From a virus: a DNA stretch of 37,358 bases. The stretch lies in the UHGV virus genome UHGV-0063828. One strand, 5' to 3'. Below are positions 1 to 37,358 of this stretch, piece after piece (position 1 is the stretch's first letter; the number at the start of each line of letters is the position of its first letter). The position numbers and the translations under genes are program-made. The notes below the pieces were generated by a model, which saw only the letters and a list, made by a program, of their open reading frames with translations, was not told the origin of the DNA and made no database searches.

Positions 1-49
1 ATAAAAAAGCCCCATCACAAGGACAGGGCTATAGAATCAATCACTTACA

Positions 50-355
50 TCACTTAATATCTTTCATTCTACGGATACGCGCGCTTGCTTCCGGTAGTTC
101 ATCCAGTGTTACGTGATAAGCAAGCATACAGACAGGAGTCGGATCGAATCCCTCATGAGTATTGATCAGATGGCTATTCCCGCCTTTAAACTCATCCTGT
201 CCATCCCACATAGCGTACACGTCATCTTCTGCTACATAGATAATCAATCCAATAGGGGAGTTAGTAAGCTGGAAGATGCAGCCAGTAGAATCAATGCGAT
301 GTTCCCGAACGTCATCAACAGTTTCAAAGTCAATCTTAATATCTTTAGTCTTCAT
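50..355 (-). CDS. Hypothetical protein (101 aa)
   Basis: ATG start with GAGGG Shine-Dalgarno on minus strand; weak hairpin plus T-run downstream; no recognisable motifs. Confidence 0.5.
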   Translation of the reverse strand: MKTKDIKIDFETVDDVREHRIDSTGCIFQLTNSPIGLIIYVAEDDVYAMWDGQDEFKGGNSHLINTHEGFDPTPVCMLAYHVTLDELPEASARIRRMKDIK

Positions 356-653
356 GATTTGCCCTCGCGTGAAAATATTTTCGATTATTTATAAAAAAGA
401 CTTGACAAAATCAAAAGGTACTGTTCCACTGGTGAAATAAAGGGAGTTTTCGGCACCCCGGTTTTTGATGTGCGTGTGAGATTTCAAAACAGGTGCAGTG
501 CAGCCCACCAGCGCGGTCGCTACGCGACTATTAACACCAGCCAATCCCTTTCCCCGCCTCGATCTTTCCCTTCGTTATAAAGCGTTTTAGGCGCTCTCCT
601 GAATGCGCAGATCAGATAAATAATTTTACGCAAATTTAATGGAGGATAACCGG

Positions 654-1208
654 ATGAAAGAAGAATTAACCCTTACAGAAATTTCCCGCTTATACGGCTA
701 TACAATTAACGCCGCTAAGAAATGGTTAGAAAGGGGTCTACCGATGAACACCCACACGCGTCGTGTACCACTCAAGGAAGGGACCGAATGGATAGCAAAA
801 AATATCATCAGTCCACTCAGGGAAACTACTGTCAAAGAACAAATCGACGTAGAGAAGTTACGCCGCGAGAGAGCATTAGCGGACGCAGCCGAACGAGAGA
901 ACCAGGAAGCAATGAATCTCCTGATTCCCGTCGGTTATGTAGAACAGCAACTAGCGGAATATTGTGGGAAAGTTAAAACTACCATCTTACAAATTTGTAC
1001 GATTGACGTTTTAGAAATTCTCGAATCTGCGAGTGACCAGAAAACATTAAAGAATAAGCTAAGGGAGATTATCGAGCGTCGTTTAAATGAAGTAGGTGAC
1101 TTGTTCGAAAATGCAGATTTGGGAGAAGACGAGGAAGAAGAATTACCATTAATGGATGAACCGGAAGAACAAGAACCAGAAGAAGACGATGAATTTGATG
1201 TGTCTTAA
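654..1208 (+). CDS. Nu1-like winged-HTH protein, putative terminase small subunit
   Basis: GGAGGA SD 7 nt before ATG at 654 (track start 639 lies inside the SD). N-terminal LTLTEISRLYGYTINAAKKWLERGLPM resembles the lambda Nu1 HTH as recalled; coiled-coil middle; acidic C-terminal tail. Confidence 0.45.
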   Translation: MKEELTLTEISRLYGYTINAAKKWLERGLPMNTHTRRVPLKEGTEWIAKNIISPLRETTVKEQIDVEKLRRERALADAAERENQEAMNLLIPVGYVEQQLAEYCGKVKTTILQICTIDVLEILESASDQKTLKNKLREIIERRLNEVGDLFENADLGEDEEEELPLMDEPEEQEPEEDDEFDVS

Positions 1209-1303
1209 AACGCGTTATAAATAAATGTATGAAAGATGTTGAACGGGTCAACGTCTACGGGGGGAGAACATCCCCCGCTTAACTTTTAAGAGGATATAAA
1301 ACT

Positions 1304-1588
1304 ATGGCTACTTTTATTACCTATGCTGTCATCATTACTATTCTGGCTGTTATTTCTGCTTATAAACTCGGAACCGAAAATAGAGAACGTGCTGAATTAT
1401 TCTTAGGTGCGTTTGTTGCATTTGCTAGCCTTGCGTTAATTGTCGAAGGAATTTCTTATATTGTTGGCCTAGTTAGTATGACACTTTTTAACTTCCATCC
1501 AACTATTGCTATGCATTTGATGCTGACCGTACTTTGGGTATATTGCTTAATCGAATTTTTAACGTTTGTTTTCAAACAGACTAAATAA
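1304..1588 (+). CDS. Small integral membrane protein (94 aa, 3-4 predicted TM helices)
   Basis: AAGAGGA SD; strongly hydrophobic throughout; followed by tetraloop terminators. Confidence 0.5.
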   Translation: MATFITYAVIITILAVISAYKLGTENRERAELFLGAFVAFASLALIVEGISYIVGLVSMTLFNFHPTIAMHLMLTVLWVYCLIEFLTFVFKQTK

Positions 1589-1746
1589 TATTGTAATCTG
1601 CCTTTTCTCCTTATGTGGTTTTAACAGGGGGCTTTCGAAAGAGAGTTCCCGATTAAAAGCCATAAAACACATTCAGTACAGTGTTTTCATAGTCAGTGAT
1701 CTATACAACATAAAAACATAACAAGTATAGATTGAGTATTAATCCT

Positions 1747-1773
1747 CCCGCCCTTCGGGGCGGTTATTTTTCT
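1747..1773 (+). terminator. Intrinsic terminator with UUCG tetraloop
   Basis: CCGCCC-TTCG-GGGCGG followed by TTATTTTT. Confidence 0.7.
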
Positions 1774-1847
1774 GGCTTTACTAGATAATGTAGCATTATG
1801 TTCATTATAACCTCATCTTTGTTGTGCAACCTAACCTAAACTTACTA

Positions 1848-1873
1848 GGGACTCTTCGGAGTCCCTTTTTTTA
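1848..1873 (+). terminator. Intrinsic terminator with UUCG tetraloop
   Basis: GGGACTC-TTCG-GAGTCCC followed by TTTTTTT. Confidence 0.7.
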
Positions 1874-2812
1874 TTGGCAGTAAGAAAAGTTAGTACCGTA
1901 CATTTCATCATGAAGCATTGCAGCATTGCGTTTCTGTTCTTCTTCCTCATCTTCTACATCACTAGAAAAATGAGATTTGCCCTTAAAAGAACGAAGTAAT
2001 TGCAGTGCAGCCATCGGATCACGCATCACATCGATTTTCACTTCTACTTCATCATTTGCGGCCTCATCAGCCGCGTTTTCAACTACTGCTACCGGAGCAA
2101 CTTCTTTAGCTTTCAGTTCTTCAATCTCAGCTTTCTGTGCTTCGATAATCTGGTCTTTTTCTTCCAGTGCAGCTTTCAGTTCTGCGATCTGTGCTTCCAG
2201 TGCAGCAAAGCGATCTTCAACAACCGGAGAAACAGCATTCACCTGTGCTTCCAGTTCCAGAAATGCTTCGCAAGATTCAATACGTTCTTTCTCTTCACCT
2301 TCATAAGCAACCAGTTCTACAACTTCTTTTTCGGTAGCGTGGCTGTTAAAGAAAACAGCAAAGTAAGGATTGCCGGATTTAGTGAAGTTCAGTTTAGCTT
2401 TTCCGGTAACTTCTTTACGACGACCGAAGGTGATCTGGCAATCAGCGGTATCCTGAAAATCCATGTTAGGAGCGGAAACGATAGCAGTATCACCAGCAAT
2501 AACCAGGTGGAACAGTTCAGAAGAGTTCTTAACGGTAAAGGTAACGATGTGGTCTACTGCAACGTCTTTAGCTGGTTTAACGCGGTCGATTGCTTTACGA
2601 ATGCCGTTAGGCAGTTTACCGTCAACACCAAAGCCAGCCGCGATCAGTGCTTCACGATGTGCTTTAAAGCCAGCGAAAGCGGATTTCTGCTGTGCAAAGG
2701 AAACATGAGCAACAACTTTCGGCTGAATCTTCTTGTTTGCTTCTGTGCCAAATTTGATAACTGCTTTAGCGTTGGTTACTTCGTTAGTGAAAAAGTTAGC
2801 GGAAAATAACAT
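1871..2812 (-). CDS. Hypothetical protein with coiled-coil segment and acidic C-terminal region (313 aa)
   Basis: ATG start with GGAG upstream; heptad-like AALEAQIAELKAALEEKDQIIEAQKAEIEELKAKE; acidic stretch DVEDEEEEQ near C-terminus. Confidence 0.5.
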   Translation of the reverse strand: MLFSANFFTNEVTNAKAVIKFGTEANKKIQPKVVAHVSFAQQKSAFAGFKAHREALIAAGFGVDGKLPNGIRKAIDRVKPAKDVAVDHIVTFTVKNSSELFHLVIAGDTAIVSAPNMDFQDTADCQITFGRRKEVTGKAKLNFTKSGNPYFAVFFNSHATEKEVVELVAYEGEEKERIESCEAFLELEAQVNAVSPVVEDRFAALEAQIAELKAALEEKDQIIEAQKAEIEELKAKEVAPVAVVENAADEAANDEVEVKIDVMRDPMAALQLLRSFKGKSHFSSDVEDEEEEQKRNAAMLHDEMYGTNFSYCQ

Positions 2813-2855
2813 TATAAATACTCCGTGGAAAGTTAGTTTTAATTGTTCATTTCAA

Positions 2856-2893
2856 GCCTCCCTTGTTGCAGCAAAGGAGGCTTTTTCTTTTTT
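2856..2893 (+). terminator. Plus-strand intrinsic terminator located between two minus-strand genes
   Basis: GCCTCC...GGAGGC stem followed by TTTTTCTTTTTT. Confidence 0.55.
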
Positions 2894-2925
2894 AAAGCCA
2901 TCATATAATTCTCAGTGAAAGGTTA

Positions 2926-3108
2926 TTACCACACCTCTGCGGTAATCTTTACTTTAATGTCATACTTCTTTAAGAGTTTGTGGAAGGTTGATTGATCAAT
3001 ACCTTCACCTTTAAACCATTCACCCATCACTACATCAGGTGTCAGTTCAAAATAACGCTTTGCCATTTCTAAAACGATTTCGCGAGTGAACTTAACAGGT
3101 CGTGCCAT
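2926..3108 (-). CDS. Small HTH-type DNA-binding protein (60 aa), candidate regulator
   Basis: Strong AGGAGGA SD before ATG; borders the large repeat-rich non-coding region and is divergent from the rightward early genes. Confidence 0.5.
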   Translation of the reverse strand: MARPVKFTREIVLEMAKRYFELTPDVVMGEWFKGEGIDQSTFHKLLKKYDIKVKITAEVW

Positions 3109-3626
3109 CTCGAATCCTCCTAAATCTGGATTAATGATTTCTTAAAAAAGAGCGTTAACCGCTCACTATTATTTATATGGGGATTGTATTTTATTTTTCA
3201 ACCCCTCACATTTATCTCTTATATATGTATTTATAACAGAGATATGTTAAAATGTTATTCAGATGTTATCAGGCGTGTTAAATGTGTTAAACCACAGCAC
3301 GAATTGCTAAAGCGAAGAACACGATTTAACCAAATTGATGTTTATTCAATCAATTTAGAAAAAGGCATAGCACTTTTTGCTAAAGCGGTGAGCATTAATT
3401 GAGCTATGAATTGTAAAGATTTGTTACAAGATTTTCTCTCAGATCCAAATCTTCACAGACATATAACAATTTAACACGGTGATAACAATAGGAAGGAAAA
3501 TCGGTAAATTTTCACTTTCAATACAAATATTATACCACATTTTTCTCGAATTGTCAAGTATAGCACCAAACCTACATAGTGTCAAGAAAGGACTTTCAAA
3601 CCTACACTAGCCCTACACTATGAAAA

Positions 3627-3866
3627 TTGCCCCTGAATTTTTGCCCCTGAACCAAAATCCCCCTAGATTCCACATCCCATTTTTGCCCCTGAAACCCACT
3701 ATTTTTGCCCCTGAAATTCTGGGGAACAGTGATTTTGCCCCTCATTTTTGCCCCTGAAATGCCAATAATTGCCCCTGAAAATCTCATTTTTGCCCCTGAA
3801 ATTTGCCCCCGAAAAGGATTGGTGAGAAAAACTCTTTATAAAACATTAACTTAGTGAGGGGCAAAA
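3627..3866 (+). repeat. Iteron-like array: 7 perfect and 2 variant direct copies of TTGCCCCTGAA, plus one inverted copy
   Basis: Perfect copies start at 3627, 3641, 3683, 3705, 3748, 3769, 3790; variants at 3735 and 3803; inverted GAGGGGCAAAA at 3856-3866; same motif forms the hairpin at 6324-6345. Confidence 0.85.
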
Positions 3867-4016
3867 GCGAGGGATCGGGCGTGCATAGATATTATATAAC
3901 ACATTCGCTACGCTCATGTGTAAAACCAAAAACAACAAATAACCAAAAAGATATTAGGAGGGCGTAGCCCGACTGCGCGAAGCGCCAACCAATTACTTCT
4001 AGTAACAACTAATTTA

Positions 4017-4230
4017 AACTAGATGATCTTAGAAGGAATTAACTAGTTTGCTCGCTCGCTTCGCTCACTCTCAAACGTCTGCGACGCCACTGCGTGGCAT
4101 CGAGAATCACTTCTGAAAGGATTTTCTTGAAAGGGATTTTAAACTAGTTACTAACTGATTCTAGAAAGATAGTAATAATCACTTTGAAGATAATAGTAGT
4201 TAACTGGTTACTAGATGATTCTAGATCACT
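4017..4230. repeat. Cluster of ACTAG-centred palindromes and direct repeats
   Basis: AACTAGTT at 4041-4048 and 4142-4149; AACTAGATGATCTTAGAA at 4017-4037 vs TTACTAGATGATTCTAGATC at 4208-4229; TCTAGA sites. Confidence 0.7.
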
Positions 4231-4485
4231 TTAATGATCATGAAAGGTATTGGTTATCCCTTCGGGATTGCAACCTTCGGTTGCTAAATTGCTTCCTGAT
4301 TATAATTTCTCCAAAAGAAAGATTCTTATATTCTAAAGATACTTCTTCGTTTTGATGATGATTTAATCAAAATCTATGAAGGAGGCGAAGCCGACTGAAT
4401 CCAATCACTTCCAAATAGATAAAAAATTCTCGTTATAAATACTAGTGTAATTTGTTTGATTCACTTTCTTTTAGAGGATACCACT

Positions 4486-4938
4486 ATGATCAATACTAAA
4501 ACTCCTTTCATTCTTCTGGGTCTGAACCATGATGATAATCTGGCTATGATGCATGTTTTCGCTAATCGTGGTTATAACATCATTCGTCATTCCGAAGACT
4601 CCAATTTCTCAACTGCTTTCTATGCTCTTAAACGTAATGGTCGCCCTACGGTTATCGTAGACTGCTTTACTGATGAAGGTCGTGAACAATACAACAACAT
4701 TCCGGCAATTATTGTTCGTGATGACCTGCCGTTTGATGTTCGTGAATATGACGTTGATTTAGGCTCTTACTACGGGATCGCGGATCTTGACCAGATTATG
4801 GCTGATTATGGTAAACAACCCGCTCAGGAAGCCCCAGAACACGATGAACAAGACGAAGATGACGACGACTACGCACCAATCGCTTTTTCTTCTCACGGTG
4901 GCTTCTACGGTTACGATGAAGGCTTAGATATGCTGTAA
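4486..4938 (+). CDS. Acidic early protein (150 aa), function unknown
   Basis: AGAGGA SD before ATG at 4486 (track start 4456 is a TTG); first gene after the non-coding region; very acidic C-terminal half (EHDEQDEDDDDY). Confidence 0.5.
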   Translation: MINTKTPFILLGLNHDDNLAMMHVFANRGYNIIRHSEDSNFSTAFYALKRNGRPTVIVDCFTDEGREQYNNIPAIIVRDDLPFDVREYDVDLGSYYGIADLDQIMADYGKQPAQEAPEHDEQDEDDDDYAPIAFSSHGGFYGYDEGLDML

Positions 4939-4973
4939 GTTAGGTCAACCCTTTGGCGTTTTGTCAAGGGGTA

Positions 4974-5003
4974 TTGACAAAATTTTATGACTTTTTTATG
5001 ATT
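4974..5003 (+). promoter_or_regulatory. Sigma70-like promoter TTGACA-N18-TATGAT with adjacent palindrome TTGTCAA-N6-TTGACAA (4961-4980)
   Basis: Hexamers read directly; located upstream of the gene at 5059. Confidence 0.45.
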
Positions 5004-5058
5004 ATCGCACTTGACAACTTTGAACCTATTTGACCTAGATTTGTAAAGAGGGTGTAAC

Positions 5059-5391
5059 ATGAAAGAATTTACCATCACTAAATCCCTGTATGACTGGACT
5101 GTTAAAATCTCCGGCAAAACCGTTTCTGTAAGCCCTAGCCATGTAGAAAATGATTGGGGCGTATCCCGTGAAACAATCTCCCGTAGTATGCATGTTCCGT
5201 TTGATCTGATGTCCTTAACTGGTATTCATGCAATGCTGGAAGTTCGCGAGCAATTCGAAGCTGGTAATCACAATGCGACTCCAGTTAGCAATCACCTTCT
5301 TACTAATGAAGAACGTGAAATCATCGAAAACTGGCGTTATGAATATGCGATTCCTTATTATGAAGAAGACCAAGTAGAAATCGATTGGTAA
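5059..5391 (+). CDS. Hypothetical protein (110 aa)
   Basis: AGAGGG SD; preceded by promoter-like TTGACA-N18-TATGAT. Confidence 0.5.
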   Translation: MKEFTITKSLYDWTVKISGKTVSVSPSHVENDWGVSRETISRSMHVPFDLMSLTGIHAMLEVREQFEAGNHNATPVSNHLLTNEEREIIENWRYEYAIPYYEEDQVEIDW

Positions 5392-5487
5392 TAAATTTCT
5401 ATCATAAATAAAATTGTTCCGGTGGTGATGCCGGAACTAGGAGGACCAATATCATTATCGCAAAACCGTTTAAGGGGAATTTTTACT

Positions 5488-6318
5488 ATGAATACTGTTA
5501 CTACTATGAATACTGCTGTTAAAACTGCTTCCGTGTCTCTGGTTGTTGATAACACCAAACCGCTGACCATGTCTTCTCGTCAGATCGCTGAATTTACCGG
5601 AAAAGAACACAAAAACGTTAAACGTGATATTAAATCCATGCTCGATGCTCTGGAATTAGATGTGCTCAGTTTTGAGCGCACCTATCTTGATCAGTGTGGA
5701 CGTGAACAAACCGAATATCACCTTGACGAAGAACTTACGCTGACTCTTGTTACTGGTTACGATGTTAAGCGTCGAATGGTTGTTATTCAGGAATGGAAAC
5801 GACTGAAAGAAGAAAATGAAAAACTGCGTTCTCAGCAAGTCAACCCATACGCAAACATGACTAAGCTCGATTGGATTCGTGAGGCAATGGAATTGGAAGC
5901 CGCAAACGAACAACTGATTCAAGAAAAGAAACAACTGGTTGAATTGCATGTTCGTAAAGCTATCGACACACACAGTCTTAGCCGCTTATTAGGCGAAAAA
6001 CGAGGCTCTACGAAGGTACAAATTATTCTGAAAGGTTTATGTGCTGCTGGTGTTCTTGAGCGTCGTCTGGATGCTTCTGGTAAGCCTAAAGGCTATGATC
6101 TGCTTCCTCCTGGCTATATGTTCGCTCGTATGTCGGCACACGGTCAGATCGAGTTCACTGCTGATGCTATCCCGCATCTCGTAAAACTCGGATTGCTTGA
6201 AGAAGAAAAGGCCGCAACTTTGAAATTGCCACAGCCGAATAACTCACGAGCAATCGTCAATAATACTGCTTTGCTGATTCGTCAGAATGCTGGATCACTG
6301 GAACACTTCGGACTGTGA
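5488..6318 (+). CDS. Rha-family phage regulatory protein / antirepressor
   Basis: Motif MSSRQIAEFTGKEHKNVKRDIKSML matches the Rha N-terminal signature as recalled; AAGGGG SD before ATG at 5488; tetraloop-free hairpin terminator downstream. Confidence 0.6.
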   Translation: MNTVTTMNTAVKTASVSLVVDNTKPLTMSSRQIAEFTGKEHKNVKRDIKSMLDALELDVLSFERTYLDQCGREQTEYHLDEELTLTLVTGYDVKRRMVVIQEWKRLKEENEKLRSQQVNPYANMTKLDWIREAMELEAANEQLIQEKKQLVELHVRKAIDTHSLSRLLGEKRGSTKVQIILKGLCAAGVLERRLDASGKPKGYDLLPPGYMFARMSAHGQIEFTADAIPHLVKLGLLEEEKAATLKLPQPNNSRAIVNNTALLIRQNAGSLEHFGL

Positions 6319-6325
6319 TAATTTT

Positions 6326-6356
6326 TGCCCCTGAATTTCAGGGGCTTTTTGTTTTC
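6326..6356 (+). terminator. Intrinsic terminator after the Rha-like gene, built from the iteron motif
   Basis: GCCCCTGAA-T-TTCAGGGGC followed by TTTTTGTTTT. Confidence 0.7.
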
Positions 6357-6364
6357 TATAGGTA

Positions 6365-6389
6365 TAAAAAAGCCACTCCGAAGAGTGGC
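6365..6389 (-). terminator. Minus-strand intrinsic terminator with UUCG tetraloop
   Basis: On minus strand GCCACTC-TTCG-GAGTGGC followed by TTTTTT. Confidence 0.65.
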
Positions 6390-6397
6390 AATGAGAA

Positions 6398-6625
6398 TCA
6401 AACTCCGTTGATTGGTACAACCTCTCCACCGTCTACACGTATAAAGAACTCGACATTAAGTTTCTTCATACTTTTATAAAACTGGGCGGTGGAGATGCCC
6501 AGATCGTTTAATACTTTCTCTCTGCTTTCTTTACCTTTGCCAGCTTTGTAAAACTCGTAGCAAATGTATGCCAGTTGTTCACGATTAAAACGGGCAGGGC
6601 GACCGCGAGTAGCTTTAGTAGTCAT
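6398..6625 (-). CDS. Small DNA-binding-like protein (75 aa) sharing a C-terminal motif with the adjacent 200 aa protein
   Basis: Start placed at ATG with GGAGAAA SD (track start is a GTG); RGRP N-terminus; C-terminal KKLNVEFFIRVDGGEVVPI resembles [21 protein letters not shown] of the neighbour. Confidence 0.4.
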   Translation of the reverse strand: MTTKATRGRPARFNREQLAYICYEFYKAGKGKESREKVLNDLGISTAQFYKSMKKLNVEFFIRVDGGEVVPINGV

Positions 6626-6660
6626 AGTCATTTTCTCCAAATTAAAGTGAATGTTCACCT

Positions 6661-7263
6661 TTATTTAGAGGACTTAGATTTTATAGGAAAAAGTTCTCCA
6701 TCGTCAATACTCATAAAGAACTCAACCTTAATCCCGTACTTCTTCAACCGTGAATAATATGTACCCCGACTTATATCAACCTTGCGAAGCACTTCAAAGA
6801 AGGATTTAGGATCGTTGTAATAGTGGCTGTACTTCACGTTAGCGAGTTCAACGAATAGTTCCCTTGTATCACCATAGCCTTTCTTGAAAGCGATGTTACG
6901 AGGCATTGTAACAGCCATATTATCCCGTGTCTGTTTCAACACTTCTCGGATCGGCTTCCACTGCAACCGATAGATAGGACCGTCATCAATGCGATAATAA
7001 CGCTTGATATCAAAATCAAACCATTCACGGACTCGCTGAAACTCTGTCTGTGATGTTCGGTGCTTCTTAAAGAAGTTATGGATATCTGTATACCCATGAT
7101 CGCGATACAACTCGATTAAAATTTGCTTCGCTTCTTCGCGACTAAAGCCGGATGTTGTGTAATCAGTCTTCTTGTGATGGTGCTTAACTGGCAAACGATA
7201 TTCATGATCGGTACAAGACAAGGCTAATTCTAATTCATCTCTTTCTTGCTGATTAATTAGCAT
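6661..7263 (-). CDS. Hypothetical protein (200 aa) with repeated HTH-like modules
   Basis: Strong AAGGAGGG SD; internally repeated helix-rich units; divergent from the large terminase gene. Confidence 0.5.
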
Positions 7264-7350
7264 ACACCCTCCTTAAATCTTAATACCCGTATTTATCAAA
7301 AAATCAACAATTTAATAAATACCTTCATATTTCGTAATGAGGGTAATTAC

Positions 7351-9258
7351 ATGAAACTGATTTCTAATAAGGCAAAATTAAAAAAGATTCTTAAAAATGC
7401 AGCCAAATATATTACGCCACCGCCTAAGCTCCTTCCTTCTGAATGGTGCGAAGCGAATCTAACGCTAGTCGATGGTCCTCGTGCTGGGGATAAAGTTAAA
7501 TTACTGTCATTTCAGAAAGGCATGATTGATGCTCCTTTCCTTGAGAAGAAAAAGAAGTACGTTTTTTGTACGAGTGCGCAGATCGGAAAGACGACCATCA
7601 TGTCAGGGATCATGTTTAACCAGATGGCAAACGATCCGTGCAATATCATTATCGGGCAAAGTACCGCTAAAGAAGTGGCTATGTACTTGAATACTAAGAT
7701 CCGTCCTTCTATTGAAGCATGTCCGGCATTACAGGAAGTGGTAACAGATAAGAATGATCGTAATGCGGTAAACAACAATAACCAGATTCAGCTAAAAACA
7801 AACCATTTCCTTTACATGGTTTCTTTGACCAGTCCTTCAAGTTTGCGTGGGCGTACTGCCAAGTTAGGGATTGTAGACGAATGCGACGCAGCAACAATCA
7901 CCGAAGAAGGTTGTCCGGTGGCACTAACTGCAAACCGTTTAACTACCTTTGGTGATGAAGCTCGATTGATTGTTTCTAGTACCCCAACCAATAAGCTGGG
8001 AATCATTAACCAGCAATGGTTATCAAGTGATATGCGTATGTTTTTTGTTCCGTGTCCTCATTGCGGGGAACACCAGGTGATCGAGTGGGAAAACGTTCAA
8101 TTTGAATGGCGTAACATCGATGGTAAGAACTTACCCGATCCTGATACCGCTCGTTATATTTGCCCCCACTGTAAGAACGCATGGACCGAAGGGGAACGAA
8201 TCAGGGCAGTAGCACAAGGCGAGTGGAGAGCAACCCGTGAAAGTGAGGTAGCAGGATTCTGGATCAGCCGTCTGTATTCACCTTTCAGCACGATCCGCGC
8301 TTGTGTGGTTGATTTTAGTCATGCGTGGCAATCCTTTGATTTACAATCATTTTATAACACCGTGTTAGGCAAGGTATACGACGATCAGGACACGGCAGTA
8401 GAAGCAAATGAACTGGAACAACTCAAAACAGATGTTTCTATCGAGAATATCCCTGATGACGTAATTTTCTTGTGCTCAGGAATTGACCAGCAATTGGACC
8501 GCGCAGAATCTACCATCTTAGGTGTAGCGAAAGATAAGGTTTACATTCTGGATCACCGCAGCTTTTACGATCATAACTGTGAACGATACGAATCACCTGT
8601 TTGGGATCGTCTGGTTAACTTCAAGAAAACCAAATTCTATAACGTTAATGGTGAACGTGTGCCAATGCTCGCCAGCTTCCTTGATACATCGAACGGTCGA
8701 TTCACTCAAGCCGGATACCGTATTTGCGGCAAGTGGAAGAACCTACACGCTATCAAAGGTAGTTCATCTGGTAATGCTCCAGTGATTCCGGTTAAACCTA
8801 CCCGCACAGGTGGTCATGAATTGCTTATGTTGGGTGTTAACGTTGGGAAATCTGCTGTTCGTGAAATGTTGGTTAGAAACCTGAAAGACAATCCTCACAT
8901 TGGCTTAGAAATATCAGAAACCGTTCCTGATGATTATCTCGATCAGCTTTTGAGTGAATCCATCAAGCGTACTACTACTGGCGTGCGTTGGGTGAAAAAT
9001 CCAGGTAGTACCCGAAACGAGGCTCTCGACTGTCTGGTTTATAGCTATGCTGCTTCTCGCTACGTCCTTTCAAAAATGTCATGGGATAAACTCATTGCAA
9101 TGAAAGACAGCTTAAACCGTGTTGTCGAAGAATCCGTAAAAGCTCCTGAAACGCAATCTGACGAGCAAATCGAAGAAACTAAGCCAATCACACGACCGCA
9201 ACGTCAAAACATCGCCAGACGCCCAAATAGAGGCCGTAGCTGGGTAACATCGTTCTAA
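7351..9258 (+). CDS. Terminase large subunit, lambda gpA family
   Basis: P-loop region [10 protein letters not shown]; zinc-ribbon-like CPHCGEHQ...CPHC; GIDQQLDR and RNEALDC motifs as recalled from lambda gpA. Confidence 0.9.
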
Positions 9259-9330
9259 TAACTCGCCGTCCTTCGGGGCGGCTTACTCCTAAATATTGTT
9301 AATCCAATAACAATTAAATAAGGGGTAATT

Positions 9331-9825
9331 ATGAGTTTAGAACTAATTCCCTTAGTAATTCGTAAAGGCGAAAAAATCACGCTGGCGAATGAAGAGGGTG
9401 TAACAATTCAGGTAGGTAATAGCAAAGGCATTGTATATCAGGTCGATGATGCACCGGAAAATCACGAGATTAAAACGTTAGACTTTCCAGAAGGGAAGAT
9501 GACCATTGTTATTACTCTTGATGAAGAACTGGTATCCATGCAGGAATTAACTGTTTTACCAGTATTCGCCAAACAATCCAAAAAAGAACATCTGCGGGAA
9601 ACTATCGCCAAAATCGAGCAAGTTATTTTCGCCCGTTTATCTGGGGACGAAGCCGCATTATCTGCAATGACAATAAAAGGGAACTCATTCGCTTATGAGT
9701 CATTGGGTGTTCTCCAGACTCTAAAAGTCGATTATGAACGTCAACTGTCTAAATTAATTCAAGCCGAACGACGTAAACAGGGAATTAGCCCGATTAAAAA
9801 TATCAAATTACGTCTTACGCGATAA
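9331..9825 (+). CDS. Hypothetical protein between terminase and portal (164 aa)
   Basis: AAGGGG SD; position corresponds to the head-tail joining gene slot in lambda-like layouts. Confidence 0.45.
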   Translation: MSLELIPLVIRKGEKITLANEEGVTIQVGNSKGIVYQVDDAPENHEIKTLDFPEGKMTIVITLDEELVSMQELTVLPVFAKQSKKEHLRETIAKIEQVIFARLSGDEAALSAMTIKGNSFAYESLGVLQTLKVDYERQLSKLIQAERRKQGISPIKNIKLRLTR

Positions 9826-9835
9826 GGGGTAAAAC

Positions 9836-11347
9836 ATGTTTAATCTTTTTCGACGCAAAAAGGCGGTAGAAACTCCAGTTAAAACTAATCACCGCCAGCA
9901 ACAACAAAAAATCTTTATCGACAAACAAGTAGAAAAATTCCAGAAAGATTTGTCTAAGCGTTCTTTGGGCTTAGTTGGTGATCGCATTGATGGATCGCTT
10001 CAACAAGACACCATTACCGGAACCTTCAATAAGGCTCTCAAATCGAACGGTAAGCGCCTTTATGATCAGGGTCGTACTCTGGCCTTAAACACTTCCGTAG
10101 GCAGTCGCTACACGCAATACATCACCGATATGGTGGTCGGTGGTGGCCTAGATCCGAAGCCATCAATCGTTAAATCAAATGGCAAACTTGATAGCGCACT
10201 GAATAAGCAGATCGAGAATGCTTTCTGGAAGTGGGCGCAGAATGCTAAACGCTTCTCTCGCAATGGTCGTTTTAACTTCCGTGAACTGCTGGTAATGGCT
10301 GAACGTGAGCGCGTTATGGGTGGTGAGTGCTTCATAGTTTTAACCAAAGAAAACAATGAGTTAAATGTTTCTATCCTGTCTGCTGATAAGTGCGACTGGT
10401 CGCTTAGTCGTGAAATAAGCAAAGACCGCGCGATCTTTCAAGGGATTGAGTATGACGTAGAAACAATGCGCCCTGTAGCATACTGGTTTAGAAAAATCAA
10501 TCTACTGACTCAGACTTACACAGGTGATAACTATCGCGTAGATGCTTCGCAAGTATGCCATTATTATCAACCACTTGCGGCTGAATCTCTGCGTGGTGTG
10601 ACTGACTTCCTGCCAGTGATTAAGGATATCGCACATCAAGACGCATTCCGCGAAACTGCGATCGTCCAGAAACGTATTGCGGCTAGTTCTATGGGCTTTA
10701 TCGAACGTCCGAAAGATTCTGGTGACGATTTTGATACTGGTGAAGAGGATGAACAATACCAAGCGCCGGAAGTAGTACAGGACTTTGCACCGGGTACTAT
10801 TCAGGAATTGCCGGAAGGGGCAACGATCAAGAGCATCCAGGCGACGCAAAGCGGTGATGACTTTAACAGCTTCAATGATGCGATGTTTACTAGCGTATCA
10901 ATGGGCTTAGGCGTGTTCAAACAGGGCTTAACGGGAGATTGTTCACAGATCAACTACTCAGCCGCACGCTACGGCGAATTACTTCAAAGAACGCGCGTTA
11001 AAGCACTGCAAAACAAATTGATTGAAACAGTGGTGTCGCCCATTTTCGAAGCATATCTACGCCATTATTCCGCGCGTGGTGTTGTTCCGATTCGTATTAC
11101 TGCAATTCCACATATTATCGATAACACTACTATTATTCGTCCGCGTTTTGAATCCGTCGATCCATTTAAAGACGTAAGCGCCGAGATTGCTTTAATTGAT
11201 AACGGACTTAAATCACGTACTGCCGTTATATTGGAACGTGGTGATGATCCTGAAAAAGTATTCTCAGAGATTCAAGCCGAAAAGAGCGCACTAAATATTA
11301 TCGTTAATGGCGAGGGTGAAGAAAAAAATTCCCCAGCCGATCCCTAA
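9836..11347 (+). CDS. Portal protein, lambda gpB-like
   Basis: 503 aa directly downstream of the terminase; segment AMFTSVSMGLGVFKQGLTGDCSQINYSAARYG resembles lambda gpB as recalled. Confidence 0.8.
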   Translation: MFNLFRRKKAVETPVKTNHRQQQQKIFIDKQVEKFQKDLSKRSLGLVGDRIDGSLQQDTITGTFNKALKSNGKRLYDQGRTLALNTSVGSRYTQYITDMVVGGGLDPKPSIVKSNGKLDSALNKQIENAFWKWAQNAKRFSRNGRFNFRELLVMAERERVMGGECFIVLTKENNELNVSILSADKCDWSLSREISKDRAIFQGIEYDVETMRPVAYWFRKINLLTQTYTGDNYRVDASQVCHYYQPLAAESLRGVTDFLPVIKDIAHQDAFRETAIVQKRIAASSMGFIERPKDSGDDFDTGEEDEQYQAPEVVQDFAPGTIQELPEGATIKSIQATQSGDDFNSFNDAMFTSVSMGLGVFKQGLTGDCSQINYSAARYGELLQRTRVKALQNKLIETVVSPIFEAYLRHYSARGVVPIRITAIPHIIDNTTIIRPRFESVDPFKDVSAEIALIDNGLKSRTAVILERGDDPEKVFSEIQAEKSALNIIVNGEGEEKNSPADP

Positions 11348-11392
11348 TAACCAACGGGGGCGCAATGCCCCCAATTAATTAAAGGTGATTAA

Positions 11393-13402
11393 ATGCTTAA
11401 ATTTCGCCGCGATCTTAACAGTTACGGTGGAGTTATTAACGAAGGGCATAACGATCAATACGAATTTGAAATTGCTTTCTCCAGTACCCAGCCTTACCAG
11501 CGCCAATTCTGGGATGAGCAAAATCAAGAAATGGTGGTATTAGATGAAATTCTGGTACATACACCGGAAGCGGTTGATCTGTCTCGTCTGAATAATAACG
11601 CTCCGTTGCTGTTCAATCATAATTTCGATAATCACATTGGTGTAGTCTGCGACGCTCGAATCGATGCGGATAACGTAGGTCGTGCTCTGGTTAAATTCTC
11701 TAAGCATGGCACTTTGGCTAATGATATTCGCAATAAAGTCATTGAAGGTACGATGGAAAAAATTTCTGTCGGTTATGACATTAAAGAATATCACATCGAC
11801 TACACCAAAGGACAATTGATTGTTACTAAGTGGGCACCCTATGAACTCTCATTTGTCACCGTTCCCGCAGACGATACGGTCGGTTTAAATCGCTCTCTAA
11901 ATACTATCACAGTTAATTTGGAGGCTAAACGCGATATGACTAAAGAACAAATCGAAGAAATCAAAGAAGAACAAGAATCCGCTCAGGTTGAAGAAACTCC
12001 GGTAGAAGAAAATAAAGAACCGGAAGTTGAAGAAACTCAAGAGCGCCAAGTTGAAGAGAATAAAGAAAATGAAAATCTCGAAGACGGAAAAGACGCTGAA
12101 CATCCTGAAAGTGTTGATGATGATAGTTCAACTGTTCGGGAAACAGAAGAAGTAAAAGAAGAACGTGAAGCCGCTCCGGTTGAAGAAGAAAAAACCGAAG
12201 AAGTGGCTGAACGTTCCGAAGAAGACGAATTAGAAATTCGCGAAATTGCACGCGAACTAAATATTGATGACTCTGAATTAGCACGCGCATTGGCAATTAA
12301 AGACATGACGCCGGAAGCATTCCGCACTAAGGCACTAAATAACATTACCAATGCTCAACGTAATAACGAACAAATTAAGGACTCTAAAATGGAAAAAACT
12401 TTCGATCTTAATAACGTAATCCGCTCCCTGGTAGATGGCGACGTGCTCGGCGCTCATGAAGCTGAATATTCCGCAATGGCTGCTACTGCAACTATGCAGC
12501 GTGGTCGTGCTGCTCGCGGTGGCTCTGTATTCGTTCCTGCTGCTGCTATGCGTGCTGCTTCCGAAGGTAACACCAAAGCTACTCTGACTGCTGTTACTGA
12601 TGAAAAACTGCTGACTGAATCCTACATCGAAATGCTGCTTCCTGCTTCGTGTCTGGGTCGTCTGGGCGTGACCGTCCTGTCTGGTCTGAATAGCCCGATC
12701 GCTGTTCCGAAAATGACTGCTTCCAGCGTTGATGCATTTGGTTTTGTTGATGAAAACGGTGCTGCACCGGAAAGCAAAGCTGAATTTTCGAACGTGAAAA
12801 TGGCTCCGAAAACTTTTGCTGGTGGCAACCCGATCAGCCGTCAGTCTCTGAAAACTGTTCCGAATATTGCTACCCTGATCACTGATCATATTAACAAAGC
12901 TGTTCGCATCAAACTGGAACAACTGATTCTGTCTGACAAAGATAATACTCGCGGTCCGGCTGGTCTGGTTAAACAACTGGTAGATGGTGGTCGCGTTGCT
13001 AAGAAAACCGCTTTCAGCTACAAAGACCTGTTGAAAGAGATTGCCGCATTGACCGACGCTGGCGTTCCTGCTCAGGCGATCAAGTTCGCTATGAGTGGTG
13101 CAACTGCTGCTGAACTGGAATCTACCCCGAAATCTGATCGTGGTGACGCTCAAGGCTTCATTATGGAAAACGGCAAAATTGCTGGTTATGAAGTAGTTAC
13201 TTCTGGCGTTATTCCGGCAGATACGATCGTTCTGGGCGATTTCAGCGGCATTATCGTTGGGGAATGGGGAGGTCTTGAGCTAGATCTGGACGATTCGACG
13301 TACCGTGCCCAGTCGGCGATCGTGCCTCGTGTATGGCTGGATTTGGACTACGTTGTAGCACAGCCGGAAGCTCTGAAAGTTCTGAAAATTGGCGAAGAGT
13401 GA
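11393..13402 (+). CDS. Fused prohead protease / scaffold-like acidic linker / HK97-fold major capsid protein
   Basis: N-terminal ~180 aa prohead-protease-like; Glu/Lys-rich acidic middle; C-terminal ~337 aa capsid-like with strongly optimised codons; in-frame internal ATGs with SD at 11936 and 12389. Confidence 0.8.
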   Translation: MLKFRRDLNSYGGVINEGHNDQYEFEIAFSSTQPYQRQFWDEQNQEMVVLDEILVHTPEAVDLSRLNNNAPLLFNHNFDNHIGVVCDARIDADNVGRALVKFSKHGTLANDIRNKVIEGTMEKISVGYDIKEYHIDYTKGQLIVTKWAPYELSFVTVPADDTVGLNRSLNTITVNLEAKRDMTKEQIEEIKEEQESAQVEETPVEENKEPEVEETQERQVEENKENENLEDGKDAEHPESVDDDSSTVRETEEVKEEREAAPVEEEKTEEVAERSEEDELEIREIARELNIDDSELARALAIKDMTPEAFRTKALNNITNAQRNNEQIKDSKMEKTFDLNNVIRSLVDGDVLGAHEAEYSAMAATATMQRGRAARGGSVFVPAAAMRAASEGNTKATLTAVTDEKLLTESYIEMLLPASCLGRLGVTVLSGLNSPIAVPKMTASSVDAFGFVDENGAAPESKAEFSNVKMAPKTFAGGNPISRQSLKTVPNIATLITDHINKAVRIKLEQLILSDKDNTRGPAGLVKQLVDGGRVAKKTAFSYKDLLKEIAALTDAGVPAQAIKFAMSGATAAELESTPKSDRGDAQGFIMENGKIAGYEVVTSGVIPADTIVLGDFSGIIVGEWGGLELDLDDSTYRAQSAIVPRVWLDLDYVVAQPEALKVLKIGEE

Positions 13403-13493
13403 AATAACGAAGAATTGCCGGAAGAAATTCCGGTAGTTACGGCGAAAGCCACAGCTAAAAAGGTGGGACGTCCACCGAAAGCAAAATAATAAT

Positions 13494-13522
13494 TAGCCCT
13501 GCCTAACGGTGGGGCTTTTTTG
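13494..13522 (+). terminator. Intrinsic terminator after capsid gene
   Basis: AGCCCTGCC-TAAC-GGTGGGGCT hairpin with wobble pairs followed by TTTTTT. Confidence 0.6.
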
Positions 13523-13551
13523 TATGTAAATACTCCATAAAGGGGGTAACT

Positions 13552-13842
13552 ATGTTCAAATTATCAGAATCACAATTATCAAGAATGTTCCGAAGTGCTC
13601 CTGTATTTTCGGTGGAAGGTGGTAAATCAATTCGTGCTTATCATGAAATTACTACTACCGACGAACAAGGGGTAATGACAGAGACAGAATTTTTATTTTG
13701 TCGTGAGGGAGACTTAAAGCAGGGTGATATTGTCATTGTAGAAAATCAGCGTTTCAAAGTTCAATACGTTAAGCGCAATGGTGACAATACAACTGATTGC
13801 TTTATCACTCTGGCAGGGGGTACACATGCTCGCTACCGTTAA
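13552..13842 (+). CDS. Putative head-tail connector / head completion protein (96 aa)
   Basis: AAGGGGG SD; position immediately after capsid gene and terminator. Confidence 0.45.
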   Translation: MFKLSESQLSRMFRSAPVFSVEGGKSIRAYHEITTTDEQGVMTETEFLFCREGDLKQGDIVIVENQRFKVQYVKRNGDNTTDCFITLAGGTHARYR

Positions 13843-14248
13843 TAATATGCCGAGACTGAAAATCAAACGCGCCTTGCAAGATATTATCGAACAAGATTTA
13901 GGTCTGGCTTTAAACGTAGAACAAACTCAGCAAGGCTTTAGTGATGATGTGGTTTGTTGGATCACCGGAATGAATGAGACTTACACTAGGGTCCGTGGTG
14001 GTAATGCAATGCAAGCTGAATGCGTTATCGAAATGCAATTGTATTCTCAGATTCATGAAACCAAAATTCATGAGGGTATTTGCCAGATAATCCAGATTCA
14101 GCCGGATAACCCACGTTTTAAAGATTTGGGCTTCGCTATTTCAGATATCACTCCAGTAGCTTCTAATACCGATTATGACGATGATTCTAGTGATGGGGGT
14201 ATCGTTGGGACACTTAGCCTTAAATTTTCTTATCTAGCGCGTTTTTAA
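13826..14248 (+). CDS. Putative head-tail connector protein (141 aa)
   Basis: Start placed at ATG 13826 with GGGGG SD, overlapping the previous gene end; positional inference only. Confidence 0.4.
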   Translation: MLATVNNMPRLKIKRALQDIIEQDLGLALNVEQTQQGFSDDVVCWITGMNETYTRVRGGNAMQAECVIEMQLYSQIHETKIHEGICQIIQIQPDNPRFKDLGFAISDITPVASNTDYDDDSSDGGIVGTLSLKFSYLARF

Positions 14249-14257
14249 GGGGTAATA

Positions 14258-15091
14258 ATGAATATTACACAAGATAACTTAGACATTTTCACGGGGTCGC
14301 ATGTTGAAGTCTCCGTGTCTACTATGGTGGATAACCAGCCGGACTTTTTCGATCCTGCATTTAGTCCTATCGAGAACATCGCAGCATTCCCGACGATAAC
14401 CGAATCTACAGATATCCAGACGTTAGAAGAGTATGATCAGGACGCTACGGGTAAACTTGCTGGCTATCGTAAACTGGAACCGACAACACTCACGTTAAAC
14501 CGTGTTCTGGATGACGAACATCAAGCAATGTTGATGAAAGCGGTAGAGGATAAAACACCTTTACGCTTCCGTATGTTCTATGTTGTGAACTCTGGCTATA
14601 GTGCTGCTAACACTGGTTACTATGTCATCTATGATGCTTACGTCACATCACATAAAACCCGTGGTAGTGATAACAAAGCTGTAACACTGGAATTTAAACT
14701 TGAACCAGATGGCGGGATTCTAGCAAGGGGTATAGCGACCGAGGGAAAAATTCTGCGACAAGGTGATTTTGGTATTGGTGCTGGTGTACATCCATTCACT
14801 GGTCCGATTGATAGTGAAGCATTAGCCGGAAACCGTTTCGTAACTTATCAGGGATCGAGCGCATCTAATCCATTTAGTGCTGATACTTCACTAATTCACG
14901 TTCAACCTAATGAAGATGGTGGATGGCAATTAACTTGCACCGCTTCCGGCGCACCACGTTTACGAGTTCGCACAGTCCAGAAAGACGGTAATTCGGGATG
15001 GGTGAAAGTGTATTCCACAGAAGAAAAACCGACACCAGCCGAGATTGAAGCCGTTTCTATCCATGACCGGATCGACTTCGGGGAATACTGA
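14258..15091 (+). CDS. Tail- or fibre-associated structural protein (277 aa)
   Basis: AAGGGG SD; C-terminal EEKPTPAEIEAVS motif also present inside the downstream tail fibre (GDKPTPAEIGAYS); ordinary codon usage argues against it being the major tail protein. Confidence 0.5.
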   Translation: MNITQDNLDIFTGSHVEVSVSTMVDNQPDFFDPAFSPIENIAAFPTITESTDIQTLEEYDQDATGKLAGYRKLEPTTLTLNRVLDDEHQAMLMKAVEDKTPLRFRMFYVVNSGYSAANTGYYVIYDAYVTSHKTRGSDNKAVTLEFKLEPDGGILARGIATEGKILRQGDFGIGAGVHPFTGPIDSEALAGNRFVTYQGSSASNPFSADTSLIHVQPNEDGGWQLTCTASGAPRLRVRTVQKDGNSGWVKVYSTEEKPTPAEIEAVSIHDRIDFGEY

Positions 15092-15164
15092 TTGCTTCTC
15101 TAAATAAAACATGACGCGGGAGGTTAACGCCTCCCTTATTCCTGTTTTATAGTGAGGTGATTCG

Positions 15165-18100
15165 ATGCAGTCGATCCAATTTAAACGAACAAATGTTTCT
15201 GGCAAAAAACCAACGCCGGAACAATTACAGGTCGGTGAGGTAGCAATCAACCTTAAAGACCATGTTATTTTTACCAAAGACCGAGATCATGAAGTAGTTC
15301 AAATCTCTGTTTCTCCTGAAACTCACGCGGCACTAGAATCTAAAGTTGATGCTAACAAACAAGAACTGGATAGCACAATTGCAGTAAATGACCGCAATAT
15401 TCACGCTAAAGTAGATGAAATTAAACAAACTACTGATGCAACCATCGCAGCAAATCACGCAGAAATTAACAATAAAGTTGATGTAATTAAACGCGAAACC
15501 GACGCGACAATCGAGGCCAATAAAAATAAAGCTGCTTCCGATCTTGCTGGTGTTAAAGCTGAATTGTCGGATACCATCAACGCTAATAAAAATGCGGCTG
15601 CTGTAGCAACTCAGGAACTGGACACCCGCATCAATAAAAAAGTTGATGATATTAAATCCCGTACCGATGCAACCATCGCAAGCAATGACAAAGCAATCAA
15701 TGACAAAGTTGATTTGATTAAGGCAGAAACTGACCGCACTATCGCAGCAAATAAAGTCTATGCGGAAAATCAGTTAACTGACACCTACAATAACCTTACT
15801 GGTGTGATTGCAGCCAATAAGCAAGAGGCAGCGGATAACGTCGCGGCATTAACCCGTGATGTTGAAGCCAAAAATACCGCAATTCATAGCAAAGTTGACA
15901 ATAACAAGTCTTACACTGATTCTGAATTGGCACGTTTAGAAAGCCGTATTGATGCAGCCGATGGATCGAGTGATGGCAAGTACATCAAAAAGCACGTAAA
16001 CACTTACACTGATGGCTATTTGCTATCTAAGACCGCAAACTATTTTGATGATCCGGGTGCGCGTAATCTTGATTATTTTGGTGCATTCCGCATGAATGAC
16101 CTGGCGGGTCATATTGCAATGATCTTGCATGTTCCGCATCCATCTGGTGTTAATCATGCTCGTGGCTTTGAGTTCACTTATGGGTCCAATCCACATGCTA
16201 CTGTAAGAACATACGGCTATGATGAATTGGGTCATTTGGCATATTCTCACCGCATGTATCATGAAGGCGATAAACCAACTCCGGCTGAAATTGGCGCATA
16301 TTCGAAAGCAGAAATTGACCGGATGTTCCAGAAGACCATCAACTTTGGTGTAGAAACTGGATGGTTTAAAATTGCTACCGCCTTTATTCCGCAAAATGAT
16401 GGACGTAGCTTGAAAATTAGATTGATTGGTGGAAATGGGTGGAACGTAGGCCAAACTGGACAATGTAATATTATTGAACTTGTTATAAGGACTAGCAACG
16501 GTTCGCCTAAAGGAATTAACTTTGTTGCGTATCATCATGTTTCTGGTTACGAGAATCAATTTTGTGCCATTAATACAAGTGATGACACTTATGATATCTA
16601 TGCATATTACTTCGAATTTACTAATATGGTAATGGCTGAATATCAAGCGTCTACCGGTGTTAATTTAACTGTACTTGATCGACCTGAATATGTAGGCGAA
16701 AAACCTGTAGCTGATCATATCTATGATGCATATACAATACACTCCTTTAACAGTTTCAGTAACCGTGGAACGTTAAATTTTGCTGGAAACCATCAAGGTC
16801 AATATGATATTGAGCATTTGAACGAACAACCGACAAATGCTAAGAAAATGCTGCGTCGCTTCCGTAGTTCTGCTCCTGCCACTATCTGGCACGAAAGTGT
16901 TGATGACCAAAATTATCGTCTTGCTACTGGATATAGCGATGTAAACCCACAATTATTGCTTTCTGCTGTAACCGGGTTACATGTCAAGAGATTAACGTTG
17001 GATGGTGGTGTCACTGGAAATTCTGGTATTGATATTCGTCGAGGACCAAACGAATCAAGCCATTTTAATTTTATGGATTATCGCACTGGTCAAGATGTTC
17101 GTAATGGCTGGTTTGGCTTCGGTGATGGTCAGACCAAAGATTTTATTTGGTGGAACGATAACGGTCAAAACTCGATAAACTTGATTGAAAACGGTGAATT
17201 GCATATTACTGGCGGTAAAGGCCAGAAAATTGTAATGAATAGCGAAGTTGCATTATCTGAAAATGCTCGTTTGGCTGTCAAAGGCGGTAACTATGGCTTA
17301 ATTTTTAGAAATGATGGATCTGACTTCCATATTCTCACCACAGGTCTCGGTGATTCCTTTGGACCGTGGAATACTCGTAGACCATTCAGCTATAATTTTG
17401 CGGATGGTGGATTGGATCTAGGTGGTACTGAAACCGCTCGTTGTTTGCACCTGGGAATTGATGGTAGCACTCGTCTCGAAGACAACCTTTTATTTAAATC
17501 TGGTTCTCGTCAATCTATGGACTATATGGAACTCGTCCATTGGGGTAACAGTAATACAGGACGCAACAACGTTTTGAGTATGCGGGATTCCAAAGGATTT
17601 TTAGCCGAATTTGAACGCACCGGAAACAATAGCATTAAAACTAGATTCTTTGGTGAAACCTTCACTGACGGTACATTATACCTAAATCAGATGAATAATA
17701 GCTCTGAACGATTCTCTATCAACAATTGGGGAAATTCAGAAGTTGGACGCGCGGCAGTAATGGAAATCGGTGATTCCAAAGGTTATCACTTCTATACGGA
17801 ACGTAGAACAGATAACAGTTTGGCGTTTGATGTTGCTGGCGCTTTTACTGTGCATGGACCTAACGGAATAACCATCAAAAACTCAGCGGGTGCACGCCAT
17901 ATCTGGTTTAGAGATGATAGCGATGCAGAAAAGGCTGTTATCTGGGCTACAGATGATGGTCTTTTACATATTCGCAATAACTACGGTGGACATTTTAGTC
18001 ATCACTTCCAGGGTGCAATGATTAAAGTGGGAGAGCGTGTTCCTTATGCCGCAGATCAAGGACTTATCCGTGGTGAGGTTTCTGGTGGTGCATATGTTGC

Positions 18101-18683
18101 ATGGAGAGACCGACCTGCTGGTTTGTTGGTTGACTGTCAACAAAGCGTTGATAGTGCTCATGCTATTTGGAAAGCGGTTGATTGGGGGCGTAACTACATC
18201 GCTGCTATGGACGTTCATTGTCCCGGTGATAGTAATAATACTGCGGCAGCGGTTCTTCATGTTCAGGGTGCTGATTATCAATTCCATGCAAGTGGAGAAT
18301 TTCATGCCACTGGTAACGGAAACTTTAACGATGTTTATATTCGTTCCGATCGTCGTCTGAAAATTAATGTTGAAGACTACGAAGAAAATGCGGTAGATAA
18401 GGTAAATAAACTCAAAGTTAAAACCTACGATAAAGTTAAATCACTTTCTGATCGCGAAGTCATCGCACATGAGATTGGTATTATCGCACAGGATTTACAA
18501 GAGGTATTACCGGAAGCTGTTAAAACCGCAAAAATTGGTGGTCTTGATAACCCAGAAGAAATTTTAACAATTTCAAACTCCGCAGTGAACGCGCTTTTAA
18601 TTAAAGCGGTCCAAGAAATGAGCGAAGAAAATAAACTTCTTCGTGAACGTCTTGCTGCTATTGAGGCTAAATTATTTGGTTAA
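15165..18683 (+). CDS. Side tail fibre with C-terminal intramolecular chaperone (peptidase S74-like) domain
   Basis: N-terminal periodic KVDxIKxxTDATIAxN repeats (4 copies); last ~112 aa SDRRLKINVEDYEENAVDK...LAAIEAKL resembles the self-cleaving chaperone of T5 L-shaped fibre and endosialidases. Confidence 0.85.
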   Translation: MQSIQFKRTNVSGKKPTPEQLQVGEVAINLKDHVIFTKDRDHEVVQISVSPETHAALESKVDANKQELDSTIAVNDRNIHAKVDEIKQTTDATIAANHAEINNKVDVIKRETDATIEANKNKAASDLAGVKAELSDTINANKNAAAVATQELDTRINKKVDDIKSRTDATIASNDKAINDKVDLIKAETDRTIAANKVYAENQLTDTYNNLTGVIAANKQEAADNVAALTRDVEAKNTAIHSKVDNNKSYTDSELARLESRIDAADGSSDGKYIKKHVNTYTDGYLLSKTANYFDDPGARNLDYFGAFRMNDLAGHIAMILHVPHPSGVNHARGFEFTYGSNPHATVRTYGYDELGHLAYSHRMYHEGDKPTPAEIGAYSKAEIDRMFQKTINFGVETGWFKIATAFIPQNDGRSLKIRLIGGNGWNVGQTGQCNIIELVIRTSNGSPKGINFVAYHHVSGYENQFCAINTSDDTYDIYAYYFEFTNMVMAEYQASTGVNLTVLDRPEYVGEKPVADHIYDAYTIHSFNSFSNRGTLNFAGNHQGQYDIEHLNEQPTNAKKMLRRFRSSAPATIWHESVDDQNYRLATGYSDVNPQLLLSAVTGLHVKRLTLDGGVTGNSGIDIRRGPNESSHFNFMDYRTGQDVRNGWFGFGDGQTKDFIWWNDNGQNSINLIENGELHITGGKGQKIVMNSEVALSENARLAVKGGNYGLIFRNDGSDFHILTTGLGDSFGPWNTRRPFSYNFADGGLDLGGTETARCLHLGIDGSTRLEDNLLFKSGSRQSMDYMELVHWGNSNTGRNNVLSMRDSKGFLAEFERTGNNSIKTRFFGETFTDGTLYLNQMNNSSERFSINNWGNSEVGRAAVMEIGDSKGYHFYTERRTDNSLAFDVAGAFTVHGPNGITIKNSAGARHIWFRDDSDAEKAVIWATDDGLLHIRNNYGGHFSHHFQGAMIKVGERVPYAADQGLIRGEVSGGAYVAWRDRPAGLLVDCQQSVDSAHAIWKAVDWGRNYIAAMDVHCPGDSNNTAAAVLHVQGADYQFHASGEFHATGNGNFNDVYIRSDRRLKINVEDYEENAVDKVNKLKVKTYDKVKSLSDREVIAHEIGIIAQDLQEVLPEAVKTAKIGGLDNPEEILTISNSAVNALLIKAVQEMSEENKLLRERLAAIEAKLFG

Positions 18684-18722
18684 TTAAAATAGCGGGGAGA
18701 AATCCCCGCTAAGGATTCTTAT

Positions 18723-19019
18723 ATGGGATATTGGGTAAGTAGTGAAATTAATACTAAAATCGATGCTTTAAAATGGCATGTATTTGATATTCCTAACGGC
18801 TATGGTACTGCTCGTGCTGGTGTCGCTGTAATGCGTCATAATGCTGGTGGTGGGTGGTCTGATGCACATATTAACGTAGATGGTTTGACCGTTGCTCGTC
18901 GTCGTGGTGGGACCAATTGGGGATCTACTATAAATTCGTTTGTTCCTGCTGGCTGCACCGTCTCCTTTGGTTTAGGGGGTGAAGGTGGTGTTGAATATTT
19001 TAAATTCATGGAGTTTTAA
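18723..19019 (+). CDS. Small Gly/Trp-rich protein, paralog 1 of 3 (FDIPNG family)
   Basis: AAGGA SD; shares W..FDIPNGW and C-terminal T-V-S-F..G...YFKF pattern with the next two ORFs. Confidence 0.6.
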   Translation: MGYWVSSEINTKIDALKWHVFDIPNGYGTARAGVAVMRHNAGGGWSDAHINVDGLTVARRRGGTNWGSTINSFVPAGCTVSFGLGGEGGVEYFKFMEF

Positions 19020-19021
19020 TT

Positions 19022-19327
19022 ATGGCTGGATGGATAAATCAAAGAATGTCAAACGCTATTAGTATTTGGGCTAATGGTGGATATTTTGATATCCCCAACG
19101 GCTGGGTTACTGATTCATGCGGAATTGTTTTTGCTCATATGGAAGCCATTAACGGTGCTGGTGATCTTGATTCTGAATTGGCTGTAAATGGATTGATTGA
19201 ATCAGGTCATCATGCTGGTGATGCTGGGAGTTGGGGCGCTAGTTCTTTAGTTGGCGCTGGTGCTACCGTTAGCTTTACATTGGGTAAAGGTAGTTTGCAT
19301 TATTTCAAATTCAGGAGAATGCACTAA
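19022..19327 (+). CDS. Small Gly/Trp-rich protein, paralog 2 of 3
   Basis: Starts 3 nt after paralog 1 stop; conserved FDIPNGW core. Confidence 0.6.
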   Translation: MAGWINQRMSNAISIWANGGYFDIPNGWVTDSCGIVFAHMEAINGAGDLDSELAVNGLIESGHHAGDAGSWGASSLVGAGATVSFTLGKGSLHYFKFRRMH

Positions 19328-19629
19328 TGGCATTTTGGGTAGATGGCGCTTTGGGGACTAGGGCGGGTAAAGCAAATCAAGGATGGTTTGATATTCCTAA
19401 CGGTTGGACAGCCGACGCTTTCGGGACTATTTCATTCTGTGTTCATTCTTCCGGTGGTGGCGGCGGTGACTCTGAATTGTTTATTCATGGTTTTTGTGTT
19501 TCTGGAAGCCATAAGGGTCATGATTGGGGACAGATCCATTCTTGTATTGCACCGCAAGGAGCAGTAATTACAGTTAGCACAAATAGGGGGATCGCTCATC
19601 TTCGTTATAGACGTTTGAGCAATCGCTAA
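19327..19629 (+). CDS. Small Gly/Trp-rich protein, paralog 3 of 3
   Basis: TAATG stop/start overlap with paralog 2; AGGAGA SD; conserved FDIPNGW core. Confidence 0.6.
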   Translation: MAFWVDGALGTRAGKANQGWFDIPNGWTADAFGTISFCVHSSGGGGGDSELFIHGFCVSGSHKGHDWGQIHSCIAPQGAVITVSTNRGIAHLRYRRLSNR

Positions 19630-19683
19630 ATAAATAGAATTACGGGTATGTACCCTATTGTTTAAAATAGAAGGAAAAGAATA

Positions 19684-20154
19684 ATGACTACTAAACTTGA
19701 TATTTTTTCTGGTGGCCTCGTTGGTCTGTTTCTGCAAGAAGACGTAAGCAATAAAGACCTTGATGCTGAAACCTATCTGGAAATCCCAGAATGTGCGGCT
19801 TTCCCGGAAACTGGTGTAGAACGTTCTACTATCGATGTTCCTAACTTCGGTGGTCCGTATAACCGTAAGCTGGTTGGTCGTATGTCTGTACCGGATATCG
19901 AACTTTCGATCAACTACATGCCGGGTAACGAAGTACACGAAAAACTGATTAAAGCAACCGAAGACGGTAAGCGCGTACAGCTTAAAATTGCTTACTACAT
20001 CGACGCTACGAAAAAATCTGGTGTGCACATCGCTTATAACGGCTTCCTGTCTAAAACTACCATGACTGGTGGTGAGGATGCTGTAGTAGGCCGTACCTTC
20101 ACCTTTGTAGTAGATGGTGCTCCGGTTAAACAAGCTGTTTTCCAGAAAGTCTAA
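19684..20154 (+). CDS. Major tail (tube) protein
   Basis: 156 aa, strongly optimised codons like the capsid domain; precedes chaperone pair and tape measure; strong tetraloop terminator immediately downstream. Confidence 0.65.
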   Translation: MTTKLDIFSGGLVGLFLQEDVSNKDLDAETYLEIPECAAFPETGVERSTIDVPNFGGPYNRKLVGRMSVPDIELSINYMPGNEVHEKLIKATEDGKRVQLKIAYYIDATKKSGVHIAYNGFLSKTTMTGGEDAVVGRTFTFVVDGAPVKQAVFQKV

Positions 20155-20163
20155 TATTATCTA

Positions 20164-20188
20164 GCCATCCTTCGGGGTGGCTTTTTTG
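20164..20188 (+). terminator. Intrinsic terminator with UUCG tetraloop after major tail protein gene
   Basis: GCCATCC-TTCG-GGGTGGC followed by TTTTTTG. Confidence 0.7.
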
Positions 20189-20236
20189 TTTCCAATTCTA
20201 AATAAACATATCTAATTAACTTAAGAGGAAACAAGA

Positions 20237-20545
20237 ATGAATATTAATGAAATGTTAGCCGCACTCTCTCCGAAACGTGAATCTTTGACCATCGGTGGAT
20301 TTACTTTCTATGCTCGCCCTATGTCAGTAAAAGAATTTAACGAACATGTTTTCAATACCGATAAAGAAGATCGTGATGAACGTTCTATTCTTCGTTGTAT
20401 TGAAGATGAAGACGGTAAGCCGGTATTTGAATCTATGGAACAAGTTAAGGCACTGTATACTAACGTCCGCAGTGAATTAATCGGTTTGGTTGCTCAAGCA
20501 TCATTGATGCAAGATCCGGCAGTAATTGAAAACGAGGTAAAGTGA
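20237..20545 (+). CDS. Tail assembly chaperone (gpG-like position)
   Basis: AAGAGGAA SD; ~100 aa acidic protein between tail tube and tape measure. Confidence 0.6.
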   Translation: MNINEMLAALSPKRESLTIGGFTFYARPMSVKEFNEHVFNTDKEDRDERSILRCIEDEDGKPVFESMEQVKALYTNVRSELIGLVAQASLMQDPAVIENEVK

Positions 20546-20916
20546 ACCCGCTTCTGAATTTCTACTTTCGGCAAATGATGCGATCGGGGCTTAGTAAAGA
20601 TGAAATGGATAATATGCCAATCACTCTGTTTTGGAAATTATACATTTTCGACACCTACTTAGAACCACAAAGCCCCGCGTTTCATGATATGCAGAATGCG
20701 ATGTTGCAATATTCCATGTATATGACGTCGCAAGGAATGACACGCGAAACTGCACGTAAACTCAAGCCTAGCCAATTCCAATTAATTAGAGAAGAAAAAC
20801 TCTTTAAAACTAAAGAAGAACTGGAAGAAATTGCACGCAAGAAAGAAGAAGAACGTAAAGCGGCAATGATGAACATGTTCGATCCATCTTTGCTTGAGAA
20901 ACTCAGAAGCGGTTAA
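20542..20916 (+). CDS. Second tail assembly chaperone (gpT-like position)
   Basis: GTG start overlapping upstream stop (GTGA) with GAGG SD; in -1 frame relative to the upstream gene. Confidence 0.55.
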   Translation: MNPLLNFYFRQMMRSGLSKDEMDNMPITLFWKLYIFDTYLEPQSPAFHDMQNAMLQYSMYMTSQGMTRETARKLKPSQFQLIREEKLFKTKEELEEIARKKEEERKAAMMNMFDPSLLEKLRSG

Positions 20917-20927
20917 AGGGGTAATTT

Positions 20928-23357
20928 ATGACAAGACATATAGTAACAATGGAAGGGGATAATAGCGGCTTAAGGAAAAGCACAAATCAAGCAATTGATA
21001 TGCTTGATAACCTTGCGGATAAGGCATCTAAACTTGATTTTTCTGGTGGCTTATCTAGTTTAGGTAGCTCTCTCAGGGGATTGGGTGGATCTGCTAGTCT
21101 TGCCGTTGGTGGTGTTCTAGGTGTCACAGGGGCAATGGTTGGACTGGTTAAAGTTGGTGCTGATTACGTTAAACAGTATTCAGAAGTATCTAAGGCGACC
21201 GGACTCTCGATTGAATCCCTTCAAAGACTAGAAAAGGAATTTTCTGGCACTGGCCTAACAGTTGAAAAATTTGGTGATATCAACAAAGACACCTTAGATA
21301 AAATGGGGGATGCATGGGCTAACGGTGGTGGTATTGCCGATGACTTAGAATCGGTTGGGCTTAAGTTAGAAAACTATGCTCACTTCATGACAGATCCGCA
21401 AGGTGGTATGAAAGCGGCGATCCAAGTGTTCTATGACATGAAGAAAGCCGGAAAATCAATGGCTGAAATCAAATTCATGATGGAATCTTTAGCCAGTGAT
21501 TCAAGCCATATGACCAGCCAGCTTGAGAAATATAATAGTGCTCAAGAAGCGATGACCGCTATCCAGAATCAATCTGTTAAAGTCACCGAAGAAAACGCAA
21601 AGAAATTTGATAAATTCTCTAAGAATATCGATACTTTGGAAAATAACCTGAAAGGCGCAGCTATGACCATTTCTGGTCCTTTGGTTGATAGCTTAAACTG
21701 GTTATTTGACTGGTTTAATATTGATTGGGAAAAGAGTTCTCTATTCAGGGCATTAGACCGACTGAATAAAGAAGGTGCGACCGCTACGGGTGGTATTCTT
21801 AACGCCAACCATAAAGACGCTCAAAAGATTATTGACAAGTACAATAAAGAAAAGCGTTGGAATAATCTGGCAGATTGGGAAAAGGCCGCGATCCGTGGTG
21901 CTGGTGTCGATCCTCGTACTGCTGGCTTTGATGTAGAAGGATTTAAGAAACGTTTTGGTGGGTCTTATAAGAAAAATGGTGCTCTGATTGTCGTAGATGC
22001 TGGTGAACATCTGACACGCAAGGCAGATCCTAACACTGATTTAACTCTACCAAATAAACCAGTAAGACCAGAATCATTGGGTAAATCTGGCAACGAGAAG
22101 AAAGCCGAGGAAGAAGCCAAAAAGAAAGCGGAAGAGGCAGCTAAAAAGGCTAAGGAAGCCGCAGAAAAAGCACAGAAAGCACGCGAGGATGCAATCAAGC
22201 GACTGAATGCACTTGATGTTAAATTGCAAGGGCAAGTTGCAGCGTCTATCACTTCTCAAAATAGCCAGTTGCAAAACAGCTTAAAAGATGTGAACGACGC
22301 GTTAGCTCTGGGCTTAATCTCTCAGGAAGACGCAGCCGCGAAACGCCAGGCGCTAATCGATCAGAATACTGAAAACGTATACAAAATGGTTTTAGGTGCT
22401 GATCCGATTGATGCTCTGAATGCTTTAACACAATTGCAACAAATCAGGGACAACGAGCTAGAAAGCCATAAACGTTTACTTGATGGTAAAGCTATCTCCT
22501 ACGAAGAATATATGCGTCGTGTGAACGATACCGAGCAAAACTATTCTCAGATTGAAAATTCTTTACAGGGAATGGATGGTTATAAAACCAATCAATTAAC
22601 TAGTGGTTATGATTATCAAGACTCAAATAATCCGTTTGCTAAATTTAATGCAATCGATAAAGAGAAATCGGATGCTGAACAAGATTATAAGACCGATAAA
22701 CTCAAGATTGACGGTATTAATGATCCGGCTAAACGGATGGAAGCATTAGAAAAACTCAATGAAAACCATCAAAAACGGATGGCTGCAATTGAAAAGAAAT
22801 ATGCTGATGCTCGCCAGTCAATAGCCGATGATATGTATGGCGGTTTTGCTGCTGCAATGACTCTCTTCGGGCAGGAAAACACTAAAGCTATGCAGATGGC
22901 TTTCACTGCTCATAAAGCATTCTCCATTGGACAAGCGACGGTGAACATGTGGACGGCTGCTACCGATGCATGGAACGATCCGACCAACGTAACCACAGGT
23001 CAAAAAATCGCGGCTGCTGCATTGGCTGTTTCTCAGAACATGGGGAGCATCGCAAACATCAAGTCTACTAACGTTAGCGGTATGGCTCATGATGGTATTG
23101 ATAACATCCCTCGTGAGGGTACATGGTTGCTTGATAAGGGTGAACGAGTAGTTGATCAGCGTACTAACGGTGATTTGAAAGACTTCCTTGCTGCTCAAAA
23201 ATCAGGCGGTGGTAACTCTCAGCCGATTGAAGTTAATGCGCCTTTGAACATTAACGGCAACGTTAATAGCTCAGACAAGATGGTCATGGATGCTATCAAA
23301 CGTCACGCTAAGTTAGTTGCTCAGGCGGTAGAAGACGCACAACGCCGTAAGATGTAA
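20928..23357 (+). CDS. Tail tape measure protein
   Basis: 809 aa, long helical low-complexity regions (KKAEEEAKKKAEEAAKKAKEAAEKAQKAREDAIK); canonical position after chaperone pair. Confidence 0.85.
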   Translation: MTRHIVTMEGDNSGLRKSTNQAIDMLDNLADKASKLDFSGGLSSLGSSLRGLGGSASLAVGGVLGVTGAMVGLVKVGADYVKQYSEVSKATGLSIESLQRLEKEFSGTGLTVEKFGDINKDTLDKMGDAWANGGGIADDLESVGLKLENYAHFMTDPQGGMKAAIQVFYDMKKAGKSMAEIKFMMESLASDSSHMTSQLEKYNSAQEAMTAIQNQSVKVTEENAKKFDKFSKNIDTLENNLKGAAMTISGPLVDSLNWLFDWFNIDWEKSSLFRALDRLNKEGATATGGILNANHKDAQKIIDKYNKEKRWNNLADWEKAAIRGAGVDPRTAGFDVEGFKKRFGGSYKKNGALIVVDAGEHLTRKADPNTDLTLPNKPVRPESLGKSGNEKKAEEEAKKKAEEAAKKAKEAAEKAQKAREDAIKRLNALDVKLQGQVAASITSQNSQLQNSLKDVNDALALGLISQEDAAAKRQALIDQNTENVYKMVLGADPIDALNALTQLQQIRDNELESHKRLLDGKAISYEEYMRRVNDTEQNYSQIENSLQGMDGYKTNQLTSGYDYQDSNNPFAKFNAIDKEKSDAEQDYKTDKLKIDGINDPAKRMEALEKLNENHQKRMAAIEKKYADARQSIADDMYGGFAAAMTLFGQENTKAMQMAFTAHKAFSIGQATVNMWTAATDAWNDPTNVTTGQKIAAAALAVSQNMGSIANIKSTNVSGMAHDGIDNIPREGTWLLDKGERVVDQRTNGDLKDFLAAQKSGGGNSQPIEVNAPLNINGNVNSSDKMVMDAIKRHAKLVAQAVEDAQRRKM

Positions 23358-23361
23358 TTAA

Positions 23362-23406
23362 AGCCCCCATAGTCATAAATAATCATAAAACTATGGGGGC
23401 TTTTCT
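23362..23406 (+). promoter_or_regulatory. Long hairpin whose 3' arm contains the only SD-like sequence of the downstream gene
   Basis: AGCCCCCATAG (23362-23372) pairs with CTATGGGGGCT (23391-23401); ATG at 23407; related hairpin CCCTCATA/TATGGGGG at 30128-30149 precedes ATG at 30156. Confidence 0.5.
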
Positions 23407-23967
23407 ATGTTCAAATCAAAGAATATTAAAATCACAGATTTTACTCTTAAATCAAAACAGCCTTTCTTCAAGGCGCAATCTATCTCCGGTAAGTTCCAGC
23501 GTCGCTTTACTGGCATCCATTTTTACGAAGCAGAATTTACCGCGAATTACATGGCTCAGGATATTAACGAAGTAAAAGAATTTGTAGCACGTCACCTTTT
23601 TGGTCGTCCTTTTAGTGTGCCACTGTCTTACTTTTCAAAATATACAGGTGATGTACGCCAGATGGTTACGGCTGCTGCTGGTACTGCTCGCGGTGGGCGT
23701 AAGGTGAGAATCTCCAACTTCACCGGAACACTGAAAGCGGGAACTATCATCCAGTTTGAGAACCACAAGAAAATCTACACGATCACCGAAGATGTGAAAT
23801 CAGGTGGTGAAATGAAACTCTTCCCTAACTTGCGTCAGAACGTCCTGGCGGGTGAGGTGATCAAGTATCAGAACGTAGAAGGTGAATTTGTTCTCAAAAC
23901 TGAAAATATCGATTGGAAGATCGCCCAGATTGGCAAGATGAAATTTGAATTAGTGGAGAATGTATAA
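23407..23967 (+). CDS. Minor tail protein (tail-tip, gpM-like position)
   Basis: First gene after tape measure; its only SD-like run (GGGGG) lies in the 3' arm of an upstream hairpin. Confidence 0.55.
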   Translation: MFKSKNIKITDFTLKSKQPFFKAQSISGKFQRRFTGIHFYEAEFTANYMAQDINEVKEFVARHLFGRPFSVPLSYFSKYTGDVRQMVTAAAGTARGGRKVRISNFTGTLKAGTIIQFENHKKIYTITEDVKSGGEMKLFPNLRQNVLAGEVIKYQNVEGEFVLKTENIDWKIAQIGKMKFELVENV

Positions 23968-24620
23968 TGGCAACTATTCAGGAATCATTCAGCAAACTTT
24001 GCACTAATCTGGACTTCATCGAGGTATACAACGACCAGACAGGTCAGAATGTGTCTAGATTGACGCTACCGCAACTTTTCTCCACTGGATCGATGTTTCA
24101 CATTATCGAAGTGATAACAGCGTCAGGGGACGTTCTACGGCTTACTGATGGGTATTTCGATTTGGACTATAACGGATTTACGTATCTCGCAACGGGTGAT
24201 TTTCTTCAAATCTCATCGAATACCGAAGAGAAGGAGATCAACAACAACGGGATTAACGTAACTGTTTCTAACGTTCGCGAAGAATACATTACCCTAATTC
24301 GAAACAAGCAATTCGATAAATCTGATGTAAAAATCGAAATGGTGTTCCTGAACCCTAACACGGGCAAGGTTGAAACCACTTACCCTGTTTTCCGTGGGGT
24401 AGTCGATTCCATCGGGATTAACATCGAACATGAAGATGATGAGTGTAAAAACGAATCAGAATTTCAGCTTAATAGTATCTGGGAAGTTCTAGATAAAAAC
24501 GCTCGAAGTCATGCTTCCGATGGTATCCACCGATCCTATGTTGGAAACGAGAACGATCTATTCTTCTCCCGTGCCGGGAAGTGGAACTCAGAAAGCAAGT
24601 GGCATTCATCGAAGAAATAA
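23967..24620 (+). CDS. Minor tail protein (tail-tip, gpL-like position)
   Basis: ATG overlaps upstream stop (TAATG); GGAGAA SD. Confidence 0.55.
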   Translation: MATIQESFSKLCTNLDFIEVYNDQTGQNVSRLTLPQLFSTGSMFHIIEVITASGDVLRLTDGYFDLDYNGFTYLATGDFLQISSNTEEKEINNNGINVTVSNVREEYITLIRNKQFDKSDVKIEMVFLNPNTGKVETTYPVFRGVVDSIGINIEHEDDECKNESEFQLNSIWEVLDKNARSHASDGIHRSYVGNENDLFFSRAGKWNSESKWHSSKK

Positions 24621-24666
24621 TCCCTTCTCCCTAAGCCTAGTAAATAACAGCATGGAGGTATTCAAC

Positions 24667-25086
24667 ATGCTAAAAACTAGGCTTATCACTGATTACATCA
24701 ATTCTTTAATAGGTCAGGAGTTCGTTCAAGGCGAGAATGATTGCAATCTAATTGCATGTAAGATCATCGATATTCTCGCTGGCACTGACCTATATAATTC
24801 TCTTTATAAAAAATATTCAACTAAAGAAGAAGGCTTGAAAATCTGCAAAGAATTAAGCGGATACACAAACATCCTTCAACCAATTAAGAAACATTTCAAA
24901 TTAGTCACTGATGATTTACAGGACGGCGACTTACTGGTCACAGCCCACAAATTAGGAAACCGCAAATATTATTCCGTAGTTCCTCATTATTCCGGTTATG
25001 GCCTCGTTGAAGAAGATGGTATCTGGATGACCATTCCTGTTTCAGACATTGACTATGAACAAGTTTATAGATTCGGGGGTGAATAA
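24667..25086 (+). CDS. Tail-tip protein with NlpC/P60-like Cys/His motif (gpK-like position)
   Basis: Start placed at ATG 24667 with GGAGGT SD; ENDCNL...DGDLLVTAH...PHY suggests a Cys-His peptidase fold. Confidence 0.5.
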   Translation: MLKTRLITDYINSLIGQEFVQGENDCNLIACKIIDILAGTDLYNSLYKKYSTKEEGLKICKELSGYTNILQPIKKHFKLVTDDLQDGDLLVTAHKLGNRKYYSVVPHYSGYGLVEEDGIWMTIPVSDIDYEQVYRFGGE

Positions 25087-28000
25087 TGGGATTTGAAGTA
25101 TTGGTAGGCGCGGTTATTGCTGGTGCGTCTGCTGGGATGGCTGCTGCTGCAACATTTTCTGTTATGACCGCAGTCGCTATCGGTATGGCTGCTGGTGCAA
25201 TGACCTTGATCGCTTCCACTGTAGGCGCACCAAAAACACCTAAAGTACAAAGCCCAGATAATGCGGTGACACTAGGAACATCAAACGATCCTAAAACAGT
25301 ATTACCCGTTCTTTTCGGTACTACCCGAACTGGTGCAATCTGCGTTTACAAAGCAATTTCACAGCGTGAAAATAACAAACTGGTACAAATTTTTGCTATT
25401 TCAGAAGGTGAGATCGATCACTTTAAAGCACTGCACATCGATAATAAAAACGTTCTCATTAGTCAGAATATGACAATTCGTGATGGTATTCTCGATAAAG
25501 GAAACATTAAAGACGAATACCGCAAAGTGTTAGAAGTCGAGTTTCGCACTGGTAAAAATCCTAACACTGCATTGGATCTGGCTAAACATCATTTGGGCGC
25601 TGATTGGGATGATCGGTATCAGGGTAACGGCATTGCGACCATGTGTATTGTTTTACGTCGTGATGACAAATCTCTTGCTGCTGGTGTTGATATTCTCCAG
25701 CCAAATAGCCAGGTAGCAGTAGACGTTTGCGGCCTTAAAATCCGTAACCTTGAAACCAATGCTATTGAGGCTAGCACTAACGGCGTGGATCAGATTTTCC
25801 ACTACCTAACAAATGAAAAATATGGCTTATCCGTACCAATTGAAAACATTAACGTTGATTCATTCCTGAAAGTACGTAAACAAGTACGCCAGATGGATCT
25901 ACATTCAAACGGTGCATGTGATCCGAACGCCAGCTTTAAAGAGAACTTGACTAATCTTATGCAGACTTTCGGCGGGGTGATGTTCGAATCCTTTGGACGT
26001 ATTACGCTGAAACTGGATGCTCCTGATATTGTTAAGCATACCTTCAATGAAGACAATATCATGATGGGTAAGGTATCACTGAAAACAGGTGGCACTAACG
26101 GTTATTTCAATACCATTAACGCGATGTATCAAGAACCATCAATTGACTATTCAGAGCAAATGCTACGTTATCCGGCTGATGCTGAAAACGATGCTACTGT
26201 TCGCGCAGATGGTCGAATTATTGCTAAGGATGTAGAATATCGTTTCGTTAAGTCTAAAGATCAGATTGATAAACTCGCGAGCATTGAGCGAAATAAATCT
26301 CGTATCACTCAGGTTATCAGCTTTATGACTACTGACGCATTCACTGCCGAAGTTTGGGATGTTATTAGCGTTACCTATGATGAATTGAAACTGAATAATT
26401 CACTTTGGCGCATTACTGCAATTGATCGTTCTATTGATTCTGGTATTGCTGGGATGATGACTATCACCGCTACAGAATATAATTCTCAGGTTTATACTGA
26501 CCTGAACTATGCGGCAACTCCAGACAATAGACCAAGTGGTTTACCGGATTCAATGACAGTACAGAAACCGACTAATTTCAGAATTAAGGCAACTGGTGAG
26601 ACAATCCACGGTAAGAACGTTACTTTAACATGGGATGCACCGGAAGATTTTAACCGCTACGGCTTCCAGATTGATTATCGTGTGAGTGGATCACCTAACT
26701 GGATTAAGCTGGGACAGACTTCACAGCAAATTTTCAATATCAATGCACTGACAAAAGGTCGCTCCTACGATTACCGAGTTTGTGCTTTCGGTATTATTGC
26801 TCGTTCCGAATGGGTGGAACTGGTTAACCAGAATCCAGAAGTTACCTATGAATTGCCGACTCCGGTTATTCGAATCAAAAATCAGGGTAGCACGCCTGGT
26901 ACTTTCGAAGGCAATGATCTGATTATCGAATGGGAAAATCAGCAAGCCTTAGATGTGGTTATCAACGGTGAAACTAACAAGTTTAGTGACCTGTTTGAAG
27001 CCTACATTATCAAGGTAACTAACAAGGCTGGTAAGTCTATTCAGTACCGTACCCGCGATCCTGAATCATGGACCTATACGCTTGATATGAACCAGTTTAA
27101 CGGCCTTTCCCGTGAATTGACGGTAGAAGTATCAGTCAAGGGCTATAACAACTCAGAGAGCGCCCCAGCGCGTTTAGTGGCTATTAACCCACAGCATAAG
27201 CCAATGAAAGGTTTTAGTGCGCGTGGTGGCTTTAATACTGCGTTTGTTAGCTGGGCGGATGACGTAGAACATGACTATGCAGGGTCAATCATCCAGTATG
27301 CAACCGATAACACTTTCTCAGATGCAAGGGCAGTAAGCACGAATAGTGTTAGCCATACTTCCTTTGATTTGGCTGACGGTGATTATTATATCCGTGGTGC
27401 TCACTATGATATTTTCGGTATGGATGATGCTGTTTGGTCTGAACCGTATTTCATGCAAATGAAATCTACCATTAGTTGGGACGATCAGGACAAAGAAGCA
27501 CTGGAAGACCTGATTGGTTTACAAGATCGCTTAGATGAAACCATCGCGGATGCTATTGCTCAAGCTGGCGCTAATGCCGATGCTAAAATTGATGCAATGC
27601 ATAAGCAAATCACTACCGAAACAGGGCAGACGGTCCAAGCCTCAGCCAATACCTTAAAGAGTCTGATTGCTACCAGCGAGCAAGCTAGCTCCACTAAGAT
27701 TGATCAGGTTAAAGCTGAACTGAAAGGCGATATCACCAAAGAAGTTAGCGCATCCGCTACTACCCTGAAACAAGCAATTGCTACCAGTGAGGCAGCAAGC
27801 GCAAGTAAGATTGATCAAGTTCGGGTAGAAATGGATGGCAAGATTGCTGGTGTGAATCAGGAAGCAGATGTAAAAATCGATGCTTTGAAGGGAACCATTA
27901 ACAGCAAATATAATCTGGCGGTTAATGCAGATGGTCGCGTGGCTGGTATTCACATGAGCGCAACCAACGATCCGGCGCAACCGACGAGAATCATCTTTAC

Positions 28001-28862
28001 GGCTGATAAAATCGCGGTAGCTCCACAGAACGGATCGGAAGTATGCCCGTTTGGCATCGAAGATAACAAAGTTTATCTCGATAATGCGATGATTCGTAAT
28101 GCTGCAATTGGCACAGCCCAGATTAGTGATGCTAGTATCACCACGGCTAAGATCGGCACAGCCCAGATTAACGGCGCTCACATCCAACACGCACAGATCG
28201 GAACAGGTCATATCATTGATGGCTCTATCGATAATGCTAAAATTGGTAACTATATCCAGTCTTATAACTGGAATGGTAACGATGGATGGTATATCGGCAA
28301 AGATGGCACTTGTCATTTTAGACACGCTAATATTCGTGGTCATTTGGTGGCTGATTCCGGAGAAATGAACAACGTAACGATTAATTCAAGTTGCCGCATT
28401 TTGGGTATGCTTGATGCTAATCAGGTGCGTGGTGACTTCGTGAAAGCTATTGGTCGTCGATTCCCACATTGGGACGAAAACCCATCATTGGGCTACCCCG
28501 GTTATCCGCAAGGTACAATCACTGTTCGAATTGAAGATGATCACCCGTTTGATCGTCAGATTATCGTTCCGGCTATTAGCTTTGGTGGTCTTAATGCGCG
28601 TGAAGGCTCGAATAACAATACTTACTATGATAACTGTCGCTTGATTGTTCGCAAGAACGGTGCTGAATTATATAACCGTGCATATGGTAGACAGACTGGA
28701 TTGTATAGTGCTGTTATTGATATGCCAGCCGGACACGGACCAGTTACGCTAACTTTTGAAGTAAGTTCAAGCGCAATCAACAACTGGACTCCCAGCACAT
28801 GGATCAGCGATCTTTCTGTAATTGTTACTAAGAAAGCCGCGACTGGTATTTCTGTTTCTTAA
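25086..28862 (+). CDS. Central tail fibre / host specificity protein: gpI-like N-terminal segment fused to gpJ-like body
   Basis: 1258 aa; N-terminal Gly/Ala-rich hydrophobic segment resembles lambda gpI C-terminus as recalled; fibronectin-III-like repeats (LTWDAPEDF...YDYRVCAFG); C-terminus DDHPFDRQIIVP...ATGISVS resembles lambda J as recalled. Confidence 0.85.
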   Translation: MGFEVLVGAVIAGASAGMAAAATFSVMTAVAIGMAAGAMTLIASTVGAPKTPKVQSPDNAVTLGTSNDPKTVLPVLFGTTRTGAICVYKAISQRENNKLVQIFAISEGEIDHFKALHIDNKNVLISQNMTIRDGILDKGNIKDEYRKVLEVEFRTGKNPNTALDLAKHHLGADWDDRYQGNGIATMCIVLRRDDKSLAAGVDILQPNSQVAVDVCGLKIRNLETNAIEASTNGVDQIFHYLTNEKYGLSVPIENINVDSFLKVRKQVRQMDLHSNGACDPNASFKENLTNLMQTFGGVMFESFGRITLKLDAPDIVKHTFNEDNIMMGKVSLKTGGTNGYFNTINAMYQEPSIDYSEQMLRYPADAENDATVRADGRIIAKDVEYRFVKSKDQIDKLASIERNKSRITQVISFMTTDAFTAEVWDVISVTYDELKLNNSLWRITAIDRSIDSGIAGMMTITATEYNSQVYTDLNYAATPDNRPSGLPDSMTVQKPTNFRIKATGETIHGKNVTLTWDAPEDFNRYGFQIDYRVSGSPNWIKLGQTSQQIFNINALTKGRSYDYRVCAFGIIARSEWVELVNQNPEVTYELPTPVIRIKNQGSTPGTFEGNDLIIEWENQQALDVVINGETNKFSDLFEAYIIKVTNKAGKSIQYRTRDPESWTYTLDMNQFNGLSRELTVEVSVKGYNNSESAPARLVAINPQHKPMKGFSARGGFNTAFVSWADDVEHDYAGSIIQYATDNTFSDARAVSTNSVSHTSFDLADGDYYIRGAHYDIFGMDDAVWSEPYFMQMKSTISWDDQDKEALEDLIGLQDRLDETIADAIAQAGANADAKIDAMHKQITTETGQTVQASANTLKSLIATSEQASSTKIDQVKAELKGDITKEVSASATTLKQAIATSEAASASKIDQVRVEMDGKIAGVNQEADVKIDALKGTINSKYNLAVNADGRVAGIHMSATNDPAQPTRIIFTADKIAVAPQNGSEVCPFGIEDNKVYLDNAMIRNAAIGTAQISDASITTAKIGTAQINGAHIQHAQIGTGHIIDGSIDNAKIGNYIQSYNWNGNDGWYIGKDGTCHFRHANIRGHLVADSGEMNNVTINSSCRILGMLDANQVRGDFVKAIGRRFPHWDENPSLGYPGYPQGTITVRIEDDHPFDRQIIVPAISFGGLNAREGSNNNTYYDNCRLIVRKNGAELYNRAYGRQTGLYSAVIDMPAGHGPVTLTFEVSSSAINNWTPSTWISDLSVIVTKKAATGISVS

Positions 28863-28879
28863 AATTTAATTCTAATAAT

Positions 28880-28921
28880 TAATCCCGCTTAATTCTTTTG
28901 AGTTAGGCGGGATTATTTTTA
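28880..28921 (+). terminator. Intrinsic terminator after central tail fibre gene
   Basis: AATCCCGC...GCGGGATT stem followed by ATTTTTAT. Confidence 0.55.
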
Positions 28922-28964
28922 TCTAAATAATTCTGCCATTAAATTATAAAATATCGGGGGCGTA

Positions 28965-29243
28965 ATGACTGAAATTATATATGGCGGTATCGGTGTTATC
29001 GCCTTAATTTGTGGTGGTCTTTGGAGACTTCACCGAAATCAATTAGCAACAGAAAATAGATTGTCGAAATTAGAGTCCAATGATGCATTGTTTAATCAGA
29101 AGTTTGAAACAATGCAAAGTAACCACGACCAGATCGCCGAGAGAGTTTATCGCATGGAACAAACACTACACGGTATAGAGAAGAAAGTGGTTGCGATGGA
29201 CGCCAAATTTGACCAAGTTCTCGACATACTCAAACAAAAATAA
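28965..29243 (+). CDS. Membrane-anchored coiled-coil protein (92 aa), possible lysis or spanin-like component
   Basis: Single N-terminal TM helix (IIYGGIGVIALICGGLW) then predicted coiled coil; follows the terminator after the central fibre gene. Confidence 0.45.
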   Translation: MTEIIYGGIGVIALICGGLWRLHRNQLATENRLSKLESNDALFNQKFETMQSNHDQIAERVYRMEQTLHGIEKKVVAMDAKFDQVLDILKQK

Positions 29244-29261
29244 TAATAAAGGGGTGAATAT

Positions 29262-29432
29262 ATGAAGAATAAACTTAAGAAATATTTTGGTTATCTCTTG
29301 ATTATCGCCCTCACTTATAACGTAGCAATTAGACCTCTGCTAACGTCCTTTGGGCTTGAACTCCCGGCTATGACCGTGGATGAACAATTGCTAAGGACAC
29401 TGGCGGGGGTCTTTTCGTTATTAGGGGGCTAA
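29262..29432 (+). CDS. Small membrane protein (56 aa), possible holin-like
   Basis: Found by manual translation (below track size cut-off); AAGGGGTGA SD; hydrophobic segment YFGYLLIIALTYNVAI; no cysteine so not a lipoprotein. Confidence 0.4.
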   Translation: MKNKLKKYFGYLLIIALTYNVAIRPLLTSFGLELPAMTVDEQLLRTLAGVFSLLGG

Positions 29433-29433
29433 C

Positions 29434-30117
29434 ATGGCAACCAGTACCAATAAACGAAACGCTCTAAGGACTAAGAAAGCGTTGAGGCAATGGTCTGAAA
29501 AGGCAACAGATACATTCGAAAGGGCACTAGGGGAAGGGGCGATCTTTGCTTCCAGAGCACTCCAGAAGAAGATTAACAAGAATGTTGATAGACCTACTCG
29601 CTGGACTCAGCAAGCTGTAGGTAATACCAACTACAAGAACCGATCAGGGACGAGACACCAAATCTTCATCAAGGGCGCAAGGGATAAGGATAAGAAGATC
29701 GGCAGTCAGGACGACTATTTGAAACACTATTTCGATGGAGGCAAAATCAATAAGCTAGTTCCAATCGCTAACGGTAAGGTCTTAGACTCCCACGGGAACA
29801 TTAAGGCCATCAAAGGCGGTAAGATGATGCGTAACATCGAAAACGGCAACTTCATCAAGGTAGAGAACAAGGAAGGGACTTTTATCATGAAGAAGTACAA
29901 GCCTAAGAAATCCCGAACCAAACGCGCTAGGAATGGATCTGCGGTGGCAAAACGTCGCTTAGAGAAACGCATACAGAAACAGAGCAAGCGAATTGTTGCC
30001 GTTAAATCGGATAAAATTTCTACTCGTTATTCGACGCTAGGATCGTGGGAAAGTAACGAAGCAATGATGCTTAAGAACATCAATAAGCACATTAAATCGC
30101 GCATGAAATACGTTTAA
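29434..30117 (+). CDS. Highly basic Lys/Arg-rich protein (227 aa), function unknown
   Basis: GGGGG SD; start 1 nt after upstream stop; dense K/R content throughout. Confidence 0.55.
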   Translation: MATSTNKRNALRTKKALRQWSEKATDTFERALGEGAIFASRALQKKINKNVDRPTRWTQQAVGNTNYKNRSGTRHQIFIKGARDKDKKIGSQDDYLKHYFDGGKINKLVPIANGKVLDSHGNIKAIKGGKMMRNIENGNFIKVENKEGTFIMKKYKPKKSRTKRARNGSAVAKRRLEKRIQKQSKRIVAVKSDKISTRYSTLGSWESNEAMMLKNINKHIKSRMKYV

Positions 30118-30155
30118 TCCATAAATACCCTCATAGAAACTTATGGGGGTATAAC

Positions 30156-30503
30156 ATGGCTAAAAATATTTTTACTGAATTTCCTACTTATCCGGTCGAT
30201 CAGCTTTCCGGTATTTTTATTAATGGCATTAGCCCAGAATCAATGACACATGATTTTGAGGCGAAGAGAGTTAAACATAAACAATATAAAGAATGTATCC
30301 GCGATCATGAAAAAGGGACCGTGTTTTGTGTCGCTACATTGGCTAAACGTCCTAAATATCGTTTTCGTGTAGGGCAAGAAGTCGATGTAGTTAATCCTTA
30401 TAGCTTTAACTGTCTGGGTGATGCACGCGCGGTGTGTGTAGGCACTGCTCCTTATTATATCAAGGGTATGCGCTTTATTGGTTATATCTTCGAAATGATC
30501 TAA
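30156..30503 (+). CDS. Hypothetical protein (115 aa)
   Basis: SD lies in the 3' arm of an upstream hairpin; no recognisable motifs. Confidence 0.5.
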   Translation: MAKNIFTEFPTYPVDQLSGIFINGISPESMTHDFEAKRVKHKQYKECIRDHEKGTVFCVATLAKRPKYRFRVGQEVDVVNPYSFNCLGDARAVCVGTAPYYIKGMRFIGYIFEMI

Positions 30504-30512
30504 GGGGGTAAT

Positions 30513-30866
30513 ATGTTAAGCAAACATTTTTCTCGCAAGGAATTTAAATGTAAATGCGGAAAATGTGATTATGATACAATCGACGCTGAATTACTGGTAA
30601 TTCTTGAGGATGTACGCGAACACTTCGGGAAACCAGTAATTATTAACAGTGGGAACCGTTGTCCGACTCATAACAAGAATGTAGGCGGTGCAACCAACAG
30701 CTATCACGTTCGAGGCCGTGCGGCTGACATTGTGATCAAGGGTGTCTCCCCTGATATTGTCCATGCTTATCTTGATGGGAAATATCCTACTCAATACGGC
30801 TTAGGCAAATATAAAACCTTTACGCATATCGATTCCAGATCGAAAAAATCACGATGGAATGGATAA
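30513..30866 (+). CDS. Peptidase M15-family protein, putative endolysin
   Basis: FSRKEFKCKCGKC...INSGNRCPTHNKNVGGATNSYHVRGRAADI matches the zinc peptidase M15 / YcbK-like signature as recalled; AAGGGGG SD; bidirectional terminator downstream. Confidence 0.6.
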   Translation: MLSKHFSRKEFKCKCGKCDYDTIDAELLVILEDVREHFGKPVIINSGNRCPTHNKNVGGATNSYHVRGRAADIVIKGVSPDIVHAYLDGKYPTQYGLGKYKTFTHIDSRSKKSRWNG

Positions 30867-30868
30867 AA

Positions 30869-30897
30869 TTAAAGCGCCCACTAGAGGCGCTTTTTTG
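30869..30897. terminator. Bidirectional terminator between convergent M15 peptidase and helicase genes
   Basis: AGCGCC-cactaga-GGCGCT hairpin flanked by A-run upstream and T-run downstream. Confidence 0.65.
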
Positions 30898-32388
30898 TTA
30901 TATAGCAATTGTTTTAGTTGCATAGCTGAACTTGTCGGTTAGATAATAGCGGATTCTCTCAAGTGCATGTTTTACCGCATAATTTTTATGCTTGACTTTT
31001 CCGTTACGACCGAATATACACAAATGATCGATAAGATCCCAGACCGTTGCAATGTCTTTCGAACCATGTTTACGCAATGCACGACCGATACTCTGACGAA
31101 CGATAGTTGATTCCTTCACTGGATGACCGAAAATAACATGGTGCAAATTCTTAATTGAAACACCAGTAGAGAACACACCATAAGACGCAACACAAATGAT
31201 CCCGGTGTCACCCTCCGCCATTTTCTTAAATTCATCACGTTCTTCTGTCTTAACTCCACCGTCAATATAATAAACCTTGTCGTGTACCTTCTGTAACGCG
31301 TCATACATAAGTTTTCCGTGCTTAGTATTGCGGAACATCAGGAATACGTTTTCGCCCTTCTTAGCGAGTTTTAGCGCCAAATTACAAGCAAACTTATTTC
31401 GTCGTGGGTTAGATGTAATATACTTGATCTCTTCCGCATATTCTCTCCCCTTAACCGCGCTACATTCCTCATCGGTATAACGAAGGAAAAGACAGTTGAT
31501 TTTCAGTTTCGTCACTTGACCTTCTTCCATCAGGCGGTCAATACTCACGATCTTAGAAATATCACCGAAAAGCCCGACATACTGCATTAAATGGCACTTT
31601 GATTCTTTCGGGGAACCAGTCATACCGATCTTAAACTGGCAATGATTCATTCCGTTAATGATATTGGTAATATTTTTGGCACTAGCCTTATGCGATTCAT
31701 CAACTATCAACATTCCATATTGTCGGAACCATTCAGGAGGCATCTTGCAAGCTGATTGCCAGGTACTAACCGTGATTAACCTGTCTCCCGGATGTTTCCC
31801 GCTACCACTCATCATTGTATGGATTGCTTCATAAGGGAATAACCGATAATCGATGAAATCATCCCTCATTTGAACCACTAGCGATGTAGTCGGGACAATG
31901 ATTAACACCTTTCCGGTGTAATGCTCTAAGTACCAACGAGACAGCATACAAGCAATCAATGACTTTCCGGCACTGGTAGGAAGAACCAGCATTCTACGGC
32001 GATTGTGGATACCCTGAAAGACTGCTTCACGCTGATACCAGTAAGGATTGATTTTATTGGAACCGGAATACACTTCTAAAGAGTCAATCCACGAATCAAT
32101 CTGTTCTTTGGTTACATCTTCCTTCTCAAGTAATCGCGGGTCAATCCAGACTGAATAGCCCATATTTTTAACGAAGACACCCAATGTTTTTAATAGTCCA
32201 ATTGGTAGGGTATTTTCATGCGTAAACAGTCTTATTCGTCCATCCCAGCCGGAATACTTGTAGCGGGGGCTAAACCTAGCCCCTTCAACCTCAAACGAGA
32301 AATAATCTCTTAATTCCATTCCGATAGAAGGAGAGCAATCAACCTTAACGAAACTGTAATCTTGAAAATGAATTTTAATATCTTGCAT
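30898..32388 (-). CDS. SF2 helicase, T4 UvsW-like
   Basis: Walker A LPTSAGKS, DESH box, TGSP, QSIGRALR motifs; N-terminus MQDIKIHFQDYSFVKVDC resembles T4 UvsW as recalled; start placed at ATG 32388 with GGAGTGG SD (track start 32397 is GTG). Confidence 0.65.
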   Translation of the reverse strand: MQDIKIHFQDYSFVKVDCSPSIGMELRDYFSFEVEGARFSPRYKYSGWDGRIRLFTHENTLPIGLLKTLGVFVKNMGYSVWIDPRLLEKEDVTKEQIDSWIDSLEVYSGSNKINPYWYQREAVFQGIHNRRRMLVLPTSAGKSLIACMLSRWYLEHYTGKVLIIVPTTSLVVQMRDDFIDYRLFPYEAIHTMMSGSGKHPGDRLITVSTWQSACKMPPEWFRQYGMLIVDESHKASAKNITNIINGMNHCQFKIGMTGSPKESKCHLMQYVGLFGDISKIVSIDRLMEEGQVTKLKINCLFLRYTDEECSAVKGREYAEEIKYITSNPRRNKFACNLALKLAKKGENVFLMFRNTKHGKLMYDALQKVHDKVYYIDGGVKTEERDEFKKMAEGDTGIICVASYGVFSTGVSIKNLHHVIFGHPVKESTIVRQSIGRALRKHGSKDIATVWDLIDHLCIFGRNGKVKHKNYAVKHALERIRYYLTDKFSYATKTIAI

Positions 32389-32957
32389 TAGTTCCACTCC
32401 ACACTTGCAATATTCTTTATATTGTTTAGTGATTTATTGCAGTAGTGGAATGTTTCAGTTTTACCGTATTCAATCCCGCCTATACCCACATCCAGTAATC
32501 TCTTTATTGCTCTTTCAGTGGCTAAAGCATGTTTCATTGATGGCATTTCACCAGCAAAGACAATATCAAAGTTATGACCGGGATTGCGTACACCCAGATT
32601 AACACGTCGCTTGATGATTGACTTTGTAACACCAAATTTACCAATATCCCCTGATTTCATTACATAGAGATAAGGCACACCCGCTTTATATTGAAAGTAA
32701 TCACTTTTGAGACATGCACAGCGTTTACCTTCATTAAGCAGGTTGGTAGCTGATTTGTCGGCTCTATTGCCGCATCTGGTACATGTAAGAGCAATTCTTG
32801 AATGAAGCCCTTTAAACTCACCCAGAAAGCCATGAAAGACTAATGGTAAGTCCTTCTCTTTGATGTGAGTCAGAATGCGTTGTTCTAATGCCGATGGAGT
32901 TACAGCACGGGAGGATTTAGGAGTAAAAACAATATCTTTAGCCATTACTGGAATCAT
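32388..32957 (-). CDS. Zinc-ribbon plus T5orf172 (GIY-YIG-like) domain protein
   Basis: CTRCGN...CACLK cysteine pairs followed by YLYVMKSGDIGKFGVTK...ERAIKR...GKTETFHY; stop overlaps the helicase ATG (TAATG). Confidence 0.55.
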   Translation of the reverse strand: MIPVMAKDIVFTPKSSRAVTPSALEQRILTHIKEKDLPLVFHGFLGEFKGLHSRIALTCTRCGNRADKSATNLLNEGKRCACLKSDYFQYKAGVPYLYVMKSGDIGKFGVTKSIIKRRVNLGVRNPGHNFDIVFAGEMPSMKHALATERAIKRLLDVGIGGIEYGKTETFHYCNKSLNNIKNIASVEWN

Positions 32958-33110
32958 ATAGACCTCACTTTTTAACTTATAGGCATAACCTCAATATGGT
33001 TGGTTTGGGATTTAGGGTCGCGTATTATACACATCCAGATAGAGAATGCAATAGTAAGACAATTTTCTCTAATAAATAGTAGTGAGCTTATTATTTTAGA
33101 GGAAACTACT

Positions 33111-34286
33111 ATGAAACTTGCTTACGCTGCCGAAATTCCTTTTGTTAAGAAAACTCGCGGTTTATCGCCGGAAGAGTACCAACAACGAATCATCGCTAAA
33201 CTGGAACCTGCTTTCGTATTTGGTGGATTTATCCTACCGTGGAAGGGTAATCACACTTACTTTCGAATCTACAATTTAGATACACAAGAATATAAGGACT
33301 ACAAATTACGCAAACTGGAAGATACTAACGGGGGTGAGTTATTCCAGACTGAAAAGGCTGTATGGTTGAAAATGGAATCTCGTTGTAATGAGAAGGGAAA
33401 GAAATTCCTCGGATGGCAAGGAGAATGGAAAGGGCGAAATAGAACGAAAGCCCGTGTTTTGTGCCCTGAACACAATCAAATCATGACGCCATCTCTATTA
33501 CATGCTCTTAAAGATGATTTCGATTTTGATTGCAAAATCTGTATGGCTGAAAAATCCCAACGGGTAAGAAGTGGCAAGACTTTTGATGAAGTTATTAAGG
33601 ACAAAGAGACAATCATCAATGCACGTTGCGAGACTACACCTTACATCTTCAAAGGATTCATCATAAACACCCCACACCTAAAGGATGTTAAATTTAAAAC
33701 CTATTGCAAGACACATAACCACGAATGGGAATCTCATTTAAGATGTGCTGATTCTTTCACTTGTCCGCTTTGCATTAAAGACCAACTGGTGCAACTGTCT
33801 AACCGGACTTATCAGGGTAAGGCTAGTTTCTACATTCAATTATTAGATGACAAATTTATTAAATTTGGAATCACTACCCGGAAACCAGAAGAACGAATGA
33901 GAGAGCAAACCAGAAAGAGCAACTTCACTCACCGCTTAATCTTTACTCATGAGTTTGAGGATGGTTGGAAAGCCGTTGATTTAGAGCATGAAGTAAAACA
34001 ACGCTTCAAGACTCATGCAGCACCCTACAAAGATTTCAAGGATGGATGGTCGGAAACTCTGACTATTGATGAGTTACCACACTTACAGCAACTGGTTTAT
34101 GACTACCTAACCAATCAACCGGACGAGGCTAATATGTGGGTATCTCCGAAAGATGTATTTGATGACGATACATTCAAGCTACATACTCACTTCTACGGCA
34201 TCAATAAACCGGAATTTTTCTGTATTGATGACGACAGTCCTGATTTAATGGATGAATACTTTAATACTCTCTTAGAGGCTCTCTAA
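33111..34286 (+). CDS. Zinc-finger plus T5orf172 (GIY-YIG-like) domain protein
   Basis: Start placed at ATG 33111 with AGAGGA SD; Cys/His clusters (CPEHN...CKIC; CKTHNH...CPLC) then FYIQLLDDKFIKFGITTRKPEERMRE...GWSETL. Confidence 0.55.
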   Translation: MKLAYAAEIPFVKKTRGLSPEEYQQRIIAKLEPAFVFGGFILPWKGNHTYFRIYNLDTQEYKDYKLRKLEDTNGGELFQTEKAVWLKMESRCNEKGKKFLGWQGEWKGRNRTKARVLCPEHNQIMTPSLLHALKDDFDFDCKICMAEKSQRVRSGKTFDEVIKDKETIINARCETTPYIFKGFIINTPHLKDVKFKTYCKTHNHEWESHLRCADSFTCPLCIKDQLVQLSNRTYQGKASFYIQLLDDKFIKFGITTRKPEERMREQTRKSNFTHRLIFTHEFEDGWKAVDLEHEVKQRFKTHAAPYKDFKDGWSETLTIDELPHLQQLVYDYLTNQPDEANMWVSPKDVFDDDTFKLHTHFYGINKPEFFCIDDDSPDLMDEYFNTLLEAL

Positions 34287-34298
34287 CGCAATTAAATT

Positions 34299-34326
34299 AA
34301 AAAGGGGTACGAATGTACCCCTTAAC
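34299..34326. terminator. Bidirectional terminator-like hairpin between T5orf172 gene and integrase gene
   Basis: AAGGGGTAC-GAAT-GTACCCCTT perfect 9 bp stem, A-run upstream, T-containing tract downstream. Confidence 0.5.
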
Positions 34327-34359
34327 TGTTTTAGCTCGTTATACGTAGATTTAGGCCGC

Positions 34360-36039
34360 TTAAATTCCAAATTCCTGTAATGGACCTGGTATTTCCTCTT
34401 CTGGTTTCCAGTTCTTATCTGTCAGCATGTCTAAACATGGATGCAAAACAAGCCCGTTACTTTCCAGAATCTGCCTATCATTGATAGTTTTCAAATCAAT
34501 GAATATCCGGCCTTTCCTCGTTCCTCTTGAATTTTCTATTACAACTCTCTGGGTTTTTCCATCGATGTATTCCAGTACAAACAAGTTTTTGTTTCTGTCA
34601 ATCCTGCTACACCCGATCCGCTTTAGAGCTTGCTTAATCTTAAACCGGACCTTTAGTCGTTCCTCGTTGTAAACATCTTCTAAATCAAATTCTGCGAGCT
34701 TCTCCCAGCCTTGAGAGTCAACAGAATACATTTCCTCTTCTGCCATCTTGATCTGATTGTAGAGTGTTTCACGCTCGCTATTGAGGGTAGTAATCTGATC
34801 GGCTAGTTCCTTCGTTGCTCCTGTCATAGCAGAAAGGGCAATCAGGTTATCAATCTTGCGTGATATCTCATCAACCTGTACTTTCAACGCCGGAACCGGA
34901 TTAGCCTTATCCTCAGCAATCCAGATTTTATCAGCCAGCAATTGCAATACAGCTTTCTCTAATTGATCACCTCGAAAACTCCAGTTTGGATGCTCGCAAT
35001 CAAGTCTACGTGAACGGGTCGCATCACATGTATAACGATACTGGTCAGAACGTTTGTTCGTTCCCTTCACTTTAACCATAGCGCAACCGCAATGATCACA
35101 TTTCAATAGGCCAATACCACTAAGCAGGGGGATCGGTTTAACTTCTTCCTTGTCTCCAAAGTTCCATGCTCTAGCACCAATATTTTTCTTAAGGTGATAG
35201 AACGTAGCATCATCAATAACACGAGGGTAATAATCCTTTAACTCATAGTTAACGCCATCTACAGAGACCTCCTTGATACCAATCAAAGCGCGGGTATGAA
35301 ACAACCTTTCAACCATTGCCCGTGACCATTTTGAATGCTTCTTATTACTAACCGCTGGTGGTGGTGCATATGTCTCGTTAAGGTGATCCAGTATTTCGGC
35401 GGTTGAACGTCCATTCTTCCGTAATTCCACAATCTCCTGAACAACAGGGAAGAAGACCGGATGAGGCAACACATAACCGGAAGTGGTATCAGTCCACCAC
35501 ATATTCTTTCCAACTTCCTCGATTGCCACTGCCGGATTCTGGGGATTTTCTTGATGGGCTTTAATCTTAATCAGTGCGCTTGAGTTAGTACGATTGCGCT
35601 TAGTCTGGCTTTCCTCATTACCACGGATGAATAAAAGGATGGAGAACATCAGGTCCATCGGATTAGCGGTAACAGTATCCAGCGAGTAGATCTTGTTATC
35701 CATGCCAGTAACAATGGTTATCCCCCTACGGATTATTGAAAGGAATAACTCCTGCGCACTGACAATATCGGCACGGGATAAACGGTCCAAGTTTTCAATG
35801 AATAGCCAGCTACCAACAGGAACGGATCTACCAATTGCATCAAGGAAACGAGATAGCGCCCCTGTTTTAGAGTTAGCACCTTTAAACGCAGATACACCCA
35901 GATCCTGATAATCATTTACCAGTTCTAAGTCATACTTTGCCGCAATCTCTCTCGCCATCCTGATTTGTCGTTCATAACTCGAACCATCACTCTGACGCAT
36001 AGACGAGAAGCGAATATACGAATACAGTTTAGTTTTCAT
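34360..36039 (-). CDS. Large serine recombinase (integrase)
   Basis: N-terminal resolvase-type catalytic domain (YSYIRFSSMRQ, ENLDRLSR); cysteine-rich zinc ribbon (CDHCGC...YTCDA...CEH); C-terminal coiled coil; ~559 aa from ATG at 36039. Confidence 0.85.
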   Translation of the reverse strand: MKTKLYSYIRFSSMRQSDGSSYERQIRMAREIAAKYDLELVNDYQDLGVSAFKGANSKTGALSRFLDAIGRSVPVGSWLFIENLDRLSRADIVSAQELFLSIIRRGITIVTGMDNKIYSLDTVTANPMDLMFSILLFIRGNEESQTKRNRTNSSALIKIKAHQENPQNPAVAIEEVGKNMWWTDTTSGYVLPHPVFFPVVQEIVELRKNGRSTAEILDHLNETYAPPPAVSNKKHSKWSRAMVERLFHTRALIGIKEVSVDGVNYELKDYYPRVIDDATFYHLKKNIGARAWNFGDKEEVKPIPLLSGIGLLKCDHCGCAMVKVKGTNKRSDQYRYTCDATRSRRLDCEHPNWSFRGDQLEKAVLQLLADKIWIAEDKANPVPALKVQVDEISRKIDNLIALSAMTGATKELADQITTLNSERETLYNQIKMAEEEMYSVDSQGWEKLAEFDLEDVYNEERLKVRFKIKQALKRIGCSRIDRNKNLFVLEYIDGKTQRVVIENSRGTRKGRIFIDLKTINDRQILESNGLVLHPCLDMLTDKNWKPEEEIPGPLQEFGI

Positions 36040-36051
36040 ACCATTTCCAAA

Positions 36052-36088
36052 CAAAAACGCCCCTACCGTGTATTATAACGATAGGGGC
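36052..36088 (-). terminator. Minus-strand terminator between secreted-protein gene and integrase start; loop contains TATAAT
   Basis: On minus strand GCCCCTA...TAGGGGC stem followed by GTTTTTGTTT; candidate integrase promoter overlaps. Confidence 0.45.
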
Positions 36089-36104
36089 ATTGGTTAGTAA
36101 GTCA

Positions 36105-36350
36105 TTAATATTTCTTTCCAGTTAGTTTTGCATCACGTTTATTAATATCCTCGATATGACTCCATACACACGCAGTAATAAAGTCGTCATCGTCACCAAC
36201 TCCGGCAATCTGTGCTAATTCAGTACACAGTTGATTTAAAGAAGGTGCAACGGCAGCACGCTTGACACTATCACCCTGTACATATTGATCCGCATTAGCA
36301 GCACCCACCAAACCCAGAGCAAGAACAACACCAGCGATAATCTTTTTCAT
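36105..36350 (-). CDS. Small secreted protein (81 aa) with signal peptide
   Basis: AAGAGGAAA SD; N-terminal MKKIIAGVVLALGLVGAANA signal-like sequence; DDDD motif and two Cys in mature part. Confidence 0.55.
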   Translation of the reverse strand: MKKIIAGVVLALGLVGAANADQYVQGDSVKRAAVAPSLNQLCTELAQIAGVGDDDDFITACVWSHIEDINKRDAKLTGKKY

Positions 36351-36395
36351 AGTAGAATTTCCTCTTGTTATTTGAATTACGATATATTTATATCG

Positions 36396-36521
36396 TTAAA
36401 AATTGATGCTAATTACCAGACCAAACACAACCGCACCAATCAAATCAATCCAGTTAATACACAATCCGCTATATTCTTTCTTGAATGTCTTAGATGAAAT
36501 GCCATCATGAAATTGTTTCAT
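36396..36521 (-). CDS. Small membrane peptide (41 aa)
   Basis: Manual translation MKQFHDGISSKTFKKEYSGLCINWIDLIGAVVFGLVISINF; GGGG-rich SD overlapping upstream peptide stop; C-terminal TM helix. Confidence 0.35.
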   Translation of the reverse strand: MKQFHDGISSKTFKKEYSGLCINWIDLIGAVVFGLVISINF

Positions 36522-36524
36522 TGC

Positions 36525-36605
36525 TCACCCCATACTAACGACAATATAAGAAAGGCTGATCATAGTTGTGAGACTACCTCCCACGAATGAGATAAAAGCT
36601 AACAT
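36525..36605 (-). CDS. Small hydrophobic peptide (26 aa)
   Basis: Manual translation MLAFISFVGGSLTTMISLSYIVVSMG; GGAGAA SD 6 nt before ATG; directly after a hairpin terminator. Confidence 0.3.
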   Translation of the reverse strand: MLAFISFVGGSLTTMISLSYIVVSMG

Positions 36606-36620
36606 GTTTGATTCTCCATT

Positions 36621-36647
36621 TAAAAAGCGGTGGGAATTGCACCCACC
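36621..36647 (-). terminator. Minus-strand terminator/attenuator hairpin preceding the small-peptide ORFs
   Basis: On minus strand GGTGGGTGCAATTCCCACC followed by GCTTTTTAAA, then the SD of the 26 aa ORF. Confidence 0.5.
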
Positions 36648-36657
36648 AAATTAGAAA

Positions 36658-36927
36658 TTACTTCTTGCTAATAAACTCTTTGTAGATAAAATCTAAGACT
36701 TCCTTTAACTTCTTATCGGTGTCAATCATCACCGGAAGTTCTTCTTTAATATCGCGAGGAAGATACACATTACCTTTCCAGAACAAGCAACCACATTGAG
36801 CAATCGAATAGCTGAACATCCATTCACAATCTTGTTCTATCTCCCAGAATCTAACCTGCTCATCTTCGAGTTGAAGTTCGATTCCACGGCGGCGAGCATA
36901 GTTATGGATTGCTTTGGTAATGTTCAT
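36658..36927 (-). CDS. Hypothetical protein (89 aa) abutting attR
   Basis: GAGAGGATA SD; start lies ~30 bp from the host junction, so its promoter must lie in host DNA in the integrated state. Confidence 0.5.
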
Positions 36928-36939
36928 CGTTGTATCCTC

Positions 36940-36975
36940 TCGTGTTATTGTGGGTACATGATATTAGGGAATCCC
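36940..36975. other. Approximate prophage-host junction (attR) inside ycdX
   Basis: Phage gene SD at 36928-36936; YcdX-like coding sequence recognisable from ~36966 (GGGAATCCCAAATATGAAAT); exact crossover cannot be set without the uninterrupted host allele. Confidence 0.55.
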
Positions 36976-37308
36976 AAATATGAAATAGATGTGAAAGCCG
37001 TTGCTGAAGCAGCCGCGAAACATCAGGTGGCGCTGGAAATCAATAATTCTTCATTTTTACACTCACGTAAGGGCAGTGAAGACAACTGTCGTGCGGTAGC
37101 CGCAGCGGTACGTGATGCTGGAGGTTGGGTGGCATTAGGCTCGGATTCTCACACCGCGTTTACCATGGGGGAATTTGAAGAGTGTCTTAAAATCCTCGAC
37201 GCGGTAGATTTTCCGCCAGAGCGCATTTTGAATGTTTCGCCGCGCCGCTTACTGAACTTCCTTGAATCTCGCGGTATGGCACCGATTGCGGAATTTGCAG
37301 ACCTTTAA
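36961..37308 (+). pseudogene. ycdX: 3' remnant of host PHP-family phosphoesterase gene ycdX, truncated by prophage insertion
   Basis: Translation [32 protein letters not shown]...PIAEFADL matches the YcdX C-terminus as recalled; the upstream part of the track ORF (36796-36960) is phage-derived read-in. Confidence 0.7.
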
Positions 37309-37331
37309 TTACTAGTAATGGAAATATATTA

Positions 37332-37358
37332 ATGAACGAGTTTTCTATCCTCTGTCGT
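37332..37358 (+). CDS. ycdY: 5' end of host ycdY-like gene (partial, continues beyond window)
   Basis: ATG followed by NEFSILCR, matching the remembered YcdY N-terminus; located just after the ycdX stop. Confidence 0.5.

Follow-up and report, generated by a model that had tools for sequence, protein, structure and literature searches.

Putative UGA readthrough at the end of the major capsid gene in a lambda-like Escherichia coli prophage

In the virus genome UHGV-0063828, the frame of the major capsid gene stays open for 28 further codons beyond its UGA stop, raising the question of whether this segment is translated by occasional readthrough into a minor, C-terminally extended capsid subunit or belongs solely to the untranslated end of the capsid transcript. 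The DNA analyzed here, a stretch of 37,358 nucleotides that we refer to as the window, comes from a lambda-like E. coli prophage, i.e. a dsDNA siphovirus. The layout described in the initial annotation—capsid UGA, 28 open codons, and two consecutive TAA codons—was confirmed on the sequence (Table 1), as was the identification of the upstream ORF as a capsid gene. Pfam places Peptidase_S78 at residues 40–162 and Phage_capsid at residues 412–666 of this fusion ORF, which also corresponds to PHROG 617 (major head protein) and partially matches the NCBIfam model 'prohead protease/major capsid protein fusion'. Its closest solved structure is the capsid protein of roseophage R4C (8GTA); Pfam, structure comparison, and PHROG together confirm that it belongs to the HK97 family. 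The PGAP annotation closes the capsid gene at the TGA and misses the extension.

Table 1. Features at and beyond the end of the capsid gene, in window coordinates
Feature	Coordinates	Strand	Basis and remarks
Protease–acidic scaffold-like linker–HK97-fold major capsid fusion ORF, 669 codons	11393..13399	+	ORF list (11393..13402 including TGA, 669 aa), Pfam, NCBIfam, PHROG
Leaky stop signal: UGA, A at +4, Glu or Asp codon before	13400..13403	+	Sequence; TGA-A in 49/49 relatives
In-frame extension of 28 codons, NNEELPEEIPVVTAKATAKKVGRPPKAK (putative readthrough)	13403..13486	+	Frame open in all haplotypes, indels, codon usage
Hairpin HP1, 11-bp stem AAUUGCCGGAA / UUCCGGUAGUU, GAAA loop	13413..13438	+	MFE fold; starts 10 nt past UGA
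Small hairpin HP2, GGC-GAAA-GCC	13441..13450	+	Predicted in short and long variants
Hairpin/palindrome HP3, GGUGG-GACGU-CCACC, codes V-G-R-P-P	13462..13476	+	Fold; GRPPKAK tail type only
Tandem in-frame stops TAA TAA	13487..13492	+	Invariant in relatives; 2 nt before terminator stem
Intrinsic terminator, 9-bp stem AGCCCTGCC/GGTGGGGCT, loop TAAC, T-run	13495..13521	+	Terminator scan; ends capsid transcript

The stop itself is the first unusual element, as UGA-A is the weakest bacterial stop signal and here stands at the end of the major capsid gene. UGA is the leakiest stop codon of E. coli (10^-2 to 10^-3) and is rare in highly expressed genes, and Trp-tRNA(Trp) is documented to compete with RF2 for it (PMC4989110, PMC10570021). 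Within the window, TAA closes 31 of the 35 ORFs and TGA four, the capsid gene among them. TAA likewise ends 43 of 44 distant capsid homologs (29–47% identity), and it is the stop used by the Salmonella relatives and by loci L039–L041; none of these sequences ending in TAA carries the extension.

The codons at 13403–13486 read AAT AAC GAA GAA TTG CCG GAA GAA ATT CCG GTA GTT ACG GCG AAA GCC ACA GCT AAA AAG GTG GGA CGT CCA CCG AAA GCA AAA. The first half of the predicted peptide is acidic and Pro-rich and its tail Lys/Ala-rich and basic; the predicted tryptic peptide across the UGA would be IGEE-X-NNEELPEEIPVVTAK, and the extended subunit would be heavier by about 3 kDa (4.5–5 kDa in strains with the long variant). 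Across relatives, the extension spans 28, 42, 43, 44, or 45 codons. The tandem TAA TAA, which is placed at the extension end and not at the capsid TGA, is invariant among relatives whose sequence reaches that point, with one of them (L032) carrying a triple TAA TAA TAA; elsewhere in the phage, 6 of 35 other ORFs end immediately in tandem stops. The basic, GRP-containing tail highlighted in the initial annotation is present in the window, but it is not a general feature, since the relatives have two or three types of tail and this is just one of them. Its KKVGRPPKAK stretch scores 14.2–14.7 bits (E = 0.03–0.04) against the AT-hook profile PF02178, whose cut-off is 17.4 bits, and the KKQRKTKE and KKERKTKAK tail types return no PF02178 match whatever; an AT-hook identity was not confirmed, given this sub-threshold score and its restriction to a single tail type.

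An open run of 28 codons in a single sequence is within chance, as 22–25% of shuffles of the short form and 8–10% of those of the long form stay open, and it becomes significant only in conjunction with codon usage and the relatives. Codon usage, however, sets frame 0 apart, in agreement with the coding-like appearance noted earlier: its log-likelihood of +0.42 to +0.47 bits/codon is that of the phage's real genes (0.38±0.20), whereas frames +1 and +2 of the extension score negatively, intergenic DNA scores −0.4 to −1.3, and dinucleotide shuffles score −0.4±0.3 bits/codon (P≤2e-4; P≤8e-4 among shuffles that stay open).

The same arrangement—TGA-A, an open frame 0 of 28–45 codons, and TAATAA—recurs in 49 of 49 relatives, comprising 33 IMG/VR contigs, 11 metagenome contigs (retrieved with a sequence pattern located upstream of the capsid stop), and five complete E. 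coli genomes. Strains carrying the prophage include E. coli EC24 (NZ_CP182191), which is 100% identical to the window over 13250–13600, and ETEC1717. The 49 relatives represent about 27 distinct haplotypes with capsid identities of 83–97%, which, being close relatives all from Escherichia or Shigella, are not independent of one another. No frameshift or stop interrupts the extension in any of the 49, and the proposed extension frame thus withstood this comparison. Frames +1 and +2, on the other hand, are interrupted by stops in each of the 17 haplotypes examined and close within 1–12 codons; a +1 or −1 frameshift at the capsid stop was accordingly rejected, with both frames shut within a few codons.

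Across the roughly 27 haplotypes, the extension has accumulated at least 46 substitutions and four indels without a new stop or frame break. All four of its indels (48, 3, 3, and 3 nt) are multiples of three, whereas the four in the adjacent 60-nt non-coding spacer downstream are each 1–2 nt long (Fisher's exact p = 0.014). Stop avoidance alone is a weak argument: about two new stops would be expected by chance and none is seen (P about 0.12), which is only mildly surprising. Amino-acid constraint is also weak, with a pN/pS of 0.74 in the extension against 0.26 in the capsid domain, and with changes spread over all three codon positions (10/14/15).

Searches beyond this group returned no further extended homologs. 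A GenBank phage DNA search with the capsid end plus extension as query gave no match, i.e. no sequenced phage isolate with the extension, and a family-alignment scan of GTDB genomes recovered two distant loci only, both without it. When the capsid, a Trp at the stop, and the extension were joined as a protein query, no database match covered the extension, and thus no variant that replaces the stop by a sense codon was recovered. The 45-aa extension alone yielded zero candidates against a database of 5.8 billion protein sequences.

The RNA following the stop is strongly structured and covarying, a feature missing from the initial annotation. Compared with shuffles, its folding has z-scores of −4 to −6; compared with synonymous recodings, they are −3 to −4.3, whereas coding controls give 0±1. 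The MFE fold containing the first hairpin, HP1, has z = −5.9 relative to shuffles and z = −3.6 relative to synonymous recodings, and in L031 and L013 the pairs of HP1 have changed by a compensatory U-A>C-G as well as by U.G>U-A and G.U>A-U. HP2 (GGCGAAAGCC) is nearly invariant among relatives, and the terminator, in which G.U>G-C changes occur, is kept in the relatives from E. coli and from Salmonella alike. The long variants instead form another main hairpin, CUUCCCCC-GAUUU-GGGGGAAG, 22 nt downstream of the UGA. Overall, pairing is maintained at six of seven variable stem positions, two double compensatory changes included. Since several amino-acid replacements (L>S, V>A, and V>I) are precisely those that preserve base pairs, conservation of the segment is partly RNA-driven, and with RNA this unusually structured, well beyond what encoding the peptide would call for, an RNA role either coexists or competes with readthrough.

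This structure gives substance to the strongest competing explanation, namely that the 90–140 nt from stop to terminator act only as a structured 3′ UTR—an mRNA-stabilizing hairpin array or a 3′-UTR-derived small RNA—with any translation being unselected noise. The segment does carry the stable, covarying hairpins ending at an intrinsic terminator that characterize such elements, and the very strong folding, the retained stem pairing, and the weak peptide constraint are all in line with it. The Rfam evidence points both ways: at E≤10, we obtained sub-threshold, terminator-driven matches to terminator-containing sRNAs and leaders, but no family above threshold and no SECIS or recoding element. 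Furthermore, the hairpins of short and long variants are wholly different, so that they share no single conserved RNA motif. A purely untranslated role also leaves unexplained why gene-like codon usage is limited to frame 0, why indels in the extension but not in the spacer come in multiples of three, why an invariant weak TGA-A closes the gene with the highest expression in a phage that otherwise favors TAA, and why tandem TAA codons lie in frame. Stable 3′ UTR structure does not exclude translation of the extension, and we regard the exclusively untranslated alternative as unlikely.

Appreciably less probable is that the extension is a decaying remnant, in which an ancestral, directly fused tail was cut off by a nonsense mutation to TGA and its codons are a relic not yet eroded. 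Relatives with directly fused K/A/P-rich tails make such an origin conceivable; a relic would also have inherited its codon usage, open frame, and tandem stop, and the observed pN/pS is near 1. However, erosion is difficult to reconcile with the substitutions and indels tolerated across the haplotypes without a stop or frame break while the spacer gained indels of 1–2 nt, or with a TGA-A that is never replaced by TAA in the 49 relatives, although TAA is the norm in both phage and family. As an abundant protein ending in UGA-A leaks somewhat anyway, this remnant scenario shades into unselected readthrough.

An independent small ORF of 24–40 aa, translated separately or by termination-reinitiation, is very improbable. 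In-frame TTG (13415) and GTG (13463) codons could serve as starts, and phage DCP80 has, at the equivalent place, a UAAUG overlap ahead of an ATG-started small ORF. Nevertheless, there is no conserved start codon or Shine-Dalgarno sequence; the TTG becomes TCG in L031 and lies within a short-form-specific stretch replaced by other sequence in the long variants; no gene caller has predicted such a protein among the 5.8 billion sequences; and the conserved frame is the capsid frame in every haplotype. Selenocysteine insertion, in which E. coli SelB would decode the UGA with the downstream hairpin as SECIS, has a negligible probability and was ruled out on hairpin features: E. coli possesses the machinery and its minimal SECIS lies 11 nt from the UGA, close to the 10 nt seen for HP1, but SelB requires GU loop bases and a bulged U, which the GAAA-looped HP1 lacks, both the hairpin and its distance from the UGA are different in the long variants, and no SECIS match appears in Rfam at E≤10. 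Genome-wide TGA reassignment and a phage-encoded suppressor tRNA were likewise rejected: large ORFs are all intact under code 11, and the sole tRNA call is a doubtful 91-nt tRNA-Gln(ttg).

Frame conservation, codon usage, the weak stop, and the fused or −1 tails of relatives (described below) thus lend sequence-level support to the readthrough proposed in the initial annotation, and we consider it probable that the segment represents selected UGA readthrough yielding a minor, C-terminally extended capsid subunit. Under this model, most ribosomes would terminate at UGA-A via RF2 to give the normal capsid subunit, while a minor fraction, which we infer to be about 0.1–5%, would accept the near-cognate Trp-tRNA(Trp), translate 28 further codons (42–45 in the sister prophages), and come to a firm halt at UAA UAA. 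As a T=7 head has about 415 subunits, each virion would then contain a handful that bear a flexible C-terminal tail, with an acidic, Pro-rich part followed by a Lys/Ala-rich basic end. A useful level of readthrough, its modulation by the hairpin, and the assembly of extended subunits into virions are presumed steps of this model. The tail may be exposed on the capsid surface, as the analogous cases of T7 10B and the capsid tail of Bxb1 would suggest. Our best guess for its role is a charged appendage present there in low copy number, in a dose that would follow the UGA-readthrough physiology of the host.

A precedent for such an outcome is found in Q-beta (Qubevirus), where the coat-gene UGA is read by tRNA-Trp to produce A1, a minor C-terminally extended coat protein of the virion. 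As in Q-beta, the capsid gene here ends in UGA-A followed by an in-frame extension that the E. coli translation apparatus would read at low frequency, and few extended subunits per particle would be the expected outcome. Two hallmarks of an A1-type system were found in the window—a leaky stop (UGA, weak +4 context) on a capsid gene and a conserved, coding-like, in-frame downstream ORF, the latter with weak amino-acid constraint. The two nevertheless lack sequence homology: Q-beta, a small ssRNA phage whose coat protein has an unrelated fold, carries a folded, 196-aa extension essential for infection, as opposed to a 28–45-aa low-complexity tail on the HK97-fold capsid of a dsDNA, lambda-like phage.

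Recoding-made capsid extensions are established in tailed phages through frameshifting, as in T7 (10A/10B), T3, Lactobacillus A2 (gp5A/5B), Listeria A118 and A500 (−1), and PSA (+1), where the HK97-fold capsid gene gives two products, the minor one being C-terminally extended (PMC5009743). The window would share with this T7 10B type a minor extended form of an HK97-fold capsid, the second product being predicted here from sequence, and relatives of the same family (L087, L039/L109, and L081) look like members of this class, with slippery heptamers and −1 tails. However, the window extension is in frame and therefore requires no slippery site or shift, whereas the tails of L087 (A_AAA_AAG) and L039/L109 (A_AAA_AAA) are of the slippery-site kind. 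It also differs in being a short charged tail, those of T3 and A2 forming Ig-like domains. The capsid protein of Bxb1 (gp14) likewise bears a C-terminal tail on an HK97-fold subunit, although there the tail is on every subunit and involves no recoding. This extension is dispensable but does not tolerate replacement by foreign peptides; the C-terminus accepts an additional 30 residues, and the immunodominance of the tail indicates that it is exposed on the surface (PMC8704799).

Whether the downstream hairpins contribute to readthrough is a separate matter. For bacterial ribosomes, we know of no established 3′ stem-loop stimulator of readthrough except SECIS, and a stimulatory role here is a hypothesis. 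In alphaviruses and plant viruses, leaky UGA codons are accompanied by an extended 3′ stem-loop, and the window resembles them in having a stable, phylogenetically supported stem-loop within about 8–10 nt (PMC3159437). Those systems, however, operate on eukaryotic ribosomes with eRF1, and the main hairpin of our long variants is farther away, at 22 nt.

Close relatives appear, from their sequences, to reach similar Lys/Ala/Pro-rich C-terminal tails by three routes. Some close homologs have K/A/E/P-rich tails fused directly to the capsid (for example PAEAPAEAKAGK*, GEAEAGETRKAK*, and KAPAGRSK*), and other relatives have a Lys/Ala/Pro-rich tail in the −1 frame. In L087, the canonical, in-phase A_AAA_AAG heptamer is followed by a 6-nt spacer, a stem-loop (z = −4.0), and the −1 tail ...APVRKPRALKVTK*; L081 contains a −1 ORF homologous to that of L087 and a hairpin with a compensatory change; and in L039 and L109, the A_AAA_AAA heptamer precedes KAKAKAETAE*. 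A second viral-contig scan seeded with L087 retrieved no loci beyond those known. When Salmonella relatives were aligned to trace the origin of the tail, their terminator and spacer proved homologous, but the tails gave no convincing alignment.

These observations invite a broader and decidedly speculative proposal, which we consider unlikely: that a single enterobacterial prophage capsid family uses fusion, −1 frameshifting, and UGA readthrough as interchangeable tail routes, with the two recoding routes confining the tail to a minor fraction of subunits. The covarying hairpin 10 nt past the UGA would tune readthrough in the E. coli clade, acting as a non-SECIS stimulator on bacterial ribosomes; readthrough ribosomes at UAA UAA, 2–5 nt from the terminator stem, could mask the terminator. 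An attenuation-style coupling would then tie readthrough to the transcription of head and tail genes farther downstream, and the composition of the virion would be linked to host physiology (tRNA-Trp, RF2, cAMP, and temperature).

If the readthrough interpretation is correct, this would be, to our knowledge and within the open-access literature searched, the first capsid extension of a tailed dsDNA phage made by readthrough and not frameshifting, and it would sit in a genetically tractable E. coli prophage. Three tail routes in one capsid family would further imply that recoding solutions swap readily, and the locus would be a natural setting in which to ask whether termination by bacterial ribosomes can be modulated by mRNA hairpins. 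In E. coli, the extent of UGA readthrough depends on temperature, cAMP, and the level of tRNA-Trp and differs between individual cells (PMC10570021), which suggests that the physiology of the host could influence the surface composition of virions. An HK97-type capsid with this arrangement would also come with a ready-made site for low-copy display.

The palindrome reported within the extension by the initial annotation is indeed present, though not as the 16-nt GGTGG-GACGTC-CCACC given there; the actual sequence is GGTGGGACGTCCACC, 15 nt long, with 5-bp arms GGTGG/CCACC around GACGT. Corresponding to HP3, it shows a compensatory U-A>C-G change in L014, L019, and L129, and when read on the minus strand, where TTTTT comes next, it has a terminator-like score.

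An Escherichia coli prophage of the lambda-like siphovirus type makes up the window; it encodes a gpA-type large terminase, a lambda-family portal, a lambda-like tail tube protein, a G/T tail chaperone pair, a tape measure protein and a gpJ-like tip protein; the annotated proteins closest to its own come from E. coli, Shigella and E. albertii. Its capsid end and downstream region were matched in 54 of 5,426 complete E. coli genomes, with strain EC24 100% identical across 13250-13600. The solved capsid structure closest to that of the window is roseophage R4C (8GTA), with a T=7 shell of 415 subunits and a 36-kb genome (PMC10276861). The capsid ORF stops at TGA with A at +4, beyond which frame 0 stays open over another 28 sense codons (NNEELPEEIPVVTAKATAKKVGRPPKAK) and is closed by tandem TAA codons. 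This layout, put forward in the initial annotation, was confirmed from the sequence, as was the presence of a palindrome within the extension, although its spelling had to be corrected, the real one being 15 nt long and shorter by one C. The arrangement had been interpreted as low-frequency UGA readthrough yielding a C-terminally extended capsid subunit; comparative evidence supports this interpretation, short of proof, and we consider it likely, on sequence grounds, that the stretch is a selected readthrough extension of the capsid protein.

Coordinates of the capsid-gene extension and other features of the window
Feature	Coordinates	Strand	Remarks
Protease-capsid fusion ORF, 669 aa	11393-13402		HK97-type prohead protease, acidic scaffold-like linker, HK97-fold major capsid protein
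Capsid stop (TGA)	13400-13402		
Extension, 28 sense codons	13403-13486		
HP1, predicted hairpin	13413-13438		11 bp, GAAA loop; 10 nt past UGA, short form
HP2, predicted hairpin	13441-13450		GGC-GAAA-GCC; between HP1 and HP3
HP3, predicted hairpin (palindrome)	13462-13476		GGTGGGACGTCCACC, 15 nt
Tandem TAA TAA	13487-13492		
Intrinsic terminator	13495-13516 (stem)		Then T-run; starts 2 nt past TAA TAA
tRNA-Gln(ttg) call, 91 nt	14013-14103	-	ARAGORN; inside ORF 13778-14248
Fibre gene, 1172 aa	15165-18683		In head/connector module, upstream of tail tube gene
Tail assembly chaperone pair	20237-20916		Phage_TAC_13 and Phage_tail_T matches; overlap at GGTAAAGTGAACC

In a single sequence, the open frame is not beyond chance: shuffles stay open in 22-25% of cases for the 28-codon short form and in 8-10% for the long form of 42-45 codons found in sister prophages. 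Its significance comes from codon usage, relatives and stop-codon choice. With codon frequencies from the structural genes of the phage as reference, the extension read in frame 0 scores +0.42 to +0.47 bits per codon, with real-gene windows of 28-42 codons at 0.38+-0.20; frames +1 and +2 score negative, as in real genes, and intergenic DNA of the window lies at -0.4 to -1.3 in all frames. The observed score was matched by at most 2 of 10,000 dinucleotide shuffles, and by at most 8 of 10,000 among open shuffles.

The 49 relatives compared comprised 33 IMG/VR prophage contigs (capsid identity 83-97%), 11 metagenome contigs and five complete E. coli genomes; the metagenome contigs were retrieved with a pattern within the capsid gene, so that this search was blind to the extension. 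The initial annotation had named stops or frameshifts in relatives' extensions as evidence against its proposal; instead, TGA-A, an open frame 0 and TAATAA are kept in 49 of 49, across ~27 distinct haplotypes with extensions of 28, 42, 43, 44 or 45 codons, while frames +1 and +2 contain stops in all 17 haplotypes checked. The four indel events within the extension measure 48, 3, 3 and 3 nt, whereas the four in the non-coding spacer downstream (~60 nt) of the same sequences are of 1 or 2 nt each (p = 0.014, Fisher's exact test). In L031 / L076 (IMGVR_UViG_2877285697_000006; L-numbers designate individual loci of the capsid fusion gene), the capsid domain frame is broken, being interrupted by a premature stop and giving a tblastn match length that is not a multiple of 3, and TGA-A, the extension and TAATAA are nonetheless intact; this break may be a sequencing error or reflect a decaying prophage.

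TAA ends 31 of the phage's 35 ORFs, and a tandem stop closes six of the 35. Only four end in TGA, among them the capsid gene, which should be translated more heavily than any other; its tandem TAA closes the extension instead of standing at the TGA. None of 44 distant fusion-protein homologues (29-47% identity) carries the extension, and 43 of them stop at TAA, mostly TAA-T, and one at TGA-T. TAA also ends the capsid genes of Salmonella relatives (47-51% identity) and of L039-L041. Poole et al. 1995 and Engelberg-Kulka 1981 reportedly found the weakest UGA signals to be those with A or C at +4. Of the E. coli stops, UGA leaks most (10^-2 to 10^-3); it is decoded by Trp-tRNA(Trp), which competes with RF2, and is shunned in highly expressed genes (PMC4989110, PMC10570021).

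The peptide sequence of the extension is, judging from its substitutions, hardly constrained: pN/pS is 0.74, against 0.26 for the capsid domain, and a minimum of ~46 substitution events fall near-evenly across codon positions. Because only ~4.5% of possible substitutions in the extension create stops, the lack of new ones (P ~0.12) is little proof alone. Conserved are the frame, both stop signals and a charge pattern, the first half being acidic and Pro-rich and the end basic and Lys/Ala-rich, in at least two versions (...KKVGRPPKAK; ...KKQRKTKE / ...KKERKTKAK), of which only the former resembles an AT-hook, with a score under the Pfam threshold. Such a pattern agrees with a disordered tail and would also suit a young relic.

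At the RNA level, the extension folds with z of -4 to -6 against dinucleotide shuffles and, in five haplotypes, of -3.0 to -4.3 when compared with synonymous recodings that leave the peptide unchanged; 40 real-gene control windows recoded synonymously gave 0.1+-1.0 (minimum -2.3). Pairing is retained at six of seven variable stem positions, double U-A to C-G changes occur once in HP1 (L031) and once in HP3 (L014, L019, L129), and some pairing-keeping changes alter amino acids (L>S, V>A). The long form carries, instead of HP1, an 8-bp hairpin (CUUCCCCC-GAUUU-GGGGGAAG) 22 nt past the UGA, enclosed by a larger closed domain that also begins ~10 nt downstream of it. From this excess folding and these pairing-keeping changes, the extension therefore has an RNA function, which either coexists with translation or rivals it as an explanation.

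A structured 3' UTR, or an sRNA derived from it, whose translation is not under selection would account both for how strongly the RNA folds and for how little the peptide is constrained; we regard this as unlikely, as it leaves the frame-specific codon usage, in-frame indels, weak stop and tandem stop unexplained. Quite improbable is a decaying relic of a formerly fused tail: codon usage and the tandem stop could be inherited from the fused state, but the survival of the frame through ~46 substitutions and four indels, beside a spacer that took 1-2 nt indels, and a stop never improved to TAA are left unaccounted for. A separate small ORF or reinitiation, for which no conserved start codon exists, is very improbable, and selenocysteine insertion at the UGA, which fails on hairpin features, more improbable still. 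The hairpins lack the GU loop bases and bulged U of the E. coli SECIS and differ between variants, and no Rfam family matched above threshold. Genome-wide TGA reassignment was excluded for this phage.

Under selected readthrough, most ribosomes would be terminated at UGA-A by RF2, and a minority would accept Trp-tRNA(Trp), translate the extension and stop efficiently at UAA UAA. Since, to our knowledge, no readthrough-stimulating role of hairpins has been established for bacterial ribosomes, stimulation by the extension hairpin is offered only as a hypothesis, by analogy. The likeness is to alphavirus and plant virus stimulators, in which a hairpin near the mRNA entry channel lies 3' of a leaky UGA (PMC3159437). 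Readthrough of 0.5-3% would give ~2-12 tailed subunits per head, by analogy with the R4C T=7 shell. Because the C-terminus of T7 10B, an HK97-fold capsid protein, bears a surface-displayed extension, and that of Bxb1 is probably displayed as well, we would expect an external tail, which, as a best guess, may bind charged surfaces. The Bxb1 capsid tail is deletable and immunodominant (PMC8704799).

Among known systems, the Q-beta A1 protein is a functional likeness, arising by UGA readthrough of the coat gene in E. coli, with no homology to the extension. The predicted product is also akin to the capsid extensions that T7, T3, A2, A118, A500 and PSA obtain by frameshifting (PMC5009743); the frameshift defining that class was tested for and is absent in the window. 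Neither the open-access literature searched nor the recoding review (PMC5009743) mentions a readthrough-derived capsid extension in a tailed phage, and PGAP does not annotate this one. The candidate is clean and cheap to test in E. coli.

Homologues 85-90% identical to each other end their capsid protein differently. Several carry short tails fused directly, with no intervening stop (ending ...GTPAEAKAAKQ, ...PAEAPAEAKAGK or ...GEAEAGETRKAK), as do Salmonella relatives (...KAPAGRSK, ...VEASKAK), and others have an early TAA and a tail-like -1 frame ORF ending just before the terminator. In L087 (cassette at L087:~3020-3140), a canonical dnaX-type A_AAA_AAG lies in phase and is followed, after a spacer of 6 nt, by a compound stem-loop (z = -4.0), the -1 frame product being DGSLTDTGAQAAPVRKPRALKVTK; the homologous -1 ORF of L081 (...NTGEQASPAKVKKPRALKVK) shows 3-nt and 6-nt indels and a compensatory hairpin change. 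A_AAA_AAA leads to ...KAKAKAETAE in L039 and L109, with two more KA repeats in L086 and L089, and the -1 ORF of phage DCP80 (L040, PQ671644.1, around 7760-7900) ends ...PVKKSKSASG. These cassettes, in distant homologues of the capsid fusion, are probably unannotated -1 frameshift capsid extensions. The endings suggest that the family has repeatedly given its capsid protein a basic C-terminal tail rich in Ala, Lys and Pro, which fusion would place on every subunit and recoding on a minority; it is therefore plausible that the E. coli clade has a version kept in frame behind a leaky stop. A further puzzle is posed by the covarying hairpins and by what looks like a switch among fusion, frameshift and readthrough inside a single capsid family. 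A chimeric assembly or a misclassification may explain why the DCP80 record, classed as a 141-kb Straboviridae (T4-like) genome, holds a lambda-type portal and a module with the HK97 protease-capsid fusion.

Downstream, 13493-13551 (terminator, spacer and ribosome-binding region; TTAGCC...GGCTTTTTT.T.TGTAAATACTCC) is near-invariant among E. coli relatives; being still recognisable in Salmonella prophages L038 and L043, whose capsid proteins are only ~50% identical, it is better conserved than the surrounding coding sequence. The stop lies 15-18 nt upstream of the homologous terminator in relatives without the extension (L038, L043, L082), and the double stop 2-5 nt from the terminator stem, so near that a ribosome stopped at TAATAA could cover the terminator's 5' arm; one idea is that, much as in attenuation, readthrough would be coupled to whether the head and tail genes further downstream are transcribed. 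At 13462-13481, read on the minus strand, the palindrome GGTGGACGTCCCACC precedes a TTTTT run, and the two together score as a weak intrinsic terminator, which could halt antisense transcription entering the capsid gene.

The fibre gene product combines an N-terminal coiled coil with a Gp34_trimer domain and a Peptidase_S74 intramolecular chaperone, and PGAP names its EC24 homologue 'phage head spike fiber domain-containing protein'; the fibre may attach to the capsid, perhaps with involvement of the extended capsid subunit. The tRNA-Gln(ttg) call, unusually long and located within a coding region, is probably therefore a false positive, and is not a suppressor. In the tail chaperone pair, the first ORF stops at TGA-A; because the overlap matches the usual G/GT -1 frameshift layout of lambda-like phages, it is probably a second recoding event in this phage.

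Follow-up and report, generated by a model that had tools for sequence, protein, structure and literature searches.

How could a phage carry a long tail fibre of the T4 type that is encoded between its head-tail connector genes and its tail-tube gene? This question is raised by the window analyzed here, i.e., a stretch of 37,358 nucleotides from the virus genome UHGV-0063828. Both open reading frames (ORFs) announced in a preliminary description were confirmed: one of 277 aa (14258-15091), hereafter called the anchor, and one of 1172 aa (15165-18683), the side fibre. They are on the + strand, as are the small genes, the tube gene, the domains and the motifs given below. The pair indeed precedes the gene of the canonical major tail (tube) protein (156 aa, 19684-20154), and does not lie 3' of the J-like central fibre gene (25086-28862). 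The 156-aa protein is matched by phrog_158 (E = 8.3e-20) and, weakly, by Pfam Phage_TTP_12, and its counterpart in relatives is annotated 'phage tail tube protein' in RefSeq. Just after its gene stands a terminator-like hairpin (20163-20182), and a chaperone pair and the tape measure gene follow. On the left-hand side, two small connector-type genes (13552-14248) are conserved before the anchor in every relative; the product of the first (96 aa) has a weak Pfam Phage_attach (gpFII-type) match (E = 1.3e-4), and family and PDB searches with that of the second (140 aa, 13826-14248) gave no match.

Profile, sequence and fold comparisons identify the anchor as paralogous to the tail-tube protein of this same phage, apparently an old duplicate. 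Its tube-like domain (aa 7-159, 14276-14734) is colinear with the 156-aa protein across the full domain (22% identity, E = 1e-9), and phrog_158, 'major tail protein', also matches it (E = 8.9e-9). The AF2 model of this part has a pLDDT mostly of about 70-93 across aa 13-160, dropping to about 50 in places within aa 51-70. A Foldseek search of the PDB ranks lambda gpV first (8k36_A, E = 2e-7), and further tube proteins of siphophages and tailocins come next. Family members measure 275-281 aa in Enterobacterales, with variants of 465-698 aa, and the anchor is 52-96% identical across genera, with invariant residues. The tail-tube paralogy was absent from the first interpretation of this locus.

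The remainder of the anchor (aa 160-277, 14735-15088) is a fibre-type domain and connector, whose last 28 aa are ...KVYSTEEKPTPAEIEAVSIHDRIDFGEY. The C-terminus reads ...KPTPAEIEAVSIHDRIDFGEY and closes with IDFGEY (aa 272-277, 15071-15088), which we call the plug. Homology indicates that this extension is related to gp36 of the T4 type, even though the likeness of the 277-aa protein itself is short and weak, and stronger through its longer relatives. Indeed, the last 28 aa are 46% identical to the C-terminus of gp36 of Krischvirus G37-3 (E = 3e-5), and aa 227-482 of a 482-aa anchor variant, P0083, align with gp36 aa 212-496 (E = 1e-16). Phrog_16472 is matched to its very end, at E = 0.009 by the 277-aa protein and 7e-20 by P0083, and a Pfam search of the 277-aa protein gave no gp36 match. 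The G37-3 protein itself passes Pfam Phage_T4_gp36 (27.6 bits, cut-off 26), and its type is annotated Krischvirus-wide as gp36 hinge/distal connector. AF2 confidence is low in this part of the anchor (pLDDT 32-60, aa 165-277).

The fibre is a gp37-type protein, matching phrog_1699, 'long tail fiber protein distal subunit' (E = 1.5e-135), as well as Pfam Gp34_trimer and Peptidase_S74. It begins with a gp37-type N-terminal 'socket' domain (aa 1-50, 15165-15314, MQSIQFKRT...GEVAINLKDHVIFTKD), which matches positions 6-49 of the phrog_1699 profile (E = 9e-19). Then comes a lineage-specific helical segment (aa 51-284, 15315-16016) with a weak Pfam Apolipoprotein match, which corresponds to a separate 198-aa protein of a Proteus relative (42% identity). 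The 22-aa periodicity claimed for this region was found, yet not as four tandem units: the repeat KVDxIKxxTDATIxAN occurs at aa 82, 104, 159 and 181 (weak copies at 60 and 243), i.e., as two 22-aa-spaced pairs within a 77-aa duplication, and the repeat windows score 52-60, while shuffles reach at most 43. At the other end, the predicted S74-type intramolecular chaperone is borne out by Pfam PF13884 (Peptidase_S74, aa 1061-1120, E = 1.5e-14, 54.4 bits, cut-off 22). This 112-aa piece (aa 1061-1172, 18345-18680) starts at Ser1061 of an SDRRLK site that includes Lys1066 and is also present in the fibres of G37-3, KFS-EC and Salmonella. A C-terminal S74 domain with Ser and Lys five residues apart is likewise found in T5 pb1 and endosialidase-type chaperones, and auto-cleavage is expected here too, its mechanism being established for family S74. 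The L-shaped pb1 fibre of T5 attaches through the p132 collar.

Between the fibre and tube genes lie three small paralogous ORFs: one of 98 aa (18723-19019, family FDIPNG...YFKF), for which G37-3 has a same-sized gene; one of 101 aa (19022-19327), with a predicted N-terminal helix and then a C1q/TNF-like jelly roll; and one of 100 aa (19327-19629). They belong to a block common to Krischvirus gp37 loci (16028-19645), which runs from about aa 288 of the fibre to its end and through all three ORFs, with 85.1% nucleotide identity to G37-3 over 3641 nt and, locally (18310-18990, 681 nt), 96.5% to KFS-EC. Thus, they are not the head-tail connector genes they had been taken for. Moreover, T4-like phages carry them along with the fibre, so the module extends to about 19645; its description as an unusually placed side-fibre module stands, without the right flank of connector genes. 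The fibre part of this block is 78% identical at the protein level to aa 71-953 of G37-3 gp37, the junction falling at aa ~285-288 (nt ~16028), and in close relatives, the N-terminal part, shaft, tip and chaperone segments reassort. The exchanged unit is, judging from these boundaries, the fibre from about aa 285 to its end together with the three downstream small paralogous ORFs of C1q/TNF-like fold.

What joins the two proteins? The C-terminal pattern (I/V/M/Q)D(F/L)Gx(Y/F) ends all anchors, the Proteus 198-aa fibre segment, and gp36 of G37-3, KFS-EC and T4 (...SVQDFGYY in T4); as (I/V)DFGx(Y/F), it closes gp36 of T4 and Krischvirus as it does the 277-aa protein. In turn, the fibre head, IQFKRT...GEVAINL, matches the gp37 N-termini of T4, G37-3 and KFS-EC, and a head of this type starts every gene downstream of an anchor. 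Among 25 diverse IMG/VR loci, 23 combine an anchor end (I/V)D(F/L)Gxx with a next gene start xQFKR(T/S)...GE..IN, and the same pairing is seen in Salmonella, Proteus, one metagenome lineage and DCP80. The other two loci encode the tube-like domain and the fibre as a single polypeptide, either 1518 aa with the anchor, whole fibre and S74 domain (L052) or 673 aa (L069), and the tube gene comes directly after the fusion gene in both. In Proteus, three proteins (275, 198 and 675 aa) form a chain with a tail/head pair at each joint. A functional link between the 277-aa protein and the fibre, suggested at the outset, is therefore supported, though their co-occurrence and co-variation could partly reflect the linkage of adjacent genes. 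In T4, the N-terminal region of gp37 is where gp36 binds; that the C-terminal tail of gp36 makes this contact we infer from the conservation pattern and from the fibre's parallel N-to-C polarity. The T4 distal half-fibre joint is alike in its upstream-partner end, (I/V/Q)DFGx(Y/F), in its downstream-partner head, IQFKR(T/S)...GELAINL, and in the gp37-type shaft. By contrast, the T4 joint hangs from gp35 and gp34, attached to the baseplate of a contractile tail, whereas the gp36-like part here has shrunk to some 115 aa and is joined to a siphovirus tail-tube domain; no gp34 or gp35 equivalent was seen in the gene lists.

We consider it probable that the two proteins form a fibre-mounting device, in which a tube-paralogue anchor ring would bear a T4-style long tail fibre through a gp36/gp37-type joint. 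What the sequences show directly is homology, a tail/head pairing that has been conserved, gene fusions and the boundaries of the mosaic; from these, we infer ring formation, physical docking and stoichiometry. The N-terminal domain of the anchor would form a tube-type ring as part of the tail and offer its gp36-type tail, ...KPTPAEIxAV...IDFGEY, to the fibre. Three anchor C-termini may dock one fibre trimer, so that one hexameric ring could bear two fibres if a hexamer-to-trimer arrangement is assumed. From the ring outwards, the trimer would consist of the gp37 N-terminal domain (~50 residues), the 230-aa helical repeat spacer, and a Krischvirus-type gp37 shaft and tip; the S74 chaperone should drive its folding and then cleave itself off at Ser1061. 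Because the joint would be of the T4 type, all distal parts would be exchangeable with T4-like phages of the same hosts. Tube-fold proteins that form one defined tail ring, the concept proposed here, include T4 gp48, gp54 and gp3 and the T5 tail-completion and terminator proteins; to our knowledge, none of them carries a fibre connector. A precedent for the ring-to-trimer symmetry may be seen in the Ur-lambda collar, where 12 collar domains on flexible linkers bear four trimeric fibres (PMC12617516). There too, an accessory side fibre with a distal part related to T4 gp37 is linker-tied to ring-forming domains on a lambda-like non-contractile tail (PMC12617516). However, lambda Stf is encoded after J and wraps its own N-terminal collar domain outside the gpV/gpM junction, while the ring-forming domain here has a tube fold, usually forms a protein of its own, and has its coding sequence 5' of the tube gene.

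As for the site of the ring, gene order and the lactococcal nps precedent give the head-proximal end of the tail about an even chance, by analogy; a place next to the distal tail protein is a weaker possibility, and scattering of the 277-aa protein along the tube is improbable. In lactococcal 936 and P335 phages, nps lies directly upstream of mtp, and its product, a collar with whiskers, was placed between capsid and tail by immunogold electron microscopy (PMC4759559). The anchor gene stands on the same side of the tube gene, directly 5' of it in the nps manner (PMC4759559), but the NPS ring domain is BppU-like instead of tube-like. A specific version of the anchor model, with another primary role for the tube-like domain, would make the 277-aa protein the tail terminator or tail-completion ring and neck collar, and the fibre a neck whisker comparable to NPS. 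Just two small connector-type genes precede the anchor, and the 140-aa protein and a 115-aa protein have no similarity to the R4C terminator gp018; since no terminator was found in the lineage, the anchor could itself be one. However, tube proteins rather than terminators come first among its sequence and fold matches. Furthermore, the R4C-type scheme, in which the adaptor gene lies between those of terminase and portal and the stopper and terminator genes follow (PMC10276861), can be filled without the anchor by proteins of 164, 96 and 140 aa, these assignments being weak. We hold this version to be unlikely.

Decorated tube subunits, such as lactococcal TpeX, SPP1 gp17.1* and the Ig domain of lambda gpV, suggest another role: the anchor would be a minor decorated subunit co-polymerizing along the whole tail, which would bear fibres or short stubs all along. 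In favour of this are its tube fold and its paralogy with the tube protein; moreover, the canonical tube protein of some relatives is itself extended to about 251-254 aa, and C-terminally decorated tube proteins are well known (PMC6669499). Besides NPS, the lactococcal likenesses include the TpeX tube extensions, tube proteins with C-terminal adhesion domains (PMC6669499). Nevertheless, known decorated forms reuse the tube domain of the major protein, by frameshift in TpeX or otherwise from the same gene, whereas the two tube domains here are so divergent (22% identity) as to suggest distinct ring contacts; and neither TpeX nor NPS has a gp36/gp37 joint. Fibres of ~1060 aa (chaperone removed) on many rings would also carry a steric cost, and the 1518-aa fused version would need large-scale synthesis. 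The chance that this role is the right one is small.

The locus was first read as a two-gene cassette recently inserted by recombination, with KPTPAEI(E/G)A as attachment element or domain-exchange site. The motif is real, in the anchor (aa 257-263, 15026-15046) and in the fibre (aa 370-376, 16272-16292), and improbable by chance, a common 7-mer being produced by just 6 out of 5000 shuffles of the pair; a weak likeness surrounds it (anchor 191-267 versus fibre 298-380, 31% identity, E = 0.002). However, five of the seven third codon positions are different between the copies, i.e., they are conserved at the protein level only, and are thus not a nucleotide repeat. KPTPAEI recurs several times in Krischvirus gp36 and in long anchor-family variants, the homologous position of Krischvirus gp37 reads KPSPSEL, and recombination with T4-like phages has its junction ~80 codons before the fibre copy. 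The motif is, on this sequence evidence, a generic junction closing fibre modules, neither a docking site nor a DNA repeat; the complementary parts are the IDFGEY tail and the IQFKRT...GEVAINL head. Neither is the slot new. In all relatives examined, from E. coli, Salmonella and Proteus to metagenomes and IMG/VR loci with as little as 27-40% identity, the tube-like anchor comes after the connector and is itself followed by the fibre and then the tube gene, so that synteny largely refutes a recent insertion and the order is not an oddity of this phage. In the distant Cronusvirus backbone (R4C, RcCronus), no such genes lie between the connectors and the tube gene; comparative gene order hence indicates that this Enterobacterales lineage has the slot as a fixed feature and that the pair is an addition only relative to that far more distant backbone. 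What survives of the recombined cassette is the mosaic nature of the fibre, the slot and anchor being kept lineage-wide, and a recent insertion of the pair is very improbable. That the module is a decaying remnant whose fibre the functional virion does not use is hardly credible: an IS3 breaks the fibre gene of strain L3Cip3 and an IS421 lies between the fibre gene and the small ORFs in strain 14EC017, so not every E. coli copy is functional, but all six ORFs are intact in the window, the anchor is kept across genera, and the 96.5% identity to the working fibre locus of a virulent phage implies recent use.

The anchor would thus be the lasting part of the fibre-mounting device, and the outer part of the fibre was most likely swapped recently with virulent T4-like phages, as the shared block suggests. 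In this way, an E. coli-type prophage would build its fibre mount from parts of two different tail types.

On its + strand, from about 7.3 to 30.9 kb, the window carries a morphogenesis operon of the lambda/HK97 siphovirus style. It contains successively the genes for the large terminase (7351-9258), a 164-aa "head-tail joining" protein lying between the terminase and portal genes (9331-9825; phrog_5774, E 1.4e-8), the portal (9836-11347), a protease-capsid fusion (11393-13402) and two small proteins of 96 aa (13552-13842) and 140 aa (13826-14248). Then come the 277-aa protein that we call the anchor (14258-15091), the 1172-aa fibre (15165-18683), three ORFs of about 100 aa (18723-19629) and the 156-aa tail tube protein (19684-20154). 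They are followed by two chaperone-type genes (20237-20916), the tape measure gene (20928-23357), the Dit, hub and DUF6950 genes (23407-25086), and the gene of a 1258-aa J-like tip protein with the receptor-binding end of lambda gpJ (25086-28862); sheath, gp34 and gp35 genes are absent from the ORF list of the window. Downstream of the J-like gene, a 227-aa ORF (29434-30117) weakly matches "minor tail protein" (phrog_1924, E 0.001); it may encode a small fibre of the tip, comparable to R4C gp017, although BLASTP revealed no clear similarity. Strong terminator-like hairpins with T runs are found 3' of the capsid gene (13495-13516) and of the tube gene (20163-20182), i.e., after the two most abundant structural genes, and 14 terminator-like sites lie within 13300-20300 (5.1 expected from shuffling). 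Prophage copies with 93-95% nucleotide identity are chromosomal in 59 of 5426 complete E. coli genomes (about 1%).

The anchor and fibre ORFs, as the preliminary description had proposed, are both real. We demonstrated that the anchor is a paralogue of the tail tube protein. The "major tail protein" profile phrog_158 matches both anchor aa 11-154 (E 8.9e-9) and the 156-aa tube protein (E 8.3e-20), and these two proteins of the window align end to end (22% identity, E 1e-9). A Pfam scan of the anchor returned no tube family, and its family profile had zero matches among PDB sequences. The structural comparison was made with a single-chain AlphaFold2 model built from 19 family members, whose pLDDT over aa 13-160 lies for the most part around 70-93 and falls locally to about 50. 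Its best PDB match by Foldseek is lambda gpV (E 2e-7), followed by the tube proteins of YDC107, 80alpha, monocin, Sf11 and SPP1 (tube-protein E values from 2e-7 to 1e-3) and by Hcp. The position of the major tube subunit, directly 5' of the chaperone pair and the tape measure gene, is held by the 156-aa protein and not by the anchor, and the fibre and the three small ORFs lie between the two paralogues. This accounts for the odd position of the fibre gene, placed after its own anchor, itself a duplicate of the tube gene nearby.

Searched against 5.8 billion proteins, the anchor family gave 84 clusters, all named "hypothetical" or "phage tail protein". Their named sources are E. coli, Shigella, Salmonella, Providencia, Edwardsiella and Proteus; a profile scan of species-representative genomes yielded no confirmed locus, so the taxonomic range of the anchor rests on these source names. 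Complete members measure 275-281 aa, besides longer variants of 465-482 aa. This length, kept across six genera, and a C-terminus conserved to its last residue rule out that the anchor is the remnant of a truncated fibre.

The conserved C-terminus is the second part of the anchor. In the family alignment, its invariant end reads Y(S/T)xxEKPT(P/A)xE(I/V)xAVxxxDxIDFG(E/T)(Y/F)-stop, and the long variants carry, 5' of this end, additional modules that each close with ...VY(S/H)xxNKPTxAxxGA... In the virulent T4-like Krischviruses G37-3 and KFS-EC, gp36, which is above the Pfam gp36 cut-off and annotated as gp36 in RefSeq, finishes with ...YHEGHKPTPAEVGAVPLNAVIDFGTF, and T4 gp36 with ...SVQDFGYY. 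The anchor has the same gp36-type end pattern, ...KPTxxE(I/V)xAV...(I/V)DFGx(Y/F). Its last 28 aa match the end of G37-3 gp36 by BLASTP (E 3e-5), and a 482-aa variant (P0083) aligns with gp36 aa 212-496 (E 1e-16). The Pfam gp36 family (PF03903), which matches both G37-3 gp36 and T4 gp36, had no match, up to E 1, in the anchor or in its C-terminal 115 aa, and the AlphaFold2 model of this domain is of such low confidence that it is unusable. On the strength of its end pattern and alignments, we identify the anchor C-terminus as a gp36-type connector.

The fibre presents the corresponding partner. It starts with MQSIQFKRTNVSGKKPTPEQLQVGEVAINLKDHVIFTKD, a pattern that matches the gp37 N-termini of T4, G37-3 and KFS-EC. 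Its N-terminal 70 aa fit profile positions 6-49 of phrog_1699, "long tail fiber distal subunit" (E 9e-19), and the whole protein matches this profile with E 1.5e-135. Judged by homology, the fibre N-terminus is a gp37-type head. T4 gp37 belongs to the long fibre of a contractile tail, together with gp34 and gp35, whereas this fibre is encoded in a siphovirus-type operon. It also differs from lambda Stf, which has its own N-terminal collar domain and a gene downstream of J; here, the N-terminus is of gp37 type, the gene is upstream of the tube gene, and Pfam finds only S74, Gp34_trimer and a weak Apolipoprotein match. The S74 domain previously described is well supported (PF13884, aa 1061-1120, E 1.5e-14, 54.4 bits for a cut-off of 22). 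In this family, the catalytic pair consists of a Ser and, five residues further, a Lys where the domain begins. The SDRRLK motif provides Ser1061 and Lys1066 at this very place. The S74 chaperone is probably self-cleaving and would be released from the mature fibre.

The T4 gp36 trimer attaches to the N-terminal region of gp37 (PMC3004832). We looked at the joint in 25 diverse IMG/VR loci, retrieved with the anchor family profile. In 23 of them, an anchor of 277-559 aa ends with (I/V)D(F/L)Gxx and the next gene starts with xQFKR(T/S)...GE..IN...D, a pairing also present in Salmonella, in a metagenome lineage and in the DCP80 record. A Proteus mirabilis prophage (L008 10001-13516) has a fibre chain of 275, 198 and 675 aa: the first protein ends with EEIDFGEF, the second runs from MKSIQFKRT to LIMDFGTF, and the third starts with ...IQFKRT. 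The same tail and head pair is found at both junctions, hence one type of joint is used twice. Aa 1-190 of the window fibre are 42% identical to the Proteus 198-aa protein and aa 286-388 correspond to aa 72-177 of the 675-aa one, so that the window fibre looks like these two proteins fused. The two remaining loci are single-polypeptide fusions followed directly by the tube gene. In one (L052), of 1518 aa, anchor sequence at aa 12-270 (43% identity) leads directly into a fibre that has a gp37-like end and an S74 site; the other (L069) joins anchor and fibre in 673 aa. That tube-like domain and fibre are parts of one physical structure is best supported by these fusions. Together with the pairing in 23 of 25 loci, they indirectly support a gp36/gp37-style binding of the anchor, as a trimer, to the fibre N-terminus.

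The DCP80 record itself (L003; PQ671644, "Escherichia phage DCP80", labelled Gaprivervirus, 140,978 bp) contains at positions 1-17000 a siphovirus-type module related to the window, with terminase, portal, protease-capsid fusion, a 698-aa anchor-fibre, a 745-aa fibre, tube gene and tape measure. Such a module is unexpected in a T4-like genus, so this record may be chimeric or misclassified.

The anchor and the fibre had also been reported to share the motif KPTPAEI. We found it at aa 257-263 of the anchor and 370-376 of the fibre (any common 7-mer arose in only 6 of 5000 shuffles), and about 80 residues around it align weakly between the two proteins (31% identity, E 0.002). Five of the seven third codon positions differ between the copies, so the conservation lies in the protein; only the amino acids being conserved, a DNA repeat is ruled out. 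The four repeats of about 22 aa described in the fibre N-terminus hold in part: a 16-aa motif does occur at aa 82, 104, 159 and 181, not as four tandem units but as two 22-aa-spaced pairs within a 77-aa duplication, with weak copies at 60 and 243.

We infer that the anchor may form hexameric tube-type rings in the virion. Our conclusion is that the module most likely combines an anchor ring, a plug-and-socket joint of gp36/gp37 type and a Krischvirus-type distal fibre with its probably self-cleaving chaperone. The collar of Ur-lambda has 12 domains for 4 fibres (PMC12617516); assuming the same logic, three anchor C-termini would receive each fibre and each hexamer would carry two fibres. Ring formation, docking and this stoichiometry are all proposals. 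As for the level of the putative ring on the tail, the lambda side fibres sit at the tail tip (PMC12617516). In contrast, the gene order of the anchor matches that of lactococcal nps, which is immediately 5' of mtp and whose product is at the neck (PMC4759559). In roseophage R4C, the structurally defined adaptor gp004 is encoded between terminase and portal (PMC10276861), i.e., in the position of the 164-aa gene of the window. By analogy, the adaptor, stopper and terminator roles could be fulfilled by the 164-, 96- and 140-aa proteins, respectively, an assignment with weak support; a terminator search, intended to locate the anchor on the tail, with the 140-aa and 115-aa proteins (BLASTP against R4C gp018, PDB sequences, PHROG and Pfam) gave no result.

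The preliminary description saw in the fibre module a cassette inserted by recombination. In all the relatives examined, the order is the same, i.e., two small connector-type genes, anchor, fibre(s) and tube gene, so the slot is a lineage trait. In the nearest isolated phages by capsid protein (about 31% identity), the Cronusviruses R4C and RcCronus, the connector genes directly adjoin the tube gene without the anchor/fibre pair, which must have been added at some deeper point. At present, exchange concerns the distal part of the fibre. The gp37 locus of the virulent Krischvirus G37-3 shares 85.1% nucleotide identity, over 3641 nt, with window 16029-19645. For the 681 nt of 18310-18990, which span the chaperone and small ORF 1, the identity to KFS-EC (L002 8172-8848) is 96.5%. 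At the protein level, fibre aa 285-1170 and G37-3 gp37 aa 71-953 show 78% identity. Comparison of close E. coli relatives shows independent reassortment of the N-part, shaft, tip and chaperone segments. In E. coli relatives (L004 11802-13030; L005 12928-14040, 20096-20866 and 21742-22439), we also observed an IS3 within the fibre gene, an IS421 between the fibre and the small ORFs, an IS1 within the J-like gene and an inserted NUMOD3-domain gene that separates the hub gene from the DUF6950 gene.

The three small ORFs are mutual paralogues with the common motifs FDIPNG(W/Y) and (Y/H)(F/L)(K/R)(F/Y). G37-3 has three ORFs of equal sizes and order 3' of gp37, the middle one with 98% amino acid identity, and KFS-EC has a single chimeric one, apparently produced by a deletion between paralogues 1 and 3. 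These ORFs belong to no Pfam or PHROG family, occur in only 3 of 50,697 phage records (all T4-like, three copies apiece), and are absent from relatives with other fibre ends. A single-chain model tentatively suggests a C1q/TNF-like jelly roll. In the reading that we favour, the three proteins might form a heterotrimer that accompanies the fibre end, as a cap, adhesin or assembly factor. The ORFs co-occur with a chaperone subtype ending ...RLAAIEAKL(F)G (at least 74% identity) rather than with any one tip domain. Adjacency would be enough to give this pattern, which weakens the idea of tip-specific adhesins. A role as head-tail connectors is ruled out by their mutual paralogy, by the equal-sized set 3' of G37-3 gp37 and by their absence from the relatives with other fibre ends.

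Searching 1.84 billion representatives with the small-ORF profile HMM returned only 18 matches, three of them weak and within very large repeat proteins. In the latter (P0106, P0110 and P0112, 1118-3972 aa), the profile matches repeated segments, so bacterial surface proteins may likewise contain the jelly roll as a repeated unit. One of these proteins has HYR/Ig/fn3 domains and a T9SS sorting signal, another a DUF4347; a Pfam scan of two of them gave no functional lead. Several relatives with other fibre ends (L027 12111-12617, L053 11530-12300, L055 11547-12356 and similar) carry, in the fibre/tube or tube/chaperone interval, a different accessory gene of 168-293 aa starting with MA..(V/I)PGWIGSSAV, possibly another fibre assembly factor or adhesin.

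All these elements are of known kinds: tube paralogues, gp36/gp37 joints, S74 chaperones and the exchange of fibres among unrelated phages. Our literature search, of limited coverage, found neither a tube-fold anchor with a gp36-type connector on a siphovirus nor the small-ORF triplet, and the anchor and the three ORFs are "hypothetical" everywhere. The broadest reading, to which we give a clearly minor probability, is that a tube paralogue serves as a universal socket, mounting T4-type distal half-fibres on a temperate siphovirus and opening a fibre pool common to lambda-like prophages and virulent enterobacterial T4-like myoviruses, with the small-ORF triplet as a heterotrimeric accessory of the fibre end. 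If so, this accessory would be a new class of fibre partner, in the gene position of gp38 in T4. The joint is short and defined by its sequence, an ...IDFGx(Y/F) tail facing an IQFKRT...GELAINL head, and is apparently common to T4, the Krischviruses and a family of enterobacterial prophages. If true, it would give a design rule to graft T4-type fibres onto non-contractile tails or tailocins and, in nature, a concrete route by which host-range determinants pass between temperate siphoviruses and virulent T4-like phages.

Follow-up and report, generated by a model that had tools for sequence, protein, structure and literature searches.

Three coupled paralogous genes behind a gp37-type tail fibre as a candidate three-chain counterpart of gp38

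The side-fibre locus and its three small genes

The DNA analyzed here (hereafter called the window; 37,358 nt, virus genome UHGV-0063828) is a lambdoid siphovirus prophage, with genes for a gpA-type terminase, a portal of the lambda family, a protease-capsid fusion, a tail tube, G/T-like chaperones, and a tape measure. Relatives of this prophage were found in 57 of 5426 complete E. coli genomes. Downstream of its side tail-fibre gene lie three small genes, all on the plus strand, which encode proteins of 98 aa (paralog 1, 18723–19019), 101 aa (paralog 2, 19022–19327), and 100 aa (paralog 3, 19327–19629). The second gene starts 2 nt past the stop codon of the first (TAA-tt-ATG), a spacing initially given as 3 nt, and the start codon of the third overlaps the stop codon of the second by one base (TAATG), as had been noted. 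A Shine–Dalgarno-like motif precedes each gene (AAGGA, GGAG, and AGGAG for genes 1, 2, and 3, respectively).

Pairwise BLASTP comparisons (E = 2e-12 for proteins 1 and 2, 7e-9 for proteins 1 and 3, and 3e-13 for proteins 2 and 3) bore out the original prediction that these are tandem paralogs of about 100 aa. The residues common to the three are W4, F21-D-I-P-N-G26, G33, D47, G54, and G77. The FDIPNGW motif is present in proteins 2 and 3 but reads FDIPNGY in protein 1, and the C-terminal strand ends in YFKF in proteins 1 and 2 but in HLRY in protein 3. When orthologs were compared, dN/dS ranged from 0.04 to 0.39 in 32 of 33 comparisons covering all three genes, the last one not being computable because dS was saturated. 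The three open reading frames are thus genuine coding genes maintained under purifying selection. In these comparisons, paralog 3 was well conserved and paralog 2 gave values of 0.07–0.39, its orthologs in Salmonella and T7-like phages having an N-terminal extension; in E. coli, paralog 1 varied most between alleles. The allelic variation of the trio is modest when compared with the hypervariable loops of gp38.

The fibre gene itself (15165–18683, plus strand, 1172 aa) matched PHROG 1699 ("long tail fiber protein distal subunit", E = 1.5e-135) and the Pfam families Gp34_trimer and Peptidase_S74. From about position 16029 on, it is 84–90% identical at the nucleotide level to gp37 of the T4-like Krischvirus phages, and this portion is a T-even gp37-type distal long-tail-fibre segment. 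Its C-terminal region (18330–18683, plus strand) corresponds to a self-cleaving Peptidase_S74 intramolecular chaperone (PF13884, E = 1.5e-14, aa 1061–1120) that begins with the motif DVYIRSDRRLK at aa 1056, confirming that the fibre carries a chaperone of its own. Removal of this region would expose a mature tip ending in GNGNFN, the sequence of the window before DVYIRSD being ...YQFHASGEFHATGNGNFN. The three small proteins presumably dock on this 1172-aa fibre.

Between the fibre gene and gene 1, a terminator-like scan detected a G+C-rich hairpin (TAGCGGGGAGAAATCCCCGCTA, 18690–18711, no strand assigned), which is kept in the Krischvirus phages, including KFS-EC, and whose homolog in G2248 is annotated as a putative terminator. 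The hairpin has the form of a classical terminator on the minus strand, and a clean T-run is missing on the plus strand. It could act in attenuation or stabilize the RNA.

Two tail-tube-like genes (14258–15091 and 19684–20154) flank the inserted side-fibre module. The product of the first of them (277 aa) joins a tail-tube-like N-terminal half to an additional domain at the C-terminus that faintly matches a tail-fibre PHROG, and a length of 276–277 aa is kept in its E. coli and Salmonella relatives; this protein may be the side-fibre anchor. The tail assembly chaperone pair located further downstream (20237–20916, Phage_TAC_13-like and then Phage_tail_T-like) has a 4-nt overlap, the usual place of a programmed −1 frameshift of the G/GT type. 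The window also encodes a central gpJ-type tail-tip protein (25086–28862, 1258 aa) with a C-terminal lambda J-type receptor-binding domain (Ig_GpJ_C, E = 2e-35), which gives the prophage another, independent means of binding receptors. By analogy with Stf in lambda, the side fibre is probably accessory. In related prophages, homing-endonuclease-type genes were found beside the fibre/tail module (L007 2235–3479, L005 11702–12007, and L022 1792–2832), including those for a NUMOD3 protein, a DUF723/CapR protein, and a GIY-YIG nuclease encoded immediately before the fibre gene, and such genes might promote module exchange.

Distribution and fixed organization of the trio

The family is very small and unannotated. 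Searches of Pfam, PHROGs, NCBIfam, and PADLOC returned no meaningful match for any of the three proteins, with nothing in Pfam at E ≤ 1. A word-indexed search of 5.8 billion proteins matched 35 clusters, of which all the named ones are "hypothetical protein" of E. coli, Shigella, or Salmonella, and an exhaustive profile search of 1.84 billion representative proteins gave 21 matches, about 15 of them proteins of ~100 aa. The remaining five or six were giant proteins (1118–3591 aa, with up to 19 matching stretches), which we read as summed weak repeat matches on inspection of one of them, P0051. A PDB profile match to the designed "Pizza" beta-propeller proteins (E = 4e-6) was likewise judged spurious, because it is built only from repeated motifs of ~20 residues (PNGxxxDxxG) worth about 6 bits each. 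At the genome level, the full trio was present in 22 of the 5426 complete E. coli genomes, and two others carried a remnant of gene 3 alone. Among 50,697 phage records, the trio was intact in three (G37-3, G2248, and UPWr_E1) and decayed in one (KFS-EC). No description of the trio genes was found in the literature on Krischvirus and gp38, on UPWr_E1, or on heterotrimeric fibres.

Seventeen extracted loci, from E. coli prophages, Salmonella prophages, and Krischvirus phages, contain three complete reading frames, and all 17 have one ortholog of each paralog in the order 1-2-3; the third gene of the Salmonella loci was present but had not been called. The E. coli and Krischvirus loci retain both the 2-nt gap and the 1-nt overlap. 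Two Salmonella loci (L021 and L023) have a gap of 1–2 nt and a 1-nt overlap, and a third (L022) has a wider spacing. Contigs of T7-like podoviruses carry a divergent trio of 98, 122, and 100 aa, with roughly 20–45% identity to the window proteins, in the same order and again with a 2-nt gap and a 1-nt overlap. This trio lies between a gene 17.5-type holin and a gp17-type fibre that combines a Phage_T7_tail N-terminus with a gp37-like tip and an S74 domain. The paralogs diverged long before the family spread. As a separate observation, a frameshift splits paralog 2 in an IMG/VR prophage (L013 6300–6603), and the trio thus decays occasionally in prophages too.

Copy-number variation in related phages, which the original prediction had named as a check, was looked for and was seen neither in the 17 loci nor in the 22 E. 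coli genomes nor in the full T7-like contigs. Since the trio is fixed and its coupling is kept across this divergence, it can be argued that the three proteins form one obligate multi-subunit unit; copies acting independently are unlikely, because redundant or independent copies would be expected to vary in number. The suggestion that a diversified triplet broadens the receptor range is thus not supported by a set of genes whose number, order, and coupling do not change. The same data bear on the possibility that the three proteins are alternative single-chain adhesins, each docking alone, which would give mixed specificities on each virion. Each paralog does have its own predicted N-terminal Trp helix and its own variable surface, and gp38 itself is a monomer on a trimeric tip. 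However, gain and loss of copies would be expected for such adhesins and none was seen across the E. coli, Salmonella, Krischvirus, and T7-like contexts, the tight coupling has been kept at roughly 20–45% protein identity to the window proteins, and the good conservation of paralog 3 is not what a specificity determinant would be likely to show. We consider this explanation quite improbable, and favor the reading of the trio as a single unit.

The gp38 position and exchange between trio and gp38

Behind a fibre of this kind, most T-even phages encode the gp38 adhesin. Krischvirus phages G37-3, G2248, and UPWr_E1 instead carry the trio after gp37 and before the Dc5/holin genes. The same slot is occupied by the gp38 adhesin of ~260 aa in Krischvirus phiS, Skers, and kvi and in Tequatrovirus RB3, JE01, and HY03, and gp38 also directly follows a gp37-type fibre in the prophage of E. 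coli TO6. With a gp37-type fibre and its self-cleaving S74 domain immediately ahead of it, the trio of the window is thus in a gp38-type position. No gp38 homolog was detected by tblastn in the complete G37-3 genome or in the window, with positive controls working, and the trio proteins are not recognizable as gp38 homologs themselves, as an hhalign comparison of the trio family profile with the gp38 profile gave a probability of 0.35%.

Two genomes illustrate how the two alternatives replace each other. KFS-EC has an ectopic gp38 on the minus strand (positions 153141–153917 of the KFS-EC record, L032 1142–1918), about 55 kb from gp37, among early-region genes and between the orthologs of G37-3 _00079 and _00080, where G37-3 has a 61-nt intergenic gap. 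Next to its gp37, a decayed trio (L002 4120–4540) consists of a deletion chimera of gene 1 (1–89) and gene 3 with a frameshift, and KFS-EC thus lives without an intact trio. Published remarks that gp38 sits away from gp37 in some Krischvirus phages are probably explained by this ectopic gp38. In the E. coli TO6 sister prophage, a segment 96% identical to Krischvirus kvi (L006 5700–6860) took the place of genes 1 and 2 and of the initial third of gene 3; this segment extends from the end of gp37 through gp38 to the ninth codon of Dc5. The recombination left a chimeric Dc5::gene3 open reading frame of 70 aa, in which MVYNIIIGA is followed by the last ~60 residues of paralog 3, and is a case in which a virulent T4-like phage and a temperate siphovirus exchanged DNA directly. 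In the genomes compared, the trio and gp38 are mutually exclusive, and the G37-3, KFS-EC, and TO6 cases point to their functional equivalence.

The similarity between the window and Krischvirus G37-3 (96% over the trio) ends about 16 nt past the stop codon of gene 3, and the mobile module therefore consists of the distal fibre and the trio. The trio moves with the fibre tip between three phage morphotypes. Small unannotated proteins encoded at a recombination hotspot and present in prophages might also be hitch-hiking cargo unrelated to the fibre, with a role in superinfection exclusion, receptor masking, anti-defence, or another moron function, the first two of which had been raised in the original prediction. 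Yet a receptor-masking factor would need a signal peptide, a lipobox, or a transmembrane segment, and these features of Llp/Cor-type lipoproteins are absent from the three proteins, whose N-termini are polar and predicted to be helical (maximal 19-residue Kyte–Doolittle means of 0.68–0.90). In addition, PADLOC gave no match, the late structural operons of strictly virulent T4-like and T7-like phages contain the trio, the module boundary 16 nt past gene 3 implies movement with the fibre tip, and the trio alternates with gp38. We therefore regard a cargo function, including superinfection exclusion and receptor masking, as very improbable.

The mature tip and chaperone domain of the window fibre are nearly identical to those of gp37 in RB3, JE01, and TO6, which bear gp38, and the G2248-type tip, quite different from that of the window, is also paired with gp38 in HY03. 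Strict co-variation with the trio is seen in a single fibre segment, the ~20 aa at the end of the chaperone domain that is cleaved off: the sequence MSEENKLLRERLAAIEAKLFG always accompanies the trio, whereas the gp38-linked fibres end in ...IKELKTPLFTKIARKISKYFKF. This ~20-aa end resembles the tail of the S74-bearing T7-like fibre. The co-variation may be explained more simply by genetic linkage at the recombination junction. Proteins 1 and 2 have YFKF in common with the C-terminal end of gp38-type gp37, a match of just four residues that was taken as a chance resemblance.

A link to the end of the chaperone domain would also be in line with transient assembly factors, which would fold, trim, or mature the fibre tip without being part of the virion or binding a receptor. 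The gene right behind a fibre gene often encodes a chaperone, as for T4 gp38 and Tfa, and the trio shares this position directly after the fibre gene with Tfa (of lambda, P2, and Mu), T4 gp38, and gp57A; the replacement of gp38 would fit as well if gp38 also stabilizes the tip. Against this, near-identical fibre tips occur without the trio, the fibre already has its S74 intramolecular chaperone, and three distinct chaperones in fixed stoichiometry are hard to rationalize for a homotrimer. Fibres with an intramolecular chaperone need no separate folding factor. Tail fibre assembly proteins are encoded by one gene, in contrast to the three genes of the trio and its partner fibre with a built-in chaperone, and no similarity to the Tfa or T4 gp38 families was found in Pfam, PHROGs, or NCBIfam. 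The Tfa of Mu remains on the fibre tip.

Predicted fold and a possible three-chain fibre tip

Proteins 1 and 3 were modelled with AlphaFold2 (pLDDT 82.2 and 80.5, respectively), and the two models agree: an N-terminal helix (residues ~3–15) is followed by a confident jelly roll of 7–8 strands. A Foldseek search against predicted viral structures retrieved tail-fibre C-terminal domains and C1q-domain proteins. The best fold matches were carbohydrate-binding modules, C1q/TNF heads, and phage tail-fibre C-terminal domains, the carbohydrate-binding modules fitting equally well as the C1q/TNF heads. The models thus contain a compact jelly roll matching gC1q and TNF domains, and a Pfam C1q or TNF signature is absent from the three proteins. 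According to these models, the fold class of the trio would be that of trimeric fibre-end "knobs" and lectin-like modules, and not that of known fibre chaperones. The earlier suggestion of a lectin-like or adhesin-tip domain fits both this predicted jelly roll and the gp38 slot.

The predicted fold, being that of binding or knob domains, is a further argument against transient assembly factors, which we hold to be unlikely, although the N-terminal helix was modelled with low confidence (pLDDT 54–59). The original prediction had considered the three proteins unlikely to be classical fibre chaperones on the ground that the fibre has its own; the conclusion probably stands, but the argument does not, since gp38 partners such fibres (PMC9569957).

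The tryptophan W4, at the start of the predicted helix, is invariant in 27 of 27 enterobacterial family members. The N-termini read MGYW-VSSEINTK in protein 1, MAGW-INQRMSNA in protein 2, and MAFW-VDGALGTR in protein 3. Elsewhere, position 4 is M in the T7-like protein 3, N in one variant of the T7-like protein 1, and L or Y in other remote members. The helices of gp38 read, for comparison, PGW-IGSSAVNE, QRW-MSQAAGQL, and PCW-MSQFAGRS, and W9, W22, and W37 are invariant in the gp38 alignment. These residues would correspond to the three Trp described for gp38 of S16, which is attached through three conserved Trp, one at the apex of each attachment-domain helix, that sit in three symmetry-equivalent pockets on the base of gp37 (PMC6851490). 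A self-cleaving domain is present in all gp37 fibres of the T2/S16/RB49 type, and these fibres nevertheless depend on gp38, which is added once cleavage has taken place; in RB49 and most T-even relatives, the removal of the chaperone domain by gp37 itself is followed by the docking of a gp38 monomer at the tip (PMC9569957).

Because W4 starts each N-terminal helix and is invariant in the 27 enterobacterial members, we propose that three chains may do the job of one gp38 chain, with three chains carrying one Trp helix each being the equivalent of one chain with three helices. Folding of the fibre trimer would be assisted by the S74 chaperone domain at its C-terminus, which would then cleave itself off near DVYIRSD and leave a three-fold symmetric tip. 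Proteins 1, 2, and 3, supplied in equal amounts by translational coupling, would assemble with one copy each into a pseudo-symmetric heterotrimer of C1q/TNF-like jelly rolls. This heterotrimer would dock on the tip via its three N-terminal helices, each bearing a Trp or another bulky hydrophobic residue at position 4, and these three residues would fill the three equivalent hydrophobic pockets that take the Trp-tipped helices of gp38 in S16. The exposed face of the cap, which would differ between chains and between alleles, would bind the host receptor. Against the single-chain adhesins considered above, one Trp helix would fill just one of the three pockets.

Our preferred reading, on which the evidence leaves us about evenly divided, is that the trio forms a previously undescribed cap or adhesin at the fibre tip, built from the three chains at 1:1:1, and that it stands in functionally for gp38. 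The proposed heterotrimer draws indirect support from the fixed number of genes and their translational coupling. Weighing against this reading are the residues other than Trp at position 4 in remote members, the low confidence of the modelled N-terminal helix, the lack of sequence homology to gp38, the modest allelic variation, the survival of KFS-EC with a broken trio, and the chance that the ~20-aa co-variation reflects linkage. The more detailed model is put forward tentatively, as possible rather than probable: a free-standing heterotrimer of three C1q/TNF-like chains would plug the three-fold tip after cleavage of the chaperone, in place of the monomeric gp38, and would be a third way to arm the long tail fibre in some T-even-like, T7-like, and lambdoid phages, with an intrinsically asymmetric receptor-binding head. 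We infer the presence of the trio in the virion, its 1:1:1 stoichiometry, its docking through Trp plugs, and its binding to a receptor.

In position and presumed function, the closest counterpart of the trio is the gp38 adhesin of the T2/T6/S16/RB49 type (Pfam GP38, structure 6F45). Both are encoded immediately after gp37, in an identical slot, with a gp37 partner whose S74 domain is cleaved off; they replace each other on the same fibre tips, and the trio may attach, as gp38 does, via Trp-tipped N-terminal helices. They share no sequence or profile similarity, and their architectures differ. Whereas gp38 is one monomer of 260 aa, with three attachment helices, a beta-helix, and a polyglycine-II sandwich, the trio consists of three chains of ~100 aa, each predicted to have one helix and a jelly roll. 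The glycine content of the three proteins is 16–17%, and the polyglycine-II sandwich, long glycine-rich motifs, and hypervariable segments that characterize gp38 are missing from them.

In its predicted fold, the trio resembles the jelly-roll heads of the C1q/TNF superfamily (the C1q A/B/C heterotrimer, lymphotoxin a1b2, BclA, and phage fibre knobs). The proposed heterotrimer would parallel the three-chain A/B/C head of C1q. The trio proteins have a short helix and stand free, without fusion to a collagen or fibre stalk. A fibre end made of three different chains has also been suggested for the tripartite tail proteins of virophage DSLV2, which are proposed to be heterotrimeric fibre proteins (PMC12724248); those proteins are gp37-like shaft and tip proteins, whereas the trio would form small jelly-roll caps. 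The trio would be a separately encoded fibre-tip partner, whose three-chain architecture would be new if confirmed.

If the proposal is true, these genes would be of consequence for the way in which phages recognize their hosts. Genome-based receptor predictors that use gp37 and gp38 features would miss the trio, which would also provide a compact module for the engineering of host range. By capping a homotrimeric fibre with a heterotrimer, the phage would resolve the symmetry mismatch otherwise than gp38 does. In T4, the tip of gp37 itself binds the receptor, and in T2, S16, and RB49, a gp38 monomer does; a three-gene tip free of gp38 would, if true, be a third solution for T-even long tail fibres, portable between the fibres of myo-, sipho-, and podoviruses, and could account for host recognition by the gp38-less Krischvirus phages G37-3, G2248, and UPWr_E1.

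Follow-up and report, generated by a model that had tools for sequence, protein, structure and literature searches.

In bacteriophage T4, the e, soc, 49 and I-TevI genes are described as being preceded by a stem that hides the Shine-Dalgarno (SD) sequence or the AUG on long transcripts; RNAs started at a TATAAATA-type box, which lies within the DNA of the stem's 5' strand, cannot fold in this way and are translated (PMC3014915, PMC2988022). In other words, hairpin gating of a ribosome-binding site (RBS) is a kind of element already known from this phage. The T4-type hairpins, which also include those of I-TevII/III, segB and Aeh1 mobE, have a stable stem that hides the SD or AUG, as do the three hairpins described here (termed H1, H2 and H3). 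A second type of element, termed PeSL, is described as a short, repeated intergenic cassette that combines a promoter with a GGGG...CCCC-type stem-loop (a terminator or attenuator) and with an SD and ATG, and that recurs before unrelated genes (PMC2839356, PMC4122927).

The element compared here with these systems lies within UHGV virus genome UHGV-0063828, all 37,358 nucleotides of which were analysed (termed the window). Unlike the T4-type myoviruses, the window is a temperate E. coli prophage of about 37 kb, of siphovirus type and with a serine recombinase; roughly 1% of the complete genomes of E. coli carry it, and 56 carriers, E. coli PigCaeca_2 among them, were counted. A near-identity search of INPHARED phages with the region gave no matches, a protein search of the same phages with the distal tail protein (Dit) gave phage DCP80 as the sole match (43%), and GTDB genomes scanned with a Dit alignment yielded one locus only. 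The standard SD of this phage is GGGG(G)T, which occurs as TAAGGGG(G)TAAT..ATG ahead of about a dozen genes. The features surrounding H1 and H2, both of which are located within a long co-directional operon, are as follows.

20928-23357, plus strand: tape-measure gene (PHROG tape measure, E 1e-65)
23355-23357, plus strand: tape-measure stop codon TAA, 2 nt ahead of the base of H1
23360-23373, plus strand: H1 5' arm AAAGCCCCCATAGT, of a stem kept in relatives with compensatory changes
23374-23389, plus strand: H1 loop CATAAATAATCATAAA, 16 nt, with an ATAAATA box at 23375-23381
23390-23403, plus strand: H1 3' arm ACTATGGGGGCTTT, with the SD GGGGG at 23395-23399; a T-rich spacer (TCT; T run at 23401-23404) leads to the ATG at 23407
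23407-23967, plus strand: distal tail protein gene (dit, pb9-like; phrog_1302, E 1.5e-16; PF21430), RBS inside H1
30121-30127, plus strand: ATAAATA box at H2, adjoining the 5' arm, whose first 3 nt it overlaps; invariant in all relatives
30125-30136, plus strand: H2 5' arm ATACCCTCATAG, of a 12-bp stem that includes two G.U pairs
30141-30152, plus strand: H2 3' arm TTATGGGGGTAT, preceded by the loop AAAC, with the SD at 30145-30149
30156-30503, plus strand: 115-aa gene (orf115), function unassigned, RBS inside H2, directly upstream of the gene for the M15 endolysin
30513-30866: M15 endolysin gene

An earlier, sequence-only reading had given H1 an 11-bp stem. The hairpin is real but longer: it consists of a perfect 14-bp stem (six of the pairs being G:C) and a 16-nt loop, and all other perfect short-range inverted repeats of the window are shorter; by our own arithmetic, about 0.005 perfect 14-bp repeats with a loop of at most 40 nt are expected per 37 kb. 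Its RNA has a minimum free energy of -24.7 kcal/mol, as against -8.9 +/- 2.6 kcal/mol for shuffled sequences (z = -6.1; none of 200 shuffles is as stable). The single SD-like run ahead of dit, GGGGG, lies within the 3' arm, just as that reading described; it is situated 7 nt before the ATG. Its claim that a related hairpin encloses the SD of the gene starting at 30156 likewise holds: H2 has a minimum free energy of -17.8 kcal/mol (z = -4.3; 0/200 shuffles as stable), and its SD stands 6 nt ahead of the ATG. The predicted SD pairing probability is 1.00 in H1 and H2, and also in H3, and all three rank among the window's top genuine gene starts in this respect. A riboswitch or thermometer was considered and rejected, inasmuch as Rfam covariance models, run over the whole window at the gathering threshold, gave no matches and perfect stems of 12-14 bp would be far too stable. 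A holin role for the 115-aa gene was ruled out, a transmembrane segment being absent.

The sequence-only reading also proposed that H1 and H2 share a CATAG...CTATGGGGG design. Part of this likeness is only apparent: GGGGG is the ordinary SD of this phage, and apart from the SD the two hairpins are similar over only about 4 nt. With at most one mismatch, CTATGGGGG occurs 9 times versus 4.2 expected, a number that 1 of 100 shuffles reaches. Judged from sequence, the family link between H1 and H2 is nevertheless real, by way of a third copy (H3) and of intermediate forms in relatives; H1, H2 and H3 are one small family of probable regulatory cassettes on the sense-strand mRNA. The layout consists of an ATAAATA box, a C-rich 5' arm, a loop, a G-rich 3' arm that includes the SD, 5-7 nt, and an ATG. 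The third copy precedes the large terminase gene (terL) of the window, and relatives L104-106 have a fourth ahead of a fibre gene, in which each arm is 1 nt shorter through a paired deletion (CCTC/GAGG), so that the search for further copies which that reading had suggested was successful. H2 and H3 have the exact 13-mer AAATACCYTCATA in common, for which chance predicts about 0.002 further copies (again our own arithmetic). Three further sets of features are needed below.

7315-7345, plus strand: H3, third cassette copy, ahead of terL (ATG at 7351)
7315-7321, plus strand: ATAAATA box of H3
7320-7328, plus strand: H3 5' arm TACCTTCAT
7329-7336, plus strand: H3 loop
7337-7345, plus strand: H3 3' arm ATGAGGGTA, with the SD GAGGG
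33063-33105, plus strand: H5, TTTTCTCTAA...TTAGAGGAAA, a hairpin of the same layout and unrelated sequence that encloses the SD of a GIY-YIG/CapR endonuclease gene (ATG at 33111)
33072-33078, plus strand: ATAAATA box at H5, within the 5' strand
6635-6671, minus strand: H4, an SD-sequestering hairpin of the coupling type and without an ATAAATA box, given as a contrast case

The free energy of H3 is -12.9 kcal/mol. Another hairpin, at 36091-36056, was considered as an SD-hiding case and rejected, since the annotated ATG (36039) lies 17 nt past the stem; it is probably a plain terminator.

Hairpins that pair the SD of a distal cistron and that are unwound by the ribosomes of the proximal one are classical, as in the coat-replicase/lysis region of MS2. 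The phage employs this device at H4, where the stop codon (6663-6661) of a 200-aa gene (AlphaFold model of the 200-aa ORF, pLDDT 74.8) falls within the 5' arm and the GGAG SD of a 77-aa ORF (ATG at 6631) within the 3' arm. The same explanation might be extended to the cassettes, as translational coupling or constitutive attenuation without an internal promoter: ribosomes of the upstream cistron (the tape measure for Dit, orf227 for orf115) would open the hairpins and tie the outputs of the genes together, and H3 would just keep terminase low. This is unlikely. At H1, the SD is within the stem, and terminating ribosomes could open the hairpin because the stem begins 2 nt past the tape-measure stop (as it also does in L067 and L068/76). 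Coupling could thus contribute at H1, and might alone explain the H1 of the window, as a terminating ribosome would open the stem without the help of an internal promoter. A terminating ribosome reaches about 7-9 nt beyond the stop codon, however, and among H1 relatives the distance from stop to stem varies from 2 to 9 nt. The 8-9 nt of L069, L075 and L104, like the 6-8 nt at H2, is at or beyond that reach. Moreover, H3 has no upstream same-strand cistron for about 1 kb, stems of -18 to -25 kcal/mol far exceed what mild attenuation requires, and coupling leaves both the invariant ATAAATA box and its placement unexplained.

Both hairpins are kept in E. coli and Salmonella relatives, which retain the stems with compensatory changes and on the mRNA strand, in agreement with the earlier claim that they are conserved. 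An H1 stem of at least 14 bp and -17 to -29 kcal/mol is found in all 19 distinct versions (from E. coli and Salmonella relatives whose Dit proteins are 68-100% identical). The differences among these stems are paired indels, a G:C to U:A swap and G.U-only transitions, with paired changes running from GCCCCCATAG/CTATGGGGGC to GACCCCCTAG/CTAGGGGGTC, to TACCCCCTAG/CTAGGGGGTA and to TACCCCCTTGG/CTAAGGGGGTA. (These changes are described from folds of the individual sequences, as the paired indels put the MAFFT alignment out of structural register; formal pair counting was run on the alignment of the cassette paralogues, i.e., H2, H3 and the fibre copy, alone.) The CCCTC form of H1, with a C changed to U opposite G, occurs in 10 of 33 close IMG/VR loci and in L075. 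Within the paralogue alignment, 87.8% of cells are paired, versus 42-54% when the partner is slid; the covariation score is 0.189 versus 0.129, a value reached by 3 of 500 shuffles; and four pairs have changed on both sides, which 4 of 500 shuffles reach. H2 is conserved mainly in sequence, and by itself shows little covariation. Every type of H1 keeps the SD within the 3' arm, as do H2, H3 and the fibre copy, with 5-9 nt between SD and ATG. In L070/71, a 56%-identical relative, the hairpin that follows the tape-measure gene leaves the SD unenclosed.

One-sided changes within H1 are of the kinds C to U opposite G and A to G opposite U, which give G.U pairs only on plus-strand RNA; a minus-strand RNA or a cruciform was rejected, because this pattern is compatible with the plus strand alone. 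It bears also on whether the inverted repeats might work as DNA, that is, as operators for a dimeric DNA-binding regulator. Their half-sites would be 9-14 bp palindromes, an equivalent inverted repeat in group B relatives lies between divergent gene starts as a classical operator would, and the inversion of the H2 loop in L105 is an event at the DNA level. Yet nearly all arm asymmetries (CCCTC/GGGGG, CCTTC/GAGGG and CTCTC/GAGGG) are G.U-compatible on the plus strand only, which is an RNA pattern; the sequence of the H1 stem is free to change as long as pairing is kept; and the repeats are fixed in position relative to the SD and ATG and to no promoter. A role as DNA operators is therefore the most improbable of the explanations considered.

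The suggestion that the hairpins possibly double as partial terminators fits the anatomy of H1 but not that of H2. H1 resembles an intrinsic terminator: at 14 bp its stem is within the 5-14 bp range of such elements, an A-tract lies on its 5' side, UUUU(U)CU follows directly upon the G+C-rich stem, and the U-rich tract thus formed in the 3' flank (CUUUUCUAU) is conserved as T4-5 across all types of relatives. Transcription leaving the tape-measure gene is probably stopped or attenuated there, to judge from this anatomy. No U tract is found 3' of the stem either in H2 (AUAACAUG) or in H3 (AUUACAUG), and, unlike a typical terminator, H1 has a 3' arm that is also an SD. Intercistronic hairpins rich in G+C are abundant in the late operon, several of them with T tracts (behind the genes for capsid, tail tube and tail tip). 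It might be supposed that all of the cassettes are transcript-end elements that overlap the SD simply because the genes are tightly spaced, H1 being a leaky intrinsic terminator and H2 and H3 being barriers to 3' exonucleases or sites for RNase III or E. This would account for the G+C stem, conserved T4-5 run and 5' A-tract of H1, for its similarity to the terminator at 36091-36056 of the same phage, for the abundance of comparable hairpins in the late operon, and for the form of H1 in relatives: an upper stem of 4 bp with a 6-nt loop, which, together with the 14-bp stem and a 3-nt bulge, amounts to about two helical turns, as in RNase III sites. Against it are the missing U tracts of H2 and H3; the 16-nt loop of H1 in the window, which is beyond the 3-8 nt range of terminators and for which a terminator scan made no call; the group B repeat, placed between divergent starts where a terminator makes no sense; and the retention of the SD in the 3' arm at 5-9 nt from the ATG in every copy, which accidental spacing does not account for. 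This explanation is accordingly improbable, though less so than DNA operators.

The sequence-only reading overlooked the conserved ATAAATA box, the most likely means by which the block is relieved. It occurs 15 times in the window and all 15 copies are non-coding, although only 11% of the window is non-coding and about 29% of the occurrences of heptamers of the same composition fall there. The boxes point at the start of a same-strand gene, which for 14 of 15 is 12-120 nt downstream; the copy at 2814 has no nearby start. The same non-coding, gene-directed pattern is seen in relatives. (AT-rich motifs are enriched between genes anyway.) H2 and H3 show no variation in the box, and [C/G]ATAAATA is present in the H1 loop of every relative, though the H1 stems vary. 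In the 87 bp that separate the 200-aa gene from the divergently oriented terL, two boxes lie back to back, at 7290 (minus) and 7315 (plus), and no sigma70-like promoter was found there; nor was a sigma70-like pair of -35 and -10 hexamers found at H1, H2 or H3. The box itself was rejected as a sigma70 promoter, because it lacks the T at -7 of the -10 hexamer and a -35 element, and as an RNase E site, because it does not match the consensus RN|WUU. Beside the hairpins, part of the box could be a stem extension, because the AAATA flank complements the U-rich spacer (TATTT) between SD and AUG.

These properties make the box a candidate promoter element, and the reading that is favoured here, with somewhat less than even confidence, is that the hairpins gate the RBS in the manner of T4 gene e, soc and I-TevI: read-through RNA would be silent and RNA from the gene's own promoter translatable. 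Thermodynamic and comparative data together point to translational control by the hairpins. RNA entering from upstream would fold the stem (-13 to -26 kcal/mol), from which free 30S subunits would be excluded, leaving the gene silent. Such RNA is plausible across H1 and H2 because both sit within a long co-directional operon; read-through into H3 would have to pass a terminator at 6327-6345. The block would most likely be relieved via a shorter RNA, the box serving as a -10-type promoter element that resembles the T4 late promoter TATAAATA; transcription would start about 6 nt past the box, at roughly 23387, 30133 and 7327, and the short RNA, being without the 5' arm, would have its SD open. 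Translation of the genes behind H1 and H2 is thus probably confined to RNAs whose 5' end falls within the hairpin. A start 4-8 nt past the box removes the 5' arm in H1, H2, H3 and H5, whereas the hairpins that follow the boxes at 1217, 5404 and 19630 leave the SD unenclosed. For starts at +6 and +8, the predicted leader free energies of -26, -22, -13 and -19 kcal/mol, respectively, rise to about -1 to -5 kcal/mol (that of H5 is still -9.5 kcal/mol for a start at +4), and predicted SD pairing falls from 1.0 (0.66 in H5) to 0.1-0.6 in the short leaders.

The likeness to T4 extends to the placement of the box relative to the 5' arm, which H2, H3 and H5 share with T4 (in H1 the box is in the loop), and to one of the targets, a GIY-YIG endonuclease gene (that of H5). 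There are also differences: the box here is ATAAATA, and only 7 of the 15 copies have a T at the first position; it is structural genes that would be gated (terL and dit, and in relatives also that of the fibre); the sequences of the three copies are paralogous, and their promoter role is one that we infer; and neither a homologue of gp55, gp33 or gp45 nor any other sigma was recognised among the prophage ORFs by Pfam, PHROGs, NCBIfam and PDB sequence searches. The same searches, with tblastn, gave no assignments for early ORFs except Rha/Ant, TerS-like and CapR/GIY-YIG, and many early ORFs of the phage are without an assigned function. Orphan ORFs that might encode a factor activating the box include those of 313 aa (1871-2812), 160 aa (4456-4938), 110 aa (5059-5391) and 200 aa (6661-7263). 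A literature search on TATAAATA promoters in temperate siphoviruses found nothing relevant. With its terminator anatomy, its box in the loop and then its SD and ATG, H1 would be a compact terminator-promoter-RBS cassette resembling a PeSL. PeSL promoters, however, are of the sigma70 early class, with -35 and -10 hexamers, which are absent at H1-H3, and the PeSL SD, in the accounts cited above, is at the 3' end of the cassette past the stem-loop and is not described as part of the stem, whereas here the SD is in the 3' arm. The presence of the cassette before different genes in relatives is the sole hint of PeSL-like recombination or modular shuffling.

A further explanation, which is very improbable, is that a translational repressor encoded by the phage binds hairpin and box together as its RNA operator, much as MS2 coat protein, T4 gp43 and RegA bind theirs. 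H2 and H3 are indeed conserved in sequence besides structure, AUAAAUA is conserved within the H1 loop, and the early ORFs without assigned function could supply such a protein. The box, however, lies within the loop at H1, whereas at H2 and H3 it precedes the stem on the 5' side, which is unlike a single mode of RNA binding and fits a fixed distance from the SD; the majority of the genome's boxes are without any hairpin; and a repressor is unneeded, as stems of such stability suffice by themselves to block initiation.

If the hairpin gate works as favoured above, then proteins that are potentially harmful or sensitive to stoichiometry (the terminase nuclease, the tail-tip initiator and the homing-type endonuclease) would be silent on prophage and early read-through RNA, and yet be strongly expressed from short late RNAs without a dedicated repressor. 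For annotation, an SD-in-stem hairpin beside an ATAAATA box would predict an internal promoter, and apparent terminators within 'late operons' may in fact mark points of restart. That the box occurs in non-coding DNA alone suggests, in addition, a further transcription factor in this prophage. More broadly, and with more doubt than attaches to the gate itself, this family of E. coli and Salmonella prophages may run much of its expression from T4-late-like ATAAATA promoters, read by an unrecognised sigma or activator encoded by an orphan gene, with portable 'terminator - promoter - hidden RBS' cassettes limiting the translation of terminase, distal-tail, fibre and lysis-region genes to their own promoters; the occurrence of the same design in Kuttervirus and in many uncultivated phages would then represent a widespread, undescribed module. 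Kuttervirus EP75 has this design in the form TGA-TTATAAATACCCCCaaaattGGGGGTATTT-ATG, and gp55/33/45 homologues are present in the closely related CBA120 and in its relatives ViI and AG3. Within IMG/VR, 56 of the 94 distinct matches to the cassette pattern are followed by an ATG within 10 nt, as compared with 19% by chance.

The virus sequence is a complete prophage of ~37 kb. Of 5,426 complete E. coli genomes, 56 have chromosomal segments that match its tail region at 90-99% identity; among deposited phages the prophage is without a close relative. In strain PigCaeca_2 the prophage lies inside ycdX, adjoining a large serine recombinase, and nearly all of its genes are annotated as 'hypothetical' (this locus, L039, is interrupted by IS1 and IS3). 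Its structural and lysis genes form an operon that encodes, in order, the large terminase, portal, protease-capsid, a 1172-aa fibre, tail tube, tape measure, Dit, a tail-tip protein, small membrane proteins, a basic 227-aa protein, a 115-aa protein and an M15 endolysin. The genes for Dit and for the 115-aa protein are preceded by hairpins, termed here H1 and H2:

7351-30866, plus strand: structural and lysis operon
20928-23357, plus strand: tape measure
23360-23373, plus strand: H1 5' arm, AAAGCCCCCATAGT
23390-23403, plus strand: H1 3' arm, ACTATGGGGGCTTT
23407-23967, plus strand: Dit, a pb9-like distal tail protein
25086-28862, plus strand: tail-tip protein
30125-30136 / 30141-30152: H2 stem, 12 bp including two G.U pairs, loop AAAC
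30156-30503, plus strand: 115-aa protein

Directly 5' of the tape-measure gene, where a tail-assembly chaperone pair (usually joined through a programmed frameshift) would be, are overlapping ORFs at 20237-20545 and 20542-20916. The temperate group to which the prophage belongs (window 30898-32397, minus strand; L067-L111) carries T4-type genes for UvsW helicase, UvsY and endonuclease VII, as well as gp34-like and gp38-like fibre and adhesin modules; these coexist with a lambda-type GpA terminase and a T5 pb9-like Dit.

H1 is a perfect inverted repeat of 14 bp (not 11 bp, as a sequence-only reading had it) with a 16-nt loop, and occupies the 49-nt gap from the tape-measure stop codon (23355-23357) to the Dit ATG (23407). 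Its RNA fold has a free energy of -24.7 kcal/mol (z -6.1; 0 of 200 shuffles equally stable), that of H2 -17.8 kcal/mol (z -4.3). In both hairpins the sole Shine-Dalgarno sequence (SD), GGGGG, lies within the 3' arm, 6-7 nt before the ATG, with a predicted pairing probability of 1.00; hence the proposed sequestration is borne out in silico. The sequence-only reading also regarded the GGGGG as part of a shared design. By itself, however, this run is uninformative regarding kinship, because this phage ordinarily uses GGGG(G)T as its SD (about a dozen genes have TAAGGGG(G)TAAT..ATG upstream); beyond it, H1 and H2 have only ~4 nt in common. What relates the two hairpins is instead the existence of further copies, to which we return below.

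H1 was compared across 33 near-identical IMG/VR prophage loci and graded E. coli and Salmonella relatives, whose Dit proteins are 91 to 68% identical. All 19 distinct versions have a stem of at least 14 bp (-17 to -29 kcal/mol), and the stem sequences include the following types:

Type I: 5' arm AAAGCCCCCATAGT, 3' arm ACTATGGGGGCTTT
Type II: 5' arm AAAAGACCCCCTAGT, 3' arm ACTAGGGGGTCTTTT
Type III: 5' arm AAATACCCCCTAGT, 3' arm ACTAGGGGGTATTT
Type V: 5' arm AAATACCCCCTTGGTT, 3' arm AACTAAGGGGGTATTT

These differ by two compensated indels and by a G:C to U:A double change. Where only one arm has changed, the substitution is a transition yielding G.U in the plus-strand RNA: L075 (type IV) and 10 of the 33 close loci have CCCTC facing GGGGG, and type V has one A->G facing U. 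The sole non-compensated variants, found in single assemblies, have C or G runs of altered length. Because the arm asymmetry is G.U-only on the plus strand, H1 appears to act as a sense-strand RNA structure; the same asymmetry disfavours a DNA palindrome or an antisense RNA. Invariant are the SD within the 3' arm, a run of 4-5 T 3' of the stem and [C/G]ATAAATA in the loop; in relatives the hairpin also has an upper stem of 4 bp, capped by a 6-nt loop. At one IMG/VR contig (L010, 1-60) an IS1 end (…CAGCATCACC) adjoins the 5' arm, displacing the end of the tape-measure gene.

The H2 sequence is nearly invariant in all relatives, its 3' arm being GAGGG or GGGGG (a wobble change facing U); the exceptions are an inverted loop in one locus and a disruptive G->A in one. 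In L105 (~14612-14660) the loop is flipped relative to sister loci (AGAATCT -> AAGATTC), as expected from recombination between inverted-repeat arms. A search for further copies, which the sequence-only reading had suggested, found that the 13-mer AAATACCYTCATA of H2 (at 30123) has one more exact copy in the window, at 7317, where a third hairpin, H3, precedes terL:

7320-7328 / 7337-7345, plus strand: H3, TACCTTCAT / ATGAGGGTA, followed by ATG 7351 of the large terminase

H3 (SD pairing 1.00; -12.9 kcal/mol) is kept in 23 loci, with one wobble-preserving CCTTC->CTCTC and one disruptive A->C (L084). A fourth member, with a paired 1-nt deletion (TACCTCAT/ATGAGGTA), lies before the fibre gene in Salmonella relatives L104-106. 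Moreover, H1 is bridged to H2 and H3 by its types III-V, which start with TAAATACCCCC. In an alignment of the paralogues 87.8% of cells are paired, versus 42-54% after a shift of the partner by 1-3 columns, and the covariation score lies above all but 3 of 500 shuffles. As judged from sequence comparison, the posited common element does exist, as a small cassette family that recurs upstream of different genes, and a shared element sequestering the ribosome-binding site is supported at the levels of structure and evolution.

The heptamer ATAAATA, which adjoins or lies inside each of the three window hairpins, occurs 15 times in the window:

386, 3170, 3228, 7290 and 36385, minus strand: ATAAATA boxes
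616, 1217, 2814, 4435, 5404, 7315, 19630, 23375, 30121 and 33072, plus strand: ATAAATA boxes

All 15 copies fall within the 11% of sequence that is non-coding, as against ~29% on average for heptamers of the same composition (chance of 15/15 ~1e-8), and 14 have a same-strand gene start 12-120 nt downstream (box 2814 is without an annotated gene nearby); relatives display the same non-coding, gene-directed pattern. The hexamer TAAATA is 69% non-coding, versus 16-30% for most same-composition hexamers, and more copies of it follow the terminators of the capsid, tail-tube and tail-tip genes. The 87-bp spacer between the divergent 200-aa gene and terL must provide two promoters; it holds back-to-back boxes, 7290 (-) and 7315 (+), and no sigma70-like site. 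Clear sigma70 promoters do occur in the early region (3557-3529, 3585-3557 and 4974-5002). ATAAATA is ruled out as a sigma70 -10 element by the lack of a T at -7. Adding one base gives the T4 late promoter TATAAATA, which is present in full at 7 of the 15 copies; we infer that ATAAATA is a candidate phage-specific promoter-type element read by some factor. No gp55-like or other sigma factor is recognisable among the prophage ORFs; a structure model of the 200-aa ORF gives weak sigma-like matches. Next to hairpins the AAATA flank also complements the U-rich SD-AUG spacer, and there part of the box may be a stem extension instead of a promoter.

The near-consensus sigma70 promoters at 3529-3585 (-) and 4974-5002 (+) face apart, one being TTGACA-17-TATAAT (12/12 matches, with TG) and the other TTGACA-17-TATGAT; they probably mark the early or immunity switch region. 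At 2813-2883 a plus-strand TATAAATA box is followed, ~40 nt on, by a 15-bp hairpin (AAGCCTCCCTTGTTG/CAGCAAAGGAGGCTT), possibly a small RNA or a terminator working in both directions.

A box also lies within the 5' strand of H5 (33063-33105), a long hairpin unrelated in sequence to H1-H3 that sequesters the SD of a homing-type (GIY-YIG/CapR) endonuclease gene, paralleling T4 I-TevI and seg regulation (the start of this gene is ATG 33111, TTG 33000 having been rejected). From -10-type elements such as T4 late promoters, transcription starts ~6 nt downstream. At H1, H2, H3 and H5 this position coincides with the 3' limit of the 5' arm or lies past it: predicted starts are near 23387 for H1, where the box is in the loop, and near 30133 and 7327 for H2 and H3, where it abuts the arm. 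The leaders of read-through RNAs are predicted to fold as follows:

H1: -26 kcal/mol, SD pairing 1.00
H2: -22 kcal/mol, SD pairing 1.00
H3: -13 kcal/mol, SD pairing 1.00
H5: -19 kcal/mol, SD pairing 0.66

For short RNAs, starting 6-8 nt past the box, the predicted fold energy is ~-1 to -5 kcal/mol and SD pairing drops to 0.1-0.6. (Hairpins after boxes 1217, 5404 and 19630 leave the SD free.) According to de Smit and van Duin, initiation reportedly drops ~ten-fold per 1.4 kcal/mol past a threshold; on read-through RNA, stems of -18 to -25 kcal/mol would nearly abolish independent initiation. Since the phage cannot do without Dit and terminase, there must be some mechanism that lifts the block.

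One possible mechanism at the window's H1 is translational coupling, that is, opening of the stem by ribosomes terminating at the tape-measure stop, 2 nt away. The same phage uses coupling at H4 (6671-6635, minus strand), a 19-bp hairpin that hides the GGAG SD of a 77-aa ORF; the 200-aa gene preceding that ORF has its stop codon within the 5' arm, the textbook layout for coupling. However, stop and stem are 8-9 nt apart in H1 types III-V, at H2 they are separated by 6-8 nt, and upstream of H3 there is no cistron; coupling is thus not the general mechanism. A shorter RNA begun at the box would lack the 5' arm and expose the SD, and this alone fits all copies.

The further suggestion of a partial terminator suits H1, which has a G+C stem, a conserved U4-5 tract and an A-tract on its 5' side and resembles the terminator at 36091-36056, but not H2 or H3, which have no U tract. 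H1 probably attenuates transcription leaving the tape-measure gene; if so, H1, whose loop carries the box, would combine terminator, promoter and RBS in one cassette, as do the PeSLs of T4-type phages. The hairpin at 36056-36091 (-), 3' of an 81-aa gene (GCCCCTATCG/CGGTAGGGGC, then a T run), contains a consensus TATAAT within its loop of 8 nt; the serine recombinase gene follows directly downstream. The likeliest mechanism overall, resting on the inferred promoter, is T4-type promoter-gated translation with terminator activity at H1. This kind of element is already known, having been demonstrated in T4 genes e (lysozyme; 100-fold effect), soc, 49, I-TevI and segB (PMC3014915, PMC2988022); what would be newer is a temperate phage having an ATAAATA promoter class together with a factor that reads it.

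In IMG/VR, the exact pattern TAAATACCYYC-N6-20-GRGGGTAT matched at least 120 loci; among the matches listed, 56 of 94 distinct ones have an ATG at most 10 nt past the 3' arm, versus 19% by chance. The design is not unique to this prophage, since the matches listed include Kuttervirus phages and many uncultivated viral contigs. EP75 has TGA-TTATAAATACCCCCaaaattGGGGGTATTT-ATG between ORF139 and ORF138, and the cassette 'TATAAATA - CCCCC stem - GGGGG - TATTT - ATG' is seen in NC_049433 (Escherichia phage EP75) at 643-678 and in L112-L231. Homologues of gp55/33/45 are encoded by ViI-like phages of this group (CBA120, ViI, AG3; PMC3184105).

The gate is not universal, because in a relative with 56% identity the hairpin after the tape-measure gene (loop CATAAAT) leaves the SD outside the stem. 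Relatives whose Dit is 46-50% identical have this gene divergent from a lysozyme gene; the 48-60-bp spacer forms a palindrome of 10-18 bp, each arm of which has, on its own strand, a TAAATA-type box and an SD complement. Two overlapping box-SD units fit the promoter reading, and such spacers may show how these hairpins arise. In ~34-36 kb elements (L034-L038, L066, L072-L074) Dit and the tail gene that follows it stand apart from any tape-measure gene; in L038 the Dit/lysozyme spacer is a perfect palindrome over 18 bp.

Follow-up and report, generated by a model that had tools for sequence, protein, structure and literature searches.

Among the closest described systems, RcGTA has a hub laid out on two chains, the Hub protein g13 and the Megatron g15, the second of which carries an N-terminal iris/penetration domain (PMC7296036; 10.1101/2022.09.20.507954). 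In T5, pb3 is a single chain including HDI and a folded plug hairpin, and the receptor binder pb5 and the fibre pb4 are separate proteins. In lambda, the plug, defined as residues 159-175 of gpI (PMC11101478), belongs to a protein of its own whose N-terminal domain is ubiquitin-like, and a JAB domain is present in gpK. Published work describes what these segments do in lambda gpI (plug and helices H1/H2), T5 pb3 (plug) and the Megatron (iris/penetration domain) (PMC11101478, PMC10721106, 10.1101/2022.09.20.507954, PMC7296036). TAPI-TAPJ fusions and NlpC/P60-only versions of TAPK were already recorded by Iyer et al. 2006 (PMC1779556).

The window, i.e. the complete 37,358-nt stretch of virus genome UHGV-0063828, encoded a tail-tip and central-fibre protein with a hub of the T5/gene-transfer-agent type, belonging to a temperate E. 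coli siphophage. The protein is a mosaic of known parts (Table 1), and the element is a rare prophage of E. coli and, unlike RcGTA, no gene transfer agent.

Table 1. Features of the tail-tip locus, with positions in the window and residues of the encoded tip protein.
Feature	Residues	Position	Strand	Evidence
Tape measure protein		20928..23357	+	phrog_13674, E=1.4e-65
Distal tail protein		23407..23967	+	phrog_1302, E=1.5e-16; weak Pfam match, pb9 B-domain
Hub HDI protein, analogue of lambda gpL and RcGTA g13		23967..24620	+	Pfam Phage_phiJL001_Gp84_N (PF09931); phrog_2048
DUF6950 protein (139 aa), NlpC/P60-like fold		24667..25086	+	Pfam DUF6950, E=3e-12; AF2
Tail-tip / central-fibre gene		25086..28862	+	ORF, 1258 aa
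Gly/Ala-rich hydrophobic leader	1-47	25086..25226	+	Counterpart of gpI helices H1/H2
Plug-aligned segment, APKTPKVQSPDNAVTLG	48-64	25227..25277	+	BLASTP against gpI plug APKARTPRIQTTDNGKQ (gpI ~156-175)
Beta-strand region with LPVLFGTTRTGAICVYKAIS	65-96	25278..25373	+	hhalign; profile-to-pb3 alignment; AF2
Baseplate-hub domains HDII, HDIII, HDIV	97-485	25374..26540	+	Profile and Foldseek matches
FN3-like repeats	486-795	26541..27470	+	First confirmed, second supported, third putative
Ala/Lys/Asp-rich repeat segment	796-930	27471..27875	+	Position between FN3 and Phage_Tail_Tip
Beta-prism central straight fibre	931-1067	27876..28286	+	Pfam Phage_Tail_Tip (PF09327), E=1.3e-18
Lambda-J-type hinge and Ig-like receptor-binding domain	1068-1258 + stop	28287..28862	+	Ig_GpJ_C; gpJ and A8 matches
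Intrinsic terminator closing the tail operon		28880..28915	+	16-bp stem, 6 GC pairs, T-run

The tail-tip gene and its neighbours

The tip ORF is a real gene. The same 3777-nt gene is labelled 'phage tail tip protein' by RefSeq in related E. coli prophages, and an uninterrupted ORF of 1248-1258 aa was present in at least 54 complete E. coli genomes, which excludes an artefact in which a lost stop codon or a frameshift joined two genes. Such an artefact, favored by the unusual ORF length alone and contradicted by hundreds of distant relatives that are colinear from their own N-termini, has practically no probability left. The start codon, ATG, shares nucleotides with the upstream gene's stop codon (TAATG) and is preceded by a Shine-Dalgarno-like stretch (GGGGGTGA), suggesting that the two genes are translationally coupled.

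The gene order, from distal tail protein through HDI hub and NlpC/P60-like proteins to the tip, matched both RcGTA g12-g15 and lambda M-L-K-I-J. As in RcGTA, HDI is on a separate upstream protein with a Gp84_N/DUF2163 attachment domain (PMC7296036); the match to PF09931, the baseplate hub attachment domain, reached 26.4 bits (cut-off 26), and that to phrog_2048 had E=1.6e-27. The translation contains only two cysteines and hence, unlike RcGTA, no 4-Cys Fe-S site.

The DUF6950 gene, whose real start is at 24667, holds the place of lambda gpK and RcGTA g14 in the gene order, the latter also being a small NlpC/P60-type (peptidase) gene between two hub genes. A sequence search with NLPC_P60 gave no match to its product. 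The AF2 model (pLDDT 92) best matched the NlpC/P60 endopeptidases MepS, a T. thermophilus endopeptidase, RipD and LytE (TM ~0.55, E=0.015-0.05), and in the family alignment C26 was invariant and H94 nearly so. Together with the lack of a JAB domain, which gpK possesses, this fold match agrees with the sequence-only reading, where the preceding gene was described as NlpC/P60-like only. The tip protein likewise lacks the ubiquitin-like half of gpI, and no such domain was found among all window ORFs (best E=0.43; lambda control 1.7e-26).

The N-terminal segment and the hub body

The sequence-only reading had described the protein as a gpI-gpJ fusion, with an N-terminus resembling the C-terminal half of gpI. 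This resemblance was recovered by alignment to lambda, which gave significant similarity to regions of both gpI and gpJ. With BLASTP, residues 8-105 aligned to gpI 120-221 (27% identity, E=5e-5), including APK-TPKVQSPDN against gpI APKARTPRIQTTDN and LPVLFGTTRTG against gpI LPVLYGEMRVG. Of 587 lambda ORFs, gpI was the only one matched by an HMM built from 61 such N-termini (E=3.1e-8, against 0.03 for the runner-up), and hhalign between the N-terminus profile and a profile of 11 gpI C-halves returned a probability of 96.4% for an alignment of 36 columns (P=1e-9), compared to at most 2.4% for reversed or column-shuffled controls. The leader contains two hydrophobic segments (residues ~4-24 and ~26-46), its hydropathy profile parallels gpI 100-152, and it is colinear with gpI in both the BLASTP and hhalign alignments. 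In the AF2 monomer model, its pLDDT was below 50 and residues 1-58 had no confident structure, while strands 75-91 reached ~90. Residues 65-96 correspond to LPVLYGEMRVGSRVVSQEIS, the C-terminal strands of gpI, and to 263-285 of T5 pb3 (FIPVVYGVQKIPGIPIF).

In the reverse search, an HMM of the gpI C-half was run on the ORFs of the window, and significance was lost on correcting for composition bias (domain E=0.07; E=5e-4 uncorrected); we therefore regard the gpI link as real at the profile level and mainly confined to the ~36-residue strand region. Judging from the alignments, the link comprises these ~36 columns and the colinear low-complexity helices, and residues 1-96 appear to be the equivalent of the C-terminal (plug) half of gpI. 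A compositional origin of the similarity, with the leader as a generic membrane anchor or signal-like segment and LPVLFG as a first hub strand unrelated to gpI, would accommodate the failed reverse search as well as the low-complexity, Gly/Ala-rich helices, and Pfam Lambda_tail_I omits the gpI C-half, hence no curated model stands behind the link. The hhalign score, however, comes from the non-hydrophobic strand region and is lost on reversal or shuffling, and gpI was the only lambda ORF matched by the family HMM. The order helix-helix-APK..TP..Q..DN-LPVLYG is moreover colinear with gpI, the N-terminus occupies the place of gene I (K-like, I-like, J-like), and in T5 pb3 the same strand comes directly after the plug, so that the compositional explanation seems very improbable.

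Concerning the hub body, a profile of 153 sequences matched gpJ 37-504 as its sole hit among lambda ORFs (E=2.5e-30), so that residues ~97-500 are, on profile evidence, homologous to the gpJ hub domains. BLASTP against gpJ gave nothing significant outside the C-terminus, and Pfam Phage-tail_3 remained under threshold in the tip protein (19.5 vs 23 bits). The AF2 model (pLDDT 81) matched siphophage hub proteins, and the body is nearer to pb3 of T5/DT57C than to lambda gpJ, both in the profile search against the PDB (E=1e-75 and 7e-34, respectively) and with Foldseek (pb3 1e-26, TM 0.6; gpJ 1e-17; RcGTA 1e-15, TMt 0.62). The IPVVYG...AEGEI strands and both FNIII domains of pb3 aligned residue by residue, and the pb3 plug precedes the IPVVYG strand; unlike in pb3, HDI is separate here and the plug equivalent would be a hydrophobic leader. 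Compared to lambda, the HDII insertion (FNIII-A, gpJ ~65-215) and the Ig_J domains were undetected in the tip protein, and NCBIfam lambda_TipJ scored 213 against a cut-off of 1950.

The hub region opens with the strand AISEGEIDHF, matching gpJ 29-38 (AISEGPIEGP). The junction reads 72-VLPVLFGTTRTG...AISEGEIDHF in the tip protein and 263-FIPVVYGVQKIPG...AFAEGEIDGF in T5 pb3, and in lambda it runs from gpI 188-VLPVLYGEMRVG to gpJ 29-AISEGPIEGP. In lambda, the I/J gene boundary lies between one strand (LPVLYG...) and the next (...AISEGPIEG), which follow each other without a break in the tip protein and in pb3. The tip protein is therefore the unsplit form and no peculiar fusion, and it is lambda that seems to have the split arrangement. 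The hub family comprised 1403 clusters at E<=1e-3. Of its 147 nearest cluster representatives with a length of 400 aa or more, 113 began with a leader that is hydrophobic and rich in Gly/Ala, and the P-x-h-[YF]-G motif was present in 82. The earlier description was right about a gpJ-homologous body with FN3 repeats, but the plug-hub 'fusion' layout is the norm of this very large family and corresponds to the layout published for RcGTA, where the hydrophobic iris/penetration segment at the start of the Megatron likewise leads into HDII-HDIV (PMC7296036).

The fibre, the receptor-binding end and a proposed assembly

The first FN3 repeat (486-586) passed Pfam fn3 when queried alone (25.5 bits, cut-off 25), the region also matched titin FN3, the profile alignment to both pb3 FNIII domains supported the second repeat, and the sequence pattern suggests a third. 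The FN3 region was matched in 80 of 150 hub relatives. Residues 796-930 are likely an alpha-helical shaft, by position an analogue of the lambda gpJ AHS, with a putative helical or coiled-coil character. Residues 842-1013 matched the T1 tail tip protein 9l9p_S (phmmer, E=1.5e-17), and the beta-prism region carried a pentapeptide-like repeat. The Phage_Tail_Tip region was common to 39 of the 150 relatives, and a lambda-type receptor-binding domain was detectable in just one.

The proposed similarity of the C-terminus to the receptor-binding region of lambda J was confirmed by BLASTP (residues 1073-1257 against gpJ 952-1131, 41% identity, E=3e-34) and by Pfam Ig_GpJ_C (E=2.1e-35). Domain by domain, the protein follows gpI-C ('TAPI-C') and gpJ, from H1/H2, plug and strands through hub, FN3, shaft and beta-prism to the Ig-like domain. 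Unlike in T5 and RcGTA, where the Megatron has a fibre-binding domain, FN3 repeats, shaft, beta-prism and the lambda-type receptor-binding domain all lie on the tip chain. Residues 1068-1258 are an exchangeable specificity module: similarity to P0016 breaks at residue ~1075-1100, and the DEC5A protein is 96-100% identical up to residue ~1100 and then only 54-66%. In sister prophages a second allele of the tip thus sits on a body that is 96-100% identical, and the allele of the window was found at >=90% identity in just ~19 of 55 genomes.

The tip protein makes up both the second of the two chains of the baseplate hub and the central tail fibre, and three copies of it would form, with three HDI copies, a closed cone under the distal-tail-protein ring. 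By analogy with the structures known from lambda, T5 and RcGTA, its N-terminal ~96 residues would do the job of the separate lambda gpI, with two hydrophobic helices and a short plug in the hub lumen blocking the channel and holding the C-terminus of the tape measure protein, as expected from lambda and T5 (PMC10721106; 10.1101/2022.09.20.507954). The LPVLFG strands would be stitched into the hub's own beta-sheets, and the chain continues through HDII-HDIV, FN3, helical shaft and beta-prism to the receptor-binding domain. Once the latter attaches to a protein of the outer membrane, probably a porin, the fibre would twist, the FN3 strings would peel off and the hub would open. The hydrophobic leader, set free in this way, may then get to the outer membrane, and the tape measure protein and DNA may exit. 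As a whole, this explanation as an unsplit two-chain hub with a central fibre is considered quite probable.

Candidate receptors

The receptor is probably a porin, which the sequence does not allow us to name. LamB, suggested by the sequence-only reading, received no specific support and appears unlikely, although the host is E. coli and the receptor-binding end belongs to the same Pfam family as that of lambda gpJ (41% identity over 186 residues; phmmer E=1e-35). The closest solved receptor-binding domain, that of A8 gpJ (9wca), is clearly nearer (E=9e-51, ~50% identity) and uses OmpC (PMC11338833). As A8 and lambda are themselves 41-42% identical and use different porins, 41% identity is uninformative on the receptor, and these distances are too great to assign one. 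In lambda, a handful of substitutions and indels within residues 960-1132 shifts specificity (PMC6646904). Indels separate the tip protein from lambda in these loop regions, and two divergent tip alleles circulate on the same body. Two alleles on one body would be more in keeping with a polymorphic receptor like OmpC than with LamB, which is conserved.

A general porin such as OmpC, bound in the manner of A8/434-type gpJ ends, is a credible candidate at somewhat less than even chance. Receptor-binding domains with a known receptor were none closer than ~55% identity, the nearest natural phage domains (<=55% identical) had no receptor on record here, and other beta-barrel receptors are possible. 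Identity to A8 is just ~50%, with differences and indels concentrated in the loop regions, and it is for A8 that OmpC was shown experimentally: A8 gpJ 713, the best solved-structure match here, delivers DNA via OmpC when ompC is supplied to lamB/ompC deletion strains (PMC11338833). The tip protein shares with this chimera (9wca/9wcb; Brodel et al. 2024, PMC11338833) the C-terminal framework NNWTP..ISDL..V.KK..GIS.S, and the difference in tip alleles between strains is also in favor of such a porin.

Composition of the hub and its gpI-like leader

The product of the tip gene is a hub of the megatron/pb3 type, into which a gpI-like plug is built and whose lambda-type receptor-binding end is exchangeable. 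The sequence-only reading had described the product as the C-terminal half of lambda gpI fused to a J-like body with fibronectin-III (FN3)-like repeats. This observation was confirmed, similarity to both gpI and gpJ regions being found in the alignments against lambda I and J, and its interpretation was partly supported.

At the N-terminus, residues 8-105 aligned by BLASTP with residues 120-221 of lambda gpI (27% identity, E = 5e-5). The two sequences are colinear here: a pair of hydrophobic stretches rich in Gly/Ala is followed by APK-TPKVQSPDN opposite APKARTPRIQTTDN and by LPVLFGTTRTG opposite LPVLYGEMRVG. As the Pfam model Lambda_tail_I (PF06805) spans only residues 14-97 of gpI and provides no test of a link to its C-terminal half, dedicated profiles were built. 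An HMM of 61 distant-relative N-termini matched gpI 121-221 alone among 587 lambda ORFs (E = 3.1e-8; next best 0.03). The profile of the gpI C-terminal half comprised 11 diverse gpI sequences, ten diverse genes being fetched singly, and a locus search with gpI gave 80 near-identical lambda copies, unusable for this purpose. Aligned with this profile by hhalign, the tip-family N-terminus reached a probability of 96.4% (P = 1e-9) over 36 columns (tip residues 60-95, gpI 176-211), while reversed and 30 column-shuffled controls gave at most 2.4%. In the reverse direction, a HMMER search of the window with the gpI C-half HMM lacked significance once composition was corrected for (domain E = 0.07; uncorrected E = 5e-4). 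With the forward profiles significant and the corrected reverse search not, the link to gpI rests on the strand region plus the colinear low-complexity helices.

In lambda, residues 101-223 of gpI comprise the hydrophobic helices H1 and H2, a lumen plug (159-175) and strands augmenting the gpJ hub sheets, and the gpI trimer, which retains the tape-measure C-terminus, is itself released when LamB is bound (PMC11101478, PMC10721106). These C-terminal features (hydrophobic helices, plug and the LPVLYG strand region, or TAPI-C) were found in the tip protein. In an AF2 model of residues 1-540, pLDDT was 81 overall, below 50 for residues 1-58 and about 90 for strands 75-91. The ubiquitin-like N-terminal half of gpI (PF06805) had no Pfam match, and a gpI N-half profile gave a best E of 0.43 across all window ORFs (lambda control, 1.7e-26). 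There was also no stand-alone gpI-like ORF of about 200 aa between K and J, the segment being the N-terminus of the 1258-aa protein itself.

Concerning the hub body, BLASTP against gpJ found nothing significant outside the C-terminus, and PF13550 (Phage-tail_3) scored below threshold on the single sequence (19.5, cut-off 23). A 153-sequence profile of residues 97-500 had gpJ 37-504 as its sole match among lambda ORFs (E = 2.5e-30), AISEGEIDHF at the start of the hub match corresponding to AISEGPIEGP from gpJ residue 29. Against the PDB, the best match of the family profile was T5 pb3 (E = 1e-75; profile 74-619 to pb3 263-896), followed by lambda gpJ (7e-34). The AF2 model matched the folds of DT57C/T5 pb3 (E about 1e-26, TM 0.6), lambda gpJ (1e-17), T1, Chi, JBD30 and the RcGTA megatron (1e-15). 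By family profile and fold match, the hub core is thus homologous to the hub domains HDII-HDIV of gpJ, in line with the proposed J-like body.

The pb3 alignment starts at residue 263 (FIPVVYGVQKIPG...AFAEGEIDGF), about 30 residues after the plug tip (pb3 233-236). In both the tip protein and pb3 the LPVLFG and AISEGEI strands are contiguous, whereas in lambda they are divided between the end of gpI and the start of gpJ, respectively. At the sequence level, the C-terminal half of lambda gpI and the megatron-type hub leader are the same hub part as the surroundings of the T5 pb3 plug, and the lambda I/J gene boundary sits between two adjacent strands of this part. Unlike T5 pb3, which carries HDI, plug, HDII-HDIV and FNIII on one polypeptide, the tip chain has no counterpart of pb3 1-262, HDI being encoded here by a separate gene.

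Among the FN3-like repeats, the first passed Pfam and the second aligned to the pb3 FNIII domain, while the third may be a further repeat judging from its pattern; queried alone, the second and third segments had no Pfam or PDB sequence match. Further downstream, residues 842-1013 matched the T1 tip protein (E = 1.5e-17), and the beta-prism fibre model PF09327 (Phage_Tail_Tip) matched residues 931-1027 (E = 1.3e-18; 67.6 bits, cut-off 22). Lambda J differs in having Pfam matches to FNIII-A_GpJ, Ig_J and Ig_J_second, none of which occurs in the tip protein. The full-length equivalog model lambda_TipJ (NCBIfam NF049904) reached 213 bits (cut-off 1950), through the C-terminus only.

Gene layout, family context and the preceding gene

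The view of the gene as a special gpI-gpJ fusion gave way once its family was considered. The 130-aa leader used as query returned only fragments of the tip protein itself and residues 1-500 returned only 9 close relatives; an exhaustive HMMER search reached further, with 1403 clusters at E <= 1e-3, most aligned from their own N-termini. The hydrophobic leader was present in 113, and the P-x-h-[YF]-G motif in 82, of the 147 representatives with 400 aa or more. The I-J "fusion" is hence not special to the tip gene, and Iyer et al. 2006 (PMC1779556) reported fusions of TAPI with TAPJ as well as versions of TAPK that have NlpC/P60 alone. Burkholderia phage phiBtTUL1a, considered as an annotated I-J overlap, was rejected: its I and J lie in different frames and form no fusion. 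In its deposited annotation, "host specificity protein J" starts inside the gpI reading-frame region, and this J start appears mis-annotated.

Upstream of the tip gene come, in order, genes for a distal tail protein, for the PF09931 hub protein with HDI and for the DUF6950 protein, a layout shared with RcGTA g12-g15. In RcGTA, HDI is on the Hub (g13), and in the Megatron (g15) HDII-HDIV come after an N-terminal iris/penetration domain (PMC7296036; 10.1101/2022.09.20.507954). The separate HDI protein, encoded on the plus strand, scored 26.4 bits with PF09931 (cut-off 26) and matched phrog_2048 (E = 1.6e-27), with no match to PDB sequences. The tip protein would correspond to the second chain, with a hydrophobic N-terminal segment before HDII-HDIV (fold match 6tba_8A, E = 1e-15), and the DUF6950 gene to the small NlpC/P60 gene between the hub genes, its peptidase role being predicted. 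A difference lies in the Fe-S cluster of the RcGTA Hub, held by four conserved cysteines: the 217-aa HDI protein has two cysteines, and the four-Cys iron-sulfur site of lambda gpL and RcGTA g13 is missing from it. In related prophages, a homing-endonuclease-like NUMOD3 gene lies between the HDI and DUF6950 genes (L003 22702-23472 in ETEC1703; L096 1-635 in E. coli O55:H7 DEC5A); it is absent from the window at the corresponding 24620-24667.

The preceding gene had been described as NlpC/P60-like only, which agrees with the fold of its product. The protein matched DUF6950 (E = 3e-12), and the family alignment showed an invariant cysteine in GENDCN (Cys26) and a conserved histidine in DGDLLVT.H (His94). 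Its AF2 model (pLDDT 92) came closest in fold to the NlpC/P60 endopeptidases MepS, RipD, LytE and one from T. thermophilus, with TM about 0.55 and weak E-values (0.015-0.05). This kinship was visible in the fold search alone: no NLPC_P60 sequence match was found in the protein, nor any match by BLASTP against gpK or in a PDB sequence search. The JAB domain is absent. As neither JAB (on gpK in lambda) nor its gpI-borne companion, the ubiquitin-like domain, is present, the arrangement is consistent with the two forming one processing unit, an idea dating from 2006 (PMC1779556).

Receptor-binding end and its alleles

The proposed lambda J-like C-terminus was recovered. Residues 1073-1257 aligned with gpJ 952-1131 (41% identity, E = 3e-34), and PF12421 (Ig_GpJ_C) gave a full-length match at residues 1123-1258 (E = 2.1e-35; 122 bits, cut-off 26). 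The best solved match was "A8 gpJ 713" (9wca; E = 9e-51), with lambda behind at 1e-35. A8 is a lambda gpJ whose C-terminal part comes from a natural gpJ variant of an E. coli phage; once ompC is restored to lamB/ompC deletion strains, A8 delivers DNA into them via OmpC (PMC11338833). Pairwise identities were about 50% between the tip protein and A8, 41% between the tip protein and lambda, and 41-42% between A8 and lambda; the closest phage receptor-binding domains were at most 55% identical.

These comparisons do not sustain the suggestion of LamB. Lambda specificity resides in residues 960-1132, a region with indel hot spots (PMC6646904). Across this region (gpJ 960-1132, loops L1-L4), the tip protein is 41% identical to lambda, with indels in the loop regions, and the OmpC-using A8 is closer, so that LamB cannot be inferred from the lambda match. 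A porin receptor is plausible from the sequence relationships, with OmpC somewhat favoured.

Among 150 hub relatives, the lambda-type receptor-binding domain occurred in one (weakly), the beta-prism in 39 and the FN3 region in 80. At residues 1075-1100, identity to P0016 drops to about 20-25% from the preceding level of about 76%, a breakpoint located where the lambda-type J similarity begins (1067-1073). The DEC5A tip protein (L096 1101-4847, 1248 aa) is 96-100% identical to about residue 1100, then 54-66% identical with indels, and represents a second receptor-binding allele on the same protein body. The tip-gene body (25086-28199) was found in 55 genomes, about 19 of which carried the window allele at >=90% nucleotide identity. 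Carriers of this allele include E. coli TO6, ETEC1703 and ETEC1717. The swappable end of ~190 residues and the second allele in DEC5A could serve as specificity modules in engineered delivery particles of the lambda type, which have already been built with A8 and 1A2 gpJ.

The main value of these results is a tidier annotation, namely a megatron/pb3-type hub with central fibre in place of an odd I-J fusion, for which LamB is not to be assumed. It is also conceivable, albeit somewhat doubtful, that the lineage could act as a natural "unsplit" control for lambda, with the plug half in the hub chain, the ubiquitin-like and JAB domains jointly missing, a processing unit that would have arisen only for a split-off plug, and at least two lambda-type tip alleles that share a 96-100% identical body and may follow polymorphism in OmpC. 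The position of the lambda I/J boundary within the shared hub part also provides a simple genetic system in which to ask if the plug is necessarily a separate chain and what role the JAB/ubiquitin-like pair plays.

Genomic surroundings and distribution

Features of the tip region and of the rest of the window
Feature	Position	Strand	Length	Remark
tRNA-Gln (anticodon ttg), ARAGORN	14013-14103	-	91 nt	probably a false positive
Fibre-like protein	15165-18683	+	1172 aa	Gp34_trimer (642-743); C-terminal Peptidase_S74 intramolecular chaperone (1061-1120)
HDI protein	23967-24620		217 aa	
DUF6950 gene	24667 (real start)		139 aa	
Tip ORF	25086..28862	+	1258 aa	
Intrinsic terminator, strong	28880-28915			downstream of tip gene
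Large serine recombinase	34360-36054	-		at prophage edge
Window end	36796-37308	+		matched in 5411/5426 E. coli genomes

The tip-gene ATG and the upstream TAA stop codon have one A in common, and GGGGGTGA precedes the ATG. An origin of the long ORF as an assembly artefact was rejected. The RefSeq product name of the gene is "phage tail tip protein", and a megablast against the phage collection gave no match. In one genome, E. coli 14EC017 (NZ_CP024134.1), the gene is interrupted by an IS1A element.

The prophage has a low GC content (about 42%) and adjoins the host gene ycdY, beside which its serine recombinase is encoded; the near-universal match of the window end places the integration site close to the csg locus. 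Of the 5426 complete E. coli genomes, 16 covered at least 80% of the tail-side 22 kb of the window (15000-37358).

Among annotated phages, the hub homologue closest to the tip protein was in Escherichia phage DCP80 (PQ671644; L002 8917-12675, 41% identity). This 141-kb record, filed under Straboviridae/Gaprivervirus, has the homologue inside a siphophage-like tail block in which every gene is labelled hypothetical, and it may be chimeric or filed in the wrong place. The predicted tRNA-Gln of the window lies inside a plus-strand ORF (13778-14248). Unusually for a fibre, the gene of the fibre-like protein separates the head genes from the tail-tube gene; the protein might be a side or head fibre.

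Follow-up and report, generated by a model that had tools for sequence, protein, structure and literature searches.

What does a strongly basic protein do between small membrane proteins and an endolysin, at the place where a spanin or a lysis regulator would normally be encoded? The locus lies in the viral genome UHGV-0063828, and the whole stretch of 37,358 nucleotides that was analysed is referred to here as the window.

A conserved gene for a basic protein within a lysis-type cassette

The open reading frame (ORF) at 29434-30117 (+) runs from an ATG to a TAA and encodes 227 residues, with a net charge of +39, a pI of 10.78, 25.1% Lys plus Arg and 7.9% Asp plus Glu. Among the 36 larger ORFs of the window none is more basic, the next-highest net charge being +16, on a 499-aa protein. 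The initial annotation had described a Lys/Arg-rich protein without a transmembrane segment or lipobox, lying between small membrane proteins and an M15 peptidase in a lysis-type block, and this description stands in full. The Kyte-Doolittle maximum over 19-residue windows is 0.44, so that a membrane segment is absent, and the protein contains no cysteine, making a lipobox impossible; by hydrophobicity and sequence, it bears neither of the marks of a spanin, an N-terminal membrane segment or a lipobox cysteine. A secretion signal is likewise absent. Relatives make up about 30 protein clusters with 24-99% identity in enterobacterial prophages, all with a pI of 10.1-11.2, and every public copy of the clade is named 'hypothetical protein'. 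The gene is real and conserved, not a chance ORF.

Two terminator-like hairpins bound a five-gene unit that holds two small membrane proteins, the 227-aa protein, a 115-aa protein and the endolysin:

28880-28915 (+): hairpin resembling an intrinsic terminator, with a stem of 16 bp and a T run, separating the cassette from the tail-tip gene
28965-29243 (+): opening gene of the cassette; its 92-aa product has a membrane segment at the N-terminus and a coiled coil; holin, antiholin or i-spanin-like
29262-29432 (+): 56-aa small membrane protein, holin-like, with a hydrophobic segment; conserved upstream partner in the cassette
29423-29436 (+): coupling junction with Shine-Dalgarno AGGGGG, upstream TAA and ATG, read directly from the sequence
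29434-30117 (+): gene of the 227-aa basic protein; probable lambda-gpZ-like tail completion protein, distant relative of PHROG 1924
30156-30503 (+): 115-aa conserved protein, always directly downstream of the basic protein; seven orthologues align
30513-30866 (+): endolysin, Peptidase_M15_3, last gene of the cassette (Pfam E 1.1e-27; phrog_894 endolysin E 1.9e-45)
30871-30893 (no strand): bidirectional terminator-like hairpin, the shared end of the cassette and of the UvsW helicase gene convergent with it

Seven terminator-like sites were found, against 1.5 expected from shuffles. The Shine-Dalgarno sequence AGGGGG (29423-28) stands 5 nt ahead of the ATG of the 227-aa gene, and the TAA (29430-32) of the 56-aa gene sits between the two, implying translational coupling; distant relatives (loci L002, L014 and L015) keep an abutting or overlapping stop and start at the same junction. 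A 54-57-aa orthologue of the 56-aa protein fills this slot as a called gene in L002, L013, L014 and L015 and as an uncalled ORF in L004, its hydrophobic segment reaching a KD17 of up to 2.66 in orthologues and 1.65 in the window. Pfam, PHROG and NCBIfam searches assigned it to no family. The 92-aa protein gave just weak matches to coiled-coil families, among them the Rz-like spanin phrog_739 (E 0.077), and its orthologue in L015 a faint match to PF10805 (DUF2730). For the 115-aa protein there were zero matches in Pfam, PHROG, NCBIfam and the PDB; nothing supported the idea that it is a displaced tail terminator, comparable to R4C gene 018 that follows the tail-tip genes, for it resembled neither R4C gp18 nor lambda gpU nor any PDB chain. 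The order of the cassette is constant across relatives despite a swapped endolysin family, the endolysin slot being taken by Peptidase_M15_4 or a T4-type lysozyme (PF00959). When every ORF of the 37-kb window was scanned for a lipobox, only a spurious antisense ORF inside the tape measure gene matched; the window therefore carries no o- or u-spanin that can be recognised.

Homology to PHROG 1924

The initial annotation had recognised no family signature in the protein, which holds only for Pfam, NCBIfam, BLAST and PDB searches. Pfam, including PF06763, gave zero matches at E ≤ 1 for the 227-aa protein or any of 14 relatives, and NCBIfam gave none for the 227-aa protein. Neither tblastn with the protein nor megablast with the locus found a match among 50,697 phage genomes, and a PDB sequence search with the family profile returned just a chance match to adenovirus pre-protein VI (E 0.92). 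[quoted passage not shown]

By hmmscan, the 227-aa protein matches phrog_1924 with an E of 1e-3, as do 10 of the 14 relatives (best E 9.8e-6); core members score about 1e-57, and RcCronus gp44 is a true member (E 2.8e-57). Aligned with gp44 alone, a 14-sequence family reached a Prob of 92.6% and an E of 4.5e-7 (hhalign), and a 30-sequence family aligned with the 7-sequence phrog_1924 alignment over 101 columns with a Prob of 97.5% and an E of 8.8e-12; the motifs DRPTxFT, Q..YL and GNI fall within this alignment. In the reverse direction, an HMM built from seven phrog_1924 members picked out the 227-aa ORF alone in the window, with an E of 6.8e-6 against 0.49 for the runner-up. At the level of sequence profiles, these comparisons show the 227-aa protein to be homologous to PHROG 1924, and place its family as a distant sister clade and not as a core member. 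PHROG 1924 includes gp44 of the Rhodobacter phage RcCronus, gp49 of roseophage R4C, gp46 of S-CBS3, gp67 of Pseudomonas phage MD8 ('tail completion protein'), 'minor tail protein Z' of LESphi2/3 and Citrobacter phiNP_029; it is annotated as 'minor tail protein', a function that is itself an inferred annotation.

An indirect link to lambda gpZ and the predicted fold

PHROG 1924 in turn connects to lambda gpZ, a small virion protein of 192 residues found at the tail's top beside the DNA end, with a pI of 12.0, 24% Lys plus Arg and a net charge of +37; it matches PF06763 with an E of 5.8e-82. The gpZ family and the phrog_1924 alignment were paired by hhalign with a Prob of 83% and an E of 9e-6, and lambda gpZ itself matched phrog_1924 with an E of 1.9e-4. 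Residues 4-77 of Z are collinear with residues 7-80 of gp44, the link spanning only the N-terminal ~74 residues. Direct comparison of gpZ with the 227-aa protein gave nothing by BLASTP and a Prob of 0.2% by hhalign of family against family; a large protein search yielded a gpZ alignment with little diversity (at least 56% identity), and the direct hhalign comparison stayed empty after phage gpZ homologues had been added. A gpZ HMM built for this analysis matched nothing in the window.

The AlphaFold2 (AF2) model of the 227-aa protein (pLDDT 77.9, pTM 0.64) starts with an N-terminal helix of ~50 residues and a short helix, goes on with β-strands and basic loops that are disordered, and closes with a long C-terminal helix, and the gpZ model (pLDDT 72) has the same order of elements; both models were built on shallow alignments, and their TM-scores to shared neighbours are just ~0.5. 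TCPs have two long helices, N- and C-terminal, packed alongside each other, and a small sheet, to which gpZ adds an extra β domain (PMC11784142, PMC11661146), and the predicted fold of the 227-aa protein follows this order. The two best neighbours of its model in BFVD, A0A516LCT5 (E 3.8e-5) and F4YCV9 (E 1.4e-2), are also among the top BFVD matches of the gpZ model (E 1.3e-5 and 2.4e-4, respectively), and its lower matches include entries of the HK97-gp10 family and a 'type I neck protein'. Against the PDB, Foldseek returned roadblock and ribosomal proteins at a best E of 2.4, which is meaningless. The link to gpZ through sequence and fold is weaker than the homology to PHROG 1924. Taken together, these comparisons make it probable, with a real margin for doubt, that the 227-aa protein is a highly divergent TCP (Neck1/Ne1) of the lambda gpZ type, in a clade related to PHROG 1924. 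The initial annotation, which had suggested a nucleic-acid-binding packaged protein, pointed in the right direction; the best-supported identity is the narrower one of a gpZ-type TCP.

Gene order and the virion module of the window

In the window, candidates for the neighbours of Z in lambda were found ~15 kb upstream of the 227-aa gene, and the tape measure gene lies between:

13552-13842 (+): FII-like stopper candidate, 96-aa ORF with a weak match to PF05354 Phage_attach (E 1.3e-4)
13778-14248 (+): gpU-like terminator candidate, 156-aa ORF, the best match of lambda gpU among 217 segments, weak (E 0.014)
20928-23357 (+): tape measure protein (phrog_13674, E 1.4e-65), putative TCP partner

No Z-like gene separates the FII-like candidate from the adjacent gpU-like one, the place that Z occupies in lambda. 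The ORFs of 96-156 aa in the neck region (13552-14248 and 18723-19629) have weak or no assignments, and a second, unrecognised TCP may possibly be encoded among them. RcCronus has homologues of the window's fused protease-capsid protein and portal (E 8e-54 and 2e-23), indicating that the 227-aa protein occurs together with a virion module of this type in hosts that are very distant. A relationship with the capsid and terminator of MD8 was also considered and no similarity was found; only the RcCronus-type head module is related.

Genes of PHROG 1924 lie outside the neck modules, directly before terS or cos, in phiNP, MD8, phi3LM21, RcCronus, R4C and S-CBS3, and in F10 and JBD68, judged by coordinates, at the right genome end. 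They habitually follow lysis genes. In MD8, where a terminator gene and an FII-like gene but no Z make up part of the neck module, the gene annotated 'tail completion protein' overlaps the spanin genes. Unlike these genes, that of the window does not adjoin the terminase genes; it has stayed next to lysis genes. The habitual place of PHROG 1924 genes, after lysis genes and before terS, explains the odd location of the window gene.

This same placement, together with the extremely basic composition, favours a reading as an accessory of DNA packaging or of the cos end, in which a basic, DNA-binding protein would aid terminase or protect and position the genome end and would not be a stable component of the tail. 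The cryo-EM structure of R4C adds to it, since gp49 is missing from the 12 structural proteins modelled (PMC10276861); monomeric TCPs in the lumen are usually lost through symmetry averaging, however (PMC11661146), so that its absence is not decisive. In the R4C, S-CBS and MD8 papers, no statement was found that places a PHROG 1924 member in virions. In the lineage of the window, the 227-aa gene lies ~22 kb from the large terminase gene and never adjoins it, no terminase-associated family was matched, and the links through sequence and fold lead to gpZ, a tail protein. We consider a packaging accessory unlikely.

A proposed role and a possible lysis function

As a gpZ-type TCP, the 227-aa protein would be a low-copy virion protein in the neck lumen, bridging the tape measure protein and the DNA end. 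By analogy with characterised TCPs, the completed tail would take up one or a few copies at the end nearest the head, with the very basic loops and the inserted domain facing the end of the packaged DNA. Heads and tails would require the protein to join efficiently, or the DNA would require it to be positioned and routed correctly at infection, or both; lysis would not require it. We infer its presence in virions, copy number, location, contacts with the tape measure protein and DNA, and mutant phenotype, the partnership with the tape measure protein by analogy with the contacts between 80alpha gp51 and its tape measure protein (PMC11661146). Its placement in the lysis cassette could be an inherited trait of gene order: in the lineage of the window, the lysis block, with the probable TCP gene aboard, follows the tail-tip gene.

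A unit bounded by terminator-like hairpins and shared with lysis genes, and coupling to a membrane protein, count against a TCP and would also fit a role linked to lysis. The 227-aa protein could be a component of the cassette, either a holin or endolysin regulator or a cationic destabiliser of the outer membrane that replaces the missing spanin in the manner of a disruptin; the retained gene order around a swapped endolysin family and the lack of a lipobox ORF in the window fit this as well. About 15% of phages are without spanin genes, and phiKT replaces spanins by a phage-encoded cationic peptide (bioRxiv 10.1101/515445). That disruptin, phiKT gp28, is a small cationic amphipathic peptide; the window protein is likewise cationic but has 227 residues and a predicted globular helix-sheet fold, and its lack of a secretion signal leaves no evident route to the periplasm. 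MD8 has ordinary embedded i- and o-spanins alongside its PHROG 1924 gene (PMC8508860), which makes the family an improbable spanin substitute, and phiNP also has an Rz gene, while in RcCronus, R4C and S-CBS3 the gene is away from any annotated lysis gene. Fold and profile links point to a virion protein, and zero lysis families were matched. A lysis component, including the spanin or lysis regulator that would normally stand at this position, is very unlikely.

We give similarly slight credence to a further possibility, in which the clade, and perhaps all of PHROG 1924, is no ordinary TCP but a cationic protein derived from gpZ that acts together with the lysis cassette, for instance by disrupting the outer membrane in a lineage where no spanin is recognised or by coupling virion completion to lysis. 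Were it true, it would explain both why the gene is locked between holin-like genes and an endolysin whose family is swapped and its translational coupling to a small membrane protein. An intracellular nucleic-acid-binding protein (nucleoid-binding, host-takeover or histone-like) without a structural role, for which the composition alone speaks (pI 10.8, 25% Lys plus Arg), is scarcely credible, as the gene is grouped with late genes for virion and lysis proteins and not with early ones, no DNA-binding domain family was matched and the chain of homology ends at gpZ-type proteins; the host-takeover factor of the initial annotation finds no support.

With a gpZ-type TCP as the preferred reading, the annotation of the 227-aa clade is corrected, and the gpZ-type branch gains an unannotated enterobacterial clade that no Pfam model covers. 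The whole branch, PHROG 1924 and the 227-aa clade together, is encoded beside lysis genes and not in the neck module, a caution that not every gene within a lysis cassette is a lysis gene; the locus also draws attention to a phage lineage in whose lysis cassette no spanin can be recognised. Few conserved components of long-tailed phages are as poorly understood as TCPs, and the finding by itself leaves the understanding of any mechanism unchanged.

Comparison with PHROG 1924 and known tail completion proteins

Before the structure of the 80alpha neck, no TCP had been located in a virion, and mutant phenotypes vary between phages (PMC11784142, PMC11661146, PMC11099176). T5 p143 (255 aa, pI 9.9) resembles the 227-aa protein in its size and basic character and belongs to PHROG 3725 ('tail completion or Neck1 protein'), not to phrog_1924; hhalign against the 227-aa family gave a Prob of 2.4%. 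It is a minor tail protein at an unexpected site, the side of the tail tip, and its own authors have questioned its membership of the TCP family (PMC11784142).

80alpha gp51, SPP1 gp16.1 and HK97 gp10 share with the predicted fold a long bent N-terminal helix, a loop or β-hairpin region and a long C-terminal helix (PMC11661146, PMC11784142), and entries of the HK97-gp10 family are weak Foldseek matches to the 227-aa model (prob 0.57-0.72). These proteins are shorter and far less basic, HK97 gp10 having 149 residues and a net charge of +4, and neither a sequence match nor a PDB fold match to the 227-aa protein was found. In the sole solved case, 80alpha gp51, a single copy sits within the neck lumen, where it caps the end of the DNA and is bound to the tape measure protein (PMC11661146).

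Members of PHROG 1924 are closest, with 199-258 residues, a pI of 10.1-12.0 and genes outside the neck module near lysis genes; homology covers ~100 N-terminal and central columns, with DRPTxFT, Q..YL and GN common to both. Identity is just 20-34%, over part of the length, and the C-terminal half of the window protein, including a Lys/Arg-rich insertion at residues 154-184, is unaligned. In phages of PHROG 1924 the gene is the last before terS or cos, whereas in the window it follows the tail-tip gene and is flanked by holin-like genes and the endolysin.

Lambda gpZ (PF06763; PHROG 27, 'tail completion or Neck1 protein') differs in giving no direct match by BLASTP, HMM or hhalign, the window protein being 35 residues longer with different insertions, and in its gene, which lies between FII and U, whereas the window gene is not between the equivalents of these. 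The two proteins are alike in their extreme basic composition, predicted order of elements and BFVD neighbours, and are joined in sequence indirectly, through PHROG 1924. Lambda particles that lack Z are ~500-fold less infectious (PMC11661146), and the role to be expected of the 227-aa protein by analogy would be the same, that of a protein added at the top of the tail and required for infectivity.

A basic protein encoded in a late five-gene block

The gene at 29434-30117 is an ATG-to-TAA ORF of 227 codons on the plus strand, present just as the initial annotation described it, with a strongly basic product. With a computed pI of 10.78, 25.1% Lys+Arg, 7.9% Asp+Glu and a net charge of +39, the protein stands well apart as the most basic product of the window's 36 larger ORFs, the runner-up being a 499-residue protein with a net charge of +16. 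The reported lack of a membrane segment and a lipobox was confirmed: the maximum 19-residue hydrophobicity is 0.44, and the protein contains no cysteine and therefore cannot be a lipoprotein. Residues 154-184 form a Lys/Arg-rich insertion that is largely confined to its closest relatives.

The window is the late region of a large temperate siphophage. The small membrane proteins and the M15 peptidase reported as neighbours of the gene are present, within the following arrangement.

Features of the window
7351, large terminase
9331, W-like adaptor
9836, portal
11393, fused protease and capsid protein
13552, 96-residue ORF, weak match to lambda FII (head closure/stopper; PF05354, E 1.3e-4)
adjoining the 96-residue ORF, 156-residue ORF, best window match of lambda gpU (tail terminator; E 0.014)
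14258-15091, plus, 277 residues, second match to phrog_158 (tail-tube family)
15165-18683, plus, tail fibre, 1172 residues, resembling the T4-type long tail fibre distal subunit
19684-20154, plus, tail tube, 156 residues (phrog_158)
between 19684 and 20928, chaperones
20928, tape measure protein (TMP)
between 20928 and 25086, pb9-like distal tail protein
25086-28862, lambda-J-like tip protein, 1258 residues
28880-28915, strong terminator-like hairpin after the tip gene
28965-30866, five-gene block after the tip gene, including the basic protein gene
upstream of the 56-residue gene, 92-residue protein with N-terminal membrane segment and coiled coil
directly upstream of the basic protein gene, 56-residue membrane protein
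29434-30117, plus, basic protein
30156-30503, plus, 115-residue protein with several cysteines, directly downstream of the basic protein gene
30513-30866, Peptidase_M15_3 endolysin, last gene of the block
30871-30893, bidirectional terminator-like hairpin after the endolysin gene
30898-32397, minus, UvsW-type (T4 UvsW-like) helicase, convergent
32388-32957, minus, and 33000-34286, plus, endonuclease-like genes (phrog_681), probably homing endonucleases
34360-36054, minus, large serine integrase

Seven terminator-like sites were found in the region against 1.5 in shuffled sequences, and the hairpins at both ends of the block suggest that it is transcribed as a unit of its own. At 29423-28 lies a good ribosome-binding site, AGGGGG, and the stop codon of the 56-residue gene falls between this site and the ATG of the basic protein, which implies that the two genes are translationally coupled. 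Elsewhere in the window, the fibre gene is unusually placed, with the neck-region genes on one side and the main tail tube gene on the other. The plus-strand ORFs 23967-24620 and 24511-25086 overlap by 110 nt; in the latter the DUF6950 match does not begin until residue 59, which makes a true start downstream of the listed ATG probable.

Relatives and conserved gene order

The protein is rare: searches across billions of proteins yielded some 30 clusters of relatives, 181-239 residues long, all with a pI of 10.1-11.2 and publicly named, if at all, 'hypothetical protein'. Named hosts are Salmonella, E. coli, Citrobacter, Klebsiella and Enterobacter. One cluster (P0001), 99% identical to the basic protein, has 1129 members. 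Every one derives from Logan assemblies of sequencing runs and NCBI contributes none, which indicates a prophage common in raw public data and nearly absent from annotated genomes. The relatives are chromosomally integrated and also carry UvsW.1 and UvsY-like genes; together with the UvsW-type helicase and the serine integrase, this points to a large, temperate siphophage whose recombination genes are of T4 type. The contig that matches best measures 109 kb.

Gene context is constant across six loci even at 26-40% identity. The block follows a tip protein of about 1140-1360 residues, with two extra small genes between them in loci L014 and L015, and runs from a 92-111-residue membrane/coiled-coil protein through a 54-57-residue membrane protein, the basic protein and a 101-117-residue protein to the endolysin; the start of the basic protein gene abuts or overlaps the preceding stop in the relatives. 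The endolysin slot is filled by Peptidase_M15_3, Peptidase_M15_4 or a T4-type lysozyme (PF00959) across the window and loci L002, L004, L013, L014 and L015, while the four upstream genes stay constant. Lysis cassettes typically exchange endolysins in this way, which confirms the last gene as the endolysin. The 115-residue protein, which is unlike tail terminators and found no counterpart in Pfam, PHROG, NCBIfam or the PDB, invariably adjoins the basic protein downstream (seven orthologues, 30-85% identity) and may act together with it.

The sole sequenced 'phage' with a close homologue is Escherichia phage DCP80 (locus L006; PQ671644.1, record 10899-26251), filed as a 141-kb T4-like member of Straboviridae/Gaprivervirus and carrying motA and ndd-like genes. 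The stretch given contains a siphophage-type tail module, in which ORFs of ~805 and ~1252 residues take the positions of the window's TMP and tip genes; the homologue and an endolysin come next. The record appears to be a chimera or a mis-assembly.

Probable assignment to a tail completion protein family

The basic protein is best regarded as a divergent tail completion protein (TCP, Neck1) of the lambda Z type that had gone unannotated; the genes of its branch are carried along with the lysis cassette. Searches of Pfam, NCBIfam, phage genomes (BLAST) and PDB sequences gave no match; the sole family lead is PHROG 1924, 'minor tail protein' (E 1e-3), which 10 of 14 relatives match, with a best E of 9.8e-6. 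By tblastn, one relative (P0013) leads to gp44 of Rhodobacter phage RcCronus, which matches PHROG 1924 at E 2.8e-57. The gp44 tblastn search yielded 76 phage records; among the matches listed are roseophage R4C gp49, cyanophage S-CBS3 gp46, Citrobacter phiNP, Sinorhizobium phi3LM21 and many Pseudomonas phages. Depositors call these 'minor tail protein', 'minor tail protein Z' or 'tail completion protein', and the PHROG 1924 name is the annotators' inference.

In profile-profile comparison, an alignment of 14 sequences of the window family matched gp44 alone with a probability of 92.6% (E 4.5e-7), and one of 30 sequences matched seven PHROG 1924 members with 97.5% (E 8.8e-12) over 101 columns, window residues 14-125, including the motifs DRPTxFT, Q..YL and GNI. 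Lambda gpZ matches PHROG 1924 at E 1.9e-4 (hmmscan). Direct comparison of the window and gpZ families gave nothing, so the link to gpZ is indirect, through PHROG 1924, and is confined to the N-terminal third.

The AlphaFold2 model (pLDDT 77.9, pTM 0.64) comprises an N-terminal helix of ~50 residues, a short helix, β-strands, disordered basic loops and a long C-terminal helix, elements that recur in the same order in a model of gpZ, both models being built on shallow alignments. The predicted arrangement fits the published TCP fold, in which two long helices lie side by side with a small sheet and to which gpZ adds an extra β domain (PMC11784142, PMC11661146). Among predicted viral structures, the best Foldseek matches were A0A516LCT5 (E 3.8e-5, probability 1.00) and F4YCV9 (E 1.4e-2, probability 0.99), followed by HK97-gp10-family and 'type I neck protein' entries; the gpZ model matches the same two (E 1.3e-5 and 2.4e-4). 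Foldseek against the PDB gave no match.

Position outside the neck module

PHROG 1924 genes lie outside neck modules; they come last before terS (the small terminase gene) or cos, just 3' of the lysis genes. The order in phiNP is antiterminator Q, holin, Rz, further genes, PHROG 1924 gene and terS; in MD8 the gene overlaps the spanin genes, with the genome end and terS after it; phi3LM21 has it between an antiterminator gene and terS. It is last at the right genome end in RcCronus, R4C and S-CBS3 and, by coordinates, in F10 and JBD68. In MD8 the neck module contains FII-like and terminator genes and lacks a Z between them. The window likewise has no Z-like gene between its FII-like and gpU-like ORFs; assignments of its 96-156-residue neck-region ORFs are weak or lacking, and PHROG 1924 and gpZ HMMs run against 217 stop-to-stop window segments found no candidate besides the basic protein.

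The window's capsid (E 8e-54) and portal (E 2e-23) proteins are homologous to those of RcCronus, indicating that the basic protein accompanies a related virion module in widely differing hosts. In R4C (L019, MK882925.1), cryo-EM identified gene 017 as tail fibre and 018 as tail terminator, the latter located after the tail-tip genes (PMC10276861), which shows that neck genes are dispersed in this phage lineage; GenBank labels the two 'ribonuclease III' and 'hypothetical protein'. On the simplest reading, the linkage to lysis genes is ancestral, and in this phage the tail-tip gene precedes the entire block.

Adjacency to terS in the PHROG 1924 phages could instead mark a packaging or cos-end accessory protein, but the gene lies ~22 kb from the terminase gene in the window lineage, and we consider this unlikely. 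Slightly less probable is a lysis function, such as a cationic stand-in for the missing spanin. The block 28965-30866 holds no recognisable spanin, a lipobox scan of all 35-200-residue ORFs of the 37-kb window returned only a spurious antisense ORF (22769-22906), and a cationic peptide replaces spanins in phiKT (bioRxiv 10.1101/515445). MD8 and phiNP, however, have ordinary spanin genes alongside the PHROG 1924 gene (PMC8508860), and the basic protein lacks an export signal and is predicted to be globular, leaving a lysis role unsupported. The 92-residue protein could itself be a short protein resembling an i-spanin or releasin (phrog_739, E 0.077), and the orthologue in L015 faintly matches PF10805 (DUF2730). 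A nucleoid or host-takeover protein, for which only the composition speaks, is very improbable; of the functions initially proposed, host takeover is unsupported, whereas a packaged protein is plausible, one that would lie close to the DNA.

Proposed role in the virion

The basic protein probably acts as TCPs do. By analogy, it would be a low-copy virion component at the junction of the TMP and the DNA end, with its Lys/Arg-rich loops, including the 154-184 insertion, facing the DNA. Our literature search found no published evidence of a PHROG 1924 protein in virions, and R4C gp49 is absent from the 12 modelled virion proteins (PMC10276861); this absence is not decisive, because monomeric lumenal TCPs are routinely averaged out in reconstructions (PMC11661146).

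In 80alpha, one copy of the TCP gp51 occupies the neck interior, its helices forming a five-helix bundle with those of the TMP and its positive surface turned toward the last base pair of DNA (PMC11661146). SPP1 particles without gp16.1 release their DNA outside the cell (PMC11099176). Lambda particles without gpZ, which is proposed to bind one DNA end, look complete but are ~500-fold less infectious (PMC11661146, PMC11784142). In composition, gpZ has a pI of 12.0, 24% Lys+Arg and a net charge of +37 in 192 residues, against 10.78, 25.1% and +39 in 227 residues for the basic protein.
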